From: an uncultured Dehalococcoidia bacterium | GTDB lineage: Bacteria; Chloroflexota; Dehalococcoidia; DSTF01; JACRBR01 | Assembly (NCBI GenBank): GCA_964371095.1 | Contig: CAYJMJ010000004.1 | Span: forward strand, 17,651-81,650 | Reading direction: 5' to 3' | Length of the DNA: 64,000 nucleotides | In this document: positions 1-64,000 of the stretch, piece by piece | Layout of the letters: each line of letters opens with the position of its first letter | Numbering within the stretch: the first letter of the stretch is position 1 | Program-made: the position numbers and the translations under genes | Notes under the pieces: generated by a model | The model's input: only the letters and a program-made list of their open reading frames with translations | Told to the model about the DNA's origin: nothing | Database searches by the model: none

Positions 1-84
1 GCCGGCGCGTGGCAGGTCACGACCTACAACTACCCGCAGCATCAGGACGCGATCGAGACGCTGCCGCTCCTCACCGCGGCGTAG
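1..84 (+). CDS. 3' end of an unidentified CDS truncated by the window start
   Basis: Open frame from base 1 to the TAG at 82-84, reading ...AGAWQVTTYNYPQHQDAIETLPLLTAA. No recognisable family. Confidence 0.3.
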   Translation, partial: AGAWQVTTYNYPQHQDAIETLPLLTAA

Positions 85-93
85 CGCACCGCG

Positions 94-1395
94 TCATGGC
101 GTCAGTCGGTGCACGTCGCGCGGAAACAGCGCGACCTCGCGGACGTTCGCCACGCCCGCGATCTGCGCCACCCAGCGTTCCAACCCGATCGCGAACCCAC
201 CATGGGGCGGCATGCCGTACCGGAACGCCTCCAGGTAACCCTCGAGCGCGCTGGGATCCTGGCCCTGGGCAGTGAGCGCCGATACGTAATCCTCGTGACG
301 ATGCAGCCGCTGCCCGCCCGTCACGAGTTCGAGCCCTCTGAACAGCAGGTCGAAACTGTTCGAGAACTCCGGGCGCGTGCGGTCCGGATGCGTGTAGAAC
401 GGCCGCTTCACCATCGGGTAGCCGGTGACGAACAGAAAGTCCGATCCGTGCTGGCACCGCGCCCACTCGCCCAGCCACCGCTCGTGCGCGGGCGCGAGGT
501 CCGGTTCCCCGACCAGGTCTTCGCCGGTGGCATCGCCGATGATCTTGAGCGCGTCCGCGAAGTGCACCACCGGCACCTCGCACGGCACGGCCGGCAGCGC
601 GACATCGACGAGCGCCAGCGCATCGCCCGCTTCCGCCCGCAAGGCATCGACCATCGCCGCGAGGGCCGCGGTGAGGACCGCCATCACGTCGCAGTGGTCC
701 TCGATGAACCCCATCTCCGCGTCGAGCGAGACGTACTCGTTGAGGTGCCGCGCCGTGTCGTGCGGCTCTGCGCGGAACACCGGCCCAACCTCGAACACGC
801 GCTCGAACACGCCCACCATGATCTGCTTGTAGAACTGCGGGCTCTGAGCCAGAAACGCCGGCGTTCCCATGTAGTCGACGCCGAACACATTCGCGCCGCC
901 CTCGGTCGCCGCGCCGACGATTTTCGGCGTATGGATCTCGACGAAGCCCCGCGCGCGCAGCGCCGCGCGAAACCCGGAAAGCGACGCCGCCGCGAGCTGC
1001 CAGAGCGCGCGTCGCCGCGGGTGACGGAGCGTCAGCGCCGCGTGGTCGAGCAGCGTCGGAAGCTGGCTGTTCAACGCCGGCCGGAACAGCTCGATCGGGG
1101 GCGCCTCCGATGCGGCGGAGATCACCTCAATCTCCGGCTGGCGGACCTCGACGCCCATCGGAGCCTGCGCGTTCGCGACGGCCGCGCCTTCCACCGCGAT
1201 CGCCGACTCAGCGTGCAGCGCCTCGATCCGCTCGGCGACGGCCGGATCGTCGACGACGACCTGCGCCAGCCCGCGCGCATCGCGAAGGATCAAGAAGCTC
1301 ACGCGGCTCAGGCGCCGGACGCGATGTATCCAACCAGCGAGCCGCACACGTCGTCCGGCGTGGTTCGGCAGTTCGATGCTGTAGATCCGCTCCAC
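94..1395 (-). CDS. aspS: aspartyl-tRNA synthetase, class IIb archaeal/eukaryotic-type (probably non-discriminating)
   Basis: 433-aa ORF with an N-terminal anticodon-binding OB fold and class II motifs (FRAEPHDTARHLNEYVSLDAEMGF, GGFAIGLERWV). GTG start at 1393-1395, preceded by GGGGAGGGGAGG as a Shine-Dalgarno. Confidence 0.9.
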   Translation of the reverse strand: MERIYSIELPNHAGRRVRLAGWIHRVRRLSRVSFLILRDARGLAQVVVDDPAVAERIEALHAESAIAVEGAAVANAQAPMGVEVRQPEIEVISAASEAPPIELFRPALNSQLPTLLDHAALTLRHPRRRALWQLAAASLSGFRAALRARGFVEIHTPKIVGAATEGGANVFGVDYMGTPAFLAQSPQFYKQIMVGVFERVFEVGPVFRAEPHDTARHLNEYVSLDAEMGFIEDHCDVMAVLTAALAAMVDALRAEAGDALALVDVALPAVPCEVPVVHFADALKIIGDATGEDLVGEPDLAPAHERWLGEWARCQHGSDFLFVTGYPMVKRPFYTHPDRTRPEFSNSFDLLFRGLELVTGGQRLHRHEDYVSALTAQGQDPSALEGYLEAFRYGMPPHGGFAIGLERWVAQIAGVANVREVALFPRDVHRLTP

Positions 1396-1746
1396 GGCAA
1401 CACCTCCCCTCCCCGGCCCGCGCCAGCAGGCAGAGAGAACGCAAGACGCCCCACTCGCGCGGACGAGGGGGCGTCTCGTGGTGCCACCGCATGTTCACCG
1501 CCGATCGCTATCGATCGACAGCCTTGGAGCCGGATAACGGGGGCGAACCGTCGGGGGTCTACTGTGCGCGTGCGGTTCTTCCCCGCGCTCGGGAGGGTCT
1601 TCGCAGGGTCCGGAGGCCGCCGTCACACCGGCAGGCGGCTCTCTACGCTCCGGGATGCCCGCTACTCATCTCCGTCGGCGCTGTGCGCATATCCTACCCG
1701 GTTCGCGGGTGGCGGTGCCAACATCGAGACGCGGACCGGGCGCCGG
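1396..1746 (-). ncRNA. putative T-box riboswitch leader of aspS
   Basis: 350-nt non-coding gap 5' of aspS. Minus-strand GCGGUGGCACCACG (plus coordinates 1477-1490) matches the T-box core GGUGGNACCGCG, and its UGGC bulge fits a G73 discriminator, as in tRNA-Asp/Asn. It sits immediately 5' of the 1445-1475 hairpin, then about 45 nt to the SD and GTG. A GAUGAGUAGC stretch resembles the AG/GA boxes of Stem I. Confidence 0.45.
1445..1475 (-). terminator. intrinsic terminator-like hairpin (likely the T-box terminator arm, or the cysS operon terminator)
   Basis: Plus-strand gacgcccc (1445-1452) pairs with ggggcgtc (1468-1475) across a 15-nt loop. On the minus strand the hairpin is followed by UUGCGUUCUCUCU. 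Confidence 0.5.
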
Positions 1747-3119
<1,373 letters not shown>

Positions 3120-3123
<4 letters not shown>

Positions 3124-3893
3124 CCGCCGATCGCCTTTCTGTCCGGCGGCGCGTTCCCGCCGCCGTTCTCGCCGTCTGCCGCTTCCCGCTCCCGATGCAG
3201 GTGGACCGGCTCTCCGCCTTCGGGGCCCGGCTGCGGCGCCCGGCCCCCGAGCGCCTCGACCTGCTCCTGCAGCGCGCGGATGCGCCGCTCCATCCGCTCG
3301 ATGTGCTGTTCCAGCGCATCGATGCGGTCCCACTCCGGGTCGGGCAGCCGCGTAATCGTATCGCCGCCGGCCTCGTGGAACGAGACGACGTGGCCGGGCA
3401 CGCCCACGACCGTGGCGTTCTCCGGCACGTTCGTCACCACGACCGATCCGGCGCCGATGCGCGCGTTGTCGCCGATCTCCACCGCACCGATGAGCTTCGC
3501 GCCCGCGCCGACGGTCACGCCGCGTCCGAGCGTCGGATGGCGCTTCGTGCGGTGCAGGCTCGTGCCCCCGAGCGTCACTCCCTGCAGGATGTGGCAGCCG
3601 TCGCCGATCTCGGCCGTCTCGCCGATCACGACACCCATGCCGTGGTCGATGAACAGCCCCTCGCCGATCTGCGCGCCCGGGTGGATCTCGATACCCGTGA
3701 GGAAGCGGCTGAAGTTCGAGATGGCGCGCGGAATCACGGGCACGCCGCGCCTGTGCAGCGTGTGCGCCAGTCGATGCAACTCCCGCGCGTGAAATCCCGG
3801 GTACGCCAGGATGATCTCGAGCGTTCCGCGTGCCGCGGGATCGCGCTCGCGGATCGTGTCGATGTCGTGCTTGATAGACCTGAAAACAGACAT
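3120..3893 (-). CDS. cysE: serine O-acetyltransferase with C-terminal coiled-coil/low-complexity extension
   Basis: Left-handed beta-helix hexapeptide repeats (GIEIHPGAQIGEGLFIDHGMGVVIGETAEIGDG...) and an N-terminal SATase helical domain. ATG at 3891-3893. Confidence 0.85.
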
Positions 3894-4086
3894 GAGGACG
3901 AGGTCCTCCTCCTACCCCTTGACGCGCCGCTGCTTCAGTCTGGGGCGCCCGCTACGCGGTCCGCCCCGGCGGACAACAGCAAGGCGCTTCGCTCAAGAAG
4001 GCGGCGCCTGCAGCGAATCCGGGAAAGGAAGACTTCGCCACGCAAGACTCCTGCGCCGCACCCACGCGGCGGCCGGTCGTGATGGT

Positions 4087-4554
4087 CTACTCTAACAACA
4101 CCACCGCGAGGGCGGCAACGCCGTCGCCGCGGCCTGTAAAGCCCAGTCCGTCCGTGGTCGTGGCCTTGACGCTTACGGCGCCGATGTCAAGTTCCAACGC
4201 CTCGGCGATCGCCTCCCGCATCGCCGGCACGTGAGGAGCGAGCCGGGGCTCTTCGGCCACCACCGTCGCGTCTACGTTGGCGACGCGCCACCCGGCGCCC
4301 CGTAGGCGCTCATCGGCCAGCCGAAGCAGGTCGATGCTCCGTGCGTCCCGCCAACGGTCATCCGACGACGGGAACATGCCGCCGATGTCCCCCAGTGCCG
4401 CCGCGCCGAGCATCGCGTCGATGACGGCGTGGGTCAGCGCGTCGGCATCGGAGTGCCCGGCCAGACCGCGCGGGTGCGGGATCGCGACGCCGCCGAGCAC
4501 GAGCCGCCGCCCGGCCGCGAACGCGTGTACGTCGATTCCCTGTCCGATCCTCAT
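4087..4554 (-). CDS. ispF: 2-C-methyl-D-erythritol 2,4-cyclodiphosphate synthase
   Basis: 155 aa; MRIGQGIDVHAF...GHSDADALTHAVIDAMLGAAALGDIG...ATTTDGLGFTGRGDG is the canonical IspF fold. First gene of an ispF-cysE-cysS arrangement. Confidence 0.9.
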   Translation of the reverse strand: MRIGQGIDVHAFAAGRRLVLGGVAIPHPRGLAGHSDADALTHAVIDAMLGAAALGDIGGMFPSSDDRWRDARSIDLLRLADERLRGAGWRVANVDATVVAEEPRLAPHVPAMREAIAEALELDIGAVSVKATTTDGLGFTGRGDGVAALAVVLLE

Positions 4555-4719
4555 CGGCGCGATTGTACCGGGAATGGTGCGATGGCAGCTTCCGATCGTA
4601 GGGAGGGCCGAGCGTCCGGTATGATCCTCGCAGTCATGGAAGACTTCGAGGCCTACGGACAGCTGCGCGACCGGCCGCGCGACACGCCGCCGCCGGGCGC
4701 GCCCGCCGCGGGGCGCGCG

Positions 4720-4750
4720 CCCCCCCCCCCCCCCCCGCGCCCCCCCCCCC
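4720..4750 (+). repeat. homopolymeric tract C17-GCG-C11 (encodes poly-Pro in every frame)
   Basis: Read directly from the sequence: 4720-4736 is 17 C, then GCG, then 4740-4750 is 11 C. An ATG-initiated frame starting at 4621 terminates at TGA 4756-4758; the LCP frame continues in frame 0. Confidence 0.9.
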
Positions 4751-4805
4751 GCCGCTGATCCTCGCGCCGCCGCGCCCCAAGCGCTCGCACTGGCTTCGCA
4801 ACATC

Positions 4806-5783
4806 GTGATGCTCGCGGCCCTCTACGTCGCGTTGGCCGTCGGCACGACGGTGCAGCCGCTGCCGATACCGTTCACGTCGGTCCACGCCTCGGTGCCGTT
4901 CCCGGGCGGCGCACCGGTGTTGTTCGGACTGCCGGACCGCCCGTTCACGGTGCTCGTCATCGGCCTGGACCGCCGCCCGTCCGAAAAGGGAGCGAGCCGT
5001 ACGGACACCGTGCTGCTCGTGCGCATCGACCCGGGCGCGCACAAGGCTGCGTTCCTCAGCATCCCGCGTGACTCGCTCATGGAGGTCCCGCAGGCCGGCG
5101 GCACCTACACGCAGGACCGCATCAACACCGCCTATGTCTACAACTGGTCATCGAAGGACGGCAGTGCGGCGCCGAAGGCCGTGGCGGCCACGATCGAGCA
5201 CAACCTGGGCATCAAGGTCGACCATTACATCACGTTCGATCAGCGCAGCGCCGAGGACTTGATCCAGGCCATGGGCGGCGTCACGATCGACAACCCGCGC
5301 GAATTCGGCCAGGAGGACTACTCCGACGACGACGTCCACGTCGTGCCGCAGCACTTCGCGAAGGGCAAGATCTCACTCGACGGCTACCAGGCCGTCGCCT
5401 ACGGCCGCATACGCGAAGGCTCCACCGATTTCGATCGCATCCAGCGGCAGCAGCGAGTCGGTTCGGCGCTCATTCATCAGGCATCGTCGCCGATGTCCGT
5501 CGTTCACCTGCCTGCGGCGTTCAACGCGTACCGGAAGACCATCAAGACCGACATGAGCCTGCGCCAGTCGGCGGGCGTGCTGTCGCTGCTCAAGGGCGTC
5601 GACGACGGCGACCTCAAGACGAAGTCGCTCGGCGACGCGGCGGTGTCGTGCAACTCCTGCACGGCGTCGATCCAGCTCCTCGACCCGGCCAGGGTGCAGG
5701 CGATCATCGCCGAAGCATTCGGCGACCCGGAGGCCGGCGCCCGCGCCGCGCAGCTTCTCGCCGCCGCGGGCGTCACGCCGTAA
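4806..5783 (+). CDS. LytR-CpsA-Psr (LCP) family cell-envelope phosphotransferase; N-terminus probably encoded from 4621 in another frame
   Basis: Transmembrane helix MLAALYVALAVG followed by an LCP domain (TVLVIGLDRRPSEKGASRTDTVLLVRIDP...FLSIPRDS...DRINTAY). The frame is open back to 4602 with no ATG. The 4621 ATG frame (MILAVMEDFEAYGQLRDRPRD...PPPP) would join it after a -1/+2 shift inside the poly-C tract. Confidence 0.8.
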   Translation: MMLAALYVALAVGTTVQPLPIPFTSVHASVPFPGGAPVLFGLPDRPFTVLVIGLDRRPSEKGASRTDTVLLVRIDPGAHKAAFLSIPRDSLMEVPQAGGTYTQDRINTAYVYNWSSKDGSAAPKAVAATIEHNLGIKVDHYITFDQRSAEDLIQAMGGVTIDNPREFGQEDYSDDDVHVVPQHFAKGKISLDGYQAVAYGRIREGSTDFDRIQRQQRVGSALIHQASSPMSVVHLPAAFNAYRKTIKTDMSLRQSAGVLSLLKGVDDGDLKTKSLGDAAVSCNSCTASIQLLDPARVQAIIAEAFGDPEAGARAAQLLAAAGVTP

Positions 5784-5793
5784 GGAGGACGAA

Positions 5794-6210
5794 TTGACCG
5801 AAGAAATCACCGCCGACTTCCTGATCCTCGCCGATGCGGCGCAGGTCCAGGGCGAGAAGCTCTATTTGCTGGGCGGCGGATGGTCGCTCATCTGGGCCAA
5901 GGAGTTTCCCGCGCAGCACCAGATGGCCGTCGCCGCCGGCATCCTCATCCCGTGGATGGAGACGAATGCCCGCCACCAGTTCCGCATCCACGTCCACTCC
6001 GAGGACGGCGCGACGTTCGGCGACGTCAGCGGCGAGTTCGAGCAGGGCCGCGCGCCCGGCCTCCCGCCGGGAACCACGCAGCGCGTCATGCTCACCGTCA
6101 ACATGGGTATCCGCATCGAGCGGCCAACAGAAGCCGCCGCCGAACTGTGGCTCGACGGCGTGCTCGCGCGCTCCGTGCCCTTCCGGATCGCCGCGACGCC
6201 TCCGCGCTAA
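5794..6210 (+). CDS. conserved hypothetical protein (138 aa), co-oriented 10 nt downstream of the LCP gene
   Basis: Clean ORF with non-biased composition (MTEEITADFLILADAAQVQGEKLYLLGGGWSLIW...). No family recognised. Confidence 0.55.
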   Translation: MTEEITADFLILADAAQVQGEKLYLLGGGWSLIWAKEFPAQHQMAVAAGILIPWMETNARHQFRIHVHSEDGATFGDVSGEFEQGRAPGLPPGTTQRVMLTVNMGIRIERPTEAAAELWLDGVLARSVPFRIAATPPR

Positions 6211-6935
6211 CCGCGCGCCTTTCGTGACTGCCCGATGAATGCGTCGAACAGCCGCCGCATGAGCGGCGCGAACTCCGGTTTGTGCCCTTCGGGCCGCTCG
6301 GGGTGCCACTGGACGCTCACCACCCAGCGATGCTGCTCGCTCTCGGCGCCTTCGACCAGGTCGGACCCGTGATCGTCGGCGAACGCGATCGGCCGCAACC
6401 CGGCGGCCAACTCCGACGCCCCGACGGCCTGGTGGTGGCGCGAATTGACCTCGAATGCGGTCTCGCTGAACGCCGCCGCCAGCCGCGTGTCGCCGATGAG
6501 CCGCACGCGGTGCCACCGCGATGGGTACCCCGGCGTGCCGAAGTCAGCGCGATGCTCTCCGCTGTCGATGTGCTGGAGGAGTCCGCCACCGAATCCGACG
6601 TTCATGAGCTGGTGACCCCGGCAGATCGCCAGCACCGGGATATCGAGCCGCAGCGCTTGCTCCAGGTACGCAAGCTCCATCGCATCGCGCTCGGGCGACG
6701 TCTCCTTGACCTTCGGGTGGCGCTCGGCGGCGTAGCTCGACGGGTCGACGTCGATGCCGCCGGTCAGCATCAGCGCGTCGAGCGATGGCGCCAGGTCGGC
6801 GGCCCGGCCCACGGCCGCCTCGTTGAGGTCGATGACCTCGCCCCCGGCCTCCCGCACGCGCGACCAGTACCGGTCGAGCGCCTCGGCCGCCACGTCCTCC
6901 CAGCGCGTTACGCCGATGCGCGGCGCATCACTCAT
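6207..6935 (-). CDS. class I glutamine amidotransferase, gamma-glutamyl-GABA hydrolase-like (peptidase C26)
   Basis: Catalytic Cys in LAICRGHQLMNV and a His/Glu region (WHPE). 242 aa. Confidence 0.8.
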   Translation of the reverse strand: MSDAPRIGVTRWEDVAAEALDRYWSRVREAGGEVIDLNEAAVGRAADLAPSLDALMLTGGIDVDPSSYAAERHPKVKETSPERDAMELAYLEQALRLDIPVLAICRGHQLMNVGFGGGLLQHIDSGEHRADFGTPGYPSRWHRVRLIGDTRLAAAFSETAFEVNSRHHQAVGASELAAGLRPIAFADDHGSDLVEGAESEQHRWVVSVQWHPERPEGHKPEFAPLMRRLFDAFIGQSRKARG

Positions 6936-7088
6936 CGCGGTTCACCCCACTTGCCCCGTACCTGCGGCACCGCGGCATACGCCGGCATGCCTCACTCCGA
7001 GGTTACACGGTGCGCCCCGTGTCCGCACCGGGCGAACAAGAAGGGCAGCCTCGTGGCTGCCCGTTCGAGCTGCGGCTCGGCGAAGCGG

Positions 7089-7922
7089 TTACTCCTCGAA
7101 CTCCGGGTCGTCGGCGTCTTCGTCGCGCGCGACGTCGAACAGCGTGACCTCTCGAGGTTCGGCTTCGTGCTCGGCCTCGTGTTCCGTTTCCTCCCACTCC
7201 TCGTTCTCTTCGGCGAACTCGTCTTCCTCGTCGAGGTCGGCCCGCACGAGGCTCTCCTTGGTGTACGGCCGCACCACCTCGCCAGCCTTGCCCGCCGGGA
7301 ACGACAGCCGGCCCACCTGGCCCGGGTGCTGGAACGTCTCCTTGATGATCACCCGCACGCTGTCGCCGCTCAGGCCGGCGACCGCCGCGGCGTACTTATT
7401 GCCGCCGGCGATCAGCCTCGTCAGCCGCAGCGCCAGCTTCGGCTCGATGTCGCTGATGTAGTCGCCCGCCATCGTCTCGACCGTCAGGCGCGAGCCGATG
7501 GTCTTCAGCGCCACCTCGTCGCCGGCCGACAGCGTCGCGAGCATCTTGATGTTCGCGGGCTTGAGCACGGTCACGCCCGTCTTGCCCATCTCCTCGATGA
7601 ACAGGCTGGTGTCCACCTGCTGCGCCCTGTCCGGCTCCGCCTTGGCGCGCGCCGTCGCGAGCCGCTCGAGGTTCTTGCGGGCAATCGAATTGGTCGGCTC
7701 GAGTTCCAGCGCCTGGTGGTACGCCTCTCGAGCTTCCTTGATCTTGCCCGTCTCGCTCAACGCCTTGCCGAGCCGGTTGTAGGCCTCGGGCTCCGTGGGA
7801 AACACGGCGATGATCGCGCGGTTGGCCGTGATCGCGTCGTCCCAGCGGCTCTGCATCGCGAACTGGATCGCCTGCTCGGTCCGAACGCGCTTGATGCGCG
7901 CTTTGTCTTCGGTCTGGTTCAT
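7089..7922 (-). CDS. TPR-repeat protein with acidic C-terminal tail
   Basis: TPR-like helices (AYNRLGKALSETGKIKEAREAYHQALELEP) and a C-terminal Glu/Asp-rich tail. Start chosen at MNQTEDK (7920-7922), preceded by AGAGGA; the ORF is open up to 8006. Confidence 0.7.
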   Translation of the reverse strand: MNQTEDKARIKRVRTEQAIQFAMQSRWDDAITANRAIIAVFPTEPEAYNRLGKALSETGKIKEAREAYHQALELEPTNSIARKNLERLATARAKAEPDRAQQVDTSLFIEEMGKTGVTVLKPANIKMLATLSAGDEVALKTIGSRLTVETMAGDYISDIEPKLALRLTRLIAGGNKYAAAVAGLSGDSVRVIIKETFQHPGQVGRLSFPAGKAGEVVRPYTKESLVRADLDEEDEFAEENEEWEETEHEAEHEAEPREVTLFDVARDEDADDPEFEE

Positions 7923-8117
7923 ACGTCCTCTTGAATGCGTTCGGGGGCTCGAATGTCGGGAGATTGTAGGCTGTTGCCCGAAGCAACACAAGTCAGTTTT
8001 TCCCACGGTAGCATCGGCCGAATACCCTCATGTTCGATTGCCACATGCACGTAACATTAGGGCCGGCCCCGTGCGATGGTTCTCGCACCTGGCGCCCGCA
8101 CTCCGTATATTCTCTGC

Positions 8118-8798
8118 ATGAGCGAGACTGCACCCTCCGTCAACGAGGTCATCGTCCACGGCATCATCGTCGGCGCGTTCCAGGAGAACTGTTGGGTGAT
8201 CGGGAACCGCCGCACGGGCGAGGCCGTCTGCGTCGATCCCGGCGACGAGCCCGAGGAGATCCTCGCCATGGCCCGGGAGATGGGCGTCCAGATCAAGTAC
8301 ATCGCCAACAGCCATGCCCACATCGACCACATTCTCGGCGTGGCCGCCGTGCGCGAGGCTACCGGCGCGAAGTTCCTCCTCCATCCCGGCGACCTGGAGA
8401 TCGCCCGTGGCACGGCGAAGTCCGCCCGCGCCTTTATGGGCATCGACATCCCGAACCCGCCGGAACCCGACGCCCTCCTCGCCGACGGCGATGAGATCGA
8501 CGTCGACGGGCTGAAGCTCACGGTCCTGCACACCCCGGGGCACACGCCCGGCAGCGTCTCGTTCTACGCCAACGGCGTGCTGTTCGCCGGCGACACGCTG
8601 TTTCAGGGCTCCATCGGCCGCACGGATCTCCCCGGCGGCGACGAGCGCCAGGAGATGGCGAGCATCGTCGACCGCCTGCTGGCCCTCCCCGACGACACGA
8701 TCGTGCTGCCCGGCCACATGGGCCAGACGACGATCGGCGAGGAGCGGCAGCGCAACCCATTCGTCCGCATGGAACTCGCCCGCCGCGAGGGACGCTAA
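8118..8798 (+). CDS. MBL-fold metallo-hydrolase (glyoxalase II-like)
   Basis: HAHIDH metal-binding motif, TPGHTPGS and DTLF. Start chosen at MSETAPSV. Confidence 0.85.
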   Translation: MSETAPSVNEVIVHGIIVGAFQENCWVIGNRRTGEAVCVDPGDEPEEILAMAREMGVQIKYIANSHAHIDHILGVAAVREATGAKFLLHPGDLEIARGTAKSARAFMGIDIPNPPEPDALLADGDEIDVDGLKLTVLHTPGHTPGSVSFYANGVLFAGDTLFQGSIGRTDLPGGDERQEMASIVDRLLALPDDTIVLPGHMGQTTIGEERQRNPFVRMELARREGR

Positions 8799-8819
8799 CC
8801 GGAGCCGCGGAAGCCGGGC

Positions 8820-9023
8820 CTACTTCGCGATCATGACGTCGGTTGACTTCACGACCACCGTGACGCGGTTGCCCTTCTTCAGGGCCAGCGCGTCGGCCGA
8901 GCCGCGCGTGATCGCGGCGACCATCTCCTGCCCGCCGATGTCAACGACGACCTCGCTCATTACCGTGCCGAGCTTGACGCTCACGACCTCGCCCTTGAGC
9001 TGGTTCCTGGCGCTGAGCGGCAT
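8820..9023 (-). CDS. single-domain molybdopterin/molybdate-binding Mop (TOBE) protein
   Basis: 67 aa, MPLSARNQLKGEVVSVKLGTVMSEVVVDIGGQEMVAAITRGSADALALKKGNRVTVVVKSTDVMIAK: a typical Mop/TOBE fold. The ORF track extends it upstream; I prefer the short form. Confidence 0.7.
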   Translation of the reverse strand: MPLSARNQLKGEVVSVKLGTVMSEVVVDIGGQEMVAAITRGSADALALKKGNRVTVVVKSTDVMIAK

Positions 9024-9133
9024 CTGTTCCACCTCCTGCGTGTCGAGTTGCCGGGGACGATCGTACACCCAACCGGCATGCGCGCACCGGTCCGTCCGCC
9101 CCTCCGCCACGTGCCGTCCGGCCCCTTGCACGG

Positions 9134-9161
9134 CGGACTTCGATATAGGACGATTTGTCCG
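9134..9161. promoter_or_regulatory. candidate operator: nested inverted repeats CGGAC-N18-GTCCG and GGAC-GATTT-GTCC around a CGATATA motif
   Basis: Seen in the sequence 9 to 36 bp upstream of the regulator ATG at 9170, in the divergent region shared with the mop gene. CGATATA resembles the E. coli ModE half-site. Confidence 0.35.
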
Positions 9162-9169
9162 CAATCCGG

Positions 9170-10306
9170 ATGGAGGTGCCAACCGTGGGACGTCGCACAG
9201 AGGCCGCTGCCCTCCAGAGCAAGGTCCGCGCGGCACGGGTTGCCGGGGGCCTGTCGCAACACCATCTTGCTGAACGGGCCGGCATCACCCGCCAGGCGAT
9301 CGTGGCGATCGAGGCCGGGCATTACACGCCCAACACCGCCGTCGCGCTCCGCCTTGCCCAGGCGCTCGAATGCCGGGTCGAAGACCTGTTCGTCCTGCCG
9401 GAGCCCCGCGTCGAGCGGCCGGCGGCGATCGCAGGCGGACGCGTCGCACCGGGCGCGCGCGTCGTCGTGGCGGCCGTCGGCGACCGGCTCGTCGCGCATC
9501 AGTTGGGCGGCAGCGGCCTGTTCGCCCCGGCCGACGGCGTCGCCGTGAACGCGGCATCGAAGGTCCAGCTCTTCATCGACCCCGAGCAGGCCGAACGCAC
9601 CGCGTTTCTCGTCGGTTGCGACCCGAGTCTCGGCATCCTCGCGTCGTGGGTATCACGGCGTTCCCAGGCGGCGCGGCTCGTCTGGCTGCCTGGATCGAGC
9701 CAGGCCGCCCTCGACGCGTTGAAGCACTCCACGGCCCACGTCGCCGGCATCCATCTCCGCGACGCGAAGACCGGCGAGTTCAACGTCGCCCACGCGCGGC
9801 GCGCGCTCGCCAGCGCCGGTGGCATCGTCGTCAGCTACGCCGGATGGGAGCAGGGATTCATCGTCGCGCACGGCAACCCGAAGAAGCTCGGCTCCATCGC
9901 GGACCTCGCACGGCCAGGCGTGCGTCTCGTCAACCGCGAGGCCGGCTCGGGGAGCCGCGCTCTCCTCGATCAGTTGCTCGGCGGATCCCGCATCCCGGCC
10001 GAGCGGGTGCTCGGGTACGACGACGTCGTCAGGAGCCACATGGCCGTCGCGCGCGCCGTGGCCAGCGGCGCCGCCGATGTCGGTATCGGGCTTCGCGCAG
10101 TCGCCAGGGCCTCCTGCGGATTCGTGCCGCTGGCCGACGCCCGGTTCGATTTCCTGATCCCGAGCGAGCACCTCAAGCATCCGGCGATCCAGGTATTGCT
10201 CGACGTCATGCAGTCCGCGTCGCTCCGCGCCGACCTGTCCGCCCTGCCGGGATATGACGTGAGCGCCACGGGAACGGAACAGGCGCGATTCGGCGCCGTC
10301 GCCTGA
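9170..10306 (+). CDS. transcriptional regulator, XRE-type HTH fused to a PBP-like (ModA-like) substrate-binding domain; putative molybdate/tungstate-responsive
   Basis: N-terminal HTH (LSQHHLAERAGITRQAIVAIEAGHYTPN) and a C-terminal periplasmic-binding-protein-like 2 fold. Next to mop and modABC. The alternative TTG at 9155 was used by the ORF track. Confidence 0.8.
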   Translation: MEVPTVGRRTEAAALQSKVRAARVAGGLSQHHLAERAGITRQAIVAIEAGHYTPNTAVALRLAQALECRVEDLFVLPEPRVERPAAIAGGRVAPGARVVVAAVGDRLVAHQLGGSGLFAPADGVAVNAASKVQLFIDPEQAERTAFLVGCDPSLGILASWVSRRSQAARLVWLPGSSQAALDALKHSTAHVAGIHLRDAKTGEFNVAHARRALASAGGIVVSYAGWEQGFIVAHGNPKKLGSIADLARPGVRLVNREAGSGSRALLDQLLGGSRIPAERVLGYDDVVRSHMAVARAVASGAADVGIGLRAVARASCGFVPLADARFDFLIPSEHLKHPAIQVLLDVMQSASLRADLSALPGYDVSATGTEQARFGAVA

Positions 10307-10345
10307 TAGAGTCCGGCGCAAGCCGCACGAGAACGGAGAGAGCCC

Positions 10346-11212
10346 ATGGTTCGTCCACTCCGCCGCCGCGCACGCCGGTGGCTCGTCGTTGCCATCGCCG
10401 TGATCGGCGCGATGGTGGCTGCGTGCGGAAGCGGCTCGAGTTCGGACGAGAAGCGCGGGGCGTCGCCCGCGGCCGGCGCGTCCGAGACCGGCGGGCTGTC
10501 CGGCTCGATCACCGTGTCCGCCGCCTCCTCCCTGACGGACGTGTTCTACCGCGAAGCGGCGGCGTTCCAGAAGGCGCATCCCGATACGCGAGTGAACTTC
10601 AACTTCGGCGGCAGTCCGACGCTCGTGACCCAGCTCGACCAGGGCGCCCCGGCCGACGTGCTCGCCACCGCGGACGAGAAGAACATGAAGTCCGCGTCCG
10701 ACAAGTCGCTCGTGGGCGCCGTCAACGTCTTCGCCAGGAACCGGCTCGTCATCGCCGTCCCGACGTCGAATCCCGGCGGGATCCAGGCGCCGAAGGACCT
10801 CGCCAAGCCCGGTCTCAAGCTCGTGCTCGCGGAGGAAGGCGTGCCCGTCGGCGATTACGCGCGCCAGGCGCTCTCGAAGATGGAGTCCGACGGCTCGTTC
10901 GGGGCCGGGTTCACCGGCGCCGTGCTGAAGAACGTCGTCTCCGAAGAGTCGAACGTCAAGGCGGTCGTCGCCAAAGTGCAGCGCGGCGAGGCCGATGCCG
11001 GCATCGTCTACAAGACCGATATCACGCCCGCCGTCGCGAAGGACGTGACCACAATCGACATTGCCGACGGGTTCAACGTCATCGCCTCCTACCCGATCGC
11101 CATCACGTCGATGGCCGGGTCCCCGGGCGTCGCCGCGGCGTTCATCGAGTTCATCATGTCCGCCGAGGGCCAGAAGATTCTCACCGATAACGGGTTCAGC
11201 GGGGTGAAATGA
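10346..11212 (+). CDS. modA: molybdate ABC transporter substrate-binding lipoprotein
   Basis: Lipobox (VAACGSG) and a ModA-family fold with the SAASSL anion-binding motif. Stop overlaps the next start as ATGA. Confidence 0.9.
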   Translation: MVRPLRRRARRWLVVAIAVIGAMVAACGSGSSSDEKRGASPAAGASETGGLSGSITVSAASSLTDVFYREAAAFQKAHPDTRVNFNFGGSPTLVTQLDQGAPADVLATADEKNMKSASDKSLVGAVNVFARNRLVIAVPTSNPGGIQAPKDLAKPGLKLVLAEEGVPVGDYARQALSKMESDGSFGAGFTGAVLKNVVSEESNVKAVVAKVQRGEADAGIVYKTDITPAVAKDVTTIDIADGFNVIASYPIAITSMAGSPGVAAAFIEFIMSAEGQKILTDNGFSGVK

Positions 11213-12084
11213 GCGGCGCCGTCCACGCATCGCACCGCACCGCCGGCGGCGTCCGGGCGGGCCTCGGTTGGCTCTTCAGCCCGCCGGCATTGCTCTTCGC
11301 GGCGTTTCTCGCGGTGCCCCTCGCGGCGTGCGGCGGCTCGCCCACGCCCGACGCGACCGCGATCCCGGGTCAGCGGCCATCGGGTAACATCACCGTCCTC
11401 GCCGCTGCCGACCTGCGCCTCGCGTTCGACAAGATCGGGGCCGCGTTCGAGAAGACCTGCGACTGCCGCTTGACGGTGACCTACGGCTCGTCCGGGACGT
11501 TCGCGACGCAAATCAAGCAGGGCTCACCTGGCGACGTCTTTGCGTCCGCGGACGTGTCATATGTCGATGGGTTGGAACAGGACGGGCTCATCCTTCCTGA
11601 CACAAAGCGGGACTACGCTATCGGACGCATCGTCCTGGCAGCGAGCGCCGGCTCACGATTGACCATCGACGGGTTGGCTGACCTCGCCGGCCCCCAGTTC
11701 AAGAAAGTCTCCATTGCAAACCCTGATCACGCTCCATACGGCCGTGCGGCGAAGGAAGCCCTGACCGCACTGGGTCTGTGGGACAAGATCGAGCCGAAGC
11801 TCGTGCTCGGCGAGAACGCCGCGCAGGCCACCCAGTACGTCGAGACAGGCGACGCCGACGGTGGCATCATCCCGCTTTCGCTTTCCATTCAGAACAAGGA
11901 CAAGATCCGGTACGTACTGATCGACGACAGACTCCACAGTCCCCTGAGGCAGGCGGCCGCCGTCCTCAAGCAGAGCAAGCACGCCGACGTGGCAAGAGCG
12001 TTCCTTGACTACCTCAACGGGCCGGAGGGGCGGCCCATCATGCGCGAGTACGGGTTCGTTCTTCCCGGGGAACAGGCGCCATGA
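11209..12084 (+). CDS. second ModA-family substrate-binding lipoprotein (divergent paralogue, possibly tungstate/other oxyanion)
   Basis: Lipobox (LAACGGS) and a ModA-like fold, but the anion-binding motif reads LAAADL instead of SAASSL. ATGA overlaps on both sides. Confidence 0.85.
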   Translation: MSGAVHASHRTAGGVRAGLGWLFSPPALLFAAFLAVPLAACGGSPTPDATAIPGQRPSGNITVLAAADLRLAFDKIGAAFEKTCDCRLTVTYGSSGTFATQIKQGSPGDVFASADVSYVDGLEQDGLILPDTKRDYAIGRIVLAASAGSRLTIDGLADLAGPQFKKVSIANPDHAPYGRAAKEALTALGLWDKIEPKLVLGENAAQATQYVETGDADGGIIPLSLSIQNKDKIRYVLIDDRLHSPLRQAAAVLKQSKHADVARAFLDYLNGPEGRPIMREYGFVLPGEQAP

Positions 12085-12755
12085 ATGCCATCGACGCATC
12101 GGACATCATCATCACACTGCAGGTGGCGAGTCTCGCGACGCTCCTTTCGATCCTCGTCGGGATACCGCTCGCGTGGATATTGGCGCGCTACCGGTTCCGC
12201 GGGCGGGCGATCGTCGAAGCGTTGACGATGCTGCCCCTCGTCTTGCCGCCGACCGTCGTCGGGTATTACCTGCTGCGGGCGCTGGGGCGAAGCAGCGCGT
12301 TCGGCCGCTTCCTGGAAGAGGACCTGGGGATACGGCTGGTCTTCACATGGCAGGGCGCCGCCATCGCCGCAGCGATTCTTTCAGCGCCTCTGCTCATCCG
12401 CACGGCGCAGTCCGCCTTCGAGCAAGTTGACCCGGAGTTGGAGCGCGTAGCCGCGACGCTGGGGCGGTCCCGTGTCAGCGTCTTCGTCTCGGTCACGCTG
12501 CCTCTGGCGCTGCGCGGCGTGACCGCCGGCATCGCGCTCGCGTTTGCGAGGGCAGCTGGTGAGTTCGGGGCCACGGTCATGATCGCGGGCAACATTCCCG
12601 GCAAGACACGCACCCTGCCGATCGCGGTCTACGACGCGGTGCAGGCGGGCGACATCGCGCGCGCGAACGCGACGGCGCTCCTGCTCATCGGCATCAGCCT
12701 GTCGTGCCTCCTGTTCTTCAGCTGGACCACGCTGCTATTCAGGCGCTCGCCATGA
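12081..12755 (+). CDS. modB: molybdate ABC transporter permease
   Basis: 224 aa with five transmembrane helices and the ABC permease EAA-like motif. ATGA coupling to modC. Confidence 0.9.
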   Translation: MNAIDASDIIITLQVASLATLLSILVGIPLAWILARYRFRGRAIVEALTMLPLVLPPTVVGYYLLRALGRSSAFGRFLEEDLGIRLVFTWQGAAIAAAILSAPLLIRTAQSAFEQVDPELERVAATLGRSRVSVFVSVTLPLALRGVTAGIALAFARAAGEFGATVMIAGNIPGKTRTLPIAVYDAVQAGDIARANATALLLIGISLSCLLFFSWTTLLFRRSP

Positions 12756-13939
12756 GCGCTTCCGGGCGTGGCAGCGCCATCGACGATGGACGGCCGGCGC
12801 CGGGCCCTCGCGACCTCGATGTGCGCGCGTGCCGGCAGTTTGGAGAGTTTCGCCTGAATGTCGAGTTCTCGGGCGGCGATGAGACGGCTGTGCTCTTCGG
12901 ACCGTCGGGCGGAGGCAAGACGCTGACGATGAAGGCCATCGCCGGCCTTGTGCGGCTCGACGCCGGGCGGATCGCCGTGGGGCCGCGCGTGCTGTACGAC
13001 AGCGAACGCCGCATCAACGTCCCGCTGCGGTCGCGACGCGTGGGCTACGTGCCGCAGGGTTACGCGCTGTTCCCGCATCTGACCGTCGCGGAGAACATCG
13101 CCTTCGGCCTGCATGGCAGCGGGCGCGCGGCGCGCGACGCCACTGTCGCCGACATGCTGCACTTGACGGAGTTGGAGGGGCTGGAGCGACGCCGCCCCGC
13201 TCAGTTGTCCGGCGGGCAGCAGCAGCGCGTGGCTCTCGCGCGAGCGCTCGCCTGCCGCCCGGACATCCTCCTGCTCGACGAGCCGTTCAGCGCGCTCGAT
13301 GCTACGATCCGCGCGGAGTTGCGCGACGCCATCGTCTCGCTGCATGAGTCGCGTGGCATCCCCGTCCTGATCGTCACGCACGACCTGGCGGACGCGTTCA
13401 GCCTCGGCAACCGCATCATCGTGATCGAGGGCGGCCGTGTGTTACAGCAAGGGTCCCGTGAGGACGTATTCTTCCGCCCCGCCACGCGCCGCGTTGGCCA
13501 GCTCGTCGGCACGCGAAACATCCTCCCGATGACCGTGTCCGGGTTCTCCGACGGTGTGGTCAACCTCGACTGGTCCGGCAGACCGATCGTCGCCGCGATC
13601 TATTCGACTCACGCCGTGCCGCCACTCGCGCCTGGCCAGCGGGTCGAAGCATGCATCCGGTCCACGCAGGTCATGATTCGCCGACCGGGCGACACATACG
13701 ACGGGCGTCCTAACGTCTTTCTGGGGCGAATCGCCCACGAGATCATGGGCGCCGAGATCTATCGCCTCTTCGTGAGGCTCGCCGGCTCCGGGGCTCGCCA
13801 CGATCTGGAGATCGAGCTGCCGGCGTACACGTACTTTCGCCTCGGGCTGGACCGGAGCAAGGACATCGAAGTGTCCATCCGGCACGAGGCCGTGCACATC
13901 ATCCACGAGACTCCGGAGAGCACAGCCGCTCCGCGTTGA
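12752..13939 (+). CDS. modC: molybdate ABC transporter ATP-binding protein with C-terminal TOBE domain
   Basis: Walker A (GPSGGGKT), signature motif (LSGGQQQRVALARAL), Walker B (LLLDEP) and a C-terminal TOBE/Mop domain. Start at the ATG overlapping the modB stop. Confidence 0.9.
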   Translation: MSASGRGSAIDDGRPAPGPRDLDVRACRQFGEFRLNVEFSGGDETAVLFGPSGGGKTLTMKAIAGLVRLDAGRIAVGPRVLYDSERRINVPLRSRRVGYVPQGYALFPHLTVAENIAFGLHGSGRAARDATVADMLHLTELEGLERRRPAQLSGGQQQRVALARALACRPDILLLDEPFSALDATIRAELRDAIVSLHESRGIPVLIVTHDLADAFSLGNRIIVIEGGRVLQQGSREDVFFRPATRRVGQLVGTRNILPMTVSGFSDGVVNLDWSGRPIVAAIYSTHAVPPLAPGQRVEACIRSTQVMIRRPGDTYDGRPNVFLGRIAHEIMGAEIYRLFVRLAGSGARHDLEIELPAYTYFRLGLDRSKDIEVSIRHEAVHIIHETPESTAAPR

Positions 13940-13998
13940 GGCGAACGGCGACATGCCCGCCCACCCGTACGACGTGCTCGGCATCGGATCGAAGCACG

Positions 13999-14052
13999 AT
14001 TGGCATATCGCGCGCACTGCCGAGCATCTGTCCTTCGTTCCGAGCGAGTGAC
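13999..14052 (-). repeat. diverged copy of the dispersed intergenic repeat family (see 31066, 32705, 46283)
   Basis: The reverse complement, GTCACTCGCTCGGAACGAAGGACAGATGCTCGGCAG, aligns with GTCATCCTGAGCGAAGCGAAGGATCT...CGGGCAG at 31066. Confidence 0.4.
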
Positions 14053-14054
14053 CG

Positions 14055-15434
14055 TCAGCGGCCGTGGATCTCCCGCAGGAACCGCGCGTAGCTCTCCAGC
14101 GCGGCCATCGCTCGCAGGGCGCGCTCCGGATACGCGTACACCGGCACGCGCGCCGCGTCGAGCATCATGCGGCCGCGGCTCACCGCCTCGCCACCCATGT
14201 ACACGCCGGCGACGGGCTTGTCGCTCGTCCGCGCCAGGTGCGTGATGACCCGCGCCGTGCGCTCCGGCTCGGTCGGCGCCTGCGGCGTCAGCAGCACGAC
14301 GACGCCGTCGACGTTCGGATCGGCGAGCGCGATCTCCGTCGCGAGCTGGTACCGGTCCGCTGCCGCGTCGCCGAGCACGTCGATCGGGTTCGCCGATGAC
14401 GCCGCGGCCGGCAATCCCTCCGCGAGCCGATCGCGCGATACCGGCGACAACCGCGCCAGCTGCAGCCCGTACCGCTCGATGGCGTCGGTCGCCATCACGC
14501 CCGGCCCGCCCGCGTTCGTCACGACGGCGATCCGGCGGCCACGCGGCAGCGGCAGGTACGAGAACGCCAGCGTGTAGTCGAACAGCTCCTCCATCGAGTA
14601 TGCGCGCACGATGCCCGCCTGTCGAAACGCCGCATCGACCACCGCATCCGACGACGCGAGCGCCCCGGTGTGCGACGACGCGGCGCGCGCCCCCGCCGCG
14701 CTGCGGCCGACTTTCATGATCACGAGCGGCTTGCGCGCCGTCACGCGCTTCGCGGCCTCCAGGAACCGCCGCCCATCGGTGAACCCTTCCAGGTAGCTGA
14801 CGATCACCTTCGTCTCGTCGTCGTCGCACAGGTAATCGAGCACGTCGATCTCGTGCACGTCGGCCATGTTGCCGAGCGACACGAACTTCGAGAACCCGAC
14901 GTCGATCGCGCGCGCCCAGTCGAGGATCGCCGCCGCCATCGCGCCCGACTGGCTGACGACGGCGATCTCGTAACGGTACGGCGCCGACTCCGCGAACGTC
15001 GCGTTCAGGTTCGCGAACGTGTTGATGATGCCGAGCGAGTTCGGCCCGATGAGCCGCACGCCTCCGGCGGCCGCGCGCGCCCGCAGCTCGCGCTCCCGCG
15101 CCGCACCCTCGGCGCCGATCTCGCGAAAGCCCGCCGTGATCACGACGGCCGCCTTCACGCCCTTGCGGCCGCACTCGTCGATTACCTCAGCGGCGGCGGC
15201 GGCCGGCACCGTCAGCACCGCCAGGTCCACCGGCCCGGGGATCTCGTCGAAATGGGCGTACGCGCGAAGGCCGAGCACCGACTCCGCGTTCGGGTTCACC
15301 GGGTACAGCGGGCCGGGGAAGCGCGCCCGCATCAGGTTGTCGAGCATCACGTAGCCGAGCTTCTGCGGGTTCCGCGATGCGCCCGCGACGGCGATGCTGC
15401 GCGGCACGAAGAAGGCGTCGAGATCGGTGTTCAT
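14055..15434 (-). CDS. CoA-binding acyl-CoA synthetase (NDP-forming) alpha-like subunit
   Basis: CoA-binding Rossmann fold (SIAVAGASRNPQKLGYVMLDNL) plus a succinyl-CoA-synthetase-like ligase domain. Start at MNTDLD. Confidence 0.85.
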   Translation of the reverse strand: MNTDLDAFFVPRSIAVAGASRNPQKLGYVMLDNLMRARFPGPLYPVNPNAESVLGLRAYAHFDEIPGPVDLAVLTVPAAAAAEVIDECGRKGVKAAVVITAGFREIGAEGAARERELRARAAAGGVRLIGPNSLGIINTFANLNATFAESAPYRYEIAVVSQSGAMAAAILDWARAIDVGFSKFVSLGNMADVHEIDVLDYLCDDDETKVIVSYLEGFTDGRRFLEAAKRVTARKPLVIMKVGRSAAGARAASSHTGALASSDAVVDAAFRQAGIVRAYSMEELFDYTLAFSYLPLPRGRRIAVVTNAGGPGVMATDAIERYGLQLARLSPVSRDRLAEGLPAAASSANPIDVLGDAAADRYQLATEIALADPNVDGVVVLLTPQAPTEPERTARVITHLARTSDKPVAGVYMGGEAVSRGRMMLDAARVPVYAYPERALRAMAALESYARFLREIHGR

Positions 15435-15483
15435 GGCGTGCATTCTATGCGCTGCGAACGCCCGACCTCACTCGGCGCTGTCC

Positions 15484-15870
15484 CTATGTATCGTCCTCGG
15501 CCTCCAGAGCCTCTTTGAGGTTCGCGAGGCCCTGCACGAGCGCCAGCGCGAACCCCTGGTCGCGCAGCCCGAGCGTGATGGTGCGAAATAGCAGATACCG
15601 CAGCCCAAACGGCGTGAGCCGGCCCGACACCTCGGTGTATCCGTCTTTCGCCGCGATCTGGTACGTGAGCCAGCACGGCACGTCGCCGATTGTCACCCGC
15701 AGCTCGAGCGAGCGGCCGGGCTCCCGGCGGAGCACCTCGAACGCTCCGTCCGCCTCGGTCGACGCCTCGGCAAGCTCCCGTTCGAGCGCCGCGTAGATGC
15801 GCTCGGGAGTCGCGTTGATCGCGAACGCTTTCTCGATCGCCAGGGCTGCCTCCGTTTGCGCGCCGTTGGC
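15484..15870 (-). CDS. SRPBCC-family (polyketide cyclase/Aha1-like) protein; start uncertain
   Basis: ...LAIEKAFAINATPERIYAALE... is a typical first strand of the fold. The ORF is open to 15942 but overlaps the divergent neighbour, and no canonical start is visible. Confidence 0.5.
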   Translation of the reverse strand, partial: ANGAQTEAALAIEKAFAINATPERIYAALERELAEASTEADGAFEVLRREPGRSLELRVTIGDVPCWLTYQIAAKDGYTEVSGRLTPFGLRYLLFRTITLGLRDQGFALALVQGLANLKEALEAEDDT

Positions 15871-15940
15871 GGCCGGGCGCGTCTGCCGACATAATACGCG
15901 CGGCGCCCGCCGGCCGTGCGGTCCGCGCCGATGAGGGTTC

Positions 15941-17146
15941 ATGACCAGGACATGCGCGCGGCTCGCCGCCCTCTGCTGCGGCGCGCTGCTCTTCGCCTGC
16001 GGCGGCTCGACCGCCCGCCAGCCGACGCCATCCGCCGTGGCTACGCAGCCCCCGGCGGCGATGACCGTCGGGGCGGGTCAGCCGATCATCATCGGCATCT
16101 CGGCGGCGCTCAGCGGAGACCAGGCAAGCCTCGGCAACGATCTCGCCGACGCCGCCGACCTCGCCATCAGCGACCACGGCGGCTCCGTCAAGGGCCACTC
16201 GCTCAGGGTCGAGCGCGTCGACGACCGCTGCACCGACGCCGAGAAAGCCACGCAGGTCGCCCGCACGTTGCTCTCCGAGGCGGCGCTCGCGGGCGTGGTC
16301 GGGCCGATGTGTACGACGGGCGCGCAGGCCGCCAACAAGATCTACGAGGCCGCCGGCGTCGTGCACATCTCGCCGTCCGTCACGCGTTCGGACCTCTCGA
16401 ACCAGGGCGAGCGGTACTTCTTCCGCGTCGCCTGGCGTGACGATGTCGAGGCCGCCGTTCAGTCCGGCTACGCCTTCGGCACGCTCAACGTGAAATCGAT
16501 CACGCTCGTCGACGACGGCGAGCCGTACGGAAAGGCGCTCGCCGATGCCTTTGCGGCCGCATTCCAGCAGGCCGGCGGAACCGTCCTGTCACGCGAGCGC
16601 ATCGACCCGAACGCCGCCGACTTCTCGTCGCTCGCGCAGCAGGTGAAGAGCGCAAATCCCGATGCCGTCGTGTTCGAGGGCCTCAACCCGGGCGGCGTGC
16701 TGATCGCCAGGGCGCTGCACGACGCGGCCTACTCCGGCGCGTTCATCGCCCCGGACGGCGTGCTCAGCACGCGCGATTTCATCACGCAAGGTGGCCCCGC
16801 CGTCGAAGGCGCGATCGTCACCGGCGGCCCGATGCCCGACGACACGTTCGCCCGGCACTTCCAGGACCGCTTTCAGCGCGCGCCCGGCACGCCGTTCGTG
16901 CTCCAAACGCACGACGCGGTCACCATCCTCCTCAACGCGATCGAAACGAGCGCCGCCGAGGGTGACGGCGGCACGCTGGTCATCGACCGGGTGCGGTTGG
17001 CCGACACGCTGCGGGCGCAGAAGTCCACGGGGCTGACGGGATCGATCGAGTTCGACGAGAGCGGCGACCGGCGCGGCGACACGGCACTCGAGGCGGGCCT
17101 CGTGATCTACCGCGTGGTCAACGGCCGCTTTGAGCCCGTCCCGTGA
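15941..17146 (+). CDS. branched-chain amino acid ABC transporter substrate-binding lipoprotein (LivJ family), orphan
   Basis: Lipobox LFACGGS and a type-I periplasmic binding fold. No adjacent permease or ATPase genes. Confidence 0.85.
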   Translation: MTRTCARLAALCCGALLFACGGSTARQPTPSAVATQPPAAMTVGAGQPIIIGISAALSGDQASLGNDLADAADLAISDHGGSVKGHSLRVERVDDRCTDAEKATQVARTLLSEAALAGVVGPMCTTGAQAANKIYEAAGVVHISPSVTRSDLSNQGERYFFRVAWRDDVEAAVQSGYAFGTLNVKSITLVDDGEPYGKALADAFAAAFQQAGGTVLSRERIDPNAADFSSLAQQVKSANPDAVVFEGLNPGGVLIARALHDAAYSGAFIAPDGVLSTRDFITQGGPAVEGAIVTGGPMPDDTFARHFQDRFQRAPGTPFVLQTHDAVTILLNAIETSAAEGDGGTLVIDRVRLADTLRAQKSTGLTGSIEFDESGDRRGDTALEAGLVIYRVVNGRFEPVP

Positions 17147-17346
17147 TCAGGCGGCCTCGTTCAGCAGGTTCAGCTCGTCGAGCGCGTGCGACAGCGCCTC
17201 GTTCAGGAGGCGGATCGTCTTGTCGCGCTCGTCGACCTCGGCTTCGAGCTGGACGATGCGTGGCGACTTCCGGCGGATGGGCTTCGTTTCGGGTGTCACT
17301 GCAGGCTTCATGCGCCGATTCTGCGCCGTTTCCAGCCACACGGCCA
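17147..17346 (-). CDS. small basic coiled-coil protein (66 aa)
   Basis: MAVWLETAQNRRMKPAVTPETKPIRRKSPRIVQLEAEVDERDKTIRLLNEALSHALDELNLLNEAA. Composition is unlike the GC-driven spurious ORFs here. Confidence 0.4.
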
Positions 17347-17811
17347 TACGTGTTCCCCCGACATTCGTGACATATCGATGACAGCCCGCACGATCCTCAC
17401 GATCACCGTGCGCGACGGCGGGCCGGTCGTTACGGCGACGCCGCGGCGGCCGGCGGTCACCGCTCACGTCACGCTGGCCGGCCGGTGGCTGCGCATCGCA
17501 CTCTCCGGCGCCGGCGACGTTGAGCTGCGCATCGCCGGCGCGGACGACGTCGACGTGCGCGGCGGCTACCTCTACGCCGTGCCGGGAGACCCGTACGTAG
17601 TGCGCGCGCACGTCGCGGGGCGCCTCGCGGTCGCGGCGCGCCTGCGCCGCCGCTGACCCCGCCGAAGCTGCGTTACGAAGCGTTTACGGAGAGTTTCCCG
17701 CGCGGCGACGGCGCCATAACAACGCGCACACGGCACGCGGCGATAGTAGCAGCGTAGACGGTATCGCTCGCACCGGTGCGGGCGCCGCAACGCAGAGACA
17801 GAGAGGACGCC

Positions 17812-18303
17812 ATGCTCAAGAGAGCCTTCGTAGCAGCAGCATTCCTGGGAGCCGCGGCCTCGGCGTTCACCGCGTTCGCGCCGGCCGCCTCGGCCGCCAC
17901 GCCGCCGCCGGCCGGCGCCGCGCCGTCGGCCTTCGTCGCCGGGCGCAACGTGCTCACCGCGCACGGCTCGGGCATCGTCGCCGTCAAGGGGGCGATGGAC
18001 CTGAACGCCAGCGCCGCCGAGGGCGTGCTCCTCGTCAAGGATCCCACCGGCGACGCGCGCATCGACGTCGATGGCTATGGCGGCCAGGGCGAGTGGAACG
18101 GGGTCAAGGTGTACTGGGGCTTCCACGGCCACGCACACATCGTGGGCCGTGACGTCGGCGTGATGATCATCGGCCGCGACGTCGACCTCCGGGTCATCGG
18201 CCGGGGCTGGGCCTTCCTGAAGGGACACGGTTCGTACAGCGTCAACGGCGGGCCGCCGCAGCCCTGGACCGAAGAGGGCGCGCGGTTCAACGTCGCGCCG
18301 TAA
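17812..18303 (+). CDS. secreted hypothetical protein with signal peptide
   Basis: MLKRAFVAAAFLGAAASAFTAFAPAASA looks like a signal peptide, followed by a Gly/Asp-rich mature domain with an internal GRDVGVMIIGRDVDLRVIGRG repeat. Confidence 0.55.
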   Translation: MLKRAFVAAAFLGAAASAFTAFAPAASAATPPPAGAAPSAFVAGRNVLTAHGSGIVAVKGAMDLNASAAEGVLLVKDPTGDARIDVDGYGGQGEWNGVKVYWGFHGHAHIVGRDVGVMIIGRDVDLRVIGRGWAFLKGHGSYSVNGGPPQPWTEEGARFNVAP

Positions 18304-18326
18304 CCGTTGGGGGCGAGGTGCCGGCA

Positions 18327-18360
18327 GAGAGGGTCGCCTTCGGCGGCCCTCTCTGCGCGT
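18327..18360 (+). terminator. hairpin GCAGAGAGGG-N13-CCCTCTCTGC downstream of the secreted-protein gene
   Basis: Perfect 10-bp stem. It contains the GCAGAGA motif that recurs in the microsatellites at 36094 and 59900. Confidence 0.45.
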
Positions 18361-18489
18361 CCGAAGGCAGGCAGCACGGATATTGCCCGCTTTTTCCGGC
18401 CGTTTTACACGATTCCAACAATCCGCCGCCCCGTTCCTGCGACGATACTGGCAGGGGGACGCCGCGACGCCCCCGAAGGAGCGCGCACC

Positions 18490-19188
18490 ATGCCCGCACC
18501 CGCGAAGGTCGTCATCGTCGACGACGACGAGCACATCCGGGAACTTGCCTCGCTCTACCTGCGCAAGGAGGGGTTCGACGTCACCTGCGCCTGCGACGGC
18601 ACGAGTGCGCTCGAGAAGATACAGCAGGCGAACGCCAGCCTCGTCGTGCTCGACCTGATGCTGCCCGGCATGAGCGGCTTCGACGTCTGCAAGCAGATCC
18701 GCCTCACGAGCAACGTGCCGATCATCATGCTCACCGCGCGCGATGAGGACGTGGACAAGATCGTCGGCCTGGAGCTTGGCGCCGATGACTACCTCACCAA
18801 GCCGTTCAACCCGCGCGAACTCGTTGCGCGCGTCAAAGCCATCCTGCGCCGCGCCGACGGCCAGTCCCCCGCGACGGACGCAGCGGCCGTCATCCGCGCC
18901 GGCTCGCTCGCCATCGACAAGCAGCGCCGCGAGGCGACCATCGGCGACCACGAACTGCAGCTCCGCACCAAGGAGTTCGACCTGCTCGCCGCGCTCGCCG
19001 AGAACGCCGGCATCGTCCTCACCCGCGAGCAGCTGCTGGATCGCGTCTGGGGCTACAATTTCTACGGCGAGACGCGCACGGTCGACGTCCACGTGCAGCA
19101 CGTGCGCGCGAAGCTCGGGGAGTCCGGCCTGAGCATCGTCACCGTGCGCGGCGTCGGATACAAGCTGGTCGACCAGGCCGCGCGCTGA
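18490..19188 (+). CDS. OmpR-family response regulator
   Basis: Receiver domain (VVIVDDDEHIRELASLYL...DLMLPGMSGFDV...KPF) and a winged-helix output domain. GGAG Shine-Dalgarno. Confidence 0.9.
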   Translation: MPAPAKVVIVDDDEHIRELASLYLRKEGFDVTCACDGTSALEKIQQANASLVVLDLMLPGMSGFDVCKQIRLTSNVPIIMLTARDEDVDKIVGLELGADDYLTKPFNPRELVARVKAILRRADGQSPATDAAAVIRAGSLAIDKQRREATIGDHELQLRTKEFDLLAALAENAGIVLTREQLLDRVWGYNFYGETRTVDVHVQHVRAKLGESGLSIVTVRGVGYKLVDQAAR

Positions 19189-19199
19189 GGCTACCCCGC

Positions 19200-20729
19200 G
19201 TGTTGAACAGCGTTCGCTCCCGCCTCATCGCATCGTTCGCGCTGATCGTCGTGATCACGCTGGCCACGGCCGGGCTCGCGCTCTTCGCGCGGCTCGGCGG
19301 CTATCGGGACCAGATCGACGCCGGCACACTTCGCTCCACCGCCGCGCCGGTCTACTACAACCTCACCTTCTTCCCGGATGCACTGAAGGCCGATTCGGTG
19401 ACCGGCCGCCGCCTCCGCACCGAACTCACGTCGTACCTCCGGCTGCAGGCGCAGGACGCCGGCGTCATCGTCGTCCTCATCGATGCACAGGGCAACGTCA
19501 TCAACGAGGGCGCCACCGACGAGCGCTTGCTCGACGCGCACTTCGACGTGCCACCGCCGCCCGCGCGCGGCCCCGACTTCAAGCAGCTGCCCGAGCAGAA
19601 GTTCGACATCGACGGCGGCGGCACGCTGCTCTACGTCACCGTGCCGACGCCGAGGGTCGTGCGGGCGCAGCCCGCCGGTGTCGCCGCCATCGTCGTCGCG
19701 CTGCCCGAGACCAGCGCGCGCGACGTCTTTCGCGATCTGGCGCCGCGCCTGCTCTTCGCTGGCGCCATCGGCCTCGCCGCCGCGCTTGCCGTCGCGCTCG
19801 TGCTCTGGGCATGGATGTACCGGCCGCTCGGGAAGATCACGCGCGGCATCCGCGCCGTCGCGAGCGGCGACTACCGGCAGCGCGTGCCCGTCTCCGGCCC
19901 CGCCGAGCTGCGCGAGATGGCCGAAGACGTCAACGTGATGGCCGACTCCGTGCAGGTGTCGCAGCGGGCGCTCCGCGAGTTCCTGGCCAACGTCTCGCAC
20001 GAATTGAAAACGCCGCTGACGTCGATCCGCGGATTCTCGCAGGCCCTCGTCGACGGCACCCTCGACACGCCCGAGGAGCGCGCCCGCGCAGCCCGCGTCA
20101 TCGACATCGAGTCGCGCCGCCTCCTGCATCTCGTGGGCGAGCTGCTCGACCTCTCGCGCATCGAATCCGGCCAGCAGGCCATGCGGCTCGCCGCCGTACC
20201 CGCGTCCGAGCTGCTCGCGCACGTCCGCGACGTCTTCTCGATGCGCGAGGAGGAGAGCGGCGTCGCGCTCCGCATCGCCGCCCCGGACGATGCCGTCGTC
20301 TCCGCCGATTTCGATCGCATCGAGCAGGTGCTCGGGAACCTGGTCGACAACGCGTTCCGGCACACGCCGGCCGGCGGTTGGATCGAGGCGGGCGTGCGCC
20401 GCGCGAGCCCCGGCTTCGTCGAGTTCTACGTTAGCGACAGCGGCACCGGCATCCCGGAGGCGGAATTGCCGCACGTCTTCGACCGCTTCTACCGGAGCAG
20501 CGGCGAGCCGTCCGGTACCGGCGCCGGCCTCGGCCTCGCGATCTCCCGCGAGATCGTGCGCGCGCACGGCGGCCAGATTCGCGCCGAGGCGCCTGTCGCG
20601 GGCGGCACGACCTTCGTCTTCACGCTGCCGGTCGCGGGAGGAGCATCGCCGTCGCCGTCATCCGGGAATCGCGACCGCCCGTCGCCCCGGCTGACGCCGC
20701 CTTCCGAAGTACGGCGCGCCGGCGGCTAG
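19200..20729 (+). CDS. sensor histidine kinase (2 TM, periplasmic sensor, HAMP, HisKA, HATPase_c)
   Basis: H-box SHELKTPLTSIRGF, plus N, G1 (DSGTGI) and G2 (GTGAGLGLAI) boxes. Confidence 0.9.
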   Translation: MLNSVRSRLIASFALIVVITLATAGLALFARLGGYRDQIDAGTLRSTAAPVYYNLTFFPDALKADSVTGRRLRTELTSYLRLQAQDAGVIVVLIDAQGNVINEGATDERLLDAHFDVPPPPARGPDFKQLPEQKFDIDGGGTLLYVTVPTPRVVRAQPAGVAAIVVALPETSARDVFRDLAPRLLFAGAIGLAAALAVALVLWAWMYRPLGKITRGIRAVASGDYRQRVPVSGPAELREMAEDVNVMADSVQVSQRALREFLANVSHELKTPLTSIRGFSQALVDGTLDTPEERARAARVIDIESRRLLHLVGELLDLSRIESGQQAMRLAAVPASELLAHVRDVFSMREEESGVALRIAAPDDAVVSADFDRIEQVLGNLVDNAFRHTPAGGWIEAGVRRASPGFVEFYVSDSGTGIPEAELPHVFDRFYRSSGEPSGTGAGLGLAISREIVRAHGGQIRAEAPVAGGTTFVFTLPVAGGASPSPSSGNRDRPSPRLTPPSEVRRAGG

Positions 20730-22450
20730 CCGTTCGCTCTTACGTAGGACTCCCGCGGCAAGAAGTACGCCCGAAACGTCACCTCGCCGCCGCGCCGCCC
20801 TTCGGCGCTCGTGCCGCCGCTGAAGCGAAGCATCACGCCGTCGGCGTCCGAGAGATACGAACCGAGGAAGACGTACACGACGTCCGTGCTGCGGTCCGGA
20901 ACCGGATCGCCGGCGCCGCCGACGATGGGCAACCGCGTGCCGAACTCCTTCGAGCGATCCTCACCGGTGTATCCCGGCGCGAGAAACCGCCGCGTCTCGT
21001 AATCGAACGACCAGCGGTCGCTGTAGAAGTACACGTACGTGTCCTTCGGCAAGCCGTCGATATACCGCGAAGCGGCATCGATCTCGTACGGATACACGAG
21101 GCGCATCGCGGCGGTCTGCTGTACAGGCCCGAAGTACTGCCAGACGGAGCTAACGCCGGCGATGGCGACGGCGCCGATCGCGACGGCGAGGCCGGCCCGG
21201 CCGGACAGCCGTCGCCGCGCCTGCCACGCCGTTTCCCAGATCCACGCGAGCGGAAGCGCGGCGAGCAGCGCCACGAACGGCGCCAGTCCCAGCGTGCGCC
21301 GGAACAGTCCGTCCTCGACCGTGAGCAGCGCGCCGAGCGGCAGCACGACGCACGCCGCCAGCACGACGGCGTACTCCGGCCTCCGCCAACTCCAGATCGC
21401 GATGCCGAGGCCGGCGAGCGCCAGCAGCGACATCCACGGACCCACCGCCGGATGACCCGCCGTCGCCAGCCCGTCGCCGAAGTCCGGCCGGTCGCCCAGG
21501 ATGAGCCCCCGTTCGAGTTCGGCCGCGCGGTTCCAGATCAGCTTGGCCCTTCCCGGCCCCCCCGCGTCCTTCCACTGGCTCGACGACGTGAGGCCGACGA
21601 CGCGATCGTGCTGCCGGTACTCGCTCCCGTGCGTGCGCGCGTACTCGATCAGCGGCGCCGCCGTCGCCAGCGCGCACACGGCGAACACGGCGCAATCGAC
21701 GAGCAGGAAGCGCGCGCGGCGGCGCCATCCCCGCTCGTACAACGTCGCCCAGGCGAGCGCAACGAACGGCACCGGCACGAACAGCAGGTATGCGTTGTAG
21801 CTGTACACGCCGAGGCCGTGGAGCGCGCCGGCGATCCCGAACAGCCAGAAGCTGCGCCGCCGGAACGCCAGCCACAGCGCCCACAGGACCAGCACCTCCA
21901 TGAACGGCCAGGAAACGACCATGAACGCCGTGCGGCTCAGGTGCAGGTGCCACATCATTACCGCCAGCAGCGTGGCGCCGAACGCCGCCACGGTGCGGTT
22001 GAACATGCAGGCGAACGCCGCATACGCGAGCGGGATGGTCGCCACCCCGAACAGCGCCATCGAGAAGCGCGCCGTGAACGTCGTGTCGGGCAGGAACTTG
22101 AACAGCGCCGCCGTGACGTAGAGCGGCCCCGTCGGCTGCCCGAGCGCGCTCGTCACGTACGGGCCGATCCACCCCTCGCGGAGGATGCGCTGCGCGTCAA
22201 GCGCCGTCCACGCCTCGTCGCCGTGCAGGCCGAGCGGCACCGCGCCGAGACGCCAGAAACGAAGCAGTGCCGCCAGGACCGTGACGGCGGCGACGATCGC
22301 GAGGTCGGTCCGGGCGCCGGCGAGCGAGTCAGCCAGGCGCCGCGCCGTCGATCGGGTCGGCGCCGCAGCGGCAGCTTCGGGACGCGCGCCGGAAGCCGCC
22401 GCCGGCTCAACGATCACCTGGCACTCCCGTGAAACGCGACTGCGAGGCAT
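20726..22450 (-). CDS. GT39/ArnT-like membrane glycosyltransferase (PMT family)
   Basis: Polytopic membrane protein; the N-terminal region WRLGAVPLGLHGDEAW is typical of undecaprenyl/dolichyl-phosphate sugar transferases. Start chosen at MPRSRVS. Its 3' end overlaps the kinase gene by 4 nt. Confidence 0.8.
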   Translation of the reverse strand: MPRSRVSRECQVIVEPAAASGARPEAAAAAPTRSTARRLADSLAGARTDLAIVAAVTVLAALLRFWRLGAVPLGLHGDEAWTALDAQRILREGWIGPYVTSALGQPTGPLYVTAALFKFLPDTTFTARFSMALFGVATIPLAYAAFACMFNRTVAAFGATLLAVMMWHLHLSRTAFMVVSWPFMEVLVLWALWLAFRRRSFWLFGIAGALHGLGVYSYNAYLLFVPVPFVALAWATLYERGWRRRARFLLVDCAVFAVCALATAAPLIEYARTHGSEYRQHDRVVGLTSSSQWKDAGGPGRAKLIWNRAAELERGLILGDRPDFGDGLATAGHPAVGPWMSLLALAGLGIAIWSWRRPEYAVVLAACVVLPLGALLTVEDGLFRRTLGLAPFVALLAALPLAWIWETAWQARRRLSGRAGLAVAIGAVAIAGVSSVWQYFGPVQQTAAMRLVYPYEIDAASRYIDGLPKDTYVYFYSDRWSFDYETRRFLAPGYTGEDRSKEFGTRLPIVGGAGDPVPDRSTDVVYVFLGSYLSDADGVMLRFSGGTSAEGRRGGEVTFRAYFLPRESYVRANG

Positions 22451-22545
22451 ACTGAACGCTCGAACCCCGATCGCGCCGCCGCCTGCGGTCCGCATTCTGA
22501 CGCATGCGGACCACCGGCACCACGGCCGGGGCGGAAGGAGATGAC

Positions 22546-25032
22546 ATGGCAGGGATCGCTCGCAAACCCCATCGCCTGACCGCAAAGCAACTCCGCCGCG
22601 TCTGCGATCCGCGCTCGCTGAAGTTCAAGACCACCGCCGACGTGCAGCCGATCGAGGGCACCGTCGGCCAGGATCGCGCCGTCAGCGCCATGGATTTCGG
22701 ACTGAGCATCGAAGCCGAAGGCTTCAACGTGTTCGTCGCCGGCCCGCCCGGCACCGGCCGCACGACCGAGTTGAAGGCCCAGGTCACGAGCATCGCCTCG
22801 CGCCGTCCGGCGCCCCGCGACTGGTGCTACGTCTTCAACTTTCGCGAGCCCGCCCGGCCGCGCGCCCTCAGCCTGCCGCCCGATCGCGGCCACCAGCTCA
22901 GCCAGGACGTCGCCGAGCTCGTCGAGGCGCTCCGCAAGGACGTACCGCGCGCGTTCGAGAGCGACGAGTACGCGCAGCGGCGCGACCAGGTCAACCGCGA
23001 GTTGCAGGCCCAGCGCGAGCGCTTCTTCGAGGTGCTCGAGAAGGAGGCGCATCAGCGCGACCTCGCCGTGAACGTCACGCCCGTCGGCATCACGACCATG
23101 CCGGTCATCGATGCGAAGCCGATCACCAAGGAGCAATACGATCTCCTGTCCGACGAGCGCAAGCGGCAGATCCAGGAGCGCACCGCGGAGCTGGACTCGA
23201 TCATCGCCCAGATGGCGCCGCAGCTCCGCCGCCTCGACCGCGGCGCCGCGCAGCTCCTCGGCCAGCTCGACAGCCAGCTCATGGCCGCCCTCGTCCATCC
23301 GCGGCTCGAGGAGCTGAAGAAGGACTACAGCGACGAGAAGGACGTGCTCGACTTCCTCGACGCGCTCGGCGACGACATGATCGCGCACCTCGGCGACTTT
23401 CGGTCACCCGAGGAGGCGCCGCCGCAGATCCCCGGGCTGCCGGCCTTCTCGCGCGATGGAGTGTTCGACCGGTACAAGGTCAACGTCATCGTCACGCACG
23501 CGAAGGACGCCACCGCGCCCGTCGTGATCGCCGAGAGCCCGTCGTACTACCACATGTTTGGACGCATCGACTACCGCTCGACCTTCGGGTCGATGGTCAC
23601 CGACCACACGATGATCAAGCCCGGCGCGCTGCATCGCGCAAACGGCGGCTTCCTCGTCGTCCAGGCGCTCGACGTGCTTACCGCGCCGCTCGTCTGGGAA
23701 ACGCTCAAGCGCGCGCTTCGGACGCGACAGCTCCGGCTGGAGAACATCGGCGAGCAGTTCAGCATCATCCCGTCCGCATCGCTCTCGCCCGAGCCGATCC
23801 CGCTCCGCGTCAAGGTGGCGATGATCGGCACCGGACGCGTCTTCCAGATCCTCCAGACGGTCGACGAGGAGTTCGAGAAGCTCTTCAAGGCCAAGGCCGA
23901 CTTCACCATCGACGCCGACCGTATTGACGAGCACGTCGACGTCTACGCCCGCTTCATCGCCCGCCAGGCGATCGACAAGGGCATGCGGCCGTTCGACCGC
24001 GGCGCCGTCGCCCGCGTTGTCGAGCAAAGCTCGCGCCTCGTCGGCGACCAGGGGAAGCTCACGCTCCGCATGATGGACATCGTCGACCTGCTGGTCGAGG
24101 CCGACTACTGGGCGTGCGAAGAAGGGGCCAGGGCCGTCTCCGCGGCGCACATCGACAAGGCGATCGAGCAGAACACCTACCGCTCGAACCTGATCGAGGA
24201 CCGCATCCAGGAACTGATCAACAACGGCACGCTCAAGGTTGACGTCGGTGGCGAGGTCGTCGGCCAGGTCAACGGCCTCTCGGTGTACGAGACCGGCGAC
24301 TACTCGTTCGGCCGGCCGTCGCGCATCACCGCGCGCGTCAGCATGGGCCGCGGACAGGTGATCAACCTCGAGCGCGAGATCCAGAAGAGCGGCCCGTCGC
24401 ACAGCAAGGGGTTCCTCATCCTCCAGGGGTACCTCAACGGCAAGTTTGCGCATCGGCAGCCGCTCTCGTTCGCCGCCAGCCTCACGTTCGAGCAGGTGTA
24501 CGACGAGGTCGACGGCGACAGCGCGTCATCGACGGAGCTGTACGCGCTGCTCTCCGCGATCACGGACGTGCCGATCCGCCAGGGCGTCGCCGTCACCGGC
24601 TCCGTCAACCAGCTCGGCGAGATCCAGGCGATCGGCGGCGTCAACGAGAAGATCGAGGGCTTCTACGCGGTCTGCAAGGCTCGTGGCCTCACCGGCGACC
24701 AGGGCGTCATGATCCCGAAAGACAACGTCCGCAACCTGATGCTGAAACCGGAGGTCGTGCAGGCCGTCAAGGACGGCACGTTCAACGTCTGGACCCACTC
24801 CACGATCGAAGAGGGTGTCGAGCTGTTGACGAGCATGGCGGCGGGGAAGCTGCGCAAGGACGGCACGTACGCCGAAGGCACGCTCTTCCGCAAGGTCACG
24901 GACACGCTCGAAGCGATGACCCAGCGCGCCATCGAAGTGAACCGCGGCGCCCGCGACGGCGTCGCGCCGACGTCCGTCTCGGCCAACGGCACGCGGCGCG
25001 CCAGGCGCGATGGACGCGAAGCCCAGAAGTAG
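22546..25032 (+). CDS. Lon-like ATP-dependent protease (LonB/COG1067 type: AAA+ plus S16 peptidase)
   Basis: Walker A (GPPGTGRTT) and a C-terminal Lon protease domain with the catalytic Ser/Lys context (GDSASSTELYALLSAITDVPIRQGVAVTGSVNQLGEIQAIGGVNEKIEGF). About 830 aa. Confidence 0.85.
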   Translation: MAGIARKPHRLTAKQLRRVCDPRSLKFKTTADVQPIEGTVGQDRAVSAMDFGLSIEAEGFNVFVAGPPGTGRTTELKAQVTSIASRRPAPRDWCYVFNFREPARPRALSLPPDRGHQLSQDVAELVEALRKDVPRAFESDEYAQRRDQVNRELQAQRERFFEVLEKEAHQRDLAVNVTPVGITTMPVIDAKPITKEQYDLLSDERKRQIQERTAELDSIIAQMAPQLRRLDRGAAQLLGQLDSQLMAALVHPRLEELKKDYSDEKDVLDFLDALGDDMIAHLGDFRSPEEAPPQIPGLPAFSRDGVFDRYKVNVIVTHAKDATAPVVIAESPSYYHMFGRIDYRSTFGSMVTDHTMIKPGALHRANGGFLVVQALDVLTAPLVWETLKRALRTRQLRLENIGEQFSIIPSASLSPEPIPLRVKVAMIGTGRVFQILQTVDEEFEKLFKAKADFTIDADRIDEHVDVYARFIARQAIDKGMRPFDRGAVARVVEQSSRLVGDQGKLTLRMMDIVDLLVEADYWACEEGARAVSAAHIDKAIEQNTYRSNLIEDRIQELINNGTLKVDVGGEVVGQVNGLSVYETGDYSFGRPSRITARVSMGRGQVINLEREIQKSGPSHSKGFLILQGYLNGKFAHRQPLSFAASLTFEQVYDEVDGDSASSTELYALLSAITDVPIRQGVAVTGSVNQLGEIQAIGGVNEKIEGFYAVCKARGLTGDQGVMIPKDNVRNLMLKPEVVQAVKDGTFNVWTHSTIEEGVELLTSMAAGKLRKDGTYAEGTLFRKVTDTLEAMTQRAIEVNRGARDGVAPTSVSANGTRRARRDGREAQK

Positions 25033-25477
25033 CCCTCCCACGCGGGAGGAAATCTCGGCCGGCGGCGTCGTGTTCCGGCCGCGCGACGGCGGCGGCTTCG
25101 ACATCGCCCTCATCCGCACACACGAGCGCCGCTGGCAGCTGCCCAAGGGCTGGATCGAACACGGCGAGGCCGCGGAGCACACGGCCGTGCGCGAGGTCCG
25201 GGAGGAGGCCGGCGTCGACGCCGCCGTCGTCCGGCCGCTCGACCGGATCGAGTACTGGTACACGTCGCGGTACGACGCCGAGCCGGTGCGCGTGCACAAG
25301 TTCGTGCACTTCTTCCTCCTCCGATACACCGGCGGCTCCACCGACGATCATGACGACGAGGTCACCGAGGCGCGTTGGACCGACATCGCCGAAGCCGAGC
25401 GCATGCTCGCCTTCAAGGACGAGCGCCGCATCGTCGCGATGGCTCGCGACGCGCTCGGGGCGACTGCAGAACCCTGA
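25010..25477 (+). CDS. NUDIX hydrolase
   Basis: Nudix box GWIEHGEAAEHTAVREVREEAGV. Overlaps the Lon-like gene by 23 nt. Confidence 0.8.
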   Translation: MDAKPRSSPPTREEISAGGVVFRPRDGGGFDIALIRTHERRWQLPKGWIEHGEAAEHTAVREVREEAGVDAAVVRPLDRIEYWYTSRYDAEPVRVHKFVHFFLLRYTGGSTDDHDDEVTEARWTDIAEAERMLAFKDERRIVAMARDALGATAEP

Positions 25478-25525
25478 TGCCATCCGGGGCGTACGTGGAG
25501 ATGACGCGATTGACCAGGGAGCACG

Positions 25526-27112
25526 ATGATGCCTGACGCCAACGACCTGACGCAGATGCGCGGACCCGTGGTCGCCAACCACGGCATGGTGGCCTCCGAG
25601 CACCCGCTCGTCTCGCAAACGGGCGTCTCGGTGCTGCGTGGCGGCGGCAACGCGTTCGATGCCGCGATCGCCATGTCGGCGCTGCTGCCCGTCGTCAAAC
25701 CGCACCGCAACCATCTCGGCGGCGACGCCTACATCCTCGCCTACCCCGCGAGCGAGCGCCGCGTCACGGCGATCTGCTCCGGCGGCAAGGCGCCCGCCGC
25801 GGCGACGCTCGACCGCTACGCCGGCGCCATGCCCGCGACCGGCGGCGCCGCCTGCGCCATTCCCGGCCTCGTCGATGCGTGGCAGGAGTTCCACGCCCGC
25901 TGGTGCACCATGCCGATGCCTGATCTCGTTCGCCCGGCGGTTGCCGCGGCACGCGAAGGCTTCCCGGTCTCGCGCGAACTCGCGCTCATGCTGCACTACG
26001 CGCGCGGCCTCTTCGCGAAACACCCGGCGATGGCCGACGCGTTCTACCGCAACGGCGAACCGCCCGCGTTCGGCGCCATCTACCGCCAACCTGAACTGGC
26101 CGACGTCATCGAGGCCATCGGCATGCACGGCCGCAGCGCGTTCTACGAGGGCAAGGTCGCCGAGCGCATCGCCGAGGGCGTGCAACGCGCCGGCGGCTCC
26201 ATGACGGCCGAAGACCTCGCGTCGCACAGCGCGGACGTGCTCGAACCGCTGTCGGTCGACTACCGCGGGCACACCGTGTACGAGACGCCGCCGAACTCGC
26301 AGGGCCTGATCCTGCTCGAGGAGCTGAACCTCATCGAGGGCTACGATCTCGCGGCCTGGGGCCATCTCTCGCCCGACGCCGTCCATCACATGGTCGAGGC
26401 GAAGAAGGTCGCATTCGAGGACCGGGAGCGCACCGCTGGCGACGCCGCGTTCGTGAACTTCGACCCGTCGTCGTTGCTGACGAAGGAATGGGCCTCAACG
26501 CGACGCCAGGCCATCGATCCACGGCTTGCGCGGCCCGCGCCGGCCGCCGTCAACTCGTCCGATACGACGTCGTTCGTCGTCGCCGACGCCGCCGGCAATG
26601 TCTGCTCGTTCATCCAGAGCATTTTCGCCCACTGGGGCGCGGCCGTCGCGATCGATGGCACGGGCATCATCATGAACAACCGCATGAACGGCTTCTCGCT
26701 CGACCCGGCGCACCCGAACGTCCTCGCGCCCGGCAAGCGCACCATGCACACGCTCAACACCTACCTCGTCTTCCGCGACGGCAGGCCGTACATCGTCGGC
26801 AACACGCCGGGCGCCGACTACCAGGTCCAGACGAACCTGCAGGTGATCACCGGCATCATCGACTTCGGCCTTGACCCACAGGCCGCGATCGATGCCGCGC
26901 GCTGGGGCGACTCGCCGAGCGGCCTGCTCGTCGAAGACCACATGCCCGACGCGACGCAGCGCGAGTTGGCGCGCCGTGGCCACGACGTCAAGCCGGTGCC
27001 GCGCGTCCTCGCCCCGATGGGCCGGGCTCAGGCCATCGTCATCGACCCTGCCTCCGGCGTTATGATCGCAGGTAGCGACGCCCGCGGCGAAGGCGCCGCC
27101 GCCGGCTGGTGA
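25526..27112 (+). CDS. ggt: gamma-glutamyltransferase
   Basis: GGT-family Ntn hydrolase with a TTSFVVAD autoprocessing site (the Thr nucleophile) and a GSDARGEG C-terminus. Confidence 0.9.
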   Translation: MMPDANDLTQMRGPVVANHGMVASEHPLVSQTGVSVLRGGGNAFDAAIAMSALLPVVKPHRNHLGGDAYILAYPASERRVTAICSGGKAPAAATLDRYAGAMPATGGAACAIPGLVDAWQEFHARWCTMPMPDLVRPAVAAAREGFPVSRELALMLHYARGLFAKHPAMADAFYRNGEPPAFGAIYRQPELADVIEAIGMHGRSAFYEGKVAERIAEGVQRAGGSMTAEDLASHSADVLEPLSVDYRGHTVYETPPNSQGLILLEELNLIEGYDLAAWGHLSPDAVHHMVEAKKVAFEDRERTAGDAAFVNFDPSSLLTKEWASTRRQAIDPRLARPAPAAVNSSDTTSFVVADAAGNVCSFIQSIFAHWGAAVAIDGTGIIMNNRMNGFSLDPAHPNVLAPGKRTMHTLNTYLVFRDGRPYIVGNTPGADYQVQTNLQVITGIIDFGLDPQAAIDAARWGDSPSGLLVEDHMPDATQRELARRGHDVKPVPRVLAPMGRAQAIVIDPASGVMIAGSDARGEGAAAGW

Positions 27113-27183
27113 CCGGTCACCGCAACGGGCCGAGCCGCGTCTCGCGCCGAGGGCGCTCAGGCAGCGAACCGCCGCGCCTCTCC

Positions 27184-28767
27184 TCAATCCTGCGGCACAG
27201 GCCGCTCCAACTCCTCGATGGGGATCGGCATGTGGCAGTAACTGCAGGACGCTTCGTTCAGCGGGTCGCCGCCCAGACGCGATTGGCCCTGGCTGCCGAG
27301 GTCATGGCAGGTGAGACACCCGCCGCCGCCCAGGCCGCCGGAAAGCTGCTTACCGGTGGTGACGTTGACCAACTTGGCATGGCAACGGAAGCAGCCCGTA
27401 TTGACGTCAAGCCTGCCTATCGCATGCCCGCGGTTCTCCGCGTAGGTGAGCCAGCTCGTGTTCATGTCCGGATAGAACACCAGCGTCGAGATGCGTTTCA
27501 ATTCGTCGATCGCGGCTCGGATAGATGACTCCTTCACCGCGGCTATGTCTGGATAGTCAGTCCGATAGAACTCCTGTAGCTGCTCGAACCACCCGGGTTG
27601 TTTCCATTGCGCGGCCTGCGCCGCAGGATCGGTGACGGTAGCGTCGTGGATGCCCATCAGCCGGAGTGCTTCCCGTTTCAGGTACGGAAGGCTGGCGTCC
27701 ATGCGGCCGGCCGTGAGCGCGTCGTCGATGAGCGTATCCGGGGCAGGGATCTTGTGAGCCGCCCTATTGTGGCAGTCGATGCAGTCCATGAGGCGTTCGT
27801 TCTGCAGCTCCTGCCCCTCCGACACGTTCGGATTAACCCACTCGTCGTTGCCCTCGGGCTTTTCCACGACGACGCGGCCGATGACTTGCCGCTGTTCGTC
27901 GGCCGAGCGGTAGTAGACCTTCGCCGACGTGTGCCAGTGGACGCCGCCCGCCTCCTCCAGCAGGCTGCCGCCCGTGCCGACTCGGAACGCCAGGGCGCGG
28001 GCGTGAAGGGTGTTGTTCTCGTCGGGGAGGTAGGACCGGTACACGCGAAGGAAGAGGCCGTGCGCCTGCTCGCGCCAGTGGCACCCCTCGCATGTGGCGC
28101 GCGCCGGGCGGAGGTTCTTGGCCGGAGCCGGCACCGGCCTGGGGAACGAATTCGTCACGACGGCTGCCAGCTGGCCCATCCCTCCCAGCTTCGATTTCAC
28201 GTACCAGCTCGCCCCGGGCCCGATGTGGCAGGCGGTGCAGCGCACTTCGGCATGAGCAGAGCGCTTGTAGGCCTCATATTGGGGCTTCATGACCGTGTGG
28301 CAGAGCCGGCCACAAAAGGCCGGAGAGTCCATGAACTCCACCGTCCGATATCCGGTGGCCCCCAACATCCCCGCGATCACCGCGGTGAGTGTGGCGAAGA
28401 GCAGGATTGCCCTCAGGTGCTGGGGATTGCCGAAGTCCACTTGCAGGGCGGGCGGGGCACCTTGGCCCCGCCGTGCGGCGGCCGCCTGCCGACGCGCTTC
28501 CCAGAGCATACCTGCGGGCACAAGAACGAGACCCAGGACGAGCACCGTGGGCAGGGCCGTGAAAACCAGCATGCCGATGTAGGGGCTCGTCTCCACGTCG
28601 AAGACCTGCGACGTGAGAAGGAAGGCGAGACTGCCCAGACCGGCGGACACCAGCACGCCTCCCAGCAGGGAGATCGGGTTGCGAGCCAGGTGGCGGGCAG
28701 GCGAGTCGTTCATGGCGCCGCGTCCAGATTCATTCTCGGTGCGCTCGTTCAGTTGCCTACCGGTCAA
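27184..28767 (-). CDS. membrane-anchored multihaem cytochrome c (7 CxxCH)
   Basis: Three N-terminal transmembrane helices, then CGRLCH, CTACH, CEGCH, CIDCH, CFRCH, CLTCH and CSYCH. An alternative start at MNDSPAR (28716) is possible. Confidence 0.8.
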   Translation of the reverse strand: MTGRQLNERTENESGRGAMNDSPARHLARNPISLLGGVLVSAGLGSLAFLLTSQVFDVETSPYIGMLVFTALPTVLVLGLVLVPAGMLWEARRQAAAARRGQGAPPALQVDFGNPQHLRAILLFATLTAVIAGMLGATGYRTVEFMDSPAFCGRLCHTVMKPQYEAYKRSAHAEVRCTACHIGPGASWYVKSKLGGMGQLAAVVTNSFPRPVPAPAKNLRPARATCEGCHWREQAHGLFLRVYRSYLPDENNTLHARALAFRVGTGGSLLEEAGGVHWHTSAKVYYRSADEQRQVIGRVVVEKPEGNDEWVNPNVSEGQELQNERLMDCIDCHNRAAHKIPAPDTLIDDALTAGRMDASLPYLKREALRLMGIHDATVTDPAAQAAQWKQPGWFEQLQEFYRTDYPDIAAVKESSIRAAIDELKRISTLVFYPDMNTSWLTYAENRGHAIGRLDVNTGCFRCHAKLVNVTTGKQLSGGLGGGGCLTCHDLGSQGQSRLGGDPLNEASCSYCHMPIPIEELERPVPQD

Positions 28768-28937
28768 GCCGTGAACGACGGTGGCAACGTTGCGAACGGC
28801 CTCCGCGACGCATTGTTCTGTGAGCCATGTCGCACGTCAATAGCCTTGAAGCCGGCAGATCGCACGTACACATCGTCCCTCCGCCGCCGATGCTACGATG
28901 AACTACGCCCGCGATCGCACCTGACGGAGCGCTGCGC

Positions 28938-30773
28938 ATGACCTCATCCTTTCACTTCTCGCCGCGTCCGAACCGCGCCGCCGAGATCCGCTGGACCGAG
29001 TGGGGCACCGGCGCGTTCGAGCGAGCGCGGCGGGAGGACAAGCCGGTGCTGCTCGGCATCTCCGCCGTCTGGTGTCACTGGTGCCACGTCATGGACGAGA
29101 CGTCGTACTCCGACGGCGAGGTCATACGTCTGATCAACGAGCGGTTCGTGCCGATCCGCGTCGACAACGACCAGCGCCCCGACATCAACGCCCGCTACAA
29201 CATGGGTGGCTGGCCGACCACCGCGTTCCTGACGCCCGACGGCGAAGTGATGGCCGGCATGACGTACGTGCCACCGGACCAGATGCGCGACGTGCTCGCC
29301 CAGGTCAGCACGTACTTCCGTGACAACCGCGCCGACATCGACGCCAAGATCGCCGATATCGTCGCGCGCCGCGACGCCGAACGCAGCGCTTCCACGGCAT
29401 CCGGCGCCGAACTGTCGGACCAGATCCTCCGCGACGCGCTTCACGCCGCGAACGACGCCTACGACCCCGTCTTCGGCGGGTTCGGCGGCGAGCCGAAGTT
29501 CCCCCACACCGAGGCGATCGACCTGCTGCTGCACGTCCACCTGCGCGACGGCGACCGTGACGCCCTCCACATGGCGCGCAAGACGCTCGCGCACATGTAC
29601 GGGGGCGGCACCTACGACCAGGAGTGGGGCGGTTTCTATCGATACTCCACGAAACGCGACTGGAGCGTGCCCCACTACGAGAAGATGATCGAGGACAACG
29701 CGCTGCTCCTCCGCAACCTGCTCAAGCTGTACCGCATCACGCGGGATCCGCAGCACCGGCACTACATCGATGCCACGATCGCCTACACGGACACGTGGCT
29801 GTCCGATGCCGCGTCCGGGGCGTTCTACGGGTCCCAAGACGCCGACGAGGAGTTCTACCCCCTGCCTGCGGCGGAGCGCGCGCGCCGCACGGCGCCGTAC
29901 GTCGACCAGACGATCTACACGAGCTGGAACGCCATGGCGATCAGCGCCTACCTCGAAGCGTCGTGGACGTTGGACCGCCGCGATCTCGAGGAACGCGCGC
30001 TTCGCGCGCTCGACTTCCTCTGGAACCGGCTGCAGACCGGCGGCGCCATGTACCGCTACTTGACACCGGACGGGCCGCGCATCGCCGGCCTGCTCGAGGA
30101 CCAGGCGTGGGCGGCCGCCGCCTGCCTCGATGCGTACGAGGCCGCCGGACGGCCGCCGGACCTCGAACGCGCGCAGACGCTTGTCCGCTTCATGCGCGAC
30201 CGGCTGGCCGCCCCGGGTGGCGCCTTCTACGACACGCCGGCGGAGCACGAGACGCTCGGGCGGCTCGCCCTCCGTCAGACGCCGGTGAAAGAGAATGCCG
30301 TCGCGGCAGGGGTCATGGTGCGGCTCTCGCGCATGACGCACGATGCCGATCTCGAGGCAGCGGCTCGCCGCGCGTTGCTGCCGTTCGCCGGAATCGTCGA
30401 ATCGCAGGGCCACTTCGCCGCCGGGTACGCGACGGCGGTCGACGTGCTGCTGGATCCCGGCGCCGACGTGCGGATCGTCGCTCCGCCGGGCGACCGCGTC
30501 GGGCCGATGCGCGCGGCCGCGCTCGCACTCGCCGTCCCGAGCCGCACCGTGCGCGTCATCGACGATTCGGATGGCGACGCGTTGGAGCGCGCTGGGCTGC
30601 CCGCCCGGCCGTCGCCCGCGGCATACGTCTGCTACGGTACGCTCTGCTCGGAGCCCGTCACAGCGCCCGCCGATCTGGCCGAGGCCGTCCGGCGGACGCG
30701 CGAGGCCTACGAGCGGACGCGTCACATCGAACCGCTCGCCGGACCCCGCACGGGTCGTATGGCGAGCGACTGA
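28938..30773 (+). CDS. thioredoxin-domain protein, DUF255/YyaL family (Trx fold plus six-hairpin glycosidase-like domain)
   Basis: WCHWCHVMDETSYSD CxxC thioredoxin-like N-terminus and the DUF255 signature (YDQEWGGFYRYSTKRDWSVPHYEKMIEDNALL). Confidence 0.85.
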   Translation: MTSSFHFSPRPNRAAEIRWTEWGTGAFERARREDKPVLLGISAVWCHWCHVMDETSYSDGEVIRLINERFVPIRVDNDQRPDINARYNMGGWPTTAFLTPDGEVMAGMTYVPPDQMRDVLAQVSTYFRDNRADIDAKIADIVARRDAERSASTASGAELSDQILRDALHAANDAYDPVFGGFGGEPKFPHTEAIDLLLHVHLRDGDRDALHMARKTLAHMYGGGTYDQEWGGFYRYSTKRDWSVPHYEKMIEDNALLLRNLLKLYRITRDPQHRHYIDATIAYTDTWLSDAASGAFYGSQDADEEFYPLPAAERARRTAPYVDQTIYTSWNAMAISAYLEASWTLDRRDLEERALRALDFLWNRLQTGGAMYRYLTPDGPRIAGLLEDQAWAAAACLDAYEAAGRPPDLERAQTLVRFMRDRLAAPGGAFYDTPAEHETLGRLALRQTPVKENAVAAGVMVRLSRMTHDADLEAAARRALLPFAGIVESQGHFAAGYATAVDVLLDPGADVRIVAPPGDRVGPMRAAALALAVPSRTVRVIDDSDGDALERAGLPARPSPAAYVCYGTLCSEPVTAPADLAEAVRRTREAYERTRHIEPLAGPRTGRMASD

Positions 30774-30792
30774 CGGCGCGAGGAGGCGAACC

Positions 30793-31050
30793 ATGACATC
30801 AGAACAAGAACGGACGGCCGCCAGGCCGATTGAGGCCGCACGACCGAGACGCCGCATCATGCCGGTGCTGGGCGGCATCGCCGCGGCGGCTCTCGGCCTG
30901 TTCCTGTTGCAGAACCTGCAGGAGGTGGACGTGCACTTCCTCTGGTTCAGCTTCAGCACGCGTCTCACGTGGGCGCTGCTCGCCTCCACCGCCTTCGGCG
31001 TCATCTCGCTCGCCGCCTTCTCGATCTTCCGCCGCCGCGACGAGCGTTGA
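30793..31050 (+). CDS. small membrane protein (LapA/DUF1049-like), 85 aa
   Basis: AGGAGG Shine-Dalgarno 6 nt upstream of the ATG and two transmembrane helices. It lies in an alternative frame of a longer spurious ORF. Confidence 0.6.
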   Translation: MTSEQERTAARPIEAARPRRRIMPVLGGIAAAALGLFLLQNLQEVDVHFLWFSFSTRLTWALLASTAFGVISLAAFSIFRRRDER

Positions 31051-31065
31051 CCAAGCGACCGCGCA

Positions 31066-31090
31066 GTCATCCTGAGCGAAGCGAAGGATC
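31066..31090 (+). repeat. dispersed intergenic repeat, copy A (GTCATCCTGAGCGAAGCGAAGGATC)
   Basis: Read directly from the sequence; matches 21 of 25 positions with the copy at 31187-31211. Confidence 0.7.
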
Positions 31091-31186
31091 TACGCCCGTC
31101 GGGCAGTGCCGCACCACGCCACGCGACGCGCGCCAATTCACCGTCGTTCCCATTCGTGATGACCGTTGACCGACGCTTCGCCGATC

Positions 31187-31211
31187 GTCATCCTGACCGG
31201 AGCGAACGATC
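31187..31211 (+). repeat. dispersed intergenic repeat, copy B (GTCATCCTGACCGGAGCGAACGATC)
   Basis: Direct repeat of copy A, 121 bp downstream, in the same intergenic region. Confidence 0.7.
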
Positions 31212-31276
31212 GACACCGATTGGCGAGCCCTGCGCCGCGACCGCGCCGGGCGCACCGCCAGCGAGAGGAGCAATAC

Positions 31277-31810
31277 GTGACACTGCTCGAATTCATCCAG
31301 TCCGAGCTCACCCGCCTGCACGCGATGCTGGATCGTGGCGTCGCCGACCTCACGCCGGAGCAGTGGCACGCCGTGCCGGCGGGCAACCCCAGGACCAACA
31401 CCATCGCCTTCGAGATGTGGCACTACGCCCGCACCGAGGACAACATCGTCCGCTTCATCCTCCAGGGTCGGCGCCCGACGGTGTGGATGGAGGGCGGCTG
31501 GGCGGAGCGCCTCGGCCTGCCCCCCGTGGCGCAGGGCACCGGCATGTCGCCGGAGGACGCCCAGGCGATGCGCATCCCCGATCTCGACGCGTTCAAGCAG
31601 TACGTGCAGGCCGTCTGGGCCAGCACCCGCGACTACCTGGCGAACCCCGATACGTCCGTCTTCGATCAGCCAGTGACCGTGAAGCCGCTTGGTGAGATGC
31701 CGGCGATTCGCGCCCTCGGTCAGGTCTGCATGACGCACGGCTTCACGCACCTCGGCGAACTCGAGATCTGCCGAACGCTGCTCGGCCTCAAGCCGGCGAT
31801 CGGCGTGTGA
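31277..31810 (+). CDS. DinB/YfiT-like family protein
   Basis: DinB_2-like four-helix bundle (EFIQSELTRLHAMLDRGVADLTPEQWHAV...FEMWHYARTEDN). GTG start with GAGAGGAG 8 nt upstream; the ORF is open back to 31166. Confidence 0.7.
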   Translation: MTLLEFIQSELTRLHAMLDRGVADLTPEQWHAVPAGNPRTNTIAFEMWHYARTEDNIVRFILQGRRPTVWMEGGWAERLGLPPVAQGTGMSPEDAQAMRIPDLDAFKQYVQAVWASTRDYLANPDTSVFDQPVTVKPLGEMPAIRALGQVCMTHGFTHLGELEICRTLLGLKPAIGV

Positions 31811-31859
31811 TATCGGACGGCGCCTCCGTTTAACGCGCCGTTAACCGCCGTACGCTATC

Positions 31860-32660
31860 GTGCCACCGGTTACCGGCCAGGAGGCACCCGTGTCCGAGCA
31901 TTCCGGCATTGAAGACGAGCAAACCGCGAACGAACAGGCGCTCCGCGAGGCCGACGAGCAGTCGGCACGCCAACGCATCCCCGGCCCGTTCGATATTGCC
32001 TTCCTCTCCAACACCGAGAACGTCACCGAGTTGCTGCTCGTGCGCCACGGGCAGCAGGAGTACGACGTCAACGGCCCCGTCTCCGAGTTGCTCGACCCGC
32101 CGCTGAGCGCGCTCGGTCGCGAGCAGGCGCGCCTCGTCGGCGCCGCCCTGTCGACCGAGCGCATCGACGCTGTCTACGCGAGCCCGCTCCAGCGCGCGCT
32201 CGACACCGGCCGCGAGATCGCGCGCCATCACCGACTTGAGCCGATCGTGATCGACGACCTGCAGGAGATCGGCATCTTCCGCGACGTTCCGCCCGACCGC
32301 ACGCCGCTCGAGTTCATCGGACCGCGGCTGCTCGCCGGCGTCCGCCAGCGCATGGTCGCGGAGAAGTGCTGGGACGTCTACCCGTACACCGAGCCGAGCC
32401 ATGACTTCAACAAGCGCGTCATCAACGCCATCGAGGGCATCATGGTGACGCACGCCGGCGAGCGCGTCGTTGTGGCGTGCCACGGCGGCGTCATCAACGC
32501 CTACGTCGGCCACCTGATCGGCTCGCGGTACGACATGTTCTTCCGGCCCGCCCACACGTCGATCAACATCGTCGCCGGCGGCGACGGCCGGCGCGCGCTC
32601 TACCGCCTGAACGACATCCACCACCTGCTGACGCCCGAGGGCAGCCTGCACAGCGTCTAA
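31860..32660 (+). CDS. histidine phosphatase family protein (phosphoglycerate mutase-like)
   Basis: LLVRHGQ (RHG motif), conserved Arg/His residues, and the ACHGGVINAY motif. Confidence 0.8.
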   Translation: MPPVTGQEAPVSEHSGIEDEQTANEQALREADEQSARQRIPGPFDIAFLSNTENVTELLLVRHGQQEYDVNGPVSELLDPPLSALGREQARLVGAALSTERIDAVYASPLQRALDTGREIARHHRLEPIVIDDLQEIGIFRDVPPDRTPLEFIGPRLLAGVRQRMVAEKCWDVYPYTEPSHDFNKRVINAIEGIMVTHAGERVVVACHGGVINAYVGHLIGSRYDMFFRPAHTSINIVAGGDGRRALYRLNDIHHLLTPEGSLHSV

Positions 32661-32704
32661 CGCCGCCCGGCACGCCCGGCCGCCGCGCCACACCCAACCA
32701 CCCT

Positions 32705-32756
32705 CGTCATGTTGAGCGCGATACGCCGTCATGCTGAACGCAGCGAAGCATCTTCC
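32705..32756 (+). repeat. dispersed intergenic repeat, tandem copies C and D (GTCATGTTGAGCGCGATACGCC + GTCATGCTGAACGCAGCGAAGCATCTTCC)
   Basis: Same family as 31066 and 46306; shares the GCGAAGCATCTTCCCC tail with the 46306 copy. Confidence 0.65.
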
Positions 32757-32827
32757 CCGGCCGACGCCATCCGCTTCGTTTCGAGCTGACGGCGCCGCCA
32801 CGGTCTCATCGGCTATCATGCACCACC

Positions 32828-33709
32828 ATGACGCGGATCGCGGATCTCAACGGCAAGACGTGCGTCGTCACCGGCGCGAACAGCGGCATCGGCAAGGTCA
32901 CCGCCGCCGCGCTCGCATCGATGGGCGCGCACGTCGTGATGGTCTGCCGCGATCCCGCCCGCGGCGAGGCCGCTCGCGCCGAGATCGCGAAGCGCTCCGC
33001 CAACGAGCGCATCGATCTCTTGATCGCCGATATGGCCTCGCAGCGGCAGATCCGGCAGCTCGCCGCCGGCATCCGCACGCGGTATGACCGGCTCGACGTG
33101 CTCGTCAACAACGCCGGCGCGATGAACACCGCACGCACCCTCACCGAGGACGGCATCGAGACGACGTGGGCGGTCAATCACCTGGCGTACTTCCTGCTGA
33201 CCAACGAGCTGCTCGATGTGCTCAAGGCCAGCGGCCCCTCGCGCGTCGTCAGCGTCAGTTCGCGCGCGCACGTCGGCGCGCGCATCGACTTCGACGACGT
33301 GCAGGGCGAGCGGAAGTTCGCTGGCTATCGCATCTACGGCCAGTCGAAGCTCGCGAACGTCCTCTTCACGTACGAGCTGGCCCGTCGCCTCGAAGGCAGC
33401 CCGGTCACGGCGAACTGCCTGCACCCCGGCGTCGTCGCCACCGGTTTCGGCCACAACAACACCGATCTCTTCGGCCGGGCGTTCGGCACCGTGATGAGCG
33501 GGATTCGCCCGTTCCTGATGAGCCCCGAGCGCGGCGCGGAAACGTCGATTCACCTCGCGGCGTCGCCGGAGATCGAGGGTGTGTCCGGAAAGTACTTCTC
33601 GAGCAAGAAGCCCGTCCGCTCATCGCCGGAGACGTATGACGAGACGACCGCGCGCCGCCTCTGGCAGCTCAGCGAGGAGATGACGCAAATCCGCGTCGCG
33701 GCGGGCTGA
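32828..33709 (+). CDS. SDR-family oxidoreductase
   Basis: TGANSGIGK cofactor-binding motif, NNAG, and the YxxxK catalytic motif (YGQSK). Confidence 0.9.
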   Translation: MTRIADLNGKTCVVTGANSGIGKVTAAALASMGAHVVMVCRDPARGEAARAEIAKRSANERIDLLIADMASQRQIRQLAAGIRTRYDRLDVLVNNAGAMNTARTLTEDGIETTWAVNHLAYFLLTNELLDVLKASGPSRVVSVSSRAHVGARIDFDDVQGERKFAGYRIYGQSKLANVLFTYELARRLEGSPVTANCLHPGVVATGFGHNNTDLFGRAFGTVMSGIRPFLMSPERGAETSIHLAASPEIEGVSGKYFSSKKPVRSSPETYDETTARRLWQLSEEMTQIRVAAG

Positions 33710-33720
33710 GGAGTCGTCGC

Positions 33721-34614
33721 ATGACCTACTCGATCGTCGCGCGCGACGCAGCGACGGGCGCCCTCGGCGTCGCCGTGCAGTCGCACTACTTCTGCGTCGG
33801 CGCGAGCGTCCCCTGGGCCGAGGCCGGCGTCGGCGCGGTCGCGACGCAGGCGATGAGCGAGACCTCGTACGGCCCGCTCGGCCTCGACCTCATGCGCGGC
33901 GGCAAGACGGCGCCCGAGGCCCTGCGCGCGCTCGTCGCCGCGGACGTCGGCGCCGCGATCCGCCAGGTCGCGATGGTCGACGCTGTGGGCAACGCCGCCG
34001 CACACACCGGCGACCACTGCATCACCGAAGCCGGCCACCGCACCGCCGAAAACGTCTCGGTGCAGGCCAACATGATGGAGCGCGGTACCGTTCCTGACGC
34101 GATGCTCGCCGCGTACGGCGCCGCGACCGGCGACCTCACCGAACGGTTACTCGCCGCACTCGACGCCGCCGAGGCGGAAGGCGGCGACATCCGCGGACGC
34201 CAGTCCGCCGCCATCCTCGTCGTCCACGGCGCACGCGGTACGCCACCATGGACGGCACGCCATGTCGACCTCCGTGTCGAGGATCACCCGGCGCCGCTCG
34301 TCGAGCTGCGCCGCCTCGTCACGCTCCGGCGGGCCTACGACGCCTCCGACCGCGGGTTCGAGCGATTCCGATCGGGCGATATCGACGGCGGCATCGCCGA
34401 AATGGAGGCCGGACGCAACCTCGCGCCGGACAACGCCGAGATCGCGTTCTGGCAGGCGCTCGCGCTCGCCCGCCGTGACATCCCGGCCGCGCGTGCGCTG
34501 ATCGCGCAGGCCCGCGCCGCCGACCCCCGCTGGTCCGAGCTCCTCCGCCGTCTCCCCGCCGCCGGCCTCTTCCCGGAAAACGCCACGCTCATCGCGGAGC
34601 TGCTGCGGGAATAA
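33721..34614 (+). CDS. DUF1028-family (Ntn-hydrolase-like) protein with C-terminal helical repeat
   Basis: MTYSIVARDAATGALGVAVQSHYF N-terminus, characteristic of DUF1028. Confidence 0.75.
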   Translation: MTYSIVARDAATGALGVAVQSHYFCVGASVPWAEAGVGAVATQAMSETSYGPLGLDLMRGGKTAPEALRALVAADVGAAIRQVAMVDAVGNAAAHTGDHCITEAGHRTAENVSVQANMMERGTVPDAMLAAYGAATGDLTERLLAALDAAEAEGGDIRGRQSAAILVVHGARGTPPWTARHVDLRVEDHPAPLVELRRLVTLRRAYDASDRGFERFRSGDIDGGIAEMEAGRNLAPDNAEIAFWQALALARRDIPAARALIAQARAADPRWSELLRRLPAAGLFPENATLIAELLRE

Positions 34615-34699
34615 CGGAAGCTGGAGGCTAGAAACTGGAGGCTGGAGAGAGTTGTCCAATCGACGGCGGCGTGGTCGCCATCCAGCTTCCAGCCTCGCT

Positions 34700-34720
34700 C
34701 CGACCTCCGACCTCCGACCT
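34700..34720. repeat. heptamer microsatellite (CCGACCT)x3 directly after the stop codon of the minus-strand hydratase gene
   Basis: Read from the sequence. It is part of an imperfect inverted-repeat region (34617-34700) between two convergent genes. Confidence 0.8.
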
Positions 34721-35515
34721 CTACAAACCCGTAAACCGCGGCTCGCGCTTCTCGCGGAACGCGCGCACGCCCTCGCGCGAATCCTCCGTCGAGCCGGCGA
34801 GGCGGCGCATCGCTTCCCCCATGCGCAGCGCGTCGTCGAACGAGAGCGCCTGCGAGCGCACCGCCACTTCCTTCGTCGCCGCCATTGCTTGCGGTGCGTT
34901 CCGTGCGAGGCGGTCCGCCCATCGCATCGCCTCGGCGATGAGTTCGTCGTGCGGCACGACCCGGTTCACCAGCCCCATGTCATACGCCCGCGGCGCATCG
35001 ACGCGATCACCGACGAGCAGCAGCTCCAGCGCCGCGCCGAGCCCGATCACGCGCGGCGCGCGGATCGCCCCCGCGATCGTCGGCACGCCGATCTGCACCT
35101 CCGGAAACTGGAAGATCGCCCGCTCCGACGCGATCCGCAGGTCGCACGCCAGCGCCAGCGTCAGCCCTTCGCCGATGCAATAGCCGTTCACGGCCGCGAT
35201 CGTCGGCTTCCAGACGTCGAGCCCGCCCTGCAGGTCCCAGTCGAAGCGGGTCTCCCACAGGTGGCGCCCCGGGCCGTGCGGGTGCTGCCGAGTCTCGGCT
35301 TCCGCCTTCCCCCACGTCCGCACGTCGGCGCCCGCCGAGAAGGCTCGGTCGCCCGCGCCGGTGACGATCGCGACGGCGACCTCCGGATCGTCGCGAAACG
35401 CGCTCCATGCATCGTGCAGCTCGACGTGCATCGCGCGGTCGAACGTGTTGAGCGCCTCCGGGCGATCGAGCGTGATCAGCGCAACGCGACCCTGCGGCTC
35501 ATACCGAACAGCCAT
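34721..35515 (-). CDS. enoyl-CoA hydratase/isomerase family protein
   Basis: Crotonase fold (ITGAGDRAFSAGADV...GYCIGEGLTLALACD). Start at MAVRYEP, preceded by GGGAGGGA. Confidence 0.85.
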   Translation of the reverse strand: MAVRYEPQGRVALITLDRPEALNTFDRAMHVELHDAWSAFRDDPEVAVAIVTGAGDRAFSAGADVRTWGKAEAETRQHPHGPGRHLWETRFDWDLQGGLDVWKPTIAAVNGYCIGEGLTLALACDLRIASERAIFQFPEVQIGVPTIAGAIRAPRVIGLGAALELLLVGDRVDAPRAYDMGLVNRVVPHDELIAEAMRWADRLARNAPQAMAATKEVAVRSQALSFDDALRMGEAMRRLAGSTEDSREGVRAFREKREPRFTGL

Positions 35516-35600
35516 GACGTCCCTCCCGTTTCGATGAGAGATCTCCCAGACCGCTACGATAGCACGATGCCGCCGGCTGCATCGGCTACAATCGGCGCTG

Positions 35601-36038
35601 ATGTACGCGTTCGATGTCAGCGTGGAGATCGATGCGCCGCCGCAGCGCGTCTGGCGCGCGCTCTGCGATCCGGCCGAGGTCGTCCAATGGGACACCGGCG
35701 TCGCCGAGGCGATCGACGCGCCGCCCGATTATCCCCGGCCCGGCCAGCACGTGCGATGGCGTTACACAAATGGCCCGTTCCGCCTCCTCCACGACCGCCC
35801 GATCGACGTCGTCGAAAATCAGCGCCTGCGCGCGTCGTTGACGGTCGGCCCGGTGCGATTCGACGAGACGTACACGCTCGATCCGCACAACGCGGGCTGC
35901 CGCCTGACCGCGGCGATGCTCGTCCGCGTGCCGTTGCCCCTGCTCGGCCCGATCGTCGAGCGCTTCTACGCCGGACCGGCGGCCAGGTCCGCGGTGACCG
36001 CCTCCCTCGCCGCCATCAAGCGCCACTGCGAGCGCTAG
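35601..36038 (+). CDS. SRPBCC-family protein
   Basis: MYAFDVSVEIDAPPQRVWRALCDPAEVVQWD is the classic polyketide-cyclase/Aha1-like N-terminus. Confidence 0.75.
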   Translation: MYAFDVSVEIDAPPQRVWRALCDPAEVVQWDTGVAEAIDAPPDYPRPGQHVRWRYTNGPFRLLHDRPIDVVENQRLRASLTVGPVRFDETYTLDPHNAGCRLTAAMLVRVPLPLLGPIVERFYAGPAARSAVTASLAAIKRHCER

Positions 36039-36093
36039 CCACTCCCTAGCATCGCCGCGCGCGCTCGCGGCACGCCTTCGCTGTCCGCGGTTG

Positions 36094-36119
36094 CTCTCTG
36101 CTCTCTGCTCTCTGCTCTG
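36094..36119. repeat. heptamer microsatellite (TCTCTGC)x3-4 ending 1 nt before the stop codon of the minus-strand DSD1 gene
   Basis: Read from the sequence. A GC hairpin (gccgcg...cgcggc, 36046-36063) lies just upstream. Confidence 0.8.
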
Positions 36120-36120
36120 C

Positions 36121-37209
36121 CTACGCCCGCCGCTGCTCGGGATAACCCCGCGCCGCGATCGGCCACGCTCCGGCGACCTCGCCGCCCTCGATCGCGTACA
36201 TCACGTCGTGCAGGTTGATCGTCGGGTCGACGTGCGACGGCCACAGTTCGATGCGGTCACCGACGGCGAGCACAGCCTCGGCGGGCAGCGCGATCGTCGC
36301 GTGCTCGTCGCTCAGGAACAGCACCTTCGCTCCCTCGATCCCCTTCACCGCCGGGTTGCCGTGATCGACCGAACACGCCTTCAGCCCGCTGTCCGAGGCG
36401 CACTGCTCCGGGCGCGGGCGGCTCAACACCGTGCCCAGCACGCTGAACGCCTTCTCGAACGGCATGTCGAGTTGCGCGTACGCGGTGTCCATCAGCGCGT
36501 ACGAGCCTGCCTGGATCTCCGTGATGCCTTCCATCGTTCCCGTGATGTCGTACGTGCCGCTGCCTCCGCCGCTGACGATGTCGCAGCGCAGCCCCGCATC
36601 GCGCACCTGGCGCACTGTCGTGAGCAGCCGCTCCATCGCCTTCGCCGTCTTCTCCTCGCGCTCGGCGCGCGCGGCAATGCCGACGACGTGCCCCTCGTAT
36701 CCCATCAGCCCGCGCAGGATCACACCCTCGGTCGCATCGACGCGCTTCGCCAGCTCGACGGCGGGCTCGCCCGCCGCGATGCCGCACCGCGGCATGCCGA
36801 CGTTGACGTCGACGAGGACGCCGACTTCGACGCCCGCCAGGCGCGCGGCCAGCGCCAGGTCGTTCAGCCCGTACTCCGAGTCGACGGCGACGATGATGCT
36901 CGCCTGCGCCGCCAGCTTGGCCACGCGCGCGGCTTTGCCCGGCCCGACGACCTGGTTCGCGATCAGGATCTCATCCGTCAGCCGTTCGCGTACGACGACC
37001 TCCGCCTCGCCGACGGTGGCGCACGTCAGACCCGTGCAGGAGCCCGCCGCGATCTGCCGCCGCGCGATCTCCGGCGTCTTGTGCGCCTTGAAGTGCGGGC
37101 GCAGCTTGCACGGCCGCCCGGCGAAGTAGTCCGCCATGCGGCGAATATTCCGCTCCATCGCCGCCACGTCGACGACCAGCGCCGGCGTGGGAATCTCGTG
37201 CACCTTCAT
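36121..37209 (-). CDS. D-serine deaminase-like / D-threonine aldolase (alanine-racemase N-terminal domain family, DSD1)
   Basis: PLP-binding Lys region (HFKAHKTPEIARRQIAAG) and a C-terminal DSD1 domain. Start at MKVHEIP, preceded by AAGGAG. Confidence 0.85.
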   Translation of the reverse strand: MKVHEIPTPALVVDVAAMERNIRRMADYFAGRPCKLRPHFKAHKTPEIARRQIAAGSCTGLTCATVGEAEVVVRERLTDEILIANQVVGPGKAARVAKLAAQASIIVAVDSEYGLNDLALAARLAGVEVGVLVDVNVGMPRCGIAAGEPAVELAKRVDATEGVILRGLMGYEGHVVGIAARAEREEKTAKAMERLLTTVRQVRDAGLRCDIVSGGGSGTYDITGTMEGITEIQAGSYALMDTAYAQLDMPFEKAFSVLGTVLSRPRPEQCASDSGLKACSVDHGNPAVKGIEGAKVLFLSDEHATIALPAEAVLAVGDRIELWPSHVDPTINLHDVMYAIEGGEVAGAWPIAARGYPEQRRA

Positions 37210-37319
37210 GGCCTTGCTCCTTTCGGTCGTCCTGACCCGCTGCGCCGAATCTAGCACGAACGCCGCATACGCCCACGGCCGCGCTGGCCCGCACGGCCAT
37301 CGCTCGTTACCCTGCTCAC

Positions 37320-37898
37320 ATGACCGAGCAATCAGGACGGCGGCCCAGGCGCAGGCGCGGCGGACGCGGCGGAGCAAGCCGGCCGCGCGGCGAAGGCAGC
37401 CCCGGGCAGCCAGCGGCCAGCCCGGAGCAGCCGCCCCAGGCCGACGCGCGCGTGCCAAGGCAGGACACGCGTCGCGGCCGCGGCGGCGGCGGCGCTCCCG
37501 AGCGGCCCCGCACGCCCCCAGGACCACCAGGACCCGCGCCCGGCGGCCGCATCCAGCGCGCCCCCGCCGCGGGCGAGCGGCCGAAGCGCGAGCGCGCTCC
37601 GTCCGACGGCCGCTCGCGCGATCGCGGCCCGCAACGTGACCGCGATCGCGGCCCGCGCGTCTTCGAAGCGCCCGTACCTCAAGACGAGCGCTCCATCGAG
37701 CTTGGCGCCATGTTCAAGGAGGCGCAGACCGCGCTCCGCGACGCCCGCAAGGCGCTCGAGAAACGGAAGGCCGACTTCGACGACGAGCCGGAGTGGATGC
37801 TCGAGCAGTACCGCGCCGCCGAAAAGCGCTTCGAGGAGGTCTCCACCGAGTGGTCGGAGCACCTCGCGAAGACCGGCCGCAAGGTCGTCCGCCGCTAG
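37320..37898 (+). CDS. Arg/Gly/Pro-rich protein with structured C-terminal helical domain (hypothetical)
   Basis: The N-terminal 120 aa are low-complexity RGG/Pro-rich. The C-terminus (MFKEAQTALRDARKALEKRKADFDDEPEWMLEQYRAAEKRFEEVSTEWSEHLAKTGRK) looks like real protein. The true start could instead be the internal ATG near 37711. Confidence 0.45.
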   Translation: MTEQSGRRPRRRRGGRGGASRPRGEGSPGQPAASPEQPPQADARVPRQDTRRGRGGGGAPERPRTPPGPPGPAPGGRIQRAPAAGERPKRERAPSDGRSRDRGPQRDRDRGPRVFEAPVPQDERSIELGAMFKEAQTALRDARKALEKRKADFDDEPEWMLEQYRAAEKRFEEVSTEWSEHLAKTGRKVVRR

Positions 37899-38031
37899 GC
37901 CGCTCGTACCCCTCCGGCCATGCAGCGCAGGCTGCCGAATCTCAGGTTGCCCGCTCGATCCGCTTCTCGATGCCGATTCCGCCGTGGTATCGTAGACGCC
38001 TTAACGCGTACGGACCGACGGAGATGCGCCC

Positions 38032-39579
38032 ATGATCTTCACGAGCCCCTGGCCCAGCCTCGAACCTTACGAACCGATGTCCGTGCCGCAGCTCATCGAG
38101 GCCTCGGTCCGCCGCTGGCCGCATAAGGCCGCGTTCATGACGCCCGAGGGCCGCGCATACTCGTACACCGATTTCTGGACGGCCGTGAAGGGCACCGCGC
38201 GGGCGCTGCAGGATCACGGCATCCGCAAGGGCGACATGGTCGGCATCTACGCGCCCAACTCGATCGAGTACGGCGTCGCGCTCCACGGCGCGCTCCTCGC
38301 CGGCGCCACCGTCACGACGTTGAATCCGCTCTATCGCGAGCGGGAGGTCGAGCACCAGCTTCACGACGCGGGCGCCAAGCTCGTGTTCACGCTCGGCCCC
38401 CTCGTCCCGGTCGTCGAGGCCGCGCGCACCCACGTGCCCCAACTCGAACGCATCCTCGAGCTGGAAGGCATCTGGGACATGGCGTCTGCCGCCGCGGGCG
38501 AACCGGCGCCGGTCGCCATCGACCCCTTCAAGGACATCGCCGTCTTGCCGTACTCCAGCGGCACCACCGGCCTCCCGAAGGGCGTGATGCTCAGCCACCA
38601 GAACCTCACCGCCAACCTCCGTCAGACCGTCGCGCTCGGCATGACGAACGAGAGCGCCGTCGTGCTCGACTTCCTGCCCTTCTACCACATTTACGGGATG
38701 ATGGTGCTCCTCAATGTCGGCCTCGTCGTCGGCGCGACGCAGATCATCATCCCGCGGTTCGACCCCGAAGCCGTGCTCGAAATCCTCCAGCGTTTTCGTG
38801 TCACCGATCTTTATTGCGTGCCGCCGGCGATCCTCGCCCTCGCCAACCAGCCGCGCCTCGACGAGTACGACCTGTCCGCGGTGCGCTTCCTCATGTCCGG
38901 CGCCGCGCCGCTGCCGATCGAGGTCGGCCGGCAAGCCGCCGCGAAGCTCGGCTGCGTCGTCATGCAGGGTTACGGCATGACGGAATCCAGCCCCATCACC
39001 AACGTCAACCCGATCGCCTCCCCGCGCGAGGGCACGGTCGGGCCGGCCGTCTCCGACACCATCGAGAAGATCGTGAGCCTCGAGACCGGCGAGGAGCTGC
39101 CGGCCGGCGAAATCGGCGAGCTGCTCGTCTTCGGCCCGCAGGTCATGCAGGGATACTGGAACAACCCCGAGGCCACGGCCGAAACGCTGACGCCCGACGG
39201 CTGGTTGCGCACCGGCGACATCGCCTCGGCAGACCCCGACGGCTACATCCGCATCCACGACCGCAAGAAGGAGATGATCAAGTACAAAGGCTATCAGGTC
39301 GCACCGGCCGAGCTGGAATCCGTGCTGATGGAGCACCCCGGCGTGCGCGACGCGGCGGTCATCCCCAAGGCCGACCTCGAAGCCGGCGAGGTGCCGAAGG
39401 CGTTCGTCGTCCCGCGCGAGCCCAACCTCGACCTGCAGGCCGTGCTCGCCTTCGTGGCCGGCAAGGTCGCGCCCTACAAGAAGATCCGCGACATCGAGAT
39501 TGTCGAGGCGATCCCGAAGAATCCGTCCGGTAAGATCCTGCGCCGCCAGCTCATCGAACAGGAGCGCGCGAAGGGATAG
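38032..39579 (+). CDS. AMP-dependent acyl-CoA synthetase/ligase (4-coumarate/long-chain fatty-acid CoA ligase-like)
   Basis: AMP-binding motif YSSGTTGLPKGVMLSHQNL plus GYGMTE and the RTGD...KYKGYQVAPAELE region. Confidence 0.9.
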   Translation: MIFTSPWPSLEPYEPMSVPQLIEASVRRWPHKAAFMTPEGRAYSYTDFWTAVKGTARALQDHGIRKGDMVGIYAPNSIEYGVALHGALLAGATVTTLNPLYREREVEHQLHDAGAKLVFTLGPLVPVVEAARTHVPQLERILELEGIWDMASAAAGEPAPVAIDPFKDIAVLPYSSGTTGLPKGVMLSHQNLTANLRQTVALGMTNESAVVLDFLPFYHIYGMMVLLNVGLVVGATQIIIPRFDPEAVLEILQRFRVTDLYCVPPAILALANQPRLDEYDLSAVRFLMSGAAPLPIEVGRQAAAKLGCVVMQGYGMTESSPITNVNPIASPREGTVGPAVSDTIEKIVSLETGEELPAGEIGELLVFGPQVMQGYWNNPEATAETLTPDGWLRTGDIASADPDGYIRIHDRKKEMIKYKGYQVAPAELESVLMEHPGVRDAAVIPKADLEAGEVPKAFVVPREPNLDLQAVLAFVAGKVAPYKKIRDIEIVEAIPKNPSGKILRRQLIEQERAKG

Positions 39580-39628
39580 ACTTCACGTCAAGATCCAGGT
39601 TCTAGGTTCTCCCACCCGGAGGTGCCCG

Positions 39629-40456
39629 ATGTCTGAAGACGTACTGATCGACAAGCGCGACGACGGCGTGGCGCTGATCACGCTCAACCGGCCCGACAGC
39701 CTGAACGCGATGGGCGGCAGCCTCATGCCGATGCTCGCCGAGTACCTGCAGGACTGCTCGGCCGACCGCCGCGTGCGCGCCGTCGTGCTCACCGGCGCGG
39801 GCCGGGCGTTCTGCGCCGGCGGCGACGTCAAGGGCATGGCCGCCGGCCGCGATACGATCACCGGCAGCGACGGCGACAGGTCGCCCGCCTCCGCTTTCGC
39901 CCACGGCGTCGAGCAGCTCCGCACCGCACAGCGCTCCACGAGCTACGTCCTTCACACCATGCCCAAGCCGACGATCGCGATGGTAAACGGCCACGCTGTC
40001 GGCGCCGGCCTCAGCCTCGCGCTCGCCTGCGACATCCGCATCGCCTCCGACCGCGCGAAGCTCGGCACCGTCTTCCGCAACGTCGGCTTCAGCGGCGACT
40101 TCGGCGGATCGTACTTCCTGCAGAAGCTCGTCGGCATCGGCAAGGCGCGCGAACTCTACCTCACGGGCGAGATCCTCCTGGCCGACGCCGCACTTGCGAT
40201 CGGCATGGTCAACCGCGTGGTCGAGCACGAACGCCTCCACGAGGAGACGATGGACCTCGCGACGCAGCTCGCGTCCGGCCCGACGCTTGCTTACGCACGC
40301 ATGAAAGAGAATCTGAGCCGCGGAGAGACCTGCGACCTGCTGACGCTCCTCGACCAGGAGGCGCTCAACATGAGCCTCTCCGCGACGACGAGCGACCACC
40401 AGGAGGCGGCGCGCGCATTCGTCGAGAAGCGCCAGCCGTCGTTCAAGGGGAGCTAA
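39629..40456 (+). CDS. enoyl-CoA hydratase/isomerase
   Basis: Crotonase fold (LTGAGRAFCAGGDV...GHAVGAGLSLALACD). GGAGGTG 6 nt upstream of the ATG. Confidence 0.9.
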   Translation: MSEDVLIDKRDDGVALITLNRPDSLNAMGGSLMPMLAEYLQDCSADRRVRAVVLTGAGRAFCAGGDVKGMAAGRDTITGSDGDRSPASAFAHGVEQLRTAQRSTSYVLHTMPKPTIAMVNGHAVGAGLSLALACDIRIASDRAKLGTVFRNVGFSGDFGGSYFLQKLVGIGKARELYLTGEILLADAALAIGMVNRVVEHERLHEETMDLATQLASGPTLAYARMKENLSRGETCDLLTLLDQEALNMSLSATTSDHQEAARAFVEKRQPSFKGS

Positions 40457-40518
40457 CGTACTGACCCGGCGGATCTCACGCTGGCGTCAGCGCTGCGGCG
40501 GTGTAGAACGGGTGCTCG

Positions 40519-41337
40519 TTATCCGGCCGACGTAATCGACTCGATCCGCACGCGGAACGTGCCGGACGGCGCTTCGATTTCGACCTCTTCGCCTGCGCGG
40601 CGCTGGTACACCGCCTTGCCGACGGGCGATGCGATCGAGATCTTCCCCTGACCCGAGCGCACTTCATCCGGGTTCACGAGCGTGTAGCTCTTCGCATCGC
40701 CGGTGCGCAGATCTTTGATCGTTACCACGTCGCCTATCTGCGAGATGTCGCCCGGGTGCTCCGCGCCCTGGTCGAGCACGACGGCGTGCCGCAGCGTGCC
40801 GTCGATCTCGCGGATGCGCGCCTCCAGGTGACCCTGCTCGTTCCGCGCGGCGTCGAGCGGCGCGTTCTCGCGAAAATCCTTGTCGGCCATCGCCCGCGCC
40901 AGGTCCGCCTGGATCTCCGGACGCCGGTTCTTCAGCGCGTCCAGCTCCTGGACGAGGGCCTCGTGACCGTCTTTCGTCAGGTAGATCGGTTGGACCTCGT
41001 CCCGCTGGGCGTTCGCGCTCGATTTCGACGCCTTGCGCACACGCAGGTGCGTCCCGAGGTTCTCCGTCGTCAATCCGCGATCCTTCGCCCACTTGAGAAA
41101 CGCGCGGACGAAATCCGCGCGTTTGGCTGCATCCGATACCGTAGGGGGGAAATTCTCCGCGTACTGCGCAACTTCGTGGCCGCGCATCGTCGAAAGGTCT
41201 CGTTCGGGTCCGGCCCATCGCACGAATTTCAGCACCTCTGGCTGCGCGCCCTGCCGGATCGGCGCCTTCAGCGAGGCCAGATATATCGTCGCGACCTCCT
41301 GAAGCGTGCCCTGCACTGTCGTCGTATCACCCGCCAT
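40519..41337 (-). CDS. GreA/GreB-family transcription elongation factor homologue with extended N-terminal domain
   Basis: C-terminal FKBP-like GreA domain (IGDVVTIKDLRTGDAKSYTLVNPDE...ISIASPVGKAVYQRRAGEEVEIEAPSG) and a coiled-coil region. Start at MAGDTTT, preceded by AGGAGG. Confidence 0.7.
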   Translation of the reverse strand: MAGDTTTVQGTLQEVATIYLASLKAPIRQGAQPEVLKFVRWAGPERDLSTMRGHEVAQYAENFPPTVSDAAKRADFVRAFLKWAKDRGLTTENLGTHLRVRKASKSSANAQRDEVQPIYLTKDGHEALVQELDALKNRRPEIQADLARAMADKDFRENAPLDAARNEQGHLEARIREIDGTLRHAVVLDQGAEHPGDISQIGDVVTIKDLRTGDAKSYTLVNPDEVRSGQGKISIASPVGKAVYQRRAGEEVEIEAPSGTFRVRIESITSAG

Positions 41338-41418
41338 TGATGCCCATTCCTCCTGCCCTTCTTCCTGATTGTAGGCAGCGACCGATAAGGCGTCAAACAG
41401 CGCTGCTATCATCACGCC

Positions 41419-42132
41419 ATGCTCGACCTGCTGAAACGCGACGCGCCCACGTACGGCGTGAACCTATCCGAAGCTCAATGCGGCCAGTTCGAACGGTACC
41501 TTTCGCTGCTCACGGCGTGGTCCTCCAGGGTCAATCTCGTCGGCGACGTCAGCCCGGAAATCGTCCAGCGGCGGCACTTCCTCGAGTCGCTCGCCCTCGG
41601 CGCGGCGCTCCGCGAGCGCCAGATCCTGAGACCCGGCTCCGACGTGCTCGACGTGGGCGCCGGGGCCGGCTTTCCGGGCGTCGTCCTCAAGATCGCGTGG
41701 CCGGCGCTCCGCCTGACCCTGCTCGAGGCGACGGCGAAGAAGACCGCGTTCCTCGCAGAACTCGTGGCCGCCCTCGCGCTCGACCACACCGACGTAGTCA
41801 CCGGCCGGGCCGAGACGCTCGGCCACGAACCAGCGCTGCGCGGCCGATTCGACCTTGTGGTGGCCCGCGCCGTCGCTCCGCTGCCCGTGCTGTTGGAACT
41901 GGCGATGCCGTTCGCTCGCACGGGCGGCCGCGTCGTCACGCCCAAGGGCTCCCGTGCGGCAGCCGAGATCGCCGCTTCCGCTCACGCGCTCGAGATCCTC
42001 GGCGGCGAGGCATTCTCGCTGCCGCTGAACGTGCCCGGACCGCCCCAGACGCTCGTCATCGTCGCCAAGCGGCGCGAGACACCGCCCGGCTACCCACGCC
42101 GCCCGGGAACCCCGGCGAGGGCGCCCCTCTGA
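41419..42132 (+). CDS. rsmG: 16S rRNA (guanine527-N7)-methyltransferase
   Basis: GidB family: LDVGAGAGFPGVVLKIAWP SAM-binding motif. 237 aa. Confidence 0.85.
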   Translation: MLDLLKRDAPTYGVNLSEAQCGQFERYLSLLTAWSSRVNLVGDVSPEIVQRRHFLESLALGAALRERQILRPGSDVLDVGAGAGFPGVVLKIAWPALRLTLLEATAKKTAFLAELVAALALDHTDVVTGRAETLGHEPALRGRFDLVVARAVAPLPVLLELAMPFARTGGRVVTPKGSRAAAEIAASAHALEILGGEAFSLPLNVPGPPQTLVIVAKRRETPPGYPRRPGTPARAPL

Positions 42133-42261
42133 ATCGGCTCGTCTGGCTGCCGCCGAAGAGGGCTGGACAACTTGACTCAAGTGTTGTATGAGATAGACGC
42201 TTAATCGTTTAGGGCGAGGGCCGATGATCGCCTGCGCAGGCGGCAAGGAGGGGCAAGAACT

Positions 42262-42870
42262 ATGGCTCAGGCCGGAAATCTCGACGTCAATGCGATCGTT
42301 CAGCGGCTGCGCCGCCTGGCCACACTCGACACGAGCGTGTTCGACGAGGTCAGGGACGACGCCAGCGCCACGATCCCGGCGGCCGTCGTCGTCGTCGTAG
42401 CCACGTTCCTCACGGGCATCGGGGGCTGGCTGTGGTACCTGATGCAGGACTACAACCTCAAGGCCGGCACGTTCTTCATGAAGTCCGCGATCTTCGGGAG
42501 CGTGTTCTCGGTCGCCCTCTGGGTCGTCTGGGTCGGCGTCACCTACGTGATGCTCAGCCAGGTGTTCCGTGCGCGCGCCGACCTCAACCAGCTCATCCGC
42601 GTCATGGGATTCGCGGCCGCTCCACTCGCGCTGGGCGTGCTGCTGTTCATCCCCGGGCTCGACTACGGCATCGGCCTCACGTCTCTGGCCCTGCTGTTCG
42701 GCCTCACCACGATCGCCGTGCAGTCGGCGACCGATGCGAGCGCCGGCCGCGCCCTCGCCGCGAACGGCGCGGGGTTTGCGGTGTGGGCGATCGTCCTGCA
42801 GATGTTCGTCTCGGGCACGTACTTCTGGGACGCGTACGCGCCCGGCATCTTTGCCTTCGGTCCGCGCTGA
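42262..42870 (+). CDS. Yip1-family membrane protein
   Basis: Five transmembrane helices and a Yip1-like N-terminus. AAGGAGGGG Shine-Dalgarno. Confidence 0.7.
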   Translation: MAQAGNLDVNAIVQRLRRLATLDTSVFDEVRDDASATIPAAVVVVVATFLTGIGGWLWYLMQDYNLKAGTFFMKSAIFGSVFSVALWVVWVGVTYVMLSQVFRARADLNQLIRVMGFAAAPLALGVLLFIPGLDYGIGLTSLALLFGLTTIAVQSATDASAGRALAANGAGFAVWAIVLQMFVSGTYFWDAYAPGIFAFGPR

Positions 42871-42956
42871 GTCGACGCCGCGCTGATTGACAAGGGGGGC
42901 TCGTTCCGAGCCCCCCTTCGCCGTCTCTGGCGCACCCGGTCGATATACTCGCTGTC

Positions 42957-44219
42957 ATGGACCTGCTGACGAGTATTCGCGAGGACATGGCGCTCGAGGG
43001 AAACGTCTGGAAGTCCTACGTCTACCGCTTCCTGATGAACTTCCAGCTCTGGTGGCCGATCTGGGTCATCTACCTGCAACGCAGCCGCGGCCTCTCGCTC
43101 ACCCAGATCACGCTGCTCGACACGCCGTTCTTCCTGCTCATCGTGCTCGCCGAGGTGCCAACCGGCGCCGTCGCCGACCGCTTCGGCCGCCGCGTCTCGC
43201 TGATGATCGGCAGCGCGCTGCTCGCGGTCGCCGTGTTCGTCTTCGGTATCGCCGACAACTACGCCGTCATCCTCGTGTCGTATACGGCGTGGGGGCTGGC
43301 GCAAACGTTCCAGTCGGGCGCCGACACGGCGATCCTCTACGACAGCCTGAAGCTCGTCGGGCGAGAGGACGACTTCCAGAAGATCAACAGCCGTCTCTGG
43401 GCACTCACGTCGCTGGCCGTGCTCATCGCCATCCTCATCGGCGCGCCGATCGCGTCCGCCACCAGCCTCTCGTTCCCGATCGTTCTGAGCGCCGGTATCG
43501 CGCTGCTCGCCGTGCCCGTCGCCTTCTCGATGCATGAGCCGAAGGTCCCGCACGAGTTCCACGAGGCCTACCCGCTCATGGTCCTCAACGGCGTGCGCGA
43601 GTCGTGGCGGCAGCCGCCCGTGCGCTACATCATCCTTTTCTCCGGCATCCTGTTCGCCGCGACCTTCACGCCGCTCATCTTCCTGCAGCCGTACCTGCAC
43701 GATCACGGCGTCGGAACCGGCGACCTGGGATTCTGGCAGGCGCCCGTTCGCGCATTCGGTATCGCGTCGGCGCTGGGGGCGTACCGGTTCGTGTCGCGCA
43801 TCGGCCAGCCCGCCGCACTGCTCGCGCTGCCCGTCTCGCTGGCGATCGCGAACTTCGCGCTTGCCGGCTTCGATTCCGTCATCGTCTACGCGGCGTTCCT
43901 GCCGATGGGCATCGTCGCCGGCATGCAAAACCCGATTATCGCCACCTACGTCAACCGCCGCATCCCGAGCGAGCGCCGCGCGACGATACTCTCCGTGCAG
44001 AGCGTCGTGGGCAGCGTGCTGCTCGCGGTGTCCGAGCCGGCGGGCGGCCTGATCGCCGACCAGTTCGGGCTGCGCGCCGTGTTCCTCGCGTTCGGCGCGT
44101 TCACGACCACCGCCGGCTCCGTGGTCTTCGTTCTCTGGCTCCGCGCCGACAGCGCGGCGGGCGTCACGGACGAGGACGCGCCGCGCGAACCGGCGGCCGA
44201 ACCGGTCGGCGTCGCGTGA
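42957..44219 (+). CDS. MFS transporter
   Basis: 12 predicted transmembrane helices and MFS motif A (GAVADRFGRRVSLMIG). Confidence 0.85.
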   Translation: MDLLTSIREDMALEGNVWKSYVYRFLMNFQLWWPIWVIYLQRSRGLSLTQITLLDTPFFLLIVLAEVPTGAVADRFGRRVSLMIGSALLAVAVFVFGIADNYAVILVSYTAWGLAQTFQSGADTAILYDSLKLVGREDDFQKINSRLWALTSLAVLIAILIGAPIASATSLSFPIVLSAGIALLAVPVAFSMHEPKVPHEFHEAYPLMVLNGVRESWRQPPVRYIILFSGILFAATFTPLIFLQPYLHDHGVGTGDLGFWQAPVRAFGIASALGAYRFVSRIGQPAALLALPVSLAIANFALAGFDSVIVYAAFLPMGIVAGMQNPIIATYVNRRIPSERRATILSVQSVVGSVLLAVSEPAGGLIADQFGLRAVFLAFGAFTTTAGSVVFVLWLRADSAAGVTDEDAPREPAAEPVGVA

Positions 44220-44250
44220 TCGAGGCTCAACCCCGCCAGGACAACGTACG

Positions 44251-45183
44251 ATGATCACGGTGCTCTGCGGCGGCGTCGGCGGCTCGCGCTTCGTTCGCGC
44301 GCTCGCGTCCGCGCTGCCGCCGGAGCACCTGACCGCCATCGTTAACACCGCCGACGACGACTGGTTCCACGGCCTGTACGTTTCCCCCGACCCGGACATC
44401 GTCACCTACGCGCTCGCCGGCGAGGTCGACGAGGAGCGCGGCTGGGGCCTGCGCGGCGACACGTTCCGCTGGCTCGCGTCGCTGGAACGGTTCGGACACG
44501 ACACCTGGTTCCAGATCGGCGATCGCGATCTCGCGACGCACCTCCACCGGACGCGCCTGCTGAACGAGGGTGCGCCGCTCTCCGCCATCATGGCCGACAT
44601 CGCCCGCGCCTTCGGCGTCGACGTCCGTCTGCTGCCGATGAGCGATCAGCGTGTGCGTACCATCGTCGAGACCGACGCCGGCGATCTCGCGTTCCAGGAG
44701 TTTCTCGTCCGCCGCCACGCGCACGACGCCGTCCACGGCGTCCGGTTCGAGGGCGCGGCCCGGGCCGAGCCGGTGCCCGGCGTGCTCGACGCGATCCGCA
44801 CGTCACAAGCGATCTTCATCGCGCCGAGCAATCCCATCGGCAGCATCCGACCGATCCTCGCGGTGCCTGCGCTACGCGCGGCCGTGCTTGCTGCCCGCGT
44901 CCCGCGCATCGCCATCAGCCCGATCGTCGATGGCCGATCGCTCCAGCCGCCCGCCGGCGAGATGATGGCCGGCCTCGGCTACCCGGTCGACGTCGCCGGC
45001 GTCGCCCGCGCATACGCCGGCGTCATCGACACGCTGATCGTCGACGAGGCCGATGCCGCCCGCGCACCCGCCGTCCAGGCCGAGGGCGTGCGCTGTATCG
45101 TGGCACCCACGATCATGCGCGACGATGCCACGCGCCGCGCGCTGGCGTCGGCCGCGCTCGCGGCGGCGGGCCTCGCGCTCTGA
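44251..45183 (+). CDS. cofD: 2-phospho-L-lactate transferase (F420 biosynthesis)
   Basis: CofD/YvcK fold: ITVLCGGVGGSRF...VNTADDDWFHGLYVSPDPD...ERGWGLRGDT. Confidence 0.8.
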   Translation: MITVLCGGVGGSRFVRALASALPPEHLTAIVNTADDDWFHGLYVSPDPDIVTYALAGEVDEERGWGLRGDTFRWLASLERFGHDTWFQIGDRDLATHLHRTRLLNEGAPLSAIMADIARAFGVDVRLLPMSDQRVRTIVETDAGDLAFQEFLVRRHAHDAVHGVRFEGAARAEPVPGVLDAIRTSQAIFIAPSNPIGSIRPILAVPALRAAVLAARVPRIAISPIVDGRSLQPPAGEMMAGLGYPVDVAGVARAYAGVIDTLIVDEADAARAPAVQAEGVRCIVAPTIMRDDATRRALASAALAAAGLAL

Positions 45184-45225
45184 CTGGCGCCGGTAACAGC
45201 GCGCCCCTGCGGTAAGCTTGCTCCG

Positions 45226-46194
45226 ATGTCTCTCATCACCGCCGCCCGCGATCGATTCTTCCGGTTCGACATTGCCAGCCGCGCCGCGGTGCTCTCGTTC
45301 TCCTCGAACGCGCTGCTGATGTTGTTGAAGGTGGCCATCGGCCTGGCGTTCGGCTCTATCGCCGTGCTCGGCGATGGCGTCGACAGCGCGGAGGACGTGG
45401 TCGCCTCAGGCATCGCATTCTTCACCGTGCGGCTCGCTCTCCAGCCCGCCGACGAGGAGCACCCCTACGGTCACGGCAAGGCCGAGAGCCTCGCGGCGAT
45501 GTCACAGTCCGCCCTCATCGCCGGTGGCGCGGTGTTCGTCACGATCGCCGCCGTGCGCCGCATCATCACGCACGATGTCGCCGTCCACGTCGGCCCTTCG
45601 CTGATCGTCATGGCGTTCGCCGTCGCCGTTAACCTCGGCGTCTACGCGTATTCGATGCGCGCGGCGCGCATCAGCGGCTCCGTCGCCATCGCCGCCGACG
45701 CCAGGCACCTGCTGACCAACGTCGTGCAGGCCGGCGCGGTGATCCTGGGCCTCGCCCTCGTCGCCTTCACGAACAACCGCATCTTCGACCCGATTGTCGC
45801 GATCGTGCTCGCCGCGTATCTCCTGTGGATCGCCCTCGGCATCTTCCGCTCAGCGCTCGAGGAGTTGGTCGACACCGCGCTGCCGCCCGAGACCATCGCG
45901 CAGCTCGACGACTGCCTGGCGCACGAGAGCCACGGCATGCGCAGCTACCACGCGCTTCGCACGCGCAAGTCGGGCCGCGAGATCCACATCGACCTTCACG
46001 CGATCGTCGACCCCACGATCACCGTCAGCGAGGCGCACCGGCTCGTCGAGGATCTCGAACGGGACATCGGCGTGATCATCCCGGGCGCCATCGTCACGGT
46101 CCACCTGGATCCCGATGAGCCCGACATCATGGAGCGATGCGGTCCCAACACCACTTCCGCCGCGACGCTCGGCATTCACGTCCACCGCCACTGA
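45226..46194 (+). CDS. cation diffusion facilitator family transporter
   Basis: Six transmembrane helices, HxxxD-type metal sites (GDGVDSAED, HLLTNVVQAG) and a C-terminal cytoplasmic domain. Confidence 0.9.
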   Translation: MSLITAARDRFFRFDIASRAAVLSFSSNALLMLLKVAIGLAFGSIAVLGDGVDSAEDVVASGIAFFTVRLALQPADEEHPYGHGKAESLAAMSQSALIAGGAVFVTIAAVRRIITHDVAVHVGPSLIVMAFAVAVNLGVYAYSMRAARISGSVAIAADARHLLTNVVQAGAVILGLALVAFTNNRIFDPIVAIVLAAYLLWIALGIFRSALEELVDTALPPETIAQLDDCLAHESHGMRSYHALRTRKSGREIHIDLHAIVDPTITVSEAHRLVEDLERDIGVIIPGAIVTVHLDPDEPDIMERCGPNTTSAATLGIHVHRH

Positions 46195-46282
46195 GCGGCG
46201 TCGCGTCCGAACAACCGCAGCCCCGCCACGAAAACGGCGCCCGCGCCGCAGTCAGCGTGCCGAAGCACGGACATGAATTGCT

Positions 46283-46369
46283 CGTTGCTGACGCTCGAGT
46301 CCGATCATGCTGAGCGCGGCGAGGCATCTTCCCCCGCCGGCCAGGACCCTTCGCCCTGCTCAGCGTGAC
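46283..46369 (+). repeat. dispersed intergenic repeat, palindromic copy E (half-copy at 46283-46300 plus TCATGCTGAGCGCGGCGAGGCATCTTCCCCCGCCGGCCAGGACCCTTCGCCCTGCTCAGCGTGAC)
   Basis: Shares TCATGCTGAnCGCnGCGArGCATCTTCCCC with 32728-32756. Its termini GCTGAGCGCGGCGAGG and CCTTCGCCCTGCTCAGC form an imperfect inverted repeat. Confidence 0.65.
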
Positions 46370-46390
46370 CCGGTTCTCGACGTCCTGCTA

Positions 46391-47140
46391 CTACCCCAGC
46401 TCCCCCGCCGCCTGCAGCACGAGCGTCGCCGCCACCAGGCCCGCCGTCTCGGACCGCAGCACGCGTTCGCCCATCGTCACGATCGCCGCGCCGGCCGCCT
46501 CCGCGGCCTCGACCTCCGCCCGCTCGTAGCCACCCTCCGGCCCGATGAAGACGCTCACCTCGCCCAGCGCGAACAGCGCGTCGATCTCCGCCGCGAGCGC
46601 TGTCTGCACGTTCGGAGCCGCCTCTCCGGCTCCTTCGTACGGCACCAGGAGGATGCCCGGGGCACTCGCGAGCGCTGTCTCGAACGTCGCCGGCGCATCA
46701 ACCTCCGGCACGGCCGAGCGGCCGCACTGTTCCGCGGCCTCGATCACGATGCGCCGCCAGCGATCGGCCCGGTTCCCCTCGCCGGCCGTCTTCACGACCG
46801 CCCGCGCCGCGATCAGCGGCACGAAGCGCGAGACGCCGATCTCCGTTCCTTTCTCCAGCAGCCACTCGAAACGGTCGCCCTTCGTGATCGACTGGAAGAG
46901 ATGCACCTTCACGCGCGGCTCCGGCGGCCCCTCGCGCCGCTCGACCACGGCGCCCTCGACCGCGCGCTCGTGTACGCGATCGAGCCGCACCCGCACGTCG
47001 ATGCCACCGCCGTCAAACAGCGCGATCTCGTCGCCCGCGCGCAACCGAAGCACCTTCGTCAGGCGCCGCGCCAGCTCACCCTCGATCGTCACGGCGTCGC
47101 TCGCCAGCAGCGCCGGCTCGACGTGGAATCGCCGCGTCAT
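46391..47140 (-). CDS. rsmE: 16S rRNA (uracil1498-N3)-methyltransferase
   Basis: RsmE family: PUA-like N-terminus and a SPOUT domain (LFQSITKGDRFEWLLEKGTEIGV...IGPEGG). Confidence 0.85.
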   Translation of the reverse strand: MTRRFHVEPALLASDAVTIEGELARRLTKVLRLRAGDEIALFDGGGIDVRVRLDRVHERAVEGAVVERREGPPEPRVKVHLFQSITKGDRFEWLLEKGTEIGVSRFVPLIAARAVVKTAGEGNRADRWRRIVIEAAEQCGRSAVPEVDAPATFETALASAPGILLVPYEGAGEAAPNVQTALAAEIDALFALGEVSVFIGPEGGYERAEVEAAEAAGAAIVTMGERVLRSETAGLVAATLVLQAAGELG

Positions 47141-48036
47141 CGCCCCGCCTCGATGCATCGCCAGTCGCCCATCGCCTTCACCGACGCGATCCGGGCGCCC
47201 TCGGCCCGCAGCGCATCCGTCACACCGCGCTCCCGTTCGCCGATCACGCCCGAGACGACGAGCCGCCCGCAGGGCGCCAGCGCCGCCACAAGCTCAGCCG
47301 CATGTTCGATGATCACCCGCGCGATGATGTTTGCCACGACCACGTCGAACGCCGCTGCGGGCACGTCAAACGGCCACGCCGCGCCCATGCTGCCCTCCGC
47401 CGCCCGCACGACGTCTTCGACGCCATTCGCGCGCGCGTTCTCCTCCGTTACGCGCACGCAATTCGCATCGATGTCCACGGCGAGCACCTCGCGCGCACCG
47501 AGCTTCGCCGCGGCGATCCCGAGGATGCCGGAGCCGCAGCCGACGTCCAGTACGCGCACGCCTGGCCGTACCGCCCGTTCGAGCGCCTCGAGGCACATGC
47601 GCGTCGTTTCGTGCTGTCCCGTGCCGAACGCCATCCCCGGATCGAGCGTCAGCACGACGTCGCCCGCCCGCGGCTCGTAGACCCGCCATGACGGCACGAC
47701 GACGATCCCCTCGCCGAACCGCTCGACGTGAAAGTGCTCCTTCCACGACTCCGCCCAGTCCTCTTCCGCGACCTCGCGGGCGGATAGCCGCGCCTCGATG
47801 CCTCCCGCGGCGAACGCGGCGCGCGCCGCGTCCAGGACCTCCGGCGCGCCACCTCCATCGTGATATGAGCGAACGATGGCGTCTCCCCGGCGGTCGACTA
47901 TCGCGTCCGATTCGAGGTCCGGCTGCGTGAACGGCAACTCGATCGACACGTCGCGGCCCGTCAGGCCGCGGAGGATGTCCGCGGCGGTCTCTGTGGCGTC
48001 GGCTGCGACGGCGGCGGTGATCTCGATGTATTGCAC
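47137..48036 (-). CDS. prmA: ribosomal protein L11 methyltransferase
   Basis: PrmA signature (DPGMAFGTGQHETTRMCLE...VLDVGCGSGILGIAAAKLGA). Confidence 0.85.
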   Translation of the reverse strand: MQYIEITAAVAADATETAADILRGLTGRDVSIELPFTQPDLESDAIVDRRGDAIVRSYHDGGGAPEVLDAARAAFAAGGIEARLSAREVAEEDWAESWKEHFHVERFGEGIVVVPSWRVYEPRAGDVVLTLDPGMAFGTGQHETTRMCLEALERAVRPGVRVLDVGCGSGILGIAAAKLGAREVLAVDIDANCVRVTEENARANGVEDVVRAAEGSMGAAWPFDVPAAAFDVVVANIIARVIIEHAAELVAALAPCGRLVVSGVIGERERGVTDALRAEGARIASVKAMGDWRCIEAGR

Positions 48037-48039
48037 GGA

Positions 48040-48612
48040 CTACCGCGCGTTCGGCGCAGGGCCCGTCGATGACGGCGCACCCGCGGCGCCCGTCGGCGTC
48101 CGGCCGAGCCGCTCCTCGCGCTCCCGCTCGTACGCCGCCCACTCGACGACCAGCCGCCGATGCGCGAAATCGTAGCCGATCGAGTCGCCGATCCAGCCGC
48201 CGAGCAGCCCCGCGAATATCCGTCCGCCGACGATCAACACCGCCGTCGCCGCGGCCAGCATCCACAGCGACTGGTCGAATCGATACACCGCGATCGCCAC
48301 CAGCACGATGAACAGGATCAGGCCGAGTCCCAGGCCGGCGAACGCGAAGGAGTTGACGATCAGGCTCTCGCGCTTGCGCATCCGCCGGTAAAGGTCGAAG
48401 AAATCCGTCGGGATCTTCGCCACGGGCTCGTACTGCGACGTCGTCCTCCCGCAATGGCCGCACGCGTCGGCCTTCTTGCCCAGCGGCGTGTAGCAATACC
48501 CGCAGAAACGCCCGACGTTCGGCGCCTCGCCCTCGATCATCGCGGCCATCAGCGTGTCCAGCCGCTCTGAGAACACCGGGATGTCGGCTGGCGCCGGCCG
48601 CGTCTCGGTCAC
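48040..48612 (-). CDS. zinc-ribbon plus 2-TM membrane protein (hypothetical)
   Basis: CGYCYTP...CGHCG zinc ribbon followed by two transmembrane helices. Candidate GTG start overlaps the upstream glycosylase stop as GTGA; an alternative ATG lies at 48549. Confidence 0.55.
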   Translation of the reverse strand: MTETRPAPADIPVFSERLDTLMAAMIEGEAPNVGRFCGYCYTPLGKKADACGHCGRTTSQYEPVAKIPTDFFDLYRRMRKRESLIVNSFAFAGLGLGLILFIVLVAIAVYRFDQSLWMLAAATAVLIVGGRIFAGLLGGWIGDSIGYDFAHRRLVVEWAAYEREREERLGRTPTGAAGAPSSTGPAPNAR

Positions 48613-49130
48613 GACGCCACCGCCTCGCGCCGCAGCCGATCGCGGAGCGCGCGCAGTTCGCGAAAGAACGCCAGCTTCGCCGCCTTCTGGTACGTCGCGC
48701 CGCGCGCACTCGTCGAAGGCATGACGTACACCAGCGCGCCGCCGATCCGCTCCGGCTGCACGCCGAGCGCGCACGCGCGGCCCGCGAAGATCTCGTAGAT
48801 GCGCTTGCCGTTGAAGCAGATCAGGCGCGGCCGGTACCGCAACAGCCGCCGGCGCAGCGCCCGCGCGCCCGACCGCAGCTCGACCGGCGTCAGGTCGGAC
48901 AGCCCCGGTGACGGGCGCGCGACCATGTTCGTCAATCCGATGCCCCACTCGCTCACGCGGGCGTCCTGCTCGTACGTCAGCGGCTCGCCCACCAGCCCCG
49001 ATGCGAACAGCAGCGGCCAGAAATGATTGCCCGTGCCCGCGTAATGGTGCCCCACAGCCGCCGACCTGACCCCCGGGTTGATGCCGACGAACACCAGTTC
49101 CAGTCCCGGCTGAAGCACATCGCGGAGGAC
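48609..49130 (-). CDS. G/U mismatch-specific uracil-DNA glycosylase (Mug/TDG family 2)
   Basis: VFVGINPG motif and HYAGTGNHFWPLL are typical of Mug. Start approximate; the ORF is open to 49175. Confidence 0.75.
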   Translation of the reverse strand, partial: VLRDVLQPGLELVFVGINPGVRSAAVGHHYAGTGNHFWPLLFASGLVGEPLTYEQDARVSEWGIGLTNMVARPSPGLSDLTPVELRSGARALRRRLLRYRPRLICFNGKRIYEIFAGRACALGVQPERIGGALVYVMPSTSARGATYQKAAKLAFFRELRALRDRLRREAVAS

Positions 49131-49225
49131 GCTCACGATCGAAAAGGTAGCACAAGCTCTCCGCCAATAATCCACAGCGCAAAATGCGTAAATTTCGGCT
49201 ATACTCGGCGTACGTGAGCATCCGA

Positions 49226-50467
49226 ATGGCGAGCGACCTGCGCCTCAACCGCCTTCAGTTCCTGGCGGCCGTTGCGCCGCTTGCCTACATCGCGGTACTC
49301 CTCGCCGGCATCGCCGCATTGGATCTCCCTGCGTGGGCGGGCATCGTCGCCGGGATCGGTGTCTCCGTGCCGTTCGCCGTCGCCTTCGCGGCCCTCGTCT
49401 CCAACGCCGTCGGAGCCATGCGCGACAACACCTTCGCCCGCGAGCGCCGCTTCCGCAGCCTCCTCGATTCCGCCCCGGACGCCATCGTCATCGTCGATCA
49501 GCACGGAACCATCGTGATGGCCAACCGCGAGGTCACGCACGTCTTCGGCTACGACTCCGGCGAACTCATCGGCCGCTCCGTCGACATCCTGGTTCCCGAA
49601 GGGCTGCGCGCCGCGCACGCCGGACATCGCGCCGAATACCACGACGCCCCCGCGACCCGCCCGATGGGATCGAGTCTCAGCCTGGCCGCGCGCCGAAAGG
49701 ATGGCTCGGTCTTCCCGACGGAGATCAGCCTCAGCCCGCTCGAAGCCGAGGGGGGCATGCTGGTGACGAGCGTCATCCGCGACCTCACCGACCGCCGGCG
49801 CGCGGACGAGGAGCGCGAGCGGCTCCGGAGGGAGGCCGAGACCGAACGGCAGCGCACGCGTATCGCCATGGATCTGCACGACGGCATCATCCAGTCGATC
49901 TACGCCGTCGGCCTCAATCTCGAGGCCGCATCCGCCGACCTCGTCGATGGCACCGGCGACGTGCACGGACGCATCGACCGCGCCATCGACCAGATCAACG
50001 ACACGATCGGCGACATCCGGAACTACATCATGGACCTCCGCCCGACCCGCTTCAGCGGCGAGGTCGCCGAATCACTCACCGGAATCGCCCACGAGTTTCG
50101 CGTCAACTCGCTCATCGAGACCACCATCGACGTCACGCCGAATCTGCCGCCCCTCAGCCCCGAAGGCGGCAGCGCCCTCTTCCACATCGCCAAGGAGGCC
50201 CTCAACAACATTCGCAAGCACGCGGCGGCCACGTCCGTGGAGGTCAGCCTGCGCGCCCGCGACGGCCTCGTCTCGCTCGTCATCGCCGACGACGGCACGG
50301 GATTCGACGCGTCGATCGAACGCCCCGAACAACACAACGGACTCCGCAACATGGCGTCGCGCGCCCGCGCTGCCGGCGGTACACTCGATATCGTGAGTAC
50401 CCCACGGTCGGGAACGCGGATCCGCGTGGATATCCCTGGACAGACAGCGTCAGGAGAAACCGGATGA
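49226..50467 (+). CDS. PAS-domain sensor histidine kinase (HisKA_3, NarL-partner type)
   Basis: Two transmembrane helices, a PAS domain (SLLDSAPDAIVIVDQHGTIVMAN), an H-box (RIAMDLHDGIIQ) and HATPase_c. Confidence 0.85.
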   Translation: MASDLRLNRLQFLAAVAPLAYIAVLLAGIAALDLPAWAGIVAGIGVSVPFAVAFAALVSNAVGAMRDNTFARERRFRSLLDSAPDAIVIVDQHGTIVMANREVTHVFGYDSGELIGRSVDILVPEGLRAAHAGHRAEYHDAPATRPMGSSLSLAARRKDGSVFPTEISLSPLEAEGGMLVTSVIRDLTDRRRADEERERLRREAETERQRTRIAMDLHDGIIQSIYAVGLNLEAASADLVDGTGDVHGRIDRAIDQINDTIGDIRNYIMDLRPTRFSGEVAESLTGIAHEFRVNSLIETTIDVTPNLPPLSPEGGSALFHIAKEALNNIRKHAAATSVEVSLRARDGLVSLVIADDGTGFDASIERPEQHNGLRNMASRARAAGGTLDIVSTPRSGTRIRVDIPGQTASGETG

Positions 50468-51117
50468 GCGAGACTCGCGTTCTCATCGTCGATGACCATG
50501 AAGTCGTGCGCGAGGGGTTGCGCGCCCTGCTCAACCGCAAGGAGGGCCTTGCCGTCGTCGGCGAGGCCGGCACGGTTGAGCAGGCCGTCGCCGAGGCCGC
50601 CAGGACCGAGCCGGACGTCATCGTGATGGATGTCCGTTTGCCGGACGGCAGCGGCATCGAGGCGTGCCGGGAAATACGCCAGTCACGGCCCGAGGTCAAG
50701 GTCATCATGCTCACCTCGTACGCCGACGAGGACGCCGTATTCGCCTCGATCCTCGCCGGCGCCGCCGGCTACCTGCTCAAGCAAACCCGCGGCAACGCCC
50801 TGGCCGACGCCATCGCGTCGGTGATGCGCGGCGAGTCGCTCCTCGACCCGGCCGTCACGCAGAAGGTGCTCGAACGCGTCCGCACCTCCGGCCAGCGCGG
50901 AGAAGACGATCCGCTGTCCGCGCTGACGGAGCAGGAGCACAAGATCCTCGCCCTGATCGCCGAGGGCAAAACGAACAAGGAGATCGCCGACGAGGTCTTC
51001 CTCAGCGACAAAACAGTGAAGAACTACGTCAGCAACATTCTCAGCAAGCTGAACCTTCGCCGCCGCTCCGAGGCCGCCGCCTTCATCGCCCGGCGCGAGC
51101 CTCACCGCGAAGACTGA
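50464..51117 (+). CDS. NarL/LuxR-family response regulator
   Basis: Receiver domain (VLIVDDHEVVREGL...DVRLPDGSG) and a LuxR HTH (LTEQEHKILALIAEGKTNKEIADEVFLSDKTVKNYVSNILSKL). ATGA overlap with the kinase gene. Confidence 0.9.
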   Translation: MSETRVLIVDDHEVVREGLRALLNRKEGLAVVGEAGTVEQAVAEAARTEPDVIVMDVRLPDGSGIEACREIRQSRPEVKVIMLTSYADEDAVFASILAGAAGYLLKQTRGNALADAIASVMRGESLLDPAVTQKVLERVRTSGQRGEDDPLSALTEQEHKILALIAEGKTNKEIADEVFLSDKTVKNYVSNILSKLNLRRRSEAAAFIARREPHRED

Positions 51118-51131
51118 CCGGCAGCCCCTGG

Positions 51132-51881
51132 TTAACGGTCGTCGACGGGGACGATAACGGCCACCGGGCGAGACTCCCGCCGGCGTGCGCTGACCCGCGC
51201 CTGGCGGTAAATCGCCGTCGCCACGATGGCGGCGAACACCGCCGTGAAGAACAGCTCCAGGATGCGCACCATGGATTTCGTGTCGCCGAACTCGAGTCCG
51301 AACACGCCCAGCAGCACCCCCAGCCCCGTGTAACCGAGCACCCAGACGGCGCCGCCCGCGTAGTCCAGGGGCGCCCACCGGCGGTACGGGATCCGGAACA
51401 GCCCGGCCGCCGCCGGCCCGACGACGCGCGAGTAGCCCGCCCAGTGGTACGCCAGGATGATCCAGCGGTGGTTGGACTCCATGCCGCGGCGGGCCTTCTC
51501 CATCATGCCCGCGAGCGAGCCACGCTCCAGCACCCGCGTCCAGCCCAACCGCCCGATGAGGTAGCTGATCGTGTCGCCCAGGACGGTCGCGCCCACGCCG
51601 AGCGCCAGCACGAGCCAGACGTTGACCGCACCGTTCTCGGCCGCGAGCCCGGCCAGGATCATGACGACGGCGCCCGGGACGAGCAGCCCCAGGAACATGC
51701 TGTTTTCCAGCAGCACGCCAACGAACACCACGTAGTAGCCGTAGTCGCGGAAGAGCCGCTCCAGCTTGGCAACGCTCCACTCGCTGAAACGCTGAACGAA
51801 CGACAGATAGTAGTTCAGCGAATCGAACGGCGAGACGTGCGGGAACACGAACAGGAAGAACGCGACAGCGACCGCCAGCAT
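51132..51881 (-). CDS. DedA/SNARE-associated family membrane protein
   Basis: DedA motif region (YGYYVVFVGVLLENSMFLGLLVPG). Start approximate; the ORF is open to 52070. Confidence 0.75.
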   Translation of the reverse strand: MLAVAVAFFLFVFPHVSPFDSLNYYLSFVQRFSEWSVAKLERLFRDYGYYVVFVGVLLENSMFLGLLVPGAVVMILAGLAAENGAVNVWLVLALGVGATVLGDTISYLIGRLGWTRVLERGSLAGMMEKARRGMESNHRWIILAYHWAGYSRVVGPAAAGLFRIPYRRWAPLDYAGGAVWVLGYTGLGVLLGVFGLEFGDTKSMVRILELFFTAVFAAIVATAIYRQARVSARRRESRPVAVIVPVDDR

Positions 51882-52258
51882 GCTGAAGTTGCGCTTCAAC
51901 CACGGCTCCTGCCGCTCTTGCGCCGCCGTCTCGTCCACGTGCCGCGCTCCTGTCCGATGCGCCGGTGCGGTCCCGCCCGTCTGCTCGACGTGCCCCCGGC
52001 GAGCCGCATCTCCGTCCGGATCTCGTCGCCGTGATACATCAGCGCCGCGCCCGTGGCATGGTCCGGTCAACTCATTCTTGGAGCGAACGGTGAAAATCGC
52101 AACCCCGCTTCCCGAGGATTACCCGGTATTGGCATCCTTATCCCCGCTAACCCGGATCCGGCCTTGACCGCGCCGTTGTCGCAGCGCCGCCCGATCGTTT
52201 CTAATACTCCGGGCGGCCATCCCGCCGTTCGCCCGTCAATCGCGCGGCGTTCGACGTC

Positions 52259-53347
52259 ATGCAGACCCTCGGGAGAGCGATGACCCAGCACCAGGCATTT
52301 GTCACCAAGGACGATCAGGCGCTCAAGCTGTTCACGTGGTCCGCCGCGGCAGCCAGCCTGCGCATGGCCTACTACGGCCTCCGGCTCGGCCTCCTCCGGG
52401 CCATCGCGGACGCCCCCTCCGGCCTCACGCTCGACGAGTTGATTGAGGTCACCGGGCTCGATCCCCGTTATGTCACGGCGTGGGCGCGAACCGCCGTCGC
52501 CGGCGAGGTCATCGAGTACCAGGCCGAGGCCGGCCGCTTCATCATGGCGCCCTTCATGGAGGCGCTCCTCCTCGACGACCAGGACTTCCAGTACTCGGCC
52601 GGACTCGTCACCAGCCACGCCGTGGAGTCCCGCCTTGCCGGCCGCATCGAGGAATGCTTCCGCACCGGCGAAGGCGTCCCGTTCTCCGACTACGGCCAGG
52701 AGATGGTCGAGACGATCCACGCGTTCAGCAAGGCCGCGTACGAGCTGTTCCTCCCCAGCGTGCTCCTCCCCGAACTGCCCGATCTGACGAAACGGCTCGA
52801 AGGCGGCGGCACGATCCTGGAGCTGGGCTGCGGCGCCGGCGCCGGCCTCGTCTCGCTCGCCCGCACCTTCCCCGAGTGCACCGTCACCGGCCTCGACTCG
52901 GATCCGACGTCCATCGCACTGGCCCGCGATCGCATCGAGGCCGCCGGCCTCAGCGAGCACGTCCACGCCGAGGAGATGCGCGGCGAAGACCTCACCAGCG
53001 AGGACGCCTTCGACTTCATCTACGTCCAGATCTCGCTGCACGAGATGGACGACGCGCGCATCGTGCTGGCCAATGCGCGGCGCGCGCTCAAAGACGGCGG
53101 CACGCTGGTCATCACCGAGATCCGCGGGCCCGAGCGCATCGAGGACTGCGCGGGCGTCTACAACGCCGTGCTCTCCCACATCGACCTCTTCTACGAGATC
53201 CCGCAGTCCGTCGCGAAGGGTGGCCACGCCGTCGGCTTCTTCACGCGCGCGGAGATCGAGGAAATGGCGGCCGAGGCCGGGCTCAGCGGCGTGCGCGAAC
53301 TCGAGCTGGAGCAGCCGCTCTACGCCGCGTTCGCCGCGACGAAATAG
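52259..53347 (+). CDS. class I SAM-dependent methyltransferase (O-methyltransferase-like with N-terminal dimerisation/wHTH domain)
   Basis: SAM motif I (ILELGCGAGAGL), motif post-I (DSD) and an N-terminal winged helix. Confidence 0.85.
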   Translation: MQTLGRAMTQHQAFVTKDDQALKLFTWSAAAASLRMAYYGLRLGLLRAIADAPSGLTLDELIEVTGLDPRYVTAWARTAVAGEVIEYQAEAGRFIMAPFMEALLLDDQDFQYSAGLVTSHAVESRLAGRIEECFRTGEGVPFSDYGQEMVETIHAFSKAAYELFLPSVLLPELPDLTKRLEGGGTILELGCGAGAGLVSLARTFPECTVTGLDSDPTSIALARDRIEAAGLSEHVHAEEMRGEDLTSEDAFDFIYVQISLHEMDDARIVLANARRALKDGGTLVITEIRGPERIEDCAGVYNAVLSHIDLFYEIPQSVAKGGHAVGFFTRAEIEEMAAEAGLSGVRELELEQPLYAAFAATK

Positions 53348-53434
53348 ACCGCCTGACCCGTCGCACACCTCGAGCGGCCAATGGAAAGGGCGGCCCGCGG
53401 GCCGCCCTTGTCGATCTCCGGTGTGCGCCCGCCC

Positions 53435-54487
53435 CTACGGCGCGCGCGGTTTGATCTTCATGTTGTTGACGAACCCGAGCGTATCGAACGGCCAGTACGA
53501 GATCCACGCCTGGCCGATGATGTTCTCCTCCGGCACGAAGTCGCACTGCTGCTGCGCCGGGCACGTGTTCCCCCACGCGTGCGAGTCGTAGCTGTTCCGC
53601 CGGTTATCGCCCAGGACGAAGTACGCGCCCGGCGGCACCGTCTTGGGACCGTAGTTGTAGTTCGGCGTCGCGAGGATGTAGCTCTCCACCAGCGGCGCGC
53701 CGTTGATGAATACCTTCTCGTCCTTCACTTCCACGGTGTCGCCCGGCACGCCGATCACGCGCTTGATGAAGTCGCGGCTTGGATCGAGCGGGAACCGGAA
53801 TACGACCACGTCACCTCTGCGCGGCGCGCGGAACAGGTGCCGCTTCTCGCCGTCGTCGCCCGGGATGAACGGCAGGAACTGGTGCACCTTGTCCATGTCG
53901 ACGCGGAAGTAGAGCGCCTTGTTCACGAGCAGGTACTGCTCGCTCTGCAGCGAAGGCTCCATGCTCGCGCCCTCGACGCGGAAGTTCTGCACCACCGCCT
54001 TGACCGCGAAGAAGATCAGCACCGCCAGAATGACGGTCTCCGCCAGCTCGCGGCCGACCTGGCGCACGCGCGCTCCCACCGACCGCCGCCGCCTCGCGAC
54101 GCCCTCGTACGGAATCGCGCGATCGAATGCGTCGGCGCTCAATCCCAGGTCGGCCGTCGTATAGGCCAGCTCGAGCGAAACGGGCACGTCCGCGTACTCG
54201 TCCCCGTCGATGTAGCCGTAGGCGGAAACCCCGTCGCTCGAAGCCGCAGGCGGCCGTTCGACGGGCGTCATCGGCGCCAGCGCCGGTGCGCCAGGCGGCG
54301 GCTCCACCGGCGCGGGCGCGGCATCCACCGCAATGGCGGGCGGCGGCTCTACTGCGGCCGCGGCTTCCGCCCGGGGCACGCCAATGTCCGGGCGATATTG
54401 CTCTCGCCCGGTATCCAGAACGCCGTCGCGGTCGTCGGAAGAAAGCTGCCCGGACAGCGCGTCCGGGCCTGCGGGATCATAGGACAT
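53435..54487 (-). CDS. lepB: signal peptidase I with long Pro/Ala-rich cytoplasmic N-terminal extension
   Basis: S26 boxes: GASMEPS (catalytic Ser), RGDVVVF, VIGVPGDTV and GDNRRNSYDSH (catalytic Lys region). One transmembrane helix. Confidence 0.85.
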   Translation of the reverse strand: MSYDPAGPDALSGQLSSDDRDGVLDTGREQYRPDIGVPRAEAAAAVEPPPAIAVDAAPAPVEPPPGAPALAPMTPVERPPAASSDGVSAYGYIDGDEYADVPVSLELAYTTADLGLSADAFDRAIPYEGVARRRRSVGARVRQVGRELAETVILAVLIFFAVKAVVQNFRVEGASMEPSLQSEQYLLVNKALYFRVDMDKVHQFLPFIPGDDGEKRHLFRAPRRGDVVVFRFPLDPSRDFIKRVIGVPGDTVEVKDEKVFINGAPLVESYILATPNYNYGPKTVPPGAYFVLGDNRRNSYDSHAWGNTCPAQQQCDFVPEENIIGQAWISYWPFDTLGFVNNMKIKPRAP

Positions 54488-54567
54488 AAGCGGTCTATTC
54501 TAGCATGCGGGCCGCACGGGCAAGGTCGCCCGCCCGGCCGTGACCTCTGTTAGAATCTGCGGAACCG

Positions 54568-55188
54568 ATGACCAACCCTTCTCTCGAGGCCCCGGCCGGT
54601 CCCGACGGCATCGAAGCGGACCTCATCGAAGCCGCCTGCCGCGGCGATCTCGACGCATTCAACGCCCTCGTCGACCTGCACCAGCGCGGCGTCTTCAACC
54701 TCTGCCTTCGTATGCTCGGCAACCCGGCGGCCGCGGAAGATGCCTCCCAAGAGGCATTCATCTCGGCATTTCGCAACGTCCGGACGTTTCGAGGCGCGAG
54801 CTTCCGCGCATGGCTCATGCGCATCGCCGCCAACGCCTCCACCGACGAGCTGCGCCGCCGCGGCCGGCGGCCCGTGCTCTCGCTCGACGCGCCGCCGCCC
54901 GGCGCCGCCGATCCGATCGACGTCGCCGACGCCGCGGCCGGCCCCGAGACGCTTCTGCTCCGGCAGGAGCAGCAGGAGATCGTGCAGTCGGCGCTCATGC
55001 GCCTGCCACCCGACCAGCGCCTCGCTGTGATTATGTGCGACCTCCAGGGCTTTTCGTACGATGAGATCGCCGAAGCTATGCGAACGTCCGTCGGCACCGT
55101 GAAGTCGCGCATCGCCCGCGGGCGCGACAAGTTGCGGCTCGCGCTGGCGCCGGGCAGGGAACAATCGACGAGCGGGCAACGTCTGTAG
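54568..55188 (+). CDS. ECF-subfamily RNA polymerase sigma-70 factor
   Basis: Region 2 (FNALVDLHQRGVFNLCLRMLGNPAAAEDASQEAFISAFRN) and region 4 HTH (FSYDEIAEAMRTSVGTVKSRIARGRDKL). Confidence 0.9.
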   Translation: MTNPSLEAPAGPDGIEADLIEAACRGDLDAFNALVDLHQRGVFNLCLRMLGNPAAAEDASQEAFISAFRNVRTFRGASFRAWLMRIAANASTDELRRRGRRPVLSLDAPPPGAADPIDVADAAAGPETLLLRQEQQEIVQSALMRLPPDQRLAVIMCDLQGFSYDEIAEAMRTSVGTVKSRIARGRDKLRLALAPGREQSTSGQRL

Positions 55189-55231
55189 ATCATCGGGTGC
55201 CGTCAGGATACGGCGCGCCCGAGGAGAGCAT

Positions 55232-56170
55232 GTGAACGAAGTGTTAGGCCTCTTTCAAAGGACTCACCGGCCCGGCGCCGAGCAGCTGTCCGCCTATCTC
55301 GACGGCCGCCTCGACGTCGCCGCCGCGGCCCGGATCGAGGCACACGTAACGGCGTGCGACGCTTGCCGGAACCGCCTGGCGGAGCTGCGGGCGACGCGCG
55401 ACGTGCTCCGTTCGCTGCCCGAAACCGCGCCGCCCCGCTCGTTCCGCCTCCGCCAGTCCGACGTCGAGGCGCCGCTCCGCGCCCGGCCCGCCCCGCCGAT
55501 GGTCCGCGCCATGCCGATGCTCGGCGCCGCGGCGGTCGTCGTCTTCGTCGCCGTGGTCGGCGTCGATCTCTCCCGGTCCGATGGCGCGTCGCAAAGCACC
55601 GCGTCGCTAAAGGCCGGCCAGCCGATGGCGGCCGCCGCGCGCACCACGCAGGCGAGCGGCCCGGCTGAATTGACGTCGGGCGGCGCCCAGGGCGACGCGG
55701 CCGCGCCCCCGGCCGATGCCAACTCCGATCGATCCACGACCTCCGGCGAAGCTGGAACGGGAGTCGACACCACTGCGCCGGATCCTGCCGTCGGGCTGAA
55801 CCCTCCGCTACCCGAGATCCCGGGCTCGCTACCCCCGACGCCACTCGCCGAGGGACAGCTCGCGGCCGCACCGGCCGCCAACACCACCCCCGACCCCTCC
55901 GCCCCTTCGAAGGAGGCAGCGTCGGACGTCGAGGCGCCCTCGACCGGCGCGGCACTCAACCCGCCGGCGGCGACGCCACCCGCCGAGGGACAGCTCGCCG
56001 CCGCGCCGGCCACACCGGCATTCCGTGCCGCGGCCGACCGTAGCGCCGCCGAAGCATCGGGCAGCGGCACCGACACCGCGTATCGCATCGCCGAGGCATT
56101 ATCCGCCGCCGTCGCGCTCCTTGCGCTCGGGACGGTGATGATCTGGCGCGTCAGAAGGAGAGAGGTGTGA
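55232..56170 (+). CDS. zinc-finger anti-sigma factor (single TM, Pro/Ala-rich extracytoplasmic tail)
   Basis: HxxxCxxC motif (EAHVTACDACRNRL) and a transmembrane helix. Lies immediately after the ECF sigma gene. The linker has an internal tandem repeat, PP(T/A)P(L/P)AEGQLAAAPA, present twice. Confidence 0.75.
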   Translation: MNEVLGLFQRTHRPGAEQLSAYLDGRLDVAAAARIEAHVTACDACRNRLAELRATRDVLRSLPETAPPRSFRLRQSDVEAPLRARPAPPMVRAMPMLGAAAVVVFVAVVGVDLSRSDGASQSTASLKAGQPMAAAARTTQASGPAELTSGGAQGDAAAPPADANSDRSTTSGEAGTGVDTTAPDPAVGLNPPLPEIPGSLPPTPLAEGQLAAAPAANTTPDPSAPSKEAASDVEAPSTGAALNPPAATPPAEGQLAAAPATPAFRAAADRSAAEASGSGTDTAYRIAEALSAAVALLALGTVMIWRVRRREV

Positions 56171-56916
56171 CCATGAACCCGAAGAGAATCGCCATCCTGC
56201 CCGCCGTCGCGTCGGCGATATTCGTCGCGTCCGTCGCGGCCACCTGCGGCAGCACGACGACGCGCATCGAAAACACGGGCGCCAACCAACAGTCCGGCAT
56301 CACCGTCTCGGGCGAAGGCAAGGCGACCGGCAAGCCCGACGTCGCGATGGTCACGCTCGGCGTCTCCCGCCTCGCCGATTCCGTCGATGCCGCTCGCAAT
56401 GGCGCCGCCGCCTCGCTCGACGCCATGATCAAATCGATGACCGACAACGGCATCGCGAAGGACGACATCCAGACGGTGCAGTTCAACATCTCGCCGGAGT
56501 ACGACTACTCCAACGGCAAGCAGAAGCTGACCGGCTTCCGCGTGACCAACGTCGTGTCCGCGAAGATCCGCGACATCGGCAAGACGACCAAGGTCGTGGA
56601 CGACGCCGTCACGGCGGGCGGCAACGACGTCCAGGTGCAGAACATCTCCTTCACCATCGACGACCCGGAAGACCTCAAGAAGCAGGCGCGCGAGGCGGCC
56701 GTCGCCGACGCCAAGGCGAAGGCGCAGACGCTCGCCTCAGCGACCGGTGTCGCCGTCGGCGAGCCGATCAGCATCTCGGAGAGCAGCGCCGTCTCGCCGA
56801 TACCCTACGCGGCCGAGCTGCGGGGCGTCGCCGGCGACACGGCTCCCGCGACGCCCATCGAACCCGGCACGCAGGACGTGACCGTGAACGTCACCATCAC
56901 GTGGAGCATCAAGTAG
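56167..56916 (+). CDS. SIMPL-domain (DUF541) secreted/lipoprotein
   Basis: SIMPL fold (ITVSGEGKATGKPDVAMVTLGV...GFRVTNVVSAKIRD). GTGA overlap with the anti-sigma stop. Confidence 0.85.
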   Translation: MTMNPKRIAILPAVASAIFVASVAATCGSTTTRIENTGANQQSGITVSGEGKATGKPDVAMVTLGVSRLADSVDAARNGAAASLDAMIKSMTDNGIAKDDIQTVQFNISPEYDYSNGKQKLTGFRVTNVVSAKIRDIGKTTKVVDDAVTAGGNDVQVQNISFTIDDPEDLKKQAREAAVADAKAKAQTLASATGVAVGEPISISESSAVSPIPYAAELRGVAGDTAPATPIEPGTQDVTVNVTITWSIK

Positions 56917-56938
56917 CGCCTTCTGCTCAGGCCGTCAT

Positions 56939-56973
56939 GAGCGTGGAGCCGGGACGATCCCGGCTCCACGCTC
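56939..56973 (+). terminator. perfect 16-bp stem-loop GAGCGTGGAGCCGGGA-cga-TCCCGGCTCCACGCTC
   Basis: Read from the sequence, 22 nt after the SIMPL stop codon. No U-tract follows; downstream is GTTCCGCGG. Confidence 0.6.
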
Positions 56974-57093
56974 GTTCCGCGGCATGCGGGATCGCGCGCC
57001 GCCCCGAGCCGGGACCTCCCGAATCGGCCGCAACCCGGTCGTCCGCTACAATGTGGAGATCGAGCGCCCGCCTCCACCGGAAATACGCGATAC

Positions 57094-58221
57094 ATGACGA
57101 CTGAACGCAAGCAAGACTACTACGACCTGCTCGGCCTCCCGCGCGGCGCGAGCGCCGACGAGATCAAGAAGGCCTTCCGCCGCCTGGCGATGCAGTTCCA
57201 CCCGGACCGCAACCAGGCGCCCGAAGCCGAGGCCCGCTTCAAGGAGATCAACGAGGCGTACGAGGTCCTCTCCGACCCGGAGCGCCGCGCCATGTACGAC
57301 CGCTTCGGCCATGCCGCCACGCAGGGCGGCGCCGAGGGCTTCGCGCGCGGGTTCGAGGGCTTCGGCGGCCTCGGCGACATCTTCGATGCGTTCTTCGGCG
57401 GGGCGCAGGCGCGCGGCCACCGCGGCCCCGCGCGCGGCGCCGACATCCGCCGCGGCATCACGATCAGCTTCGAGGAAGCGGTCTTCGGCGCGGACAAGGA
57501 GATCGAGGTCCAGACCGCCGAGATCTGCGCCGTCTGCAATGGACTGCGCGCCGAGCCCGGCACGCAGCCCGAGCGCTGCACCCAGTGCAACGGCACCGGC
57601 GAGGTGCGCCGCGCCCAGCAGAGCATCTTCGGCCAGTTCGTCAACGTGGCCGCCTGCGATCGCTGCCGCGGCGAGGGCCGTATCGTCACCAACCCCTGCA
57701 AGCACTGCCGCGGCGCGGGCCGCGAGAAGCGCAAGCGCAAGCTGTCCGTGCACATCCCCGCCGGCGTCGACAACGGATCGCAGATGCGCCTCACCGGCGA
57801 GGGCGAGATCGGCACCCAGGGCGGCCCGCGCGGCAACCTCTACCTGCAGATCAGCGTCCGCCAGCACGACCTCTTCCAGCGCGACGACGACACGCTGCTG
57901 CTCGAGCTCGAGGTCAACTTCGCGCAGGTCGCGCTCGGCGACGAGATCGCCGTCCCGACGATCGACGGCACGGACCACGACCTCCGCATTCCCGCCGGCA
58001 CGCAGACCGGCGAGATGTTCGTCGTGCGCGGCAAGGGTGTACCGCACCTGCGCGGCGGCGGCCGCGGCGACATGGTTGTCCGCCTCAACGTCGTCACGCC
58101 GAAGCACCTGTCGAAAGAACAGAAGGAACTGCTCAAGCGCCTCGCCGACTCGATGGGTCCCGGCGGGAAGGCCGGCGACGACCACGGCCTCATGGGCAAG
58201 ATCAAGGGCAAGCTGGGGTAA
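57094..58221 (+). CDS. dnaJ: molecular chaperone DnaJ
   Basis: J domain (DYYDLLGL...HPDRN), a Gly/Phe region, four CxxCxGxG zinc-finger repeats and a C-terminal domain. No dnaK or grpE nearby. Confidence 0.9.
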   Translation: MTTERKQDYYDLLGLPRGASADEIKKAFRRLAMQFHPDRNQAPEAEARFKEINEAYEVLSDPERRAMYDRFGHAATQGGAEGFARGFEGFGGLGDIFDAFFGGAQARGHRGPARGADIRRGITISFEEAVFGADKEIEVQTAEICAVCNGLRAEPGTQPERCTQCNGTGEVRRAQQSIFGQFVNVAACDRCRGEGRIVTNPCKHCRGAGREKRKRKLSVHIPAGVDNGSQMRLTGEGEIGTQGGPRGNLYLQISVRQHDLFQRDDDTLLLELEVNFAQVALGDEIAVPTIDGTDHDLRIPAGTQTGEMFVVRGKGVPHLRGGGRGDMVVRLNVVTPKHLSKEQKELLKRLADSMGPGGKAGDDHGLMGKIKGKLG

Positions 58222-58224
58222 TTG

Positions 58225-59352
58225 CTAGGGAACCGGGACCACGTGTACGGGGCCCGGGCGTGACCGAAACCCATCCGGCATCACAAGCAGAAGCAGTGCC
58301 GCCAGCGCGGCGGTCGATGCGCCGAAGGCGAACGTCGCGGGCGGGCCGAACAGATCCCATAAACCGCCGCCAATCACGCTCGACAGCAGCAGCATGACGC
58401 CGACACATGCGTTGTACAGGCCCATCGCCGTGCCGCGGCGCTCCGCCGGCACGAGATCCGCCACGTACGCCTTGCCCACGCCCTCTGTGAACGCGATGTA
58501 CGCGCCGTAGATGATGAACAGCGGCCACACCGCCCACGCATCCGTCGCCAGCGCGAACCCGGCGTACACACCCGCGAAGATCGCGAAGCCGGCGACCAGC
58601 ACCGGCTTGCGGCCGATGCGATCGGAGCGGATGCCGGCGGGCAGCGACAGCGCGGCGTACGAGATGTTGTAGAGCACGTACGCGAGGACGATGGCCGTCG
58701 CGCCGAGGCCGAGGTTCTGCGACCGCAGCACGAGGAATGCGTCGCTCGAATTTCCAAACGCGAACAGCAACGTGACGCCGAGGAAGATCAGGAAGCGGCG
58801 ATCGTAGCCGCGCAGCGAAAATAGCGGCGGCAACGTGCCTTCGCGGGGCACGTGGCGGATCTCGCGCACGAAGAGCAGCACGAGAACGGAGATCAGCCCG
58901 GGGATGCCGGCAATGAGGAAGATCGGGCGGTAGTTGTCGTGGCCGAACCATGCCAACAACCCGAGCGCGGTGATCGGCCCGATGATCGCGCCCGAGGTGT
59001 CCATGGCGCGGTGCAGCCCGAAGGCGCGCCCGCGCGACGCCGCGTCCGTCGACTCGGCGATGAGCGCGTCGCGGGGCGCGGTGCGTATGCCCTTACCGCT
59101 GCGGTCGAGGAAACGGACGAACAACACCGCAGGCCAGTGGTACGCGAGCGCGAGCGCCGGCTTTGCGATGGCGGCGAGACCGTAGCCGGCGAACGTGAAC
59201 GGGACGCGGCGCCTGAGCCGGTCCGAGAACCAGCCGAACACGAGCTTGAGCAGGCTGGCCGTGCTTTCGGCGACGCCCTCGATGACGCCGACGGCGACGA
59301 CCGGCGCGCCGAGCGTGCTCGTCAGGAACAGCGGAACGAGCGGATACGCCAT
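58225..59352 (-). CDS. MFS transporter (N-terminus anomalous, see findings)
   Basis: MFS fold with motif A (GWFSDRLRRRVP). A conserved TM1 sequence (RNVWLLGVVSLFADISSE) is in frame upstream of the first ATG, with no canonical start codon before the stop at 59539-59541. Confidence 0.8.
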   Translation of the reverse strand: MAYPLVPLFLTSTLGAPVVAVGVIEGVAESTASLLKLVFGWFSDRLRRRVPFTFAGYGLAAIAKPALALAYHWPAVLFVRFLDRSGKGIRTAPRDALIAESTDAASRGRAFGLHRAMDTSGAIIGPITALGLLAWFGHDNYRPIFLIAGIPGLISVLVLLFVREIRHVPREGTLPPLFSLRGYDRRFLIFLGVTLLFAFGNSSDAFLVLRSQNLGLGATAIVLAYVLYNISYAALSLPAGIRSDRIGRKPVLVAGFAIFAGVYAGFALATDAWAVWPLFIIYGAYIAFTEGVGKAYVADLVPAERRGTAMGLYNACVGVMLLLSSVIGGGLWDLFGPPATFAFGASTAALAALLLLVMPDGFRSRPGPVHVVPVP

Positions 59353-59820
59353 CTCGCTGCTGATATCGGCGAACAGGCTGACGACGCCGAGGAGCCAGAC
59401 GTTGCGCGAGACGCCGCCGGCGCCCGGCTGCGTCTCGGTCGCTTCAGTGCCGGATTCGGTGGTCGACGTGGCGGCACTCCTCTCGTCAGGGGGCTCGTGC
59501 GTGCCGTCATTCTGGCGGCGCCAGCGGCCGGCCGCTAATTAACGCTCTCCAACCATTGGACCATCGCCGGCGCGACGTCGGACGAGACATCGTCGCCCGT
59601 GCCGCCGCTCGACCTGCGCTCGGCGCGGCGGCCGTGCTCGCCCGCGCCGGCGTGCCGGCCTGATGGATCGTCCCGGCCGTCGCCGCCTCCCTCCTCAGCT
59701 TGTCCCTCTGGCGCGCCGCCCCCACCCGCACCTGACCCCCGCAACCACACCTCCACGGCGCACCCTAACCAACGACGGTGAGCACCAAGTAGTCGACGGC
59801 GTTGCCCGATGCCCCGTGCG

Positions 59821-60034
59821 CCTTTGCTGTTTGCTGTCGGTCCCTGTGCTCCCTGCTCCCTGCGCCGTCCCTTTGCTGTTTGCTGCTTGCTGTTTGCTGT
59901 CGGCCCCTCTGCTCCCTGCTCTCTGCTCTCTGCGCCGCCCCTTTGCTGTCTGCCGTCTGCTGTCGGTCGTTCTGCCTCCTGCTCTCCGCCCTCCGCTCTC
60001 TGCCGGCTCTAACCTCTAACCTCTAACATCCAAC
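59821..60034. repeat. minisatellite: three imperfect 49-70 bp units (CCTTTGCTGTTTGCTGTCGG..CTCCCTGCTC(T/C)CTGCGCCG.C) followed by (TAACCTC)x3
   Basis: Read from the sequence. Units begin near 59821, 59870 and 59940, and are built from TTTGCTG and CTC(T/C)CTG sub-repeats. The array ends 30 nt upstream of the ilvD start. Confidence 0.85.
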
Positions 60035-60067
60035 CACGCTACCCTGTCCCCCACACGGAGGCACGCC

Positions 60068-61741
60068 ATGACGTTCGATCCCAAGCACAACTCCCGCACC
60101 ATCACCGACGGCCCGACGCGCGCACCCGCGCGCGCCTACTACTACAGCATCGGCTTCTCGACGGAGGACATCGCCAAGCCGATCGTCGGCATCGCCAACA
60201 CGTGGATCGGCACCATGCCGTGCAACTTCAACCTCCGCCTTCTTGCCGCGAAGGTCGCCGAGGGCGTCCGCAAGGCCGGCGGCACGCCGATGGAGTTCAA
60301 CACGATCGCCATCAGCGACGGCATCACGATGGGCACCGAGGGCATGAAGACCTCCCTCATCTCGCGCGAGGTCATCGCCGACTCCATCGAGCTGACGACG
60401 CGCGGCTACATGTTCGATGCGCTCGTCTGCCTCGTCGGCTGCGACAAGACGATTCCCGGCGCGGCGATGGCGCTCGCCCGCCTCAACATCCCCGGCATCA
60501 TCGTCTACGGCGGCACGATCCTGCCCGGCACCTTCGACGGCCACGACGTCAACATCCAGGACGTGTTCGAGGGCGTCGGCCAGCACGCCGCCGGCACGCT
60601 CTCCGATGCCGACCTCGATCGCCTCGAGCACGCCGCGTGTCCCGGCGCCGGCGCCTGCGGCGGCCAGTTCACCGCCAACACCATGGCCCTCGCGATGGAG
60701 TTCATCGGCCTGTCGCCGATCGGCAGCGCTAGCGTCCCCGCCGTCGACCCGCGCAAGGACGCCGTCGGCGTCCGCGCCGGCGAGATCGTGATGGACGTGC
60801 TGCGCCGCAACCAGCGCCCGCTCGACATCCTCACCCGCGCCGCCTTCGAGAACGCCATCGCCGGCGTCGCCGCGACCGGCGGCTCGACGAACGCCGTGCT
60901 CCACCTGCTCGCCCTCGCCCGCGAGGCCAACGTGCCGCTGAACATCGACGACTTCGACACCGTGAGCGCCCGCACGCCACTGCTCGCCGACCTCAAGCCC
61001 GGCGGCCGTTACCTGGCCGCCGATCTCGACAAGGCCGGCGGCGTCCAGCTCGTGGCGCAGCGCCTCGTCGCGGGCGGATTCCTCGATCCGAAGCAGCAGA
61101 CGCCCGGCCGCTCGCTCGGCGACGAGGCCGCGCTCGCCGTCGAGACGCCGGGACAGGACGTCGTGCACACGCTCAAGGATCCAATAAAGGCGACCGGCGG
61201 CCTCGTCATCCTGCACGGCAACCTCGCGCCCGAGGGCTGCGTCGTGAAGGTCGCAGGGCACGAGCGCCTGACGCACCGCGGCCCCGCACGCGTCTTCGAC
61301 CGCGAGGAGGACGCGATGACCGCCGTCACCGAAAAGCGCATCAAGCCCGGCGACGTCGTTGTCATCCGCTACGAGGGGCCCAAGGGCGGGCCCGGCATGC
61401 GCGAGATGCTCGGCGTCACCTCGGCGATCGTCGGCGAAGGGATGGGCGAGACCGTCGCGCTGCTCACCGACGGCCGCTTCAGCGGCGCGACGCGCGGCCT
61501 CATGGCCGGCCACGTCGCGCCCGAGGCCTGCGTCGGCGGACCCATCGCCGCCGTGCGCGAAGGCGACACGATCAGCTTCGACATCCCGAACCGCCGCCTC
61601 GACGTCGAGATCAGCGACGACGAGATGGCAGCGCGCCTGCGCGACTGGCGCGCCCCCGAGCCGCGCTACAAGACCGGCGTCATGGCCAAGTACGCCGCCC
61701 TCGTCTCATCCGCCAGCGAAGGCGCCATCACGCGGGTGTAG
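60068..61741 (+). CDS. ilvD: dihydroxy-acid dehydratase
   Basis: IlvD/EDD family: CDKTIPG, the Fe-S Cys ligands ([17 protein letters not shown]) and C-terminal SGATRG. GGAGG Shine-Dalgarno. Confidence 0.95.
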
Positions 61742-61774
61742 GGGATCAACAGCGAATCCACACCCTTCGCGGAA

Positions 61775-62233
61775 TTACCCAGACGGGGGGCGCCACGGAA
61801 ACCTTCTGGCCTCGGTCTCGAGGTCATCTGCGAAACGCTTGACGTCTCCAGCAGCGAGCCGAAATTCCAGTGACTCGCCCTCAACTCGTTGGTCATAGTC
61901 CAGTGCCGGGCGACAAAACTCCAGACGGAATCGAGCAAAGAGAGAGATTGCGCCGTCGTCGCGGCGAGCAGAGAACGAAAGGTTCGGCTCGATAGCATCA
62001 AACTCGCGAGCCTGACCGCCTTCCGCGACTTGCCTCAGCCAGTTGACCAGATCCGTGATCTCGTACGTCAGTAGCGCCGCTTCGCGAGCACGCCACCGCC
62101 GATCGCCGTAGGTTACAGCCAACTCGATCACCAGCCAGTTTGCGTCCGATTCGTCCTTCTCTCCGGCTGGGAACTGATACCCCGCGATGTCAAGCTGCAG
62201 CGAATGCTCTGGGTCGGGTTCGATACGCGCCAT
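61775..62233 (-). CDS. hypothetical protein (152 aa) in a low-GC islet; immunity-protein-like
   Basis: Clean ORF in sequence that is visibly lower in GC (roughly mid-50s %, against about 70% for the window). No family assigned. Confidence 0.5.
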   Translation of the reverse strand: MARIEPDPEHSLQLDIAGYQFPAGEKDESDANWLVIELAVTYGDRRWRAREAALLTYEITDLVNWLRQVAEGGQAREFDAIEPNLSFSARRDDGAISLFARFRLEFCRPALDYDQRVEGESLEFRLAAGDVKRFADDLETEARRFPWRPPSG

Positions 62234-62379
62234 GGCTGTGCACCTATCGGATCAGGGGGAGTCCCGCGTCTCTGGCCAATTGCAGCAACTGCACGGGCGT
62301 GACTATTGCCGTCACTTCAAGGCTTGCAGGTCTACAGATCGCGATCGTACGTCACTAGGAAGTCGGCGCCCGCGTGTTT

Positions 62380-62408
62380 CCGACCTCCGCCCTCCGACCT
62401 CTCAGCCA
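62380..62408. repeat. heptamer microsatellite CCGACCT-CCGCCCT-CCGACCT ending 4 nt before the stop codon of the minus-strand beta-propeller gene
   Basis: Read from the sequence; same motif as 34700-34720. Confidence 0.75.
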
Positions 62409-62412
62409 CCCA

Positions 62413-64000
62413 CTACGGCGGGAACGCCGCCTGCAGCAGCGTGTCCCCGTTCAGCACGTACAGCACGCCTTTCCCCTCGTCCACCGCCACCGCCCGCAGG
62501 TCCGTGAACGACGAGCTGACGATCTGACGCAGGAACGCGCCCTCCGCCGACGCGACGATGATCCGCTTGTTGCCCCGGTCCGCTACCACCAGCCGGTTCG
62601 ACCCCGGCAGCACCGAAAGCGACGCCGGCGACACCAGCCCCGTGTCGATGCCCGCCAGCGGAAACGGCGCCTCCGTCTTGCCGATGAACCGCCGGATGCC
62701 CGCCTTCGCGTCGAGCACGTAGACGTCTTGCCCCACCGCCAGCTCGGTCGCGTCGGTCAGCGTCGCGCCGTCGAGCAGCCCCGTTCGCTCGCTGTCGTAC
62801 CCGCTCTGTCCGGGCAGATAGCGCCACACCTGGTTCGACTTCACGTCGAGCACATACAGGTTGCCGCCCGATCCCGCGATCGCGGCGATCGAGCCGAGAC
62901 TGTCGGAGCCGCGAACCGTTACCGGCAGCGCGCCGCTGTCGGGAAAGTACGCGAACGACTGCCGCTTGTCGTCCACGATCGTCAGGCTCTTCGTCTCCTC
63001 CGACCAGGCGATCTGCATCGGCCGCGACGCCGTCATGAATCCCGCCGGCTCGCCTTCGCGGAACACGGATTCGGGCGCCTGTCCGCCCGCGAGCGCCACG
63101 CGCAGCACGCGCTTTCCCTTCGCATCGAGGAAGTACGCGCTGCTCCCGCCGATCACTGCGCTCGTCAGCGAAAGCGAACCCGTCGCCTGCTGCTGCAGGT
63201 CGGCCACCGTCGTGAAGTCCTTGATCTCGTACACCGCATCGAGCACGGCCGTCGCCGCGGCCACGTCCGATGTCAGGCCGACCACGTCCGCGTTGTCCTT
63301 GTGGATCTTCGCCGCGTCCACCAGCTTCGCGCGCGCGTCGCCGAGGAGTTGCCGCTTCGCGGCCGAGTCGCCCGTCGCCTGCGCCCGCGCGTTCGCCTCG
63401 CGCGCGGCCGCCACGAGCTTGGTGAACTTGTCCTCGCGGCTCTGCTGCACCGAGCCCGGCAGTTGCCAGTACGCCAGCCCGCCGAGCAGCGCCAGCGCGA
63501 TGACCGCGAACACGACGAGCTTGGGGACCTGGAACTGCGGCAGCGCCGCGATCCCGGTGCTGCGCCGATACCGCGGCGCGGCCGAGTCGCCGCGCAGGCG
63601 CACGTTTGTCGCGCGCGACGGCGACGTCGCGTCCGTGATCTCCCGCACCTGCTCTTCGATCGGACGTGGCGGCAGCGGCATGTCGCCGATGACGCCTGCC
63701 GCCAGCGACGCCTCGGCCGGCTCCGGCCCGCCGCTCGCAGGCGCCGCGACGAGCAGTCCTTCGGCGGCCGCCGCGTCGTCGGCCCGTGCCTCCGGCGGCT
63801 GTTCGACCGGCGCGCCGTTGCGCGTCAGGAATTCGGGCGGCTGCTCGGGCTCCGCCTCGAAGCACGACAGCAGCACGAGCGCCATGTTCGGCCGGTCGCG
63901 GCAGAGCAGGTACAGCTCCGGCAGTACCTCGTCGGATCCGCGCGACAGCACGCGCTCGATCTGTGCCTCCGGCAAGATCTCCGCGAGTTGCGTCGACGCA
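62413..64000 (-). CDS. membrane protein with extracytoplasmic NHL/YVTN-like beta-propeller repeats (5' end beyond window)
   Basis: Transmembrane helix LVVFAVIALALLGGLAYW, then repeated ...NLYVLD, ...DVYVLD and ...VLYVLN blades. The frame is still open at the window edge. Confidence 0.6.
   Translation of the reverse strand, partial: ASTQLAEILPEAQIERVLSRGSDEVLPELYLLCRDRPNMALVLLSCFEAEPEQPPEFLTRNGAPVEQPPEARADDAAAAEGLLVAAPASGGPEPAEASLAAGVIGDMPLPPRPIEEQVREITDATSPSRATNVRLRGDSAAPRYRRSTGIAALPQFQVPKLVVFAVIALALLGGLAYWQLPGSVQQSREDKFTKLVAAAREANARAQATGDSAAKRQLLGDARAKLVDAAKIHKDNADVVGLTSDVAAATAVLDAVYEIKDFTTVADLQQQATGSLSLTSAVIGGSSAYFLDAKGKRVLRVALAGGQAPESVFREGEPAGFMTASRPMQIAWSEETKSLTIVDDKRQSFAYFPDSGALPVTVRGSDSLGSIAAIAGSGGNLYVLDVKSNQVWRYLPGQSGYDSERTGLLDGATLTDATELAVGQDVYVLDAKAGIRRFIGKTEAPFPLAGIDTGLVSPASLSVLPGSNRLVVADRGNKRIIVASAEGAFLRQIVSSSFTDLRAVAVDEGKGVLYVLNGDTLLQAAFPP

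Follow-up and report, generated by a model that had tools for sequence, protein, structure and literature searches.

Tagged hairpin repeats at gene 3' ends of a Dehalococcoidia genome: a cross-phylum GAG/CGA variant and probable target of an Ssn-family nuclease

The 64-kb window studied here (the whole stretch of DNA that was analysed) carries a family of short intergenic hairpins. We consider these copies to be probably members of the CGTC/TGTC-tagged REP superfamily, in a GAG/CGA variant, and targets of an Ssn-family GIY-YIG nuclease encoded elsewhere in the genome. The evidence consists of the copies themselves, the covariation of their hairpin, their spread across phyla and their gain and loss between lineages, together with the physical linkage, in other genomes, of the motif to Ssn-like genes and the homology of those genes to an NTS-flanked gene of Neisseria gonorrhoeae. 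The practical significance for the window is modest: the copies are non-coding hairpins at gene 3' ends that were recently gained or lost.

Results

Copies of the repeat in the window

A pattern search for 25-mers matching GTCATSCTGAGCGNRGCGARGSATC, with up to 3 mismatches allowed, found five full 25-nt copies in the 64-kb window, while 100 dinucleotide shuffles gave an expectation of 0. An nhmmer profile made from these five copies recovered the same five (E 7e-9 to 5e-6). The repeat family proposed in a preliminary description of this DNA is therefore real: it occurs far more often than expected by chance, and none of the copies is a piece of an IS end. Two elements of that description, at 31066-31090 and 31187-31211, were both matched. 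The first, copy A (+ strand; GTCATCCTGAGCGAAGCGAAGGATC), is a perfect consensus with 0 mismatches that begins 16 nt past the stop codon of an 85-aa gene and has the same orientation as that gene. The second, copy B (+ strand; GTCATCCTGACCGGAGCGAACGATC), is full but degenerate, with 2 mismatches and one mismatch in the stem; it is also a profile match, has a CGTC tag from 31186 and ends 66 nt upstream of the DinB_2 start. A doubtful degenerate inverted half copy at 31139-31163 (- strand; reverse complement GTCATCACGAATGGG...), read from the sequence, would be the partner of A.

Between the His_Phos_1 and SDR genes, the 5' half copy C1 (32706-32720, + strand; GTCATGTTGAGCGCG) starts 22 nt upstream of the full copy C2 (32728-32752, + strand; GTCATGCTGAACGCAGCGAAGCATC), which has 1 mismatch and matches the profile as well. 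The region 32705-32756 had been described as two tandem copies; the full copy on the + strand at 32728 stands, and since the element directly before it is a half copy, the region is a half plus a full copy instead. A degenerate inverted partner arm of C2, read from the sequence at 32769-32790 (- strand; reverse complement GTCAGCTCGAAACGAAGCGGAT), closes an element of ~86 nt that spans 32706-32790. The inverted doublet D occupies the spacer of the convergent CDF and rsmE genes, with D1 as its left arm (46304-46328, + strand; ATCATGCTGAGCGCGGCGAGGCATC, 1 mismatch) and D2 as its right arm (46345-46369, - strand; GTCACGCTGAGCAGGGCGAAGGGTC, 3 mismatches). What had been taken at 46283-46369 for a half and a full copy is actually two full inverted copies, 16 nt apart, while the long hairpin that had been predicted for this element was recovered (see below). 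A diverged reverse-strand copy claimed at 13999-14052 did not hold up, as it was missed by the profile, cannot form the stem and folds worse than 200 of 200 shuffles (z = +2.4); it is at best a decayed relic.

Gene calls on identical contigs and a GC3 frame analysis placed all window copies in intergenic DNA, as originally described, and every copy lies just past the 3' end of a gene and is oriented like that gene. GTC is preceded by C in B, C1 and C2 (CGTC), by A in copy A (AGTC) and by G in D2 (GGTC), and D1 reads CGATC at this point. The 3' C is present in 5/5 full copies and the GTC start in 4/5, D1 starting with ATC. The consensus loop is altered in 4/5 (B, C2, D1 and D2), and these four could be decaying relics. 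Rfam returned no family at the gathering threshold across the whole window and only unrelated sub-threshold matches at E <= 10 around the copies. A hammerhead-like reading made by eye (GUC, then CUGA...GAA) was rejected, the CUGANGA core being absent and Rfam giving nothing, and an integron attC site was rejected for want of RYYYAAC/GTTRRRY boxes.

The unit is a covarying hairpin

Spelled out as a single-stranded DNA unit (GTCATTCTGAGCGAAGCGAAGAATC; TGTCATTCTGAGCGAAGCGAAGAATCTC), the motif comprises a GTC tag, a 5-bp stem beginning A-T/T-A, tandem G.A/A.G, a G-C pair, a C-GNA-G cap and then a C, which amounts to 5 Watson-Crick pairs, G.A and A.G, 2 further pairs and a 3-nt loop. Its general form is GTCAT-N3-GAG-[X]-CGA-N3-ATC, with either C-GNA-G, a self-complementary hairpin of greater length or a nested GAG..CGA unit in the place of X.

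The hairpin is under selection. Among the 259 exact-loop matches in viral or genome contigs, 243 had fully complementary stem triplets, and no fewer than 10 different stems were represented. In the 247 non-redundant occurrences, 715 of 741 stem cells were Watson-Crick; the wobble pairs among these 741 cells (6 G.T and 3 A.C) are too few to settle which strand is functional. For 31 distinct sequences, 91.7% of cells were paired vs 82.6% in shuffles, and the covariation score of 0.328 vs 0.139 was reached by 0/500 shuffles, while slid registers gave at most 50.7% pairing. T2, C3, A4 and C25 were invariant in this set and G1 nearly so, and pairs 4-24 and 5-23 were A-U and U-A, respectively, each in 30/31 sequences. 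Across the public occurrences the stem opens with AT and the C comes right after it, and the base preceding GTC was T in 204 cases, C in 29, G in 9 and A in 5.

The window copies A, C2 and D1 also differ from one another by compensatory stem changes (ATCCT/AGGAT vs ATGCT/AGCAT), the ATGCT/AGCAT stem of C2 being compensatory relative to A. Copy A folds into a local hairpin with the 5-bp stem and a GC/GC cap. Doublet D folds into one long hairpin at -41 kcal/mol (z = -4.1), with 0/200 shuffles as good. The fold of 32700-32795 joins C2 and its partner arm (-33.5 kcal/mol, z = -1.25), and that of 31063-31170 pairs GUCAUC with GAUGAC, yet is no better than shuffles (z = -0.08).

Distribution among public genomes

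The near-invariant 25-mer was present in viral contigs and in MAGs labelled with about 18 phyla, these labels being MAG titles of which some are possibly mis-binned. Its hosts are mainly Acidobacteriota, Chloroflexota, Bacteroidota, Cyanobacteriota and Verrucomicrobiota, among others. Two of the loci, L167 and L188, are labelled Saccharimonadales and have flanks of acidobacterial style. Literature searches with the sequence itself and with five variants of its stem, each on both strands, gave no match, and a search on GCGAAGC hairpin intergenic repeats gave no relevant one; the hairpin variant is previously uncatalogued and cross-phylum. BLASTN of the consensus doublet against plasmids returned no match, for which palindrome filtering is possibly responsible.

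Inverted doublets of about 80 nt are common (51-117 nt, with 25-nt terminal inverted repeats). Around the 259 copies we found 140 matches of the inverted half-motif within 120 nt downstream, and the public contigs contained 109 distinct inverted doublets. A 5' half copy followed by a full copy, as in C1 and C2, was seen in about 12% of public copies and also beside Ssn-like genes. In an all-vs-all BLASTP of 1,648 ORFs from motif loci, looking for a recurring neighbour protein, only phage structural genes clustered, and these in the viral set only.

Relation to CGTC-tagged REPs and to Ssn target motifs

Two things had escaped the preliminary description, namely that the family is not genome-specific and that its frame is shared with CGTC-tagged REPs (PMC3733652) and with Ssn-related motifs (PMC11893778).

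The CGTC-tagged REP superfamily includes Neisseria dRS3 and Rickettsia RPE-4 and RPE-6 (Di Nocera et al. 2013, PMC3733652). Its CGTC tag may be 'changed to TGTC or CCTC', its stems have complementary AT at the first and second positions, and its members were defined as 8-9-bp fully paired stems with 4-5-nt loops, sequences with more than one stem mismatch being discarded (PMC3733652). They are found past the ends of ORFs, where the neighbouring genes are unidirectional or convergent, and inverted dimers predominate (PMC3733652). The present family has the unpaired CGTC/TGTC tag, the A-T and T-A opening of the stem, a short 3' tail whose first base is C, inverted dimers, a placement downstream of ORFs and no linked transposase. 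It differs in that its tail is TCN and theirs is CCA, and in lacking the stem of 8-9 paired bases (one mismatch at most) and the 4-5-nt loop. The unit has two G.A mismatches and would thus be excluded under the mismatch filter of that survey, where the five phyla listed for tagged REPs are without Chloroflexota or Acidobacteriota (PMC3733652).

Ssn nucleases, introduced in 2025 as the first site-specific endonucleases to act on ssDNA only, have targets that were mainly defined in Pseudomonadota; SsnA, found in Neisseria and other bacteria, is a single-domain GIY-YIG ssDNA endonuclease (cd10448) (Chenal et al. 2025, PMC11893778). The NTS has the sequence CGTCATTCCCGCGMAVGCGGGAATCYRG, and its cleavage is governed by three nt before the palindrome and its binding by the C after it; an SRM is a hairpin-forming inverted repeat of 20-50 nt that takes its orientation from an unpaired GTC at the 5' side and a C at the 3' side (PMC11893778). 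The window family likewise consists of hairpin-forming inverted repeats of this size, as judged from the covariation and from the folds of A and D, with an unpaired GTC 5' and a C 3' of the palindrome. It further resembles NTS and SRM in its unpaired (C/T)GTC, the AT that both opens and closes the hairpin before the C, the pyrimidine-rich 5' and purine-rich 3' stem arms, the numerous, mostly intergenic copies that are frequently in inverted pairs, and, for the variant in other genomes or contigs, a motif-gene-motif arrangement with a GIY-YIG gene of ~100 aa at its centre. The inner stem, however, is GAG/CGA in place of CGC/GCG, so that there are tandem G.A/A.G mismatches and one G-C pair; a 4-nt loop gives way to a C-GNA-G cap or a variable hairpin; 5' half-copy arrays are frequent; and the hosts are mainly beyond the Pseudomonadota stressed in PMC11893778. 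The published SRM pattern, HGTCWYN(0-2)YYVSBRHN(0-5)WNVSBRGN(0-2)RNCYNB (PMC11893778), matched 0/259 public copies and none in the window, and found 7 NTS in a control locus of N. gonorrhoeae. The GAG/CGA hairpin is therefore an uncatalogued variant, the class membership of which is based on the shared frame and the gene linkage and not on the published SRM definition.

Linkage to GIY-YIG genes

At loci chosen by the motif, single-domain GIY-YIG genes (Pfam PF01541) lay within 100 nt of copies in L113, L091 and L114, and at loci chosen by the protein the motif flanked the gene on both sides in 4/4 (L300, L302, L304 and L305). Genes annotated as GIY-YIG nuclease in Spirosoma oryzicola and on a Planktothrix agardhii plasmid are also flanked by GAG/CGA-type copies; motif-flanked proteins of these two genera are WP_232563592.1 (Spirosoma) and WP_083616022.1 (Planktothrix). 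All small single-domain GIY-YIG genes found adjoining the motif were flanked (7 metagenomic loci plus Spirosoma and Planktothrix), and the motif-gene-motif layout occurs in nine genomes or contigs (the seven loci named above, L312 and L313). The motif-flanked protein P0287 showed 53% identity over 87 aa (E 1e-30) to an ORF of ~94 aa that is flanked by canonical NTS in N. gonorrhoeae; it is on this identity and on PF01541, not on cd10448 itself, that the assignment of the motif-flanked proteins is based. The PDB held no solved relative of the motif-flanked protein, and a GIY-YIG alignment scan of the viral contigs added no further contig.

Neither the 64-kb window nor some 115 kb of DNA from close relatives yielded an Ssn-like gene in jackhmmer searches. 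With no Ssn gene in the window, we infer the Ssn link for this genome from the linkage seen in others, which suggests that the genome encodes such a nuclease and that the enzyme would cleave the GAG/CGA variant.

If so, each unit would be a directional hairpin that arises when the DNA is single-stranded, marked by the unpaired (C/T)GTC tag, the stem opening of A-T then T-A and the C directly after the stem. An Ssn-family ssDNA endonuclease with a single GIY-YIG domain, roughly 100 aa long, would bind the folded hairpin and nick the single strand a few nt 5' of the GTC tag. As a putative cellular role, nicking could mark the flanking genes for ssDNA processing, for example in incoming transforming DNA or, alternatively, in DNA exposed during replication and repair. 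In this lineage, copies arise, decay and vanish between close relatives without target-site duplications; they sit at gene 3' ends, where they presumably do little harm, and may also give the transcript a 3' hairpin.

Gain, loss and decay of copies

Comparison with close relatives revealed differences in the presence of the copies. Doublet D was missing from the orthologous CDF/rsmE spacer in L292, L294 and L295 (85-88% aa identity), and this spacer measured 29-53 nt in three relatives vs 196 nt here. Copy C was missing from the orthologous spacer in L296 (93% aa) and L223 (73% aa), the latter being the only SDR-gene relative in JGI metagenomes that retained enough upstream sequence for comparison. 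Copy B was common to the closest relatives, L296 (8880-8908) and L297 (1771-1802), at the same position before conserved promoter-proximal sequence, and was missing in L298 (79% aa). The absence of C and D at 85-93% aa identity implies recent gain or loss. It thereby argues against the possibility that the copies are orphan relics of the Ssn-related class, neutral, decaying and functionless, in a lineage where the nuclease was lost or never present. Such a history would account for the off-consensus loops of B, C2, D1 and D2, the stem mismatch in B, the badly degraded partner arms at 31139-31163 and 32769-32790, the finding of no copy in 82 kb of L292-L295 and that of no Ssn-like gene in the sampled DNA. 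We nevertheless regard it as unlikely, as copy A is a perfect consensus and the stems of C2 and D1 were kept through compensatory changes.

Placement at gene 3' ends

REPs of E. coli have been shown to stabilise mRNA and to attenuate read-through. The window copies could similarly act mainly as RNA, as 3'-UTR hairpins either protecting the upstream mRNA from 3'-5' exonucleases or attenuating read-through, in which case the nuclease linkage would be irrelevant. The position of all window copies just past a 3' end, in the orientation of the gene and in the case of copy A only 16 nt past the stop codon, fits this explanation, as does the same downstream placement of tagged REPs (PMC3733652). Among 63 public singletons (M), crude gene calls gave 31 in the context >M>, 15 in <M<, 13 in >M< and 4 in <M>; the depletion from divergent promoter regions (4/63) and the 31:15 sense bias after co-directional genes point in the same direction. 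This bias is, however, modest and derived from crude ORF calls, and a third of the singletons are antisense. No copy is followed by a U-tract, and no sigma-70-like promoter or intrinsic-terminator-like site was scored in 30950-32900 or 46100-46500, so that intrinsic terminators were rejected. A role as RNA also leaves the conserved unpaired GTC and C and the flanked GIY-YIG genes unexplained, and SsnA of Neisseria does not bind RNA (PMC11893778). We therefore think a principal role as RNA quite improbable; as a side effect, it can be compatible with targeting by an Ssn-family nuclease.

Doublets and the absence of a linked transposase

The high copy number, the intergenic placement and the ~80-nt inverted doublets, which fold into one long hairpin, call to mind the REP/REPIN-RAYT systems of Pseudomonas and Enterobacteria, which have a GTAG tag, a Y1 HUH transposase as partner and lineage-specific, vertically inherited families. 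Further likenesses are the tagged imperfect hairpins, the absence of target-site duplications and a single-copy nuclease gene bracketed by its own repeats, and in L185 one IS200-like TnpA lies 600 nt from a doublet. That the copies are mobilised by RAYT, an IS200/IS605-type Y1 (HUH) transposase, is nonetheless very unlikely. Their tag is (C/T)GTC and not GTAG, the partner genes flanked by the motif are GIY-YIG and not Y1, and the same 25-mer is common to many phyla, whereas REPIN families are lineage-specific. The TnpA in L185 carries different end hairpins of its own, and no Y1 transposase family recurs near copies; neither has any transposase been linked to CGTC-tagged repeats (PMC3733652). 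A RAYT/IS200 search with approximate query sequences found one unrelated IS200-like gene and one weak match far from the motif.

Terminal inverted repeats together with a direct target-site duplication are the hallmark of MITEs. The elements had been described as REP/MITE-type, and the first half of this label is borne out by tagged intergenic hairpins that often pair up as inverted doublets and are present in some close relatives but not in others. The second half finds no support: although doublets of 51-117 nt with 25-nt terminal inverted repeats would suit MITEs moved in trans by a DDE transposase, with single copies as solo terminal inverted repeats, this is exceedingly improbable given that target-site duplications of k = 2-9 nt were no more frequent than chance among the 95 non-redundant doublets examined in public contigs, that no transposase was associated with the motif at its loci, that each arm retains its own local hairpin even where the apical parts of the two arms differ, and that the stem covaries within a single arm.

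Wider implications

Beyond the probable membership of the window copies in the tagged superfamily, we tentatively raise a broader proposal, which we hold to be possible but doubtful. The GAG/CGA hairpin might be a distinct, near-universal class of Ssn target that existing definitions missed, and together with the nuclease gene it might make up an ssDNA element that propagates itself, a GIY-YIG equivalent of REPIN-RAYT. Copies would then spread without target duplications, the 5' half-copy arrays would be footprints of cut-and-repair upstream of GTC, and the element would move between phyla and via phage genomes. The proposal would account for the sharing of one 25-mer by Chloroflexota, Bacteroidota, Cyanobacteriota and candidate phyla. 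If the hairpin is indeed an Ssn target in Chloroflexota, Acidobacteriota, Bacteroidota, Cyanobacteriota and others, the published motif census undercounts the system, the conserved and very compact recognition element (tandem G.A plus GNA triloop) would offer a new enzyme/target pair for ssDNA tools, and the transposase-free spread of CGTC-type REPs would become testable with a specific candidate enzyme.

Finally, gene callers place many spurious small ORFs over the repeat, for example reverse-frame ORFs ending in 'DPSLRSG' (window 31067-31750). Should the Ssn-target reading be true, such ORFs would have an explanation.

Copies of the repeat in the window

A pattern search of the window with the consensus from the preliminary description, GTCATSCTGAGCGNRGCGARGSATC, allowing at most 3 mismatches, returned five full 25-mers, at 31066(+), 31187(+), 32728(+), 46304(+) and 46345(-), against none in 100 dinucleotide-preserving shuffles. 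A profile made from these five 25-mers recovered the same five (E 7e-9 to 5e-6) and no further match in the window below E = 1. The dispersed family described earlier consists of five full copies and one 5' half copy, GTCATGTTGAGCGCG (32706-32720), upstream of the 32728 copy; this pair had been taken for two tandem copies. The region 46304-46369, previously described as a half plus a full copy, holds two full copies in inverted orientation with 16 nt between them (doublet D), and the long hairpin proposed for it is borne out by the fold (-41 kcal/mol, z = -4.1). All copies are intergenic, as had been stated, according to gene calls from near-identical contigs. Specifically, copy A (31066) begins 16 nt past the stop codon of an 85-aa gene, copy B (31187) ends 66 nt upstream of DinB_2, copy C (the half copy and 32728) has His_Phos_1 and an SDR gene as its neighbours, and D separates the convergent CDF and rsmE genes.

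The supposed diverged reverse-strand copy at 13999-14052 was dropped: the profile did not detect it, its stem is unable to form, and its fold was poorer than that of every shuffle. This stretch (-), GTCACTCGCTCGGAACGAAGGACAG, starts 2 nt past the CoA-ligase stop and agrees with the motif, allowing one gap, at ~16 of the 25 positions but is unable to pair; either decay of a former copy or chance may explain the resemblance.

Long spurious ORFs run across copies at 31067-31750(-), 28944-31136(-) and 46307-47680(+), with repeat-encoded peptide ends or starts (...DPSLRSG, ...SLRMT..., MLSAARHLPPP...). These same tails are likely to turn up in any gene predictions made over the repeat.

The repeat is a covarying hairpin

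The unit is laid out as GTC / AT NNN / GA / G C / GNA / G C / GA / NNN AT / C. On folding, the outer 5 pairs are Watson-Crick and a 3-nt loop is shut by G11-C17 and C12-G16; between them, tandem sheared G.A pairs (G9/A19 and A10/G18) can form, judging from the sequence. Among A, C2 (the full copy at 32728) and D1 (the copy at 46304), the stem shows compensatory changes (ATCCT/AGGAT versus ATGCT/AGCAT). For a scan of public sequences the loop was kept constant and the three inner positions of the stem were allowed to vary, GTCATNNNGAGCGAAGCGANNNATC; these triplets were fully complementary in 243 of the 259 matches listed, with stems including TCT/AGA, CCT/AGG, TCC/GGA, CCC/GGG, GTT/AAC, GCT/AGC, TTC/GAA, ACT/AGT and GGT/ACC. 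In the 247 non-redundant occurrences among the matches listed, 715 of 741 stem cells were Watson-Crick. For the 31 distinct sequences, pair counting gave 91.7% paired cells against 82.6% in shuffles and a covariation score of 0.328 against 0.139, values that none of 500 shuffles reached; pairing in slid registers was at most 50.7%. The general form of the unit is GTCAT-N3-GAG-X-CGA-N3-ATC, where X stands for C-GNA-G (CGAAG 243, CGCAG 15, CGGAG 14), for a self-complementary hairpin of greater length or for a further GAG..CGA unit nested inside.

Doublets, half copies and gene context

Around the 259 public copies listed, 140 matches to an inverted half-motif were found within 120 nt downstream, and 109 distinct inverted doublets were collected from the matches listed (median length 80 nt, range 51-117 nt, for 95 non-redundant doublets). 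The arms are often unlike in their apical part, each keeping its local hairpin. One to three 5' half copies precede ~12% of the 259 copies by 19-23 nt, which is the arrangement of C1 (the half copy at 32706-32720) and C2 in the window. By crude ORF calls, most singletons follow the 3' end of a gene (>M> 31, <M< 15, >M< 13), and few (4) lie in the promoter region between divergent genes. No terminator-like or promoter-like site was scored at the window copies, which may have a secondary effect on RNA at the 3' ends of genes.

Two mobile-element readings were rejected. In 84% of doublets, T stands at -1 and A at +1. The target-site duplication of 2-9 nt that would mark a MITE-type element, as suggested in the preliminary description, was not above chance in the 95 non-redundant public doublets. 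A RAYT-type reading fails its defining tests; the IS200-like TnpA gene in an Acidobacteriota MAG (L185, CAWCYZ010000004.1, 4560-5054) differs from the motif in the hairpins at its ends, CCCCCGGCTTTGCCGGGGG and CCTCCGGCTTTGCCGGAGG. This gene is separated by 600 nt from a doublet and by 224 nt from a further copy, probably a coincidental co-location in a spacer.

In a Bacteroidaceae MAG (L108, JAZNUE010000016.1, 3430-4230), 7-8 tandem copies of a 105-nt unit comprise the final ~30 nt of the upstream gene, a spacer and the motif GTCATGTTGAGCGAAGCGAAACATC. This array is a local tandem amplification that carried the hairpin along.

The family spans many phyla

The family is not restricted to the window's genome: GTCATNNNGAGCGAAGCGANNNATC matched 96 stretches in viral contigs and at least 120 in a species-representative genome collection. 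The genome matches were grouped by record titles, mostly of MAGs, some labels of which are possibly wrong. Those listed comprise Acidobacteriota (37), Chloroflexota (17), Bacteroidota with Ignavibacteria (13), Bacillota (9), Planctomycetota (6), Gemmatimonadota (5), Candidate phyla radiation (5), Nitrospirota (4), Verrucomicrobiota (4), several classes of Pseudomonadota and allies, and one each from Nitrospinota, Omnitrophota, Armatimonadota, Abditibacteriota, Latescibacterota and Deferribacterota. At least six phyla (Nitrospirota, Latescibacterota, Chloroflexota, Acidobacteriota, Bacteroidota and Cyanobacteriota) are firm, being represented by closed chromosomes and isolates.

In acidobacterial-type contigs (L041, L145, L167, L177, L188, L030, L163) the doublet is nested in a longer palindrome, CAGGCTGCGGAAAAA ... 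TTTTTCCGCAGCCTG. Since L167 and L188 share this flank under a Saccharimonadales label, this suggests that they are mis-binned.

Probable relation to CGTC-tagged repeats and Ssn nucleases

A literature search for the repeat sequence itself found no paper. The 'CGTC-tagged' REP superfamily of Di Nocera et al. (2013), which includes Neisseria dRS3 and Rickettsia RPE-4/RPE-6, has a 3-nt tail, inverted dimers in the majority, copies downstream of ORFs and no linked transposase (PMC3733652). Chenal et al. (2025) described a longer Neisseria form, NTS, CGTCATTCCCGCGMAVGCGGGAATCYRG, which as ssDNA is bound by SsnA, a 94-aa single-domain GIY-YIG nuclease (cd10448), and cut a few nt upstream; cutting depends critically on the three bases preceding the palindrome and binding on the C following it (PMC11893778). 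Motifs lie near 71% of ssnA homologues, on both sides in 42%, and SsnA lowers transformation by NTS-bearing DNA (PMC11893778). The frame described in these two papers is exactly that of our repeat, (T/C)GTC-AT...AT-C, whose 5' arm is pyrimidine-rich. The published SRM search pattern found 7 NTS in an N. gonorrhoeae control locus, 0 of the 259 public copies and none in the window.

In other genomes the motif is linked to Ssn-like genes. Among loci chosen solely for the motif, three carry a small GIY-YIG gene (Pfam PF01541) within 100 nt of copies: L113 (6260-6598, copies flanking at 6147 and 6636), L091 (10847-11218, between a 10731/10819 doublet and 11228) and L114 (7675-7998, copy at 7621). 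A profile of these proteins found at least 7,997 relatives, and all four loci inspected from the protein side (L300, labelled Acidiferrales; L302, Verrucomicrobiae; L304; L305) had the motif on both sides, ~55-80 nt ahead of the start and at or just past the stop. In annotated records, GAG/CGA-type copies flank the GIY-YIG genes of Spirosoma oryzicola and Planktothrix agardhii, the latter as half-half-full arrays, and the classical CGC/GCG type flanks those of Azospirillum, Aeromonas and N. gonorrhoeae. Over 87 aa, a motif-flanked GIY-YIG protein (P0287) and the NTS-flanked N. gonorrhoeae ORF share 53% identity (E 1e-30). No Ssn-like gene was found within the window or ~115 kb of relatives. 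The reading that best fits the window repeats is that they are a GAG/CGA variant, so far uncatalogued, of the CGTC-tagged / Ssn-related hairpin repeats.

On Planktothrix agardhii plasmid p1 (NZ_LR882964.1, 18147-19816), where the arrays have a 23-nt period, the motif-flanked gene sits in a defence island, with an MmeI-type restriction-modification gene on one side and DISARM drmA on the other.

Gain and loss within the lineage

The window comes from an uncultured Chloroflexota, and its homologues at 70-74% identity bear the names Chloroflexota or Dehalococcoidia. Strain-level contigs (99.4-99.8% identity) keep all copies. The CDF/rsmE spacer, 196 nt in the window, measures 29, 52 and 53 nt in three syntenic relatives at 85-88% aa identity (L292, L294 and L295, respectively), none of which has D. 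Copy C is absent from the His_Phos/SDR spacer of L296 (93% aa) or L223 (73% aa). The orthologue of B consists of two half copies plus GTCATTCTGAGCGAAGCGAAGGACC in L296 and reads GTCATCCTGAGCGCAGCGAAAGATC in L297, with none in L298 (79% aa); L297 lacks A, and L296 has a half copy at the equivalent position. A search of 82 kb from four relatives gave 0 copies. Turnover of the copies, by gain, rearrangement and loss, is therefore fast.

In a further relative (L293, 81% aa identity, contig_6763 of ERZ25039478, 11033-13416), the CDF/rsmE spacer, occupied by D in the window, holds an inserted SDR gene together with a CAP12/PCTIR TIR-domain gene. Insertions appear to recur in this spacer.

What the first reader, a model, noticed from the sequence alone, without database searches (positions are those of the whole stretch)
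34617..34721. Heptamer microsatellites placed exactly at the stop codons of three minus-strand genes
(CCGACCT)x3 at 34700-34720 ends 1 nt before the enoyl-CoA hydratase stop. (TCTCTGC)x3-4 at 36094-36119 ends 1 nt before the DSD1 stop. CCGACCT-CCGCCCT-CCGACCT at 62380-62408 ends 4 nt before the beta-propeller gene stop.

On the mRNA these read as (AGGUCGG)n or (GCAGAGA)n starting right after the stop codon. The GCAGAGA motif also forms the hairpin at 18327-18360 after another gene, and it recurs inside the ilvD-upstream minisatellite. At 34617-34700 the repeats are part of an imperfect inverted-repeat structure between convergent genes.

This looks like a genome-specific 3'-UTR or terminator-associated repeat class, with slippage potential.
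Basis: seen in the sequence. Interest (0 to 1): 0.5.

Follow-up and report, generated by a model that had tools for sequence, protein, structure and literature searches.

The report
Heptamer tandem repeats abutting gene ends
These are real 7-base tandem repeats sitting flush against stop codons in an uncultured Chloroflexota genome, but they belong to a repeat class already described in other bacteria and evolve like fast-turnover filler DNA, with no evidence here for a new terminator.

Summary
The repeats exist and are not chance. (CCGACCT)x3 at 34700-34720 and (TCTCTGC)x3.7 at 36092-36120 directly abut the TAG stops of two minus-strand genes. The third array (62380-62400) lies 12 nt from the real stop (62413-15), not 1-4 nt.

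Period-7 arrays occur only in non-coding DNA of the window. Their purine-rich strand always reads away from the nearest ORF.

- **Not genome-specific.** Related Chloroflexota MAGs share the same heptamer vocabulary.
- **Not confined to 3' ends.** The largest array (about 210 nt) sits upstream of ilvD, where a gene has been lost.
- **Not terminators by the tests run.** There is no U-tract terminator, and only one of the three loci folds better than shuffles.

Comparative data:
- A syntenic relative has only 6- and 8-nt spacers between the same stop codons.
- A closer relative has two degenerate units.
- Ten co-specific assemblies are identical at both arrays.
- One strain carries +2 units in the ilvD-upstream array.

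This matches the known intergenic heptanucleotide SSR class: Mrazek 2007, cyanobacterial STRR, and Xanthomonas/Nostoc G-rich heptamers with the same stop-codon polarity. Verdict: a new member of a known, mechanistically unexplained kind.

The parts
34700..34720 (-). (AGGTCGG)x3 perfect heptamer array, read on the minus strand. It starts immediately after the TAG stop (34721-34723) of the enoyl-CoA hydratase (ECH_1) gene 34721-35515.
34679..34699 (-). Three degenerate units in the same 7-nt register (AGCGAGG CTGGAAG CTGGATG). They continue the array away from the stop and form the right arm of the inverted repeat.
   Evidence: register counted from the sequence
34616..34651 (+). Imperfect heptamer array GGAAGCT GGAGGCT AGAAACT GGAGGCT GGAGAGA(G). 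It starts 1 nt after the TAA stop (34612-34614) of the convergent DUF1028 gene 33721-34614 and forms the left arm of the inverted repeat.
   Evidence: (TRF 34616-34647, period 7, 4.6 copies)
34616..34696 (.). Imperfect inverted repeat (long hairpin) formed by the two opposed arrays between convergent genes.
   Evidence: arms 10-16 nt, 81-100% complementary; MFE -57.5 / -49.4 kcal/mol, z -2.6 / -2.0
36092..36120 (-). (AGAGCAG)-type array, TGCTCTC x3.9 on the plus strand. It abuts the TAG stop (36121-36123) of the D-serine-dehydratase-like gene 36121-37209. The convergent SRPBCC/polyketide-cyclase gene ends at 36038.
   Evidence: no structure beyond shuffles (z +0.7)
62380..62400 (-). AGGTCGG AGGGCGG AGGTCGG array, 12 nt downstream of the TAG stop (62413-62415) of the NHL-repeat (beta-propeller) gene. 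It is preceded by the leader GGTGGCTGAG, which is also found at two array loci of a related MAG.
62358..62366 (+). Single inverted unit GGAAGTCGG that pairs with the distal end of the 62380 array (9-bp stem).
   Evidence: local stem in the MFE and centroid structures; whole region z -0.14
59824..60005 (-). Composite heptamer minisatellite of about 26 units in one 7-nt register (TTTGCTG, CTCCCTG, CTCTCTG and variants on the plus strand), with a 63-70-nt higher-order period. It is purine-rich on the minus strand and lies upstream of ilvD, in the place of a mostly deleted DLH/abhydrolase gene.
60007..60034 (-). (CTCTAAC)x3 + ATCCAAC array, 33 nt upstream of the ilvD start (60068) and directly upstream of a conserved 35-nt leader. 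It varies in copy number between strains (+2 units in L226).
18324..18358 (+). 15-bp hairpin GCAGAGAGGGTCGCC / GGCGGCCCTCTCTGC after gene 17776-18303. It contains one CAGAGAG heptamer per arm. Its relation to the arrays is uncertain.

Best explanation
These are intergenic heptanucleotide tandem repeats: 'long simple sequence repeats', like the cyanobacterial STRR and the Xanthomonas/Nostoc G-rich heptamers. The host is an uncultured Chloroflexota lineage.

Shown:
- They are confined to non-coding DNA.
- They use a small lineage-typical vocabulary of units: AGGTCGG, AGAGCAG, CAGCAAA, GTTAGAG.
- They gain, lose and homogenise units between close relatives.
- They are placed with a polarity: the purine/G-rich strand reads away from the nearest ORF. 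[quoted passage not shown]

Inferred:
- Arrays arise and grow by slipped-strand mispairing or unequal exchange in dispensable spacer DNA.
- They grow until they meet sequence under purifying selection (the stop codon). That would be why they sit flush with it, and why tiny ancestral spacers between convergent genes became 82-106 nt.
- Two opposed arrays between convergent genes incidentally create a long hairpin.
- They are mainly a mutational by-product rather than dedicated terminators.

The reason for the 7-nt unit and for the recurrence of the same units is not explained, here or in the literature.
For: Class features:
- Period 7 is the only enriched period, and all arrays are intergenic.
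- The nearest ORF is on the 5' side of the purine-rich strand in 5/5 window arrays and 4/5 arrays of the relative L151.
- In 120 loci from other genomes the split is 77 vs 42 (p 0.0017), or 50 vs 20 counting one array per locus.
- Arrays lie within 20 nt of a stop in 33/66 cases when the stop is on the coding-strand side, against 14/68 on the opposite side.
- The same polarity, stop-codon overlap and inverted pairs were published for GGGAATC/GGGGAYT (PMC4692102).
- Heptamer over-representation in bacteria is attributed to Mrazek 2007 in PMC4679880 and PMC4692102.

Turnover:
- The fully syntenic relative L136 (ECH 88% aa) has 6-nt and 8-nt spacers between the very same stop codons.
- L134 (96% aa) has two degenerate units, AGGCCGG ACGTTGG.
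- Upstream of ilvD there are about 30 units in the window, about 5 in L151 and none in L149.
- The expanded array occupies the place of a DLH gene, of which only a 34-residue relic remains.
- Orthologous arrays in L151 and L152 carry different homogenised units, GCTGATT vs GCTGTTT.
- One strain has +2 units.

Against a specific function:
- No terminator and no Rfam family were found.
- Two of the three arrays are unstructured.
- Units are very diverse: 86 types among 106 independent arrays.
- AGGTCGG is not exceptional among same-composition heptamers: 17 viral-contig loci, against 2 and 53 for two controls.
Against: - The same few heptamers recur at non-orthologous sites in this genome and its relatives. 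Examples are AGGTCGG at 34700, 62380, L111 and L122, and AGAGCAG at 36092, 59916 and L111. Slippage on random local seeds does not predict this.
- Two non-orthologous loci of one MAG share an 11-nt leader plus the array, GGTGGCTGAG(AGGTCGG)3AA. That hints at copying rather than independent birth.
- The array after the NHL gene has kept 3 units since the window lineage and L151 diverged (ilvD 94% aa).
- The three short arrays showed no indel variation: 10 assemblies for the two stop-codon arrays, and 2 other contigs, L001 and L226, for the third. So they are not hypermutable at 3-4 copies.
- Polarity towards stops is orientation-specific, which a purely neutral model explains only by adding an unproven polar growth step.
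- My gene calls in foreign loci are crude (longest ORF plus GC3 rule), so the distance statistics carry noise.
Confidence: 0.55

Rival explanations
1. The arrays are selected 3'-end RNA/DNA elements. The purine-rich, C-poor RNA immediately after the stop, together with a C-rich array met by any transcript coming the other way, would form a stabilising or terminating hairpin when paired. When unpaired, the C-rich side would offer a Rho-loading (rut-like) tract. That tract would stop convergent or antisense transcription before it enters the gene.
For: - Stop-adjacency is orientation-specific (33/66 vs 14/68; 46 vs 25 ORF ends).
- Neighbouring inverted arrays prefer the purine-then-pyrimidine order, 14 vs 4.
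- The 34616-34720 hairpin folds better than shuffles on both strands.
- The NHL-gene array is conserved in copy number between two species.
- AGGTCGG units contain GGAGG, which matches the organism's own Shine-Dalgarno sequence seen before ilvD.
Against: - The arrays are absent from the same stop codons in syntenic relatives, which have 6-8-nt spacers.
- No U-tract terminators were found.
- Two of the three arrays have no structure.
- Unit sequences are not conserved.
- The same repeats occur upstream of starts.
- Cyanobacteria, which are rich in heptamer arrays, lack Rho (my own knowledge, not tested here).
- The genome has ordinary GC-rich hairpins after other genes.
Confidence: 0.2
2. The arrays are actively dispersed or actively synthesised. 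They could be a tiny mobile module, or units added by a templated enzymatic process at breaks. Alternatively they are multimeric binding sites for a lineage-specific protein. Either would explain why the same heptamers appear at many unrelated sites.
For: - A small unit vocabulary recurs within the window and in related MAGs at non-orthologous sites.
- The leader GGTGGCTGAG plus (AGGTCGG)3 is shared at non-orthologous loci of one MAG.
- Arrays sit at breakpoints of structural variation. The L134/window homology ends inside the degenerate units, next to a 600-nt indel. The NHL array borders a variable islet.
- In viral contigs, some contigs carry one heptamer at many sites.
Against: - Apart from one 11-nt leader, the flanks show no terminal repeats, target duplications or shared sequence.
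- No transposase or reverse transcriptase was noticed next to the arrays in the loci examined, though this was not searched for systematically.
- At least four unrelated unit families coexist in 64 kb, which a single template or a single binding protein does not explain.
- The 7-nt spacing does not match helical phasing for cooperative DNA binding (inference).
Confidence: 0.15
3. It is a chance coincidence or an assembly artefact.
For: - Only three to five loci are involved.
- One of the three claimed stop-codon contacts was based on the wrong reading frame.
- Short-read contigs break inside the large minisatellite.
Against: - Both stop-codon spacers are identical in 10 independent assemblies.
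- An orthologous array is present in an independently assembled MAG from a different project.
- The pattern is expected 0.03 times and observed 3 times.
- Period-7 specificity and intergenic restriction hold across the window.
Confidence: 0.03

Closest known systems
G-rich heptamer repeats GGGAATC (Xanthomonas) and GGGGA(C/T)T (Nostoc PCC 7120), Rehm et al. 2015 (PMC4692102)
   Same: - 7-nt tandem units at many intergenic sites.
[quoted passage not shown] - Inverted pairs can form stem-loops.
- Length and sequence vary between close species at conserved positions.
- No function has been found.
   Different: - The units here have only GG runs (AGGTCGG) or none (AGAGCAG, CAGCAAA), so three-tetrad G-quadruplexes are not possible.
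- The host is a Chloroflexota MAG.
- Several unrelated unit families coexist.
- The largest array lies between divergent genes, a position reported as under-represented there.
Long simple sequence repeats with 5-11-nt units, heptanucleotides dominant (Mrazek, Guo & Shah 2007, as summarised in PMC4679880 and PMC4692102)
   Same: - Heptanucleotide tandem repeats are over-represented relative to other unit lengths.
- They are excluded from coding DNA.
- Their phylogenetic distribution is scattered.
- The proposed origin is polymerase slippage.
   Different: That survey was statistical and predates these lineages. It did not report stop-codon polarity. The original paper could not be read here.
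Cyanobacterial STRR (short tandemly repeated repetitive) heptamers, Mazel et al. 1990 (cited in PMC4692102)
   Same: - Genome-typical heptamer units are dispersed at many intergenic loci.
- TTGGTCA-type arrays (what I recall as STRR2) occur next to AGGTCGG arrays in some of the fetched loci, such as L006.
   Different: - The unit sequences and the phylum differ.
- The STRR unit sequences are recalled from memory, not checked against a paper.
TAACTGA direct repeats of marine Beggiatoaceae, some cyanobacteria and Bacteroidetes (MacGregor 2015, PMC4679880)
   Same: - One heptamer is repeated at more than 100 intergenic sites.
- It is shared across distant phyla with no evident transfer mechanism.
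- The function is unknown.
   Different: - Those repeats lie mostly a few nt upstream of start codons on the coding strand, and a role in translation was proposed.
- Here the clearest cases are downstream of stops, and the upstream ones are pyrimidine-rich on the coding strand.
REP/BIME extragenic palindromes
   Same: - They are located after stop codons and between convergent genes.
- The paired-array locus at 34616-34720 forms a long hairpin in transcripts of both genes.
   Different: - REPs are 20-40-nt imperfect palindromic units mobilised by RAYT transposases.
- Here the hairpin is a by-product of two opposed tandem arrays, and two of the three loci have no palindrome.
Phase-variable contingency-locus SSRs, for example the 7-bp repeats upstream of hmw1A/hmw2A in Haemophilus influenzae (PMC8262952, PMC12721329)
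   Same: - Tandem heptamers occur in a 5' region (the ilvD-upstream array).
- Copy number differs between strains.
   Different: - The stop-codon arrays cannot switch any reading frame or promoter.
- The neighbouring genes are housekeeping or metabolic, not surface antigens.
- There was no variation in 10 assemblies at the two stop-codon arrays.

Membership tests
Intergenic heptanucleotide long SSRs (Mrazek LSSR / STRR-like) | Head-to-tail tandem copies of a 7-nt unit, at least 3 copies | tested here: met
   TRF: 34698-34721 (3.4 copies, 100%), 36092-36118 (3.9 copies, 100%), 60007-60035 (4.1 copies), 62379-62401 (3.3 copies, 87%).
Intergenic heptanucleotide long SSRs (Mrazek LSSR / STRR-like) | Period 7 over-represented relative to other unit lengths | tested here: met
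   In the window there are 5 exact period-7 runs, against 0-2 for each other period from 4 to 12 once the poly-C tract is set aside. This is one 64-kb window only, not a whole genome.
Intergenic heptanucleotide long SSRs (Mrazek LSSR / STRR-like) | Restricted to non-coding DNA | tested here: met
   All arrays lie in the ~11% of the window that is non-coding. Genes were confirmed by the called genes of co-specific contigs.
Intergenic heptanucleotide long SSRs (Mrazek LSSR / STRR-like) | The same unit types are dispersed at several loci of a genome | tested here: met
   AGGTCGG occurs at 34700 and 62380. AGAGCAG/CAGAGAG occurs at 36092 and 59916. The same families occur in the related MAG loci L111, L122, L151 and L152.
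Intergenic heptanucleotide long SSRs (Mrazek LSSR / STRR-like) | Unit number and sequence change between close relatives | tested here: met
   Within one population the three short arrays were invariant.
G-rich heptamer class of Rehm et al. 2015 | G-rich strand on the coding strand within 50 bp downstream of the stop, or on the non-coding strand upstream of the start; nearest ORF on the 5' side | tested here: met
   5/5 window arrays and 4/5 arrays in L151. In 120 foreign loci the split is 77 vs 42, and 33/66 vs 14/68 within 20 nt of stops.
G-rich heptamer class of Rehm et al. 2015 | Units carry G3-G4 tracts able to form G-quadruplexes, with a preference for four units | tested here: not met
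   The units AGGTCGG, AGAGCAG, CAGCAAA and GTTAGAG have at most GG. The arrays have 3-4 units, but no G3 tracts.
Intrinsic (Rho-independent) terminator | GC-rich stem-loop followed by a U tract, at the 3' end of a transcript | tested here: not met
   0 terminator-like sites in 33500-37500. The 36.1-kb and 62.4-kb arrays fold no better than shuffles. Transcript 3' ends cannot be tested with these tools.
REP/BIME (REPIN) elements | Conserved 20-40-nt imperfect palindrome unit, often in inverted doublets, with a RAYT transposase in the genome | tested here: not met
   The repeats are direct 7-nt tandems. An inverted arrangement is seen at one locus only. The presence of a RAYT gene in the genome cannot be tested from a 64-kb window.
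Phase-variable contingency SSR | The repeat lies inside an ORF or between promoter elements, so that unit changes switch expression, and copy number is polymorphic within populations | tested here: inconclusive
   The stop-codon arrays lie outside ORFs and promoters and were invariant in 10 assemblies. The ilvD-upstream array is polymorphic (+2 units), but it lies upstream of a conserved leader and the promoter position is unknown.
Rfam RNA families | Match to a curated covariance model at gathering score | tested here: not met
   0 matches in the whole window.

The most novel reading that the evidence does not exclude
Heptamer arrays may not be passive slippage products. They could be laid down directionally, from an ORF boundary outwards, by a dedicated process. 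Candidates are templated unit addition or copying of a small leader-plus-array module such as GGTGGCTGAG(AGGTCGG)3. Such a process would create new intergenic DNA de novo between abutting convergent genes, and the resulting DNA could then be co-opted as bidirectional hairpins or anti-antisense tracts. This would explain three things together: the 7-nt unit, the recurrence of the same units in many phyla, and the polarity.
Probability: 0.1. Interest if true: 0.7.

Novelty: new member of a known kind. Interest (0 to 1): 0.3.

Why it matters
It matters modestly.

- The finding extends a poorly studied but widespread repeat class to soil and groundwater Chloroflexota.
- It independently replicates, with a different unit and in many phyla, the odd polarity reported in 2015 for Xanthomonas and Nostoc: the G/purine-rich strand starts at the stop codon.
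- The comparative series is a clean natural example of how bacterial intergenic DNA can be created and remodelled. Spacers of 6-8 nt in one relative correspond to 82-106 nt of heptamers here, and a gene has been replaced by a 210-nt minisatellite.
- The open questions are long-standing: why 7 nt, why the same units recur, and why the polarity exists. Nearly complete related long-read contigs now make them testable genome-wide.
- For annotation, the practical message is that these arrays should not be called terminators or regulatory RNAs without 3'-end data.

Tried and rejected
- **Known RNA genes.** An Rfam scan and a tRNA scan of the window found nothing.
- **Terminators and promoters.** The consensus scan around the arrays found nothing.
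- **AGGTCGG as a special, conserved cross-phylum motif (SD-like GGAGG).**
  - Viral-contig scans gave 17 loci for (AGGTCGG)3. Two same-composition control heptamers gave 2 and 53.
  - Independent arrays in the fetched loci use 86 different units.
  - The idea is rejected as unsupported.
- **Array orientation set by replication strand (GC skew).**
  - The first result looked strong: 77/105.
  - After masking 500 nt around every array it fell to 55/89, or 48/68 for |skew| > 0.02.
  - It was absent for non-ascertained arrays: 30/58.
  - Part of the effect is expected from base composition alone.
  - It is kept only as a weak correlation. The window itself is consistent with it: skew is -0.076 and all C-rich arrays are on the plus strand.
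- **General purine richness of array units.** The value was 69%, against about 66% expected from choosing the richer strand. This is not meaningful.
- **Literature.**
  - A search for the unit sequences returned only primer matches.
  - Mrazek 2007 (PMC1895974) is not held, so it is cited second-hand.
- **MITE-like shared flanks.** None were found except one 11-nt leader.
- Orthologous loci therefore came from the metagenome scan and from exact-protein look-ups.
Full report
**What is in the sequence**

The window is 69% G+C. It comes from a metagenomic population that recurs in more than 20 ENA assemblies.
- (CCGACCT)x3 occupies 34700-34720. It is followed with no gap by cta (34721-23), the TAG stop of a minus-strand ECH_1 enoyl-CoA hydratase gene.
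- TCTCTGC x3 plus a partial unit occupies 36095-36120. TRF reports 36092-36118 with 3.9 copies at 100% match. This array abuts the TAG stop (36121-23) of an Ala_racemase_N/D-ser_dehydrat gene.
- The third array, CCGACCT-CCGCCCT-CCGACCT, is at 62380-62400.
  - The frame with GC3 0.92 ends at TAG 62413-15.
  - Its C-terminus AAFPP* is conserved in three orthologues.
  - The gap is therefore 12 nt. The protein carries NHL repeats.

**More than chance**

- Exact period-7 runs are found five times and only in non-coding DNA. Other periods from 4 to 12 give none to two once a poly-C tract is set aside.
- The 21-nt pattern is expected 0.03 times and found three times.

- The convergent DUF1028 gene (stop TAA 34612-14) is followed, on its own sense strand, by GGAAGCT GGAGGCT AGAAACT GGAGGCT GGAGAGA (34616-34651).
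- The ECH array continues with degenerate units AGCGAGG CTGGAAG CTGGATG.
- The 106-nt spacer is therefore two opposed purine-rich-first arrays around a 28-nt core. This is what produces the inverted repeat. The hairpin is moderately better than shuffles (z -2.6 and -2.0).
- The other two arrays have no such structure (z +0.7 and -0.1). The exception is a 9-bp stem between the 62380 array and one inverted unit at 62358-66.
- There are no consensus terminators and no Rfam hits.
- Upstream of ilvD, about 26 heptamers in one register are followed by (CTCTAAC)x3 (59824-60034). Together they form a 210-nt minisatellite with a 63-70-nt higher-order period.
- That minisatellite lies in a 5' region, so the class is not specific to 3' ends.
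- In all five window arrays the nearest ORF lies on the 5' side of the purine-rich strand.

**Not genome-specific**

- One scan of 185,579 species-representative genomes for CCGACCTCCGNCCTCCGACCT stopped at its 120-locus limit.
- Hits fell in Verrucomicrobiota, Planctomycetota, Lentisphaerota, Bacteroidota, Acidobacteriota, Gemmatimonadota, Desulfobacterota, Chloroflexota, Wenzhouxiangella and some actinobacteria.
- In those loci AGGTCGG is mixed with one-step variants (AGGTCAG, AGATCGG, AAGTCGG, AGGGCGG) and with unrelated heptamers. Arrays often occur as inverted pairs that would form long hairpins.
- AGGTCGG itself is not special.
  - Arrays more than 200 nt away from the ascertained ones use 86 unit types among 106 arrays.
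  - In IMG/VR, (AGGTCGG)3 gives 17 loci. Two same-composition controls give 2 and 53.

**Placement rules in other genomes**

I used a crude ORF caller: longest ORFs, with a GC3 rule for GC-rich loci.
- Purine-biased arrays lie closer to the ORF on their 5' side than to the one on their 3' side in 77 vs 42 cases (p 0.0017). Counting one array per locus gives 50 vs 20.
- When the 5' neighbour is the stop of a same-strand gene, 33 of 66 arrays start within 20 nt of it. When the 3' neighbour is the stop of a converging gene, only 14 of 68 do.
- A gene-model-free count gives 46 vs 25 ORF ends (at least 100 codons) within 30 nt. Random positions score 7.4%.
- Adjacent inverted arrays prefer the purine-then-pyrimidine order, 14 vs 4.
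- The same rule was published for GGGAATC in Xanthomonas and GGGGAYT in Nostoc. [quoted passage not shown] No function was found (PMC4692102).
- Heptamer over-representation among bacterial SSRs, and the polymerase-slippage idea, go back to Mrazek et al. 2007 as summarised in PMC4679880 and PMC4692102.

**Who carries it, and how it evolves**

The best named ilvD homologues are Dehalococcoidia/Chloroflexota MAGs at 94% and 89% identity. One 94% homologue lies on the 1.05-Mb contig of MAG MFD05942.bin.2.242. That MAG had already been hit twice by the repeat scan (L111, L122).

*Within the population*
- Ten assemblies at 99.6-99.8% identity have both stop-codon spacers identical to the window.
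- The 62380 array is also identical in L001 and L226.

*Between species, at the stop-codon spacers*
- L136 (ECH 88% aa) keeps the order DSD1-like, SRPBCC, ECH, DUF1028. The same stop codons are separated by only GCGAGA (6 nt) and CCCGTCGG (8 nt).
- L134 (96% aa) has TAG AGGCCGG ACGTTGG AGGCGAGGCTGGAAGC. That is two degenerate units, and homology to the window ends next to a 600-nt indel.

*Between species, at the other arrays*
- L151 has the orthologous (CCGACCT)x3 8 nt after the NHL stop. L149 and L152 have none.
- Upstream of ilvD the proximal 35-nt leader is conserved. The heptamer tract is about 30 units in the window, about 5 in L151, and absent from L149.
- In the window the tract fills the place of a DLH/abhydrolase gene, of which only a 34-residue relic remains.
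- Orthologous arrays in L151 and L152 carry different homogenised units, GCTGATT vs GCTGTTT.

*Between strains*
- One 99.1%-identical strain has two extra CTCCAAC units before ilvD.
- Short-read contigs repeatedly break inside this minisatellite.

**Interpretation**

- Identity with the known class of intergenic heptanucleotide SSRs is well supported.
- The turnover pattern points to arrays that arise and grow in dispensable DNA and are stopped by selection at the ORF boundary. The evidence is tiny ancestral spacers, decay and re-homogenisation of units, and expansion into a dead gene. Hairpins would then be a side effect of two opposed arrays.
- I put this by-product reading at about 0.55.
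- Three things remain unexplained:
  - the recurrence of the same few units at unrelated sites in this lineage;
  - the shared leader GGTGGCTGAG(AGGTCGG)3 at non-orthologous loci of one MAG;
  - the orientation-specific contact with stops.
- These keep two rivals alive: selected 3'-end or anti-antisense elements (0.2), and active dispersal or protein binding (0.15).
- A link between array orientation and GC skew looked strong at first (77/105). It weakened with stricter masking (55/89, or 48/68 for |skew| > 0.02) and is partly compositional. In the window and its relatives all arrays do follow the local skew.

**Verdict**

It is not genome-specific, not restricted to 3' ends, and shows no terminator evidence.
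- It is a new member of a known kind and of moderate-to-low interest.

Noticed in passing
window 4720-4755: There is a long interrupted poly-C tract (C17, then GCG, then C11). It lies just upstream of, or in the N-terminal part of, a LytR_cpsA_psr gene (4806-5783). It could encode a proline run, or be a homopolymer prone to length change or assembly error.
   Followed up: no
window 59538-59639: A relic of the C-terminal about 34 residues of a DLH/abhydrolase gene survives here. The gene is intact between the MFS gene and ilvD in relatives L149, L151 and L152. The rest of it is replaced by non-coding DNA and the heptamer minisatellite.
   Followed up: partly
window 61742-62412: There is a variable islet between ilvD and the NHL gene. 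The window and L226 carry a WapI-like immunity gene with low GC3 (0.65). L225 carries a different gene, L151 carries DUF2442/DUF4160 genes, and L152 carries an N6_N4 methyltransferase. The (CCGACCT)3 array sits at the conserved edge of this islet.
   Followed up: partly
window 1-64000: GC skew is uniformly negative on the plus strand: -0.076 overall, and about -0.15 at third codon positions after correcting for gene strand. This holds even though most genes (35 of 57) are on the plus strand.
   Followed up: partly
window 58160-58286: SPAdes scaffolds from two other samples have 100-N gaps here, inside the DnaJ-like gene and next to a short AAGGGCAAGATC repeat. Several contigs also end near 37471, at a (GCG)7 tract.
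   Followed up: no
L136 13-84: A related Chloroflexota metagenome contig carries a perfect (AGAACAA)x10 array at its end. Relatives therefore have long arrays built from other units.
   Followed up: no
L122 262-294: (CCGACCT)x3 lies directly in front of the conserved ILGIETSCDET N-terminus of a TsaD-like gene, inside the longest ORF. Gene callers may wrongly translate such arrays as N-terminal extensions.
   Followed up: no
window 53385-53415, 42890-42925, 7035-7070: Ordinary GC-rich stem-loops without clear U tracts follow several other genes. An example is AAGGGCGGCCCGCGGGCCGCCCTT between the convergent methyltransferase and Peptidase_S26 genes. In L151 the same spacer holds a heptamer array instead.
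   Followed up: partly
L172-L224 (IMG/VR), e.g. IMGVR_UViG_3300032160_000019: The control heptamer (AGTGGCG)3 occurs at eight or more separate sites of a single 40-kb viral contig. Dispersed single-unit heptamer arrays therefore also exist in phage-like DNA.
   Followed up: no

Follow-up and report, generated by a model that had tools for sequence, protein, structure and literature searches.

The window analysed here, a stretch of 64,000 nt from an uncultured Dehalococcoidia bacterium, carries an ilvD gene and a divergent MFS transporter gene separated by at least 529 nt of intergenic DNA, of which 217 nt are an array of tandem heptamers. The start of the MFS gene is uncertain: its frame stays open to 59538 with no ATG, GTG or TTG. 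The features of the locus are as follows.

58225-59352, minus strand: MFS transporter gene (PF07690, on the identical gene in L001).
59535-59642, minus strand: last ~35 codons of an alpha/beta (dienelactone-type) hydrolase gene, ...GEHG...AMVQWLESVN-stop, a remnant recognized by alignment with L005, L004 and L084.
59643-59822, no strand assigned: non-repetitive, C-rich spacer from the hydrolase remnant to the array (sequence comparison).
59823-59871, plus strand: block A, copy 1 of the repeat family, 7 heptamers: TTTGCTG twice, TCGGTCC, CTGTGCT, CCCTGCT, CCCTGCG and CCGTCCC (register parse).
59842-59871, minus strand: GGG N8 GGG N4 GGG N6 GGG, the only canonical-like G-quadruplex motif in the array (regex scan).
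59872-59941, plus strand: block B, 10 heptamers: TTTGCTG four times (one of them CTTGCTG), TCGGCCC, CYCTGCT three times, CTCTGCG and CCGCCCC (TRF, repeat search, register parse).
59942-60004, plus strand: block C, 9 heptamers: TTTGCTG, TCTGCCG, TCTGCTG, TCGGTCG, TTCTGCC, TCCTGCT, CTCCGCC, CTCCGCT and CTCTGCC (repeat search, register parse).
59973-59979, plus strand: TGCCTCC, the exact complement of GGAGGCA (60057-60063) at the ilvD ribosome-binding site, a pairing kept in the centroid structure.
60007-60034, plus strand: tail array, CTCTAAC three times (60007-60027) and a degenerate ATCCAAC (TRF at 60007-60035, strain alignment, hexamer scan).
60040-60045, plus strand: predicted ilvD -10 box, TACCCT (conservation of TAnnnT in 31 of 31 relatives).
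60057-60061, plus strand: Shine-Dalgarno sequence GGAGG of ilvD, kept in the relatives examined.
60068-61741, plus strand: ilvD, dihydroxy-acid dehydratase, 557 aa (translation; Pfam PF00920 and PF24877, precomputed for the identical protein).

A sequence-only reading of this DNA had described a minisatellite with units of 49-70 bp at 59760-60067, filling nearly the whole divergent promoter region and ending 30 nt from the ilvD ATG. The minisatellite is real, as seen by TRF, register parse and autocorrelation, and it lies within that interval, but 59760-59822 is not repetitive. The array takes up only the 217 nt mentioned above, with 59535-59642 being hydrolase remnant, and the last CTCTAAC finishes at 60027, leaving 40 nt to the ATG (60068), while the degenerate end of the tail extends to 60039.

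Positions 59823-60004 parse as 26 consecutive heptamers in one 7-nt register, arranged in three blocks of 7, 10 and 9 heptamers (49, 70 and 63 nt). The block formula is (TTTGCTG)n, TCGGYCC, (CYCTGCT)n, CCGYCCC, and this composite is seen three times; the paralogous blocks differ by whole heptamers, block B from blocks A and C likewise. Block C is the most degenerate copy, with 75% identity to block A over 40 nt. TRF reports a period of 63 (2.7 copies at 59824-59993, score 172), a period of 70 (2.2 copies at 59847-60003, score 179), and period-7 arrays at 59872-59900, 59907-60003 and 60007-60035, and a repeat search returns three copies at spacings of 63 and 63 nt. Autocorrelation, judged against 2000 first-order Markov simulations, is elevated at lags 7, 14, 63 and 70 (z=7.8, 4.4, 7.5 and 6.0, respectively), with the remaining lags near zero. 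In the ilvD array a heptanucleotide simple-sequence repeat has developed into a satellite of higher order. The units abut, the higher-order blocks are themselves made of heptamers, and there are no unique spacers, in keeping with the earlier statement that this is not a CRISPR array. That the predicted ORFs over the array are not genes is borne out as well: with a 7-nt period the reading frame shifts from unit to unit through all three, and these Leu/Cys-rich ORFs are by-products of CTG/CTC-rich heptamers that are absent from the relatives. The tail array places TAA in all three plus-strand frames and TAG in all three minus-strand frames. A BLAST search of the array against ~1.8 Mb of related loci did not find the 63-nt block elsewhere and returned only short heptamer-run matches, at 36092 in the window and at 20902 in L004, and a dispersed 63-nt element was rejected on this basis.

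In relatives, an intact hydrolase gene lies between the MFS gene and ilvD (gene calls in L166 and L167: PF01738, PF20408). Homology between the window and relatives stops near 59640, and the spacer at 59643-59822 has no BLAST match in the relatives compared or elsewhere in the window. As aligned, the hydrolase remnant shows a deletion at the site upstream of ilvD. A tRNA scan found none, and no Rfam family matches anywhere in the whole window at gathering thresholds.

To place the ilvD promoter we relied on conservation across relatives instead of the sigma-70 consensus, which is probably unfit for the host lineage; a promoter and terminator scan of 59300-60150 found none. A TAnnnT hexamer stands 6-14 nt before the GGAGG in all 31 relatives, usually with GC ahead of it, and we infer that it is the ilvD -10 box. 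The predicted transcription start is then near 60052-60055, downstream of the array, so that the array is probably outside the ilvD mRNA, in promoter-upstream DNA from about -13 to -230. We found no convincing -35 element (TTGnnn or TTCCGn at 16-18 nt) in the window or in L005, and TTCCGn at 17 nt is present in several more distant relatives. The predicted -35 region coincides with the tail array, whose units also make -10-like hexamers (TAACCT, TAACCT and TAACAT in a hexamer scan); across the whole intergenic region, plus-strand TAnnnT occurs only inside the tail array or as the -10 box. For the MFS gene, the minus strand offers only two TAnnnT hexamers (60041 and 59767), neither of them conserved. 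With the predicted -10 box downstream of the array, slippage could not alter the -35/-10 spacing, and because the DNA beside the -10 box is itself periodic, the gain or loss of units would leave the core promoter region unchanged. A promoter effect of the CTCTAAC units, by way of their -10-like TAACCT hexamers and their place in the -35 region, is conceivable. Nothing shows that the array specifically regulates ilvD.

The ilvD array has company. Three further loci in the window carry heptamer arrays.

34616-34721, no strand assigned: GGAGGCT x4.6 and CTCCGAC x3.4, between convergent genes (TRF).
36092-36118, no strand assigned: TGCTCTC x3.9, 3 nt from the stop codon of a minus-strand gene.
62379-62401, no strand assigned: TCCGACC x3.3, abutting the stop codon of the minus-strand gene 62402-63865.

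The two arrays at 34616-34721 pair into one hairpin (-48.7 kcal/mol, z=-3.07). The motif at 36092 is that of the CYCTGCT units of the ilvD array, with a 90% match over 30 nt, which agrees with the earlier remark that the ilvD motifs overlap those at gene 3' ends. The distance from the TCCGACC array to the stop codon is 0 nt for the listed ORF and 11-12 nt for an overlapping ORF from a GC3 gene caller, and the position of this array is kept in L005.

Counts made in a sample of ~1.8 Mb around ilvD loci show period 7 to dominate among non-triplet tandem periods, both in the window and its Chloroflexota relatives and in further soil lineages. The window has five period-7 arrays and no array of another non-triplet period. 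Close relatives have 23, compared with 1-6 for periods 4, 5, 8, 10 and 11, and distant soil lineages have 44, compared with 2-8. At the GC-rich loci, 29 arrays are intergenic and 13 fall inside called ORFs, the gene calls being approximate. The arrays are mostly just past stop codons and adjoin genes of all kinds; their units vary from locus to locus, with at least five motif classes in 64 kb, and identical classes also occur at non-orthologous loci. The units sought elsewhere in the genome do have counterparts, mostly not in promoters. In 17 of the 22 strand-skewed arrays, the ilvD array included, the purine-rich strand has the nearer ORF end on its 5' side, a polarity seen in a small, partly non-independent sample and confounded with the window's uniformly negative GC skew.

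The suggestion that this is a variable-number repeat has held up. In strain L164, with 99.1-99.8% identity between the contigs compared, alignment shows five CTCYAAC units where the window has three, a difference of 14 nt or exactly two heptamers, along with one SNP within the array; its unit total is 33 or more. At 93-95% ilvD identity, some relatives have the motifs of this array in 5 to ~17 units, others retain degenerate traces and others have none, and the range of units among these species runs from none to ~31 (33 or more in L164). L166 has TTTGCTG x4 followed by about four CTCYAAC upstream of ilvD, L167 has four to five CTCYAAC within a 45-nt intergenic region, L005 has five degenerate units, L084 has traces only, and L004 and L023 have no array before ilvD. 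Across species, at ~8-10% ilvD nucleotide divergence, TTTGCTG and CTCYAAC keep their order upstream of the gene. By these comparisons the array at the ilvD locus turns over quickly, and it is not invariant across strains, invariance being one of the outcomes that the sequence-only reading had set against its own proposal. A metagenome scan with ilvD returned no further near-identical strain, only relatives at 95% identity or below.

Because one other contig spans the array without difference and another agrees on either side of a gap, we conclude that the array is not an assembly artefact. The first of these, L001 (34x coverage), is gap-free and identical to the window throughout the array, with 8 substitutions over the 3469 nt compared (~99.8% identity, also for L002). 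The second, L002, has 100 N inside the array, and both gap flanks agree with the window. These flanks overlap by exactly 55 nt (array positions 26-80), and the gap looks like an unresolved assembly-graph junction, with the k value inferred; since such an overlap is expected at a junction of this kind, a longer allele in L002 was rejected. Short-read contigs end inside the array in L003, L164 and L165 (three of the five other contigs), and L002, with its Ns, makes a fourth.

We also looked for structure in the RNA and the DNA. The RNA fold of the array is no better than that of shuffles (z=+1.57 for the plus strand, +0.5 for the minus strand), and a structured RNA was rejected for either strand. 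The repeat search found no inverted repeat inside the array, as REP, MITE or hairpin elements would have. A leader peptide or attenuator was rejected in view of the rotating frames and the lack of a terminator, an upstream promoter or conservation, and for an ilv attenuator or T-box leader we found no terminator- or promoter-like site and no Rfam family. The units of the array do not each hold a G3+ tract of the GGGNATC type, the sister arrays have no such tracts, and quadruplex formation as a general property was rejected, only block A qualifying. The TGCCTCC complement of the ribosome-binding site is relevant only if the array is co-transcribed with ilvD.

We think it probable, with some reserve, that the array is driven by slippage and largely neutral, with at most an incidental effect on expression. 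The array would grow and shrink in 7-nt steps by replication slippage and unequal exchange, and the lineage of the window may have expanded it where the hydrolase gene was mostly deleted and the region freed from constraint. A change in copy number would leave the core promoter alone; only the DNA further upstream, with the divergent MFS side, would be displaced, in multiples of 7 bp. A preference for slippage in steps of 7 nt would explain a genome-wide class of intergenic heptamers better than would a dedicated function at ilvD. Counting against the neutral reading are a motif repertoire too restricted for a purely random process, the polarity of the arrays, which hints at selection or at a directional mechanism, and the -10-like hexamers and -35 placement of the CTCTAAC units.

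An alternative, close to what the sequence-only reading had proposed, is that the array is an expression-tuning variable repeat whose copy number sets the strength of the ilvD (or MFS) promoter, whether by a repeat-binding protein, by competition from the -10-like TAACCT hexamers, or by helical phasing of the upstream DNA. The promoter-proximal CTCYAAC run does differ between strains (3 vs 5 units), such runs stand directly before the ilvD -10 box in the window, L164, L166 and L167, and the units supply TAACCT and TAACAT, hexamers of the type that several relatives have as their -10 box. Heptads modulate promoters in V. cholerae (10.1101/2021.05.14.444153) and H. influenzae (PMC12721329, PMC8262952), and reportedly those of recO/recF in Nostoc (10.1101/2022.06.06.494920). 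However, ilvD is a housekeeping gene and no contingency locus; the distance from CTCYAAC to the -10 box varies, being adjacent in the window and L167 and ~35 nt further in L166; L004, L023 and most other relatives have no array; arrays of the same class are mostly at 3' ends; and a 7-bp period is out of helical phase, with no candidate binding protein known. A transcript starting downstream of the array, which the sequence-only reading had likewise set against its proposal, is what the conserved TAnnnT predicts. Heptamer arrays are found genome-wide, beside all kinds of genes and mostly after stop codons; a special link to promoters or to branched-chain amino acid control is unsupported, and we consider tuning of ilvD expression or promoter spacing unlikely.

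It is also possible, if decidedly doubtful, that heptamer arrays, in this Chloroflexota lineage as in other soil bacteria, form a family of functional elements anchored to ORF ends. This reading stays open because of the few recurring motif classes, the polarity after stop codons, and the GGAGG or CCTCC cores, resembling Shine-Dalgarno or anti-Shine-Dalgarno sequences, that many arrays carry. Their targets might be RNA or the ribosome: an array might, for instance, detain ribosomes at termination, fold into a bidirectional hairpin between convergent genes, or bring 5' and 3' untranslated regions together by base pairing, for which the two arrays on either side of ilvD in L054 are candidates. 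On this view the array at ilvD would be an outsized member, with CTCYAAC units that double as -10-like hexamers and set promoter output.

A transcribed element seems to us quite improbable. It would be either an ilvD leader in which CCUCC/UGCCUCC masks the ribosome-binding site, made from an unrecognised upstream promoter, or a purine-rich 5' leader of the MFS gene, made from a minus-strand promoter near ilvD. TGCCTCC is indeed exactly complementary to GGAGGCA, with the pairing surviving in the centroid fold, a heptamer array in Thermomicrobiales L054 is preceded by a strong TGTAGAAT -10 box and followed by the ilvD ribosome-binding site, which puts it in the leader there, and the TAACTGA repeats of Beggiatoaceae stand just before start codons (PMC4679880). 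Yet in the window the conserved -10-like hexamer is downstream of the array, the only other plus-strand TAnnnT hexamers of the intergenic region are in the tail, the fold is no better than shuffles, the scan found no terminator or attenuator, and a 7-nt complement could easily arise by chance in 217 nt of CT-rich DNA.

We give slightly less credence still to a non-B DNA or strand-asymmetric insulator that stops stray rightward transcription before ilvD, in the form of a G-quadruplex or i-motif, a triplex-prone polypyrimidine tract, or a C-rich unstructured Rho-loading site. The strand asymmetry of the array is extreme, with 201 nt of plus strand lacking A (59810-60010, the runner-up in the window being 73 nt) and C at 41.5% against G at 20.7%; the minus strand has its one G-quadruplex motif; the predicted fold of the plus-strand RNA has less structure than that of most shuffles; and G-rich heptamers of Xanthomonas and Nostoc form quadruplexes in vitro (PMC4692102). 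The four G3 tracts, however, are in block A only, and the CTCCGAC, TGCTCTC and TCCAACA sister arrays have no G3 runs, so that a quadruplex is not general to the class; G at about every fifth base of the pyrimidine tract is unfavourable for a triplex; and no upstream plus-strand gene is there to send transcription into the array. An artefact of assembly from low-complexity reads can be given almost no credence at all: contigs do break in the array, but identical gap-free arrays on contigs that differ elsewhere, the 55-nt overlap at the L002 gap, and homologous motifs at the same site in related species all stand against it.

Returning to the slippage-driven, largely neutral repeat, the ilvD locus is a particularly clear example, displaying three layers of change: slippage of units between strains, differences between blocks by whole heptamers, and gain or loss between species. 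The array adjoins a conserved housekeeping promoter, so any effect on expression would be directly measurable. It breaks short-read assemblies, and it could also serve as a strain marker. Few repeats that lack an explanation are as common in bacterial genomes as intergenic heptamers. The excess was noted in 2007, and we know of no mechanism or function established since.

As Mrazek (2007) is cited in PMC4692102, heptamers are the over-represented longer repeat unit in many bacteria, and the proposed cause is slippage linked to the polymerase footprint. Intergenic examples include GGGAATC in Xanthomonas, GGGGA(C/T)T in Nostoc PCC 7120 and the cyanobacterial STRR heptamers, and in Xanthomonas and Nostoc the G/purine-rich strand is sense just past the stop codon or antisense within ~50 bp upstream of an ORF (PMC4692102). 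The arrays described here share with these the 7-nt unit, the head-to-tail and intergenic placement of many arrays scattered over the genome, a copy number that varies at a locus between close relatives, the same polarity rule, and inverted array pairs between convergent genes. Unlike them, they have no single consensus, G-quadruplexes are out of reach for most of their motif classes (at least five in 64 kb), the ilvD array combines mixed motifs, in 26 units and a tail of 3-4 more, with a 63/70-nt higher-order period, and the host is an uncultured, high-GC Chloroflexota bacterium. The published polarity rule is extended to an uncultured, high-GC lineage of soil Chloroflexota whose units mostly cannot form G-quadruplexes, which disfavours the quadruplex as its general cause.

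Closer in phylogeny are the (GATAGRA)n heptamer-derived satellites found at 22 loci of Chloroflexus aurantiacus (PMC6749651). They come from the same phylum, and they too are dispersed, intergenic and heptamer-built, with longer periods that are multiples of 7, although the unit sequence is another one and the present arrays belong to GC-rich genomes of Dehalococcoidia-class soil MAGs and to several unrelated unit classes. The TTTTGAT repeats of V. cholerae ctxAB (10.1101/2021.05.14.444153) and the 7-bp hmw1A/hmw2A repeats of H. influenzae (PMC12721329, PMC8262952) likewise adjoin promoters in strain-variable number, and the geometry of the ctxAB repeat, directly upstream of the core promoter, resembles that of the CTCYAAC run. 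Those repeats, however, are AT-rich binding sites for ToxT or H-NS, or belong to a 5' UTR that RNase III processes, and they control virulence or contingency genes, whereas here the neighbour is a housekeeping gene and the class is found mostly at gene 3' ends. The TAACTGA units of marine Beggiatoaceae, abundant intergenic heptamer direct repeats of unexplained function (PMC4679880), contain stop codons, and three copies close all frames, as do the three CTCTAAC. There a single fixed unit, usually in 2-6 copies, sits a few nt from the start codon and hence in the leader, while at ilvD a series of heterogeneous units lies ahead of the predicted -10 box. The ilvD array is a further case of the known heptamer-satellite kind.

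The heptamer tract upstream of ilvD parses in a single 7-nt register into 26 heptamers (59823-60004), grouped as three composite blocks and followed by a short tail. The features of the region are given here by window position.

Features around ilvD
58225-59352, - strand: MFS gene, called start ATG at 59352
59535-59642, - strand: hydrolase remnant, last ~35 codons (...GEHG...AMVQWLESVN and stop)
59823-59871: block A, 7 heptamers (TTTGCTG x2, TCGGTCC, CTGTGCT, CCCTGCT, CCCTGCG, CCGTCCC)
59872-59941: block B, 10 heptamers (TTTGCTG x4, one of them CTTGCTG, then TCGGCCC, CYCTGCT x3, CTCTGCG, CCGCCCC)
59942-60004: block C, 9 heptamers, pattern as in blocks A and B, more degenerate
60007-60027: tail, CTCTAAC x3 after a 2-base GG spacer, then a degenerate ATCCAAC
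60040-60045: predicted -10 box of ilvD, TACCCT
60068-61741, + strand: ilvD, by translation

TRF reports periods of 63 (score 172) and 70 (score 179) along with several period-7 arrays, a repeat search found three copies spaced 63 and 63 nt apart, and self-identity relative to 2000 first-order Markov simulations is raised at lags 7 (z=7.8), 14 (z=4.4), 63 (z=7.5) and 70 (z=6.0), with z near zero at the remaining lags. The array described in the sequence-only reading is therefore real, and that description is good overall: its units of 49-70 bp match blocks A-C exactly, and the repeats do lie within the interval it gave, 59760-60067, of which the first 63 nt are non-repetitive. Its statement that the repeats occupy nearly the whole divergent promoter region does not hold: of at least 529 bases between the genes, they account for 217. 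The paralogous blocks differ from one another by whole heptamers. Base content is C 41.5%, T 33.2%, G 20.7% and A 4.6%, and the + strand is free of A for 201 nt (59810-60010), the next longest such run in the window being 73 nt. In the tail, CTCTAAC x3 has a TAA in each + frame and a TAG in each - frame, closing all six frames to translation directly upstream of the predicted ilvD promoter. Any 7-nt unit with a stop codon in it would have this side effect, which is probably all that it is here; the like has been noted for the TAACTGA repeats of Beggiatoaceae. Two other low-complexity tracts lie elsewhere in the window. The ORF at 4602-5783 has, close to its 5' end, poly-C tracts of C17 and C11 split by GCG (4721-4751); homopolymers this long are classic sites of slippage or phase variation, and sequencing errors typically arise at them too. 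A T-free + strand run of 120 nt (37333-37452), with several short tandem repeats alongside (TRF 37270-37494), lies within the - strand gene at 36121-37713 and is presumably a low-complexity coding segment.

In every one of 31 relatives, 6-14 nt separate the GGAGG ribosome-binding site from an upstream TAnnnT hexamer (TACCCT, TACGCT, TAACCT, TAATCT, TACGAT or TAGGAT, usually with GC just before), and in several more distant relatives TTCCGn is found about 17 nt further upstream. Given this conservation, we predict that the hexamer is the ilvD -10 box, which at 60040-60045 would put the start near 60052-60055 and give a leader of about 15 nt. If so, the array would be upstream promoter DNA (about -13 to -230) outside the ilvD mRNA, and the -35 region would be made of CTCTAAC units; because the DNA there is periodic, gain or loss of units would leave the sequence adjoining the -10 box unchanged, and classical tuning of promoter spacing would not be possible. 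This predicted geometry argues against the control of promoter spacing suggested earlier, and nothing supports the suggested connection with control of branched-chain amino acid synthesis. A consensus scan found no promoter or terminator, no Rfam family was found in the window, and the array folds no better than shuffled controls on either strand (+, z=+1.57; -, z=+0.5).

The sequence-only reading also predicted copy-number variation, which is observed both between strains and between species. Contig L164, from a different sample, is 99.1% identical to the window over 2478 nt, counting a 14-nt gap, and differs from the others by an insertion of exactly two heptamers, plus one substitution elsewhere in the array: its tail reads GG CTCCAAC CTCCAAC CTCTAAC x3, as against GG CTCTAAC x3 in the window and near-identical contigs L001, L002, L003 and L165. 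Blocks A-C showed no variation between strains in the copies that cover them, those of the window, L001 and, in two halves, L002. Species whose ilvD is 93-95% identical differ more widely.

Sequence upstream of ilvD in related species
L166: TTTGCTG x3 and TTTGCCG, then CAACCTC TAACCTC TAACTTC CAACCTC
L167: 4-5 CTCYAAC units right next to the -10 box; the intergenic region is 45 nt long
L005: five degenerate units (TTCTCTG CTCTCTG ATTTCTG ACCTCCG ACCTCTG)
L084: traces only
L004, L023: no array

L166 has the window's motifs in the window's order, but in one block only. The locus upstream of ilvD is an old repeat site with fast turnover, and the largest expansion seen is in the window lineage, where alone the composite block is triplicated. 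Three further contigs from ENA metagenome assemblies encode the exact ilvD protein. One of the near-identical contigs, L001, at 34x coverage, has 8 substitutions relative to the window over 3469 nt and carries an identical, gap-free array, so that an assembly artefact can be rejected. L002 has 100 N within the array; the flanks of this gap overlap by exactly 55 nt, resembling an unresolved assembly-graph junction, and the gap is no evidence of a longer allele. L003, L164 and L165 all start within the array, thus low-coverage short-read assemblies break at it.

The nearest ilvD genes (94-95% amino-acid identity) come from uncultured soil Chloroflexota MAGs labeled by their depositors as Chloroflexia or Dehalococcoidia. 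In five related loci (L004, L005, L084, L166 and L167) an alpha/beta (dienelactone-type) hydrolase gene lies intact on the - strand between the MFS gene and ilvD. Only its remnant is left in the window lineage, so the array occupies the site of a largely deleted gene; past the remnant homology ends, and 180 nt of unmatched C-rich sequence extend to the array. The MFS frame is open upstream of 59352 to an in-frame stop at about 59538 and includes a plausible first transmembrane segment (NVWLLGVVSLFADISSEM), and the extension (59353-59538, - strand) contains no ATG, GTG or TTG; called lengths in relatives are 374 aa (L167) and 420 aa (L166), and the window gene may have a non-canonical start codon, a truncated N-terminus or a sequence error. 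On the other side of ilvD, L165 (1807-3327) is 99.6% identical through ilvD and diverges completely from the window (61742-62400) directly after the stop codon, with a 261-aa gene in place of the low-GC WapI-like gene (61775-62233), which is thus in a strain-variable islet.

We think it fairly probable that the array is driven by slippage, expanded after the hydrolase deletion, and has at most an incidental effect on ilvD. It would grow and shrink in 7-nt steps by slipped-strand mispairing and unequal exchange, and loss of the hydrolase gene would have relaxed constraint and allowed the expansion in the window lineage. Slipped-strand mispairing has been proposed for the over-representation of heptamers in bacteria (Mrazek 2007, as cited in PMC4692102). 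The main rival, which by analogy with the ctxAB TTTTGAT or hmw 7-bp repeats would make this a variable repeat tuning expression, seems unlikely to us: the polymorphism does sit in the promoter-proximal run, CTCYAAC units are kept beside the -10 box in several species and these units generate TAACCT -10-like hexamers, but ilvD is a housekeeping gene, the distance from the CTCYAAC run to the -10 box varies, and many relatives have no array at all. A lesser rival takes the array as transcribed leader, in which TGCCTCC at 59973 is complementary to the ilvD ribosome-binding site, although the array is upstream of the conserved -10 box. Another lesser one, a non-B DNA element or Rho-loading insulator, has one G-quadruplex motif in the array to recommend it, yet that motif is absent from the sister arrays.

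The ilvD array is one of a class of arrays found genome-wide. TRF scans covered the window, 460 kb from close relatives and 1.3 Mb around ilvD in more distant lineages; in all of these period 7 is the dominant non-triplet tandem period among arrays with 3 or more copies matching at 80% or better. The window has 5 period-7 arrays and none of other non-triplet periods, the close relatives have 23 (against 1-6 each for periods 4, 5, 8, 10 and 11), and the distant lineages have 44 (against 2-8 each for other non-triplet periods); one Terriglobia locus holds 13 arrays within 21 kb.

Sister arrays in the window
34616: GGAGGCT x4.6
34698: CTCCGAC x3.4
36092: TGCTCTC x3.9
62379: TCCGACC x3.3

All four are intergenic, 0-12 nt from a stop codon. 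The first two form an inverted pair between convergent genes (34612-34726), each abutting a stop codon, and pair as one hairpin of -48.7 kcal/mol (z=-3.07; a single shuffle among 200 was as stable), possibly a bidirectional terminator. The ilvD array lacks an inverted partner of this kind. In a small, partly non-independent sample of 22 arrays with clear purine/pyrimidine skew, the nearer ORF end is 5' of the purine-rich strand in 17, and 12 of those 17 directly follow a stop codon with the purine-rich strand as sense strand. The ilvD array fits this rule: it is purine-rich on the - strand and has ilvD as its 5' neighbor. PMC4692102 gives the identical rule for Xanthomonas and Nostoc heptamers (GGGAATC and GGGGAYT). 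Polarity may instead follow replication direction: GC skew is -0.05 to -0.11 in every 8-kb bin of the window (1-64000) whatever the direction of the genes, which makes the + strand the probable lagging strand, and 4 of the 5 window arrays have their C-rich strand on it. Since the skew is negative window-wide, replication-strand and ORF-related causes are inseparable here.

The motifs also recur at non-orthologous loci. CTCCAAC/ATCCAAC is found at L005:20098 and L013:16063 and TTTGCTG at L004:20903, all without flanking homology, CYCTGCT at window 36096, and CTCCGAC at three or more loci. Sharing among loci exceeds independent random seeding, and the repertoire looks restricted. The classes GGAGGTG and CCTCCGA recur likewise at L016, as a duplicated module (GGAGGTG x3 + CCTCCGA x4, 3550-3697) between orthologues of two window genes, 56044-56916 and dnaJ, that are only 24 nt apart in the window. 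The Thermomicrobiales MAG L054 has heptamer arrays complementary to each other on either side of ilvD (9944-9974 and 11677-11714), (TTCTCAC)n in the 5' leader downstream of an extended -10 box (TGTAGAAT) and (GAAGTGA/GAAGTAC)n directly after the ilvD stop codon; through these the 5' untranslated region of an mRNA could pair with its own 3' untranslated region.

The defining features of a CRISPR array (already dismissed in the sequence-only reading), an ilv attenuator and a REP/MITE element were each looked for and are absent from the ilvD array, and a quadruplex-forming GGGNATC-type heptamer repeat was also rejected. In unit length, intergenic location, genome-wide period-7 excess, copy-number variation and polarity, every property tested, the array agrees with the bacterial intergenic heptanucleotide repeats, or heptamer-derived satellites. 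The class is a known and common one, of which the ilvD locus offers a clean, testable case. Within the phylum of the window host, Chloroflexus aurantiacus also has heptamer-derived satellites, (GATAGRA)n at 22 loci (PMC6749651). The ilvD array differs from published heptamer repeats in the heterogeneous units within one array, in the 63/70-nt higher-order repeat and in its host lineage.
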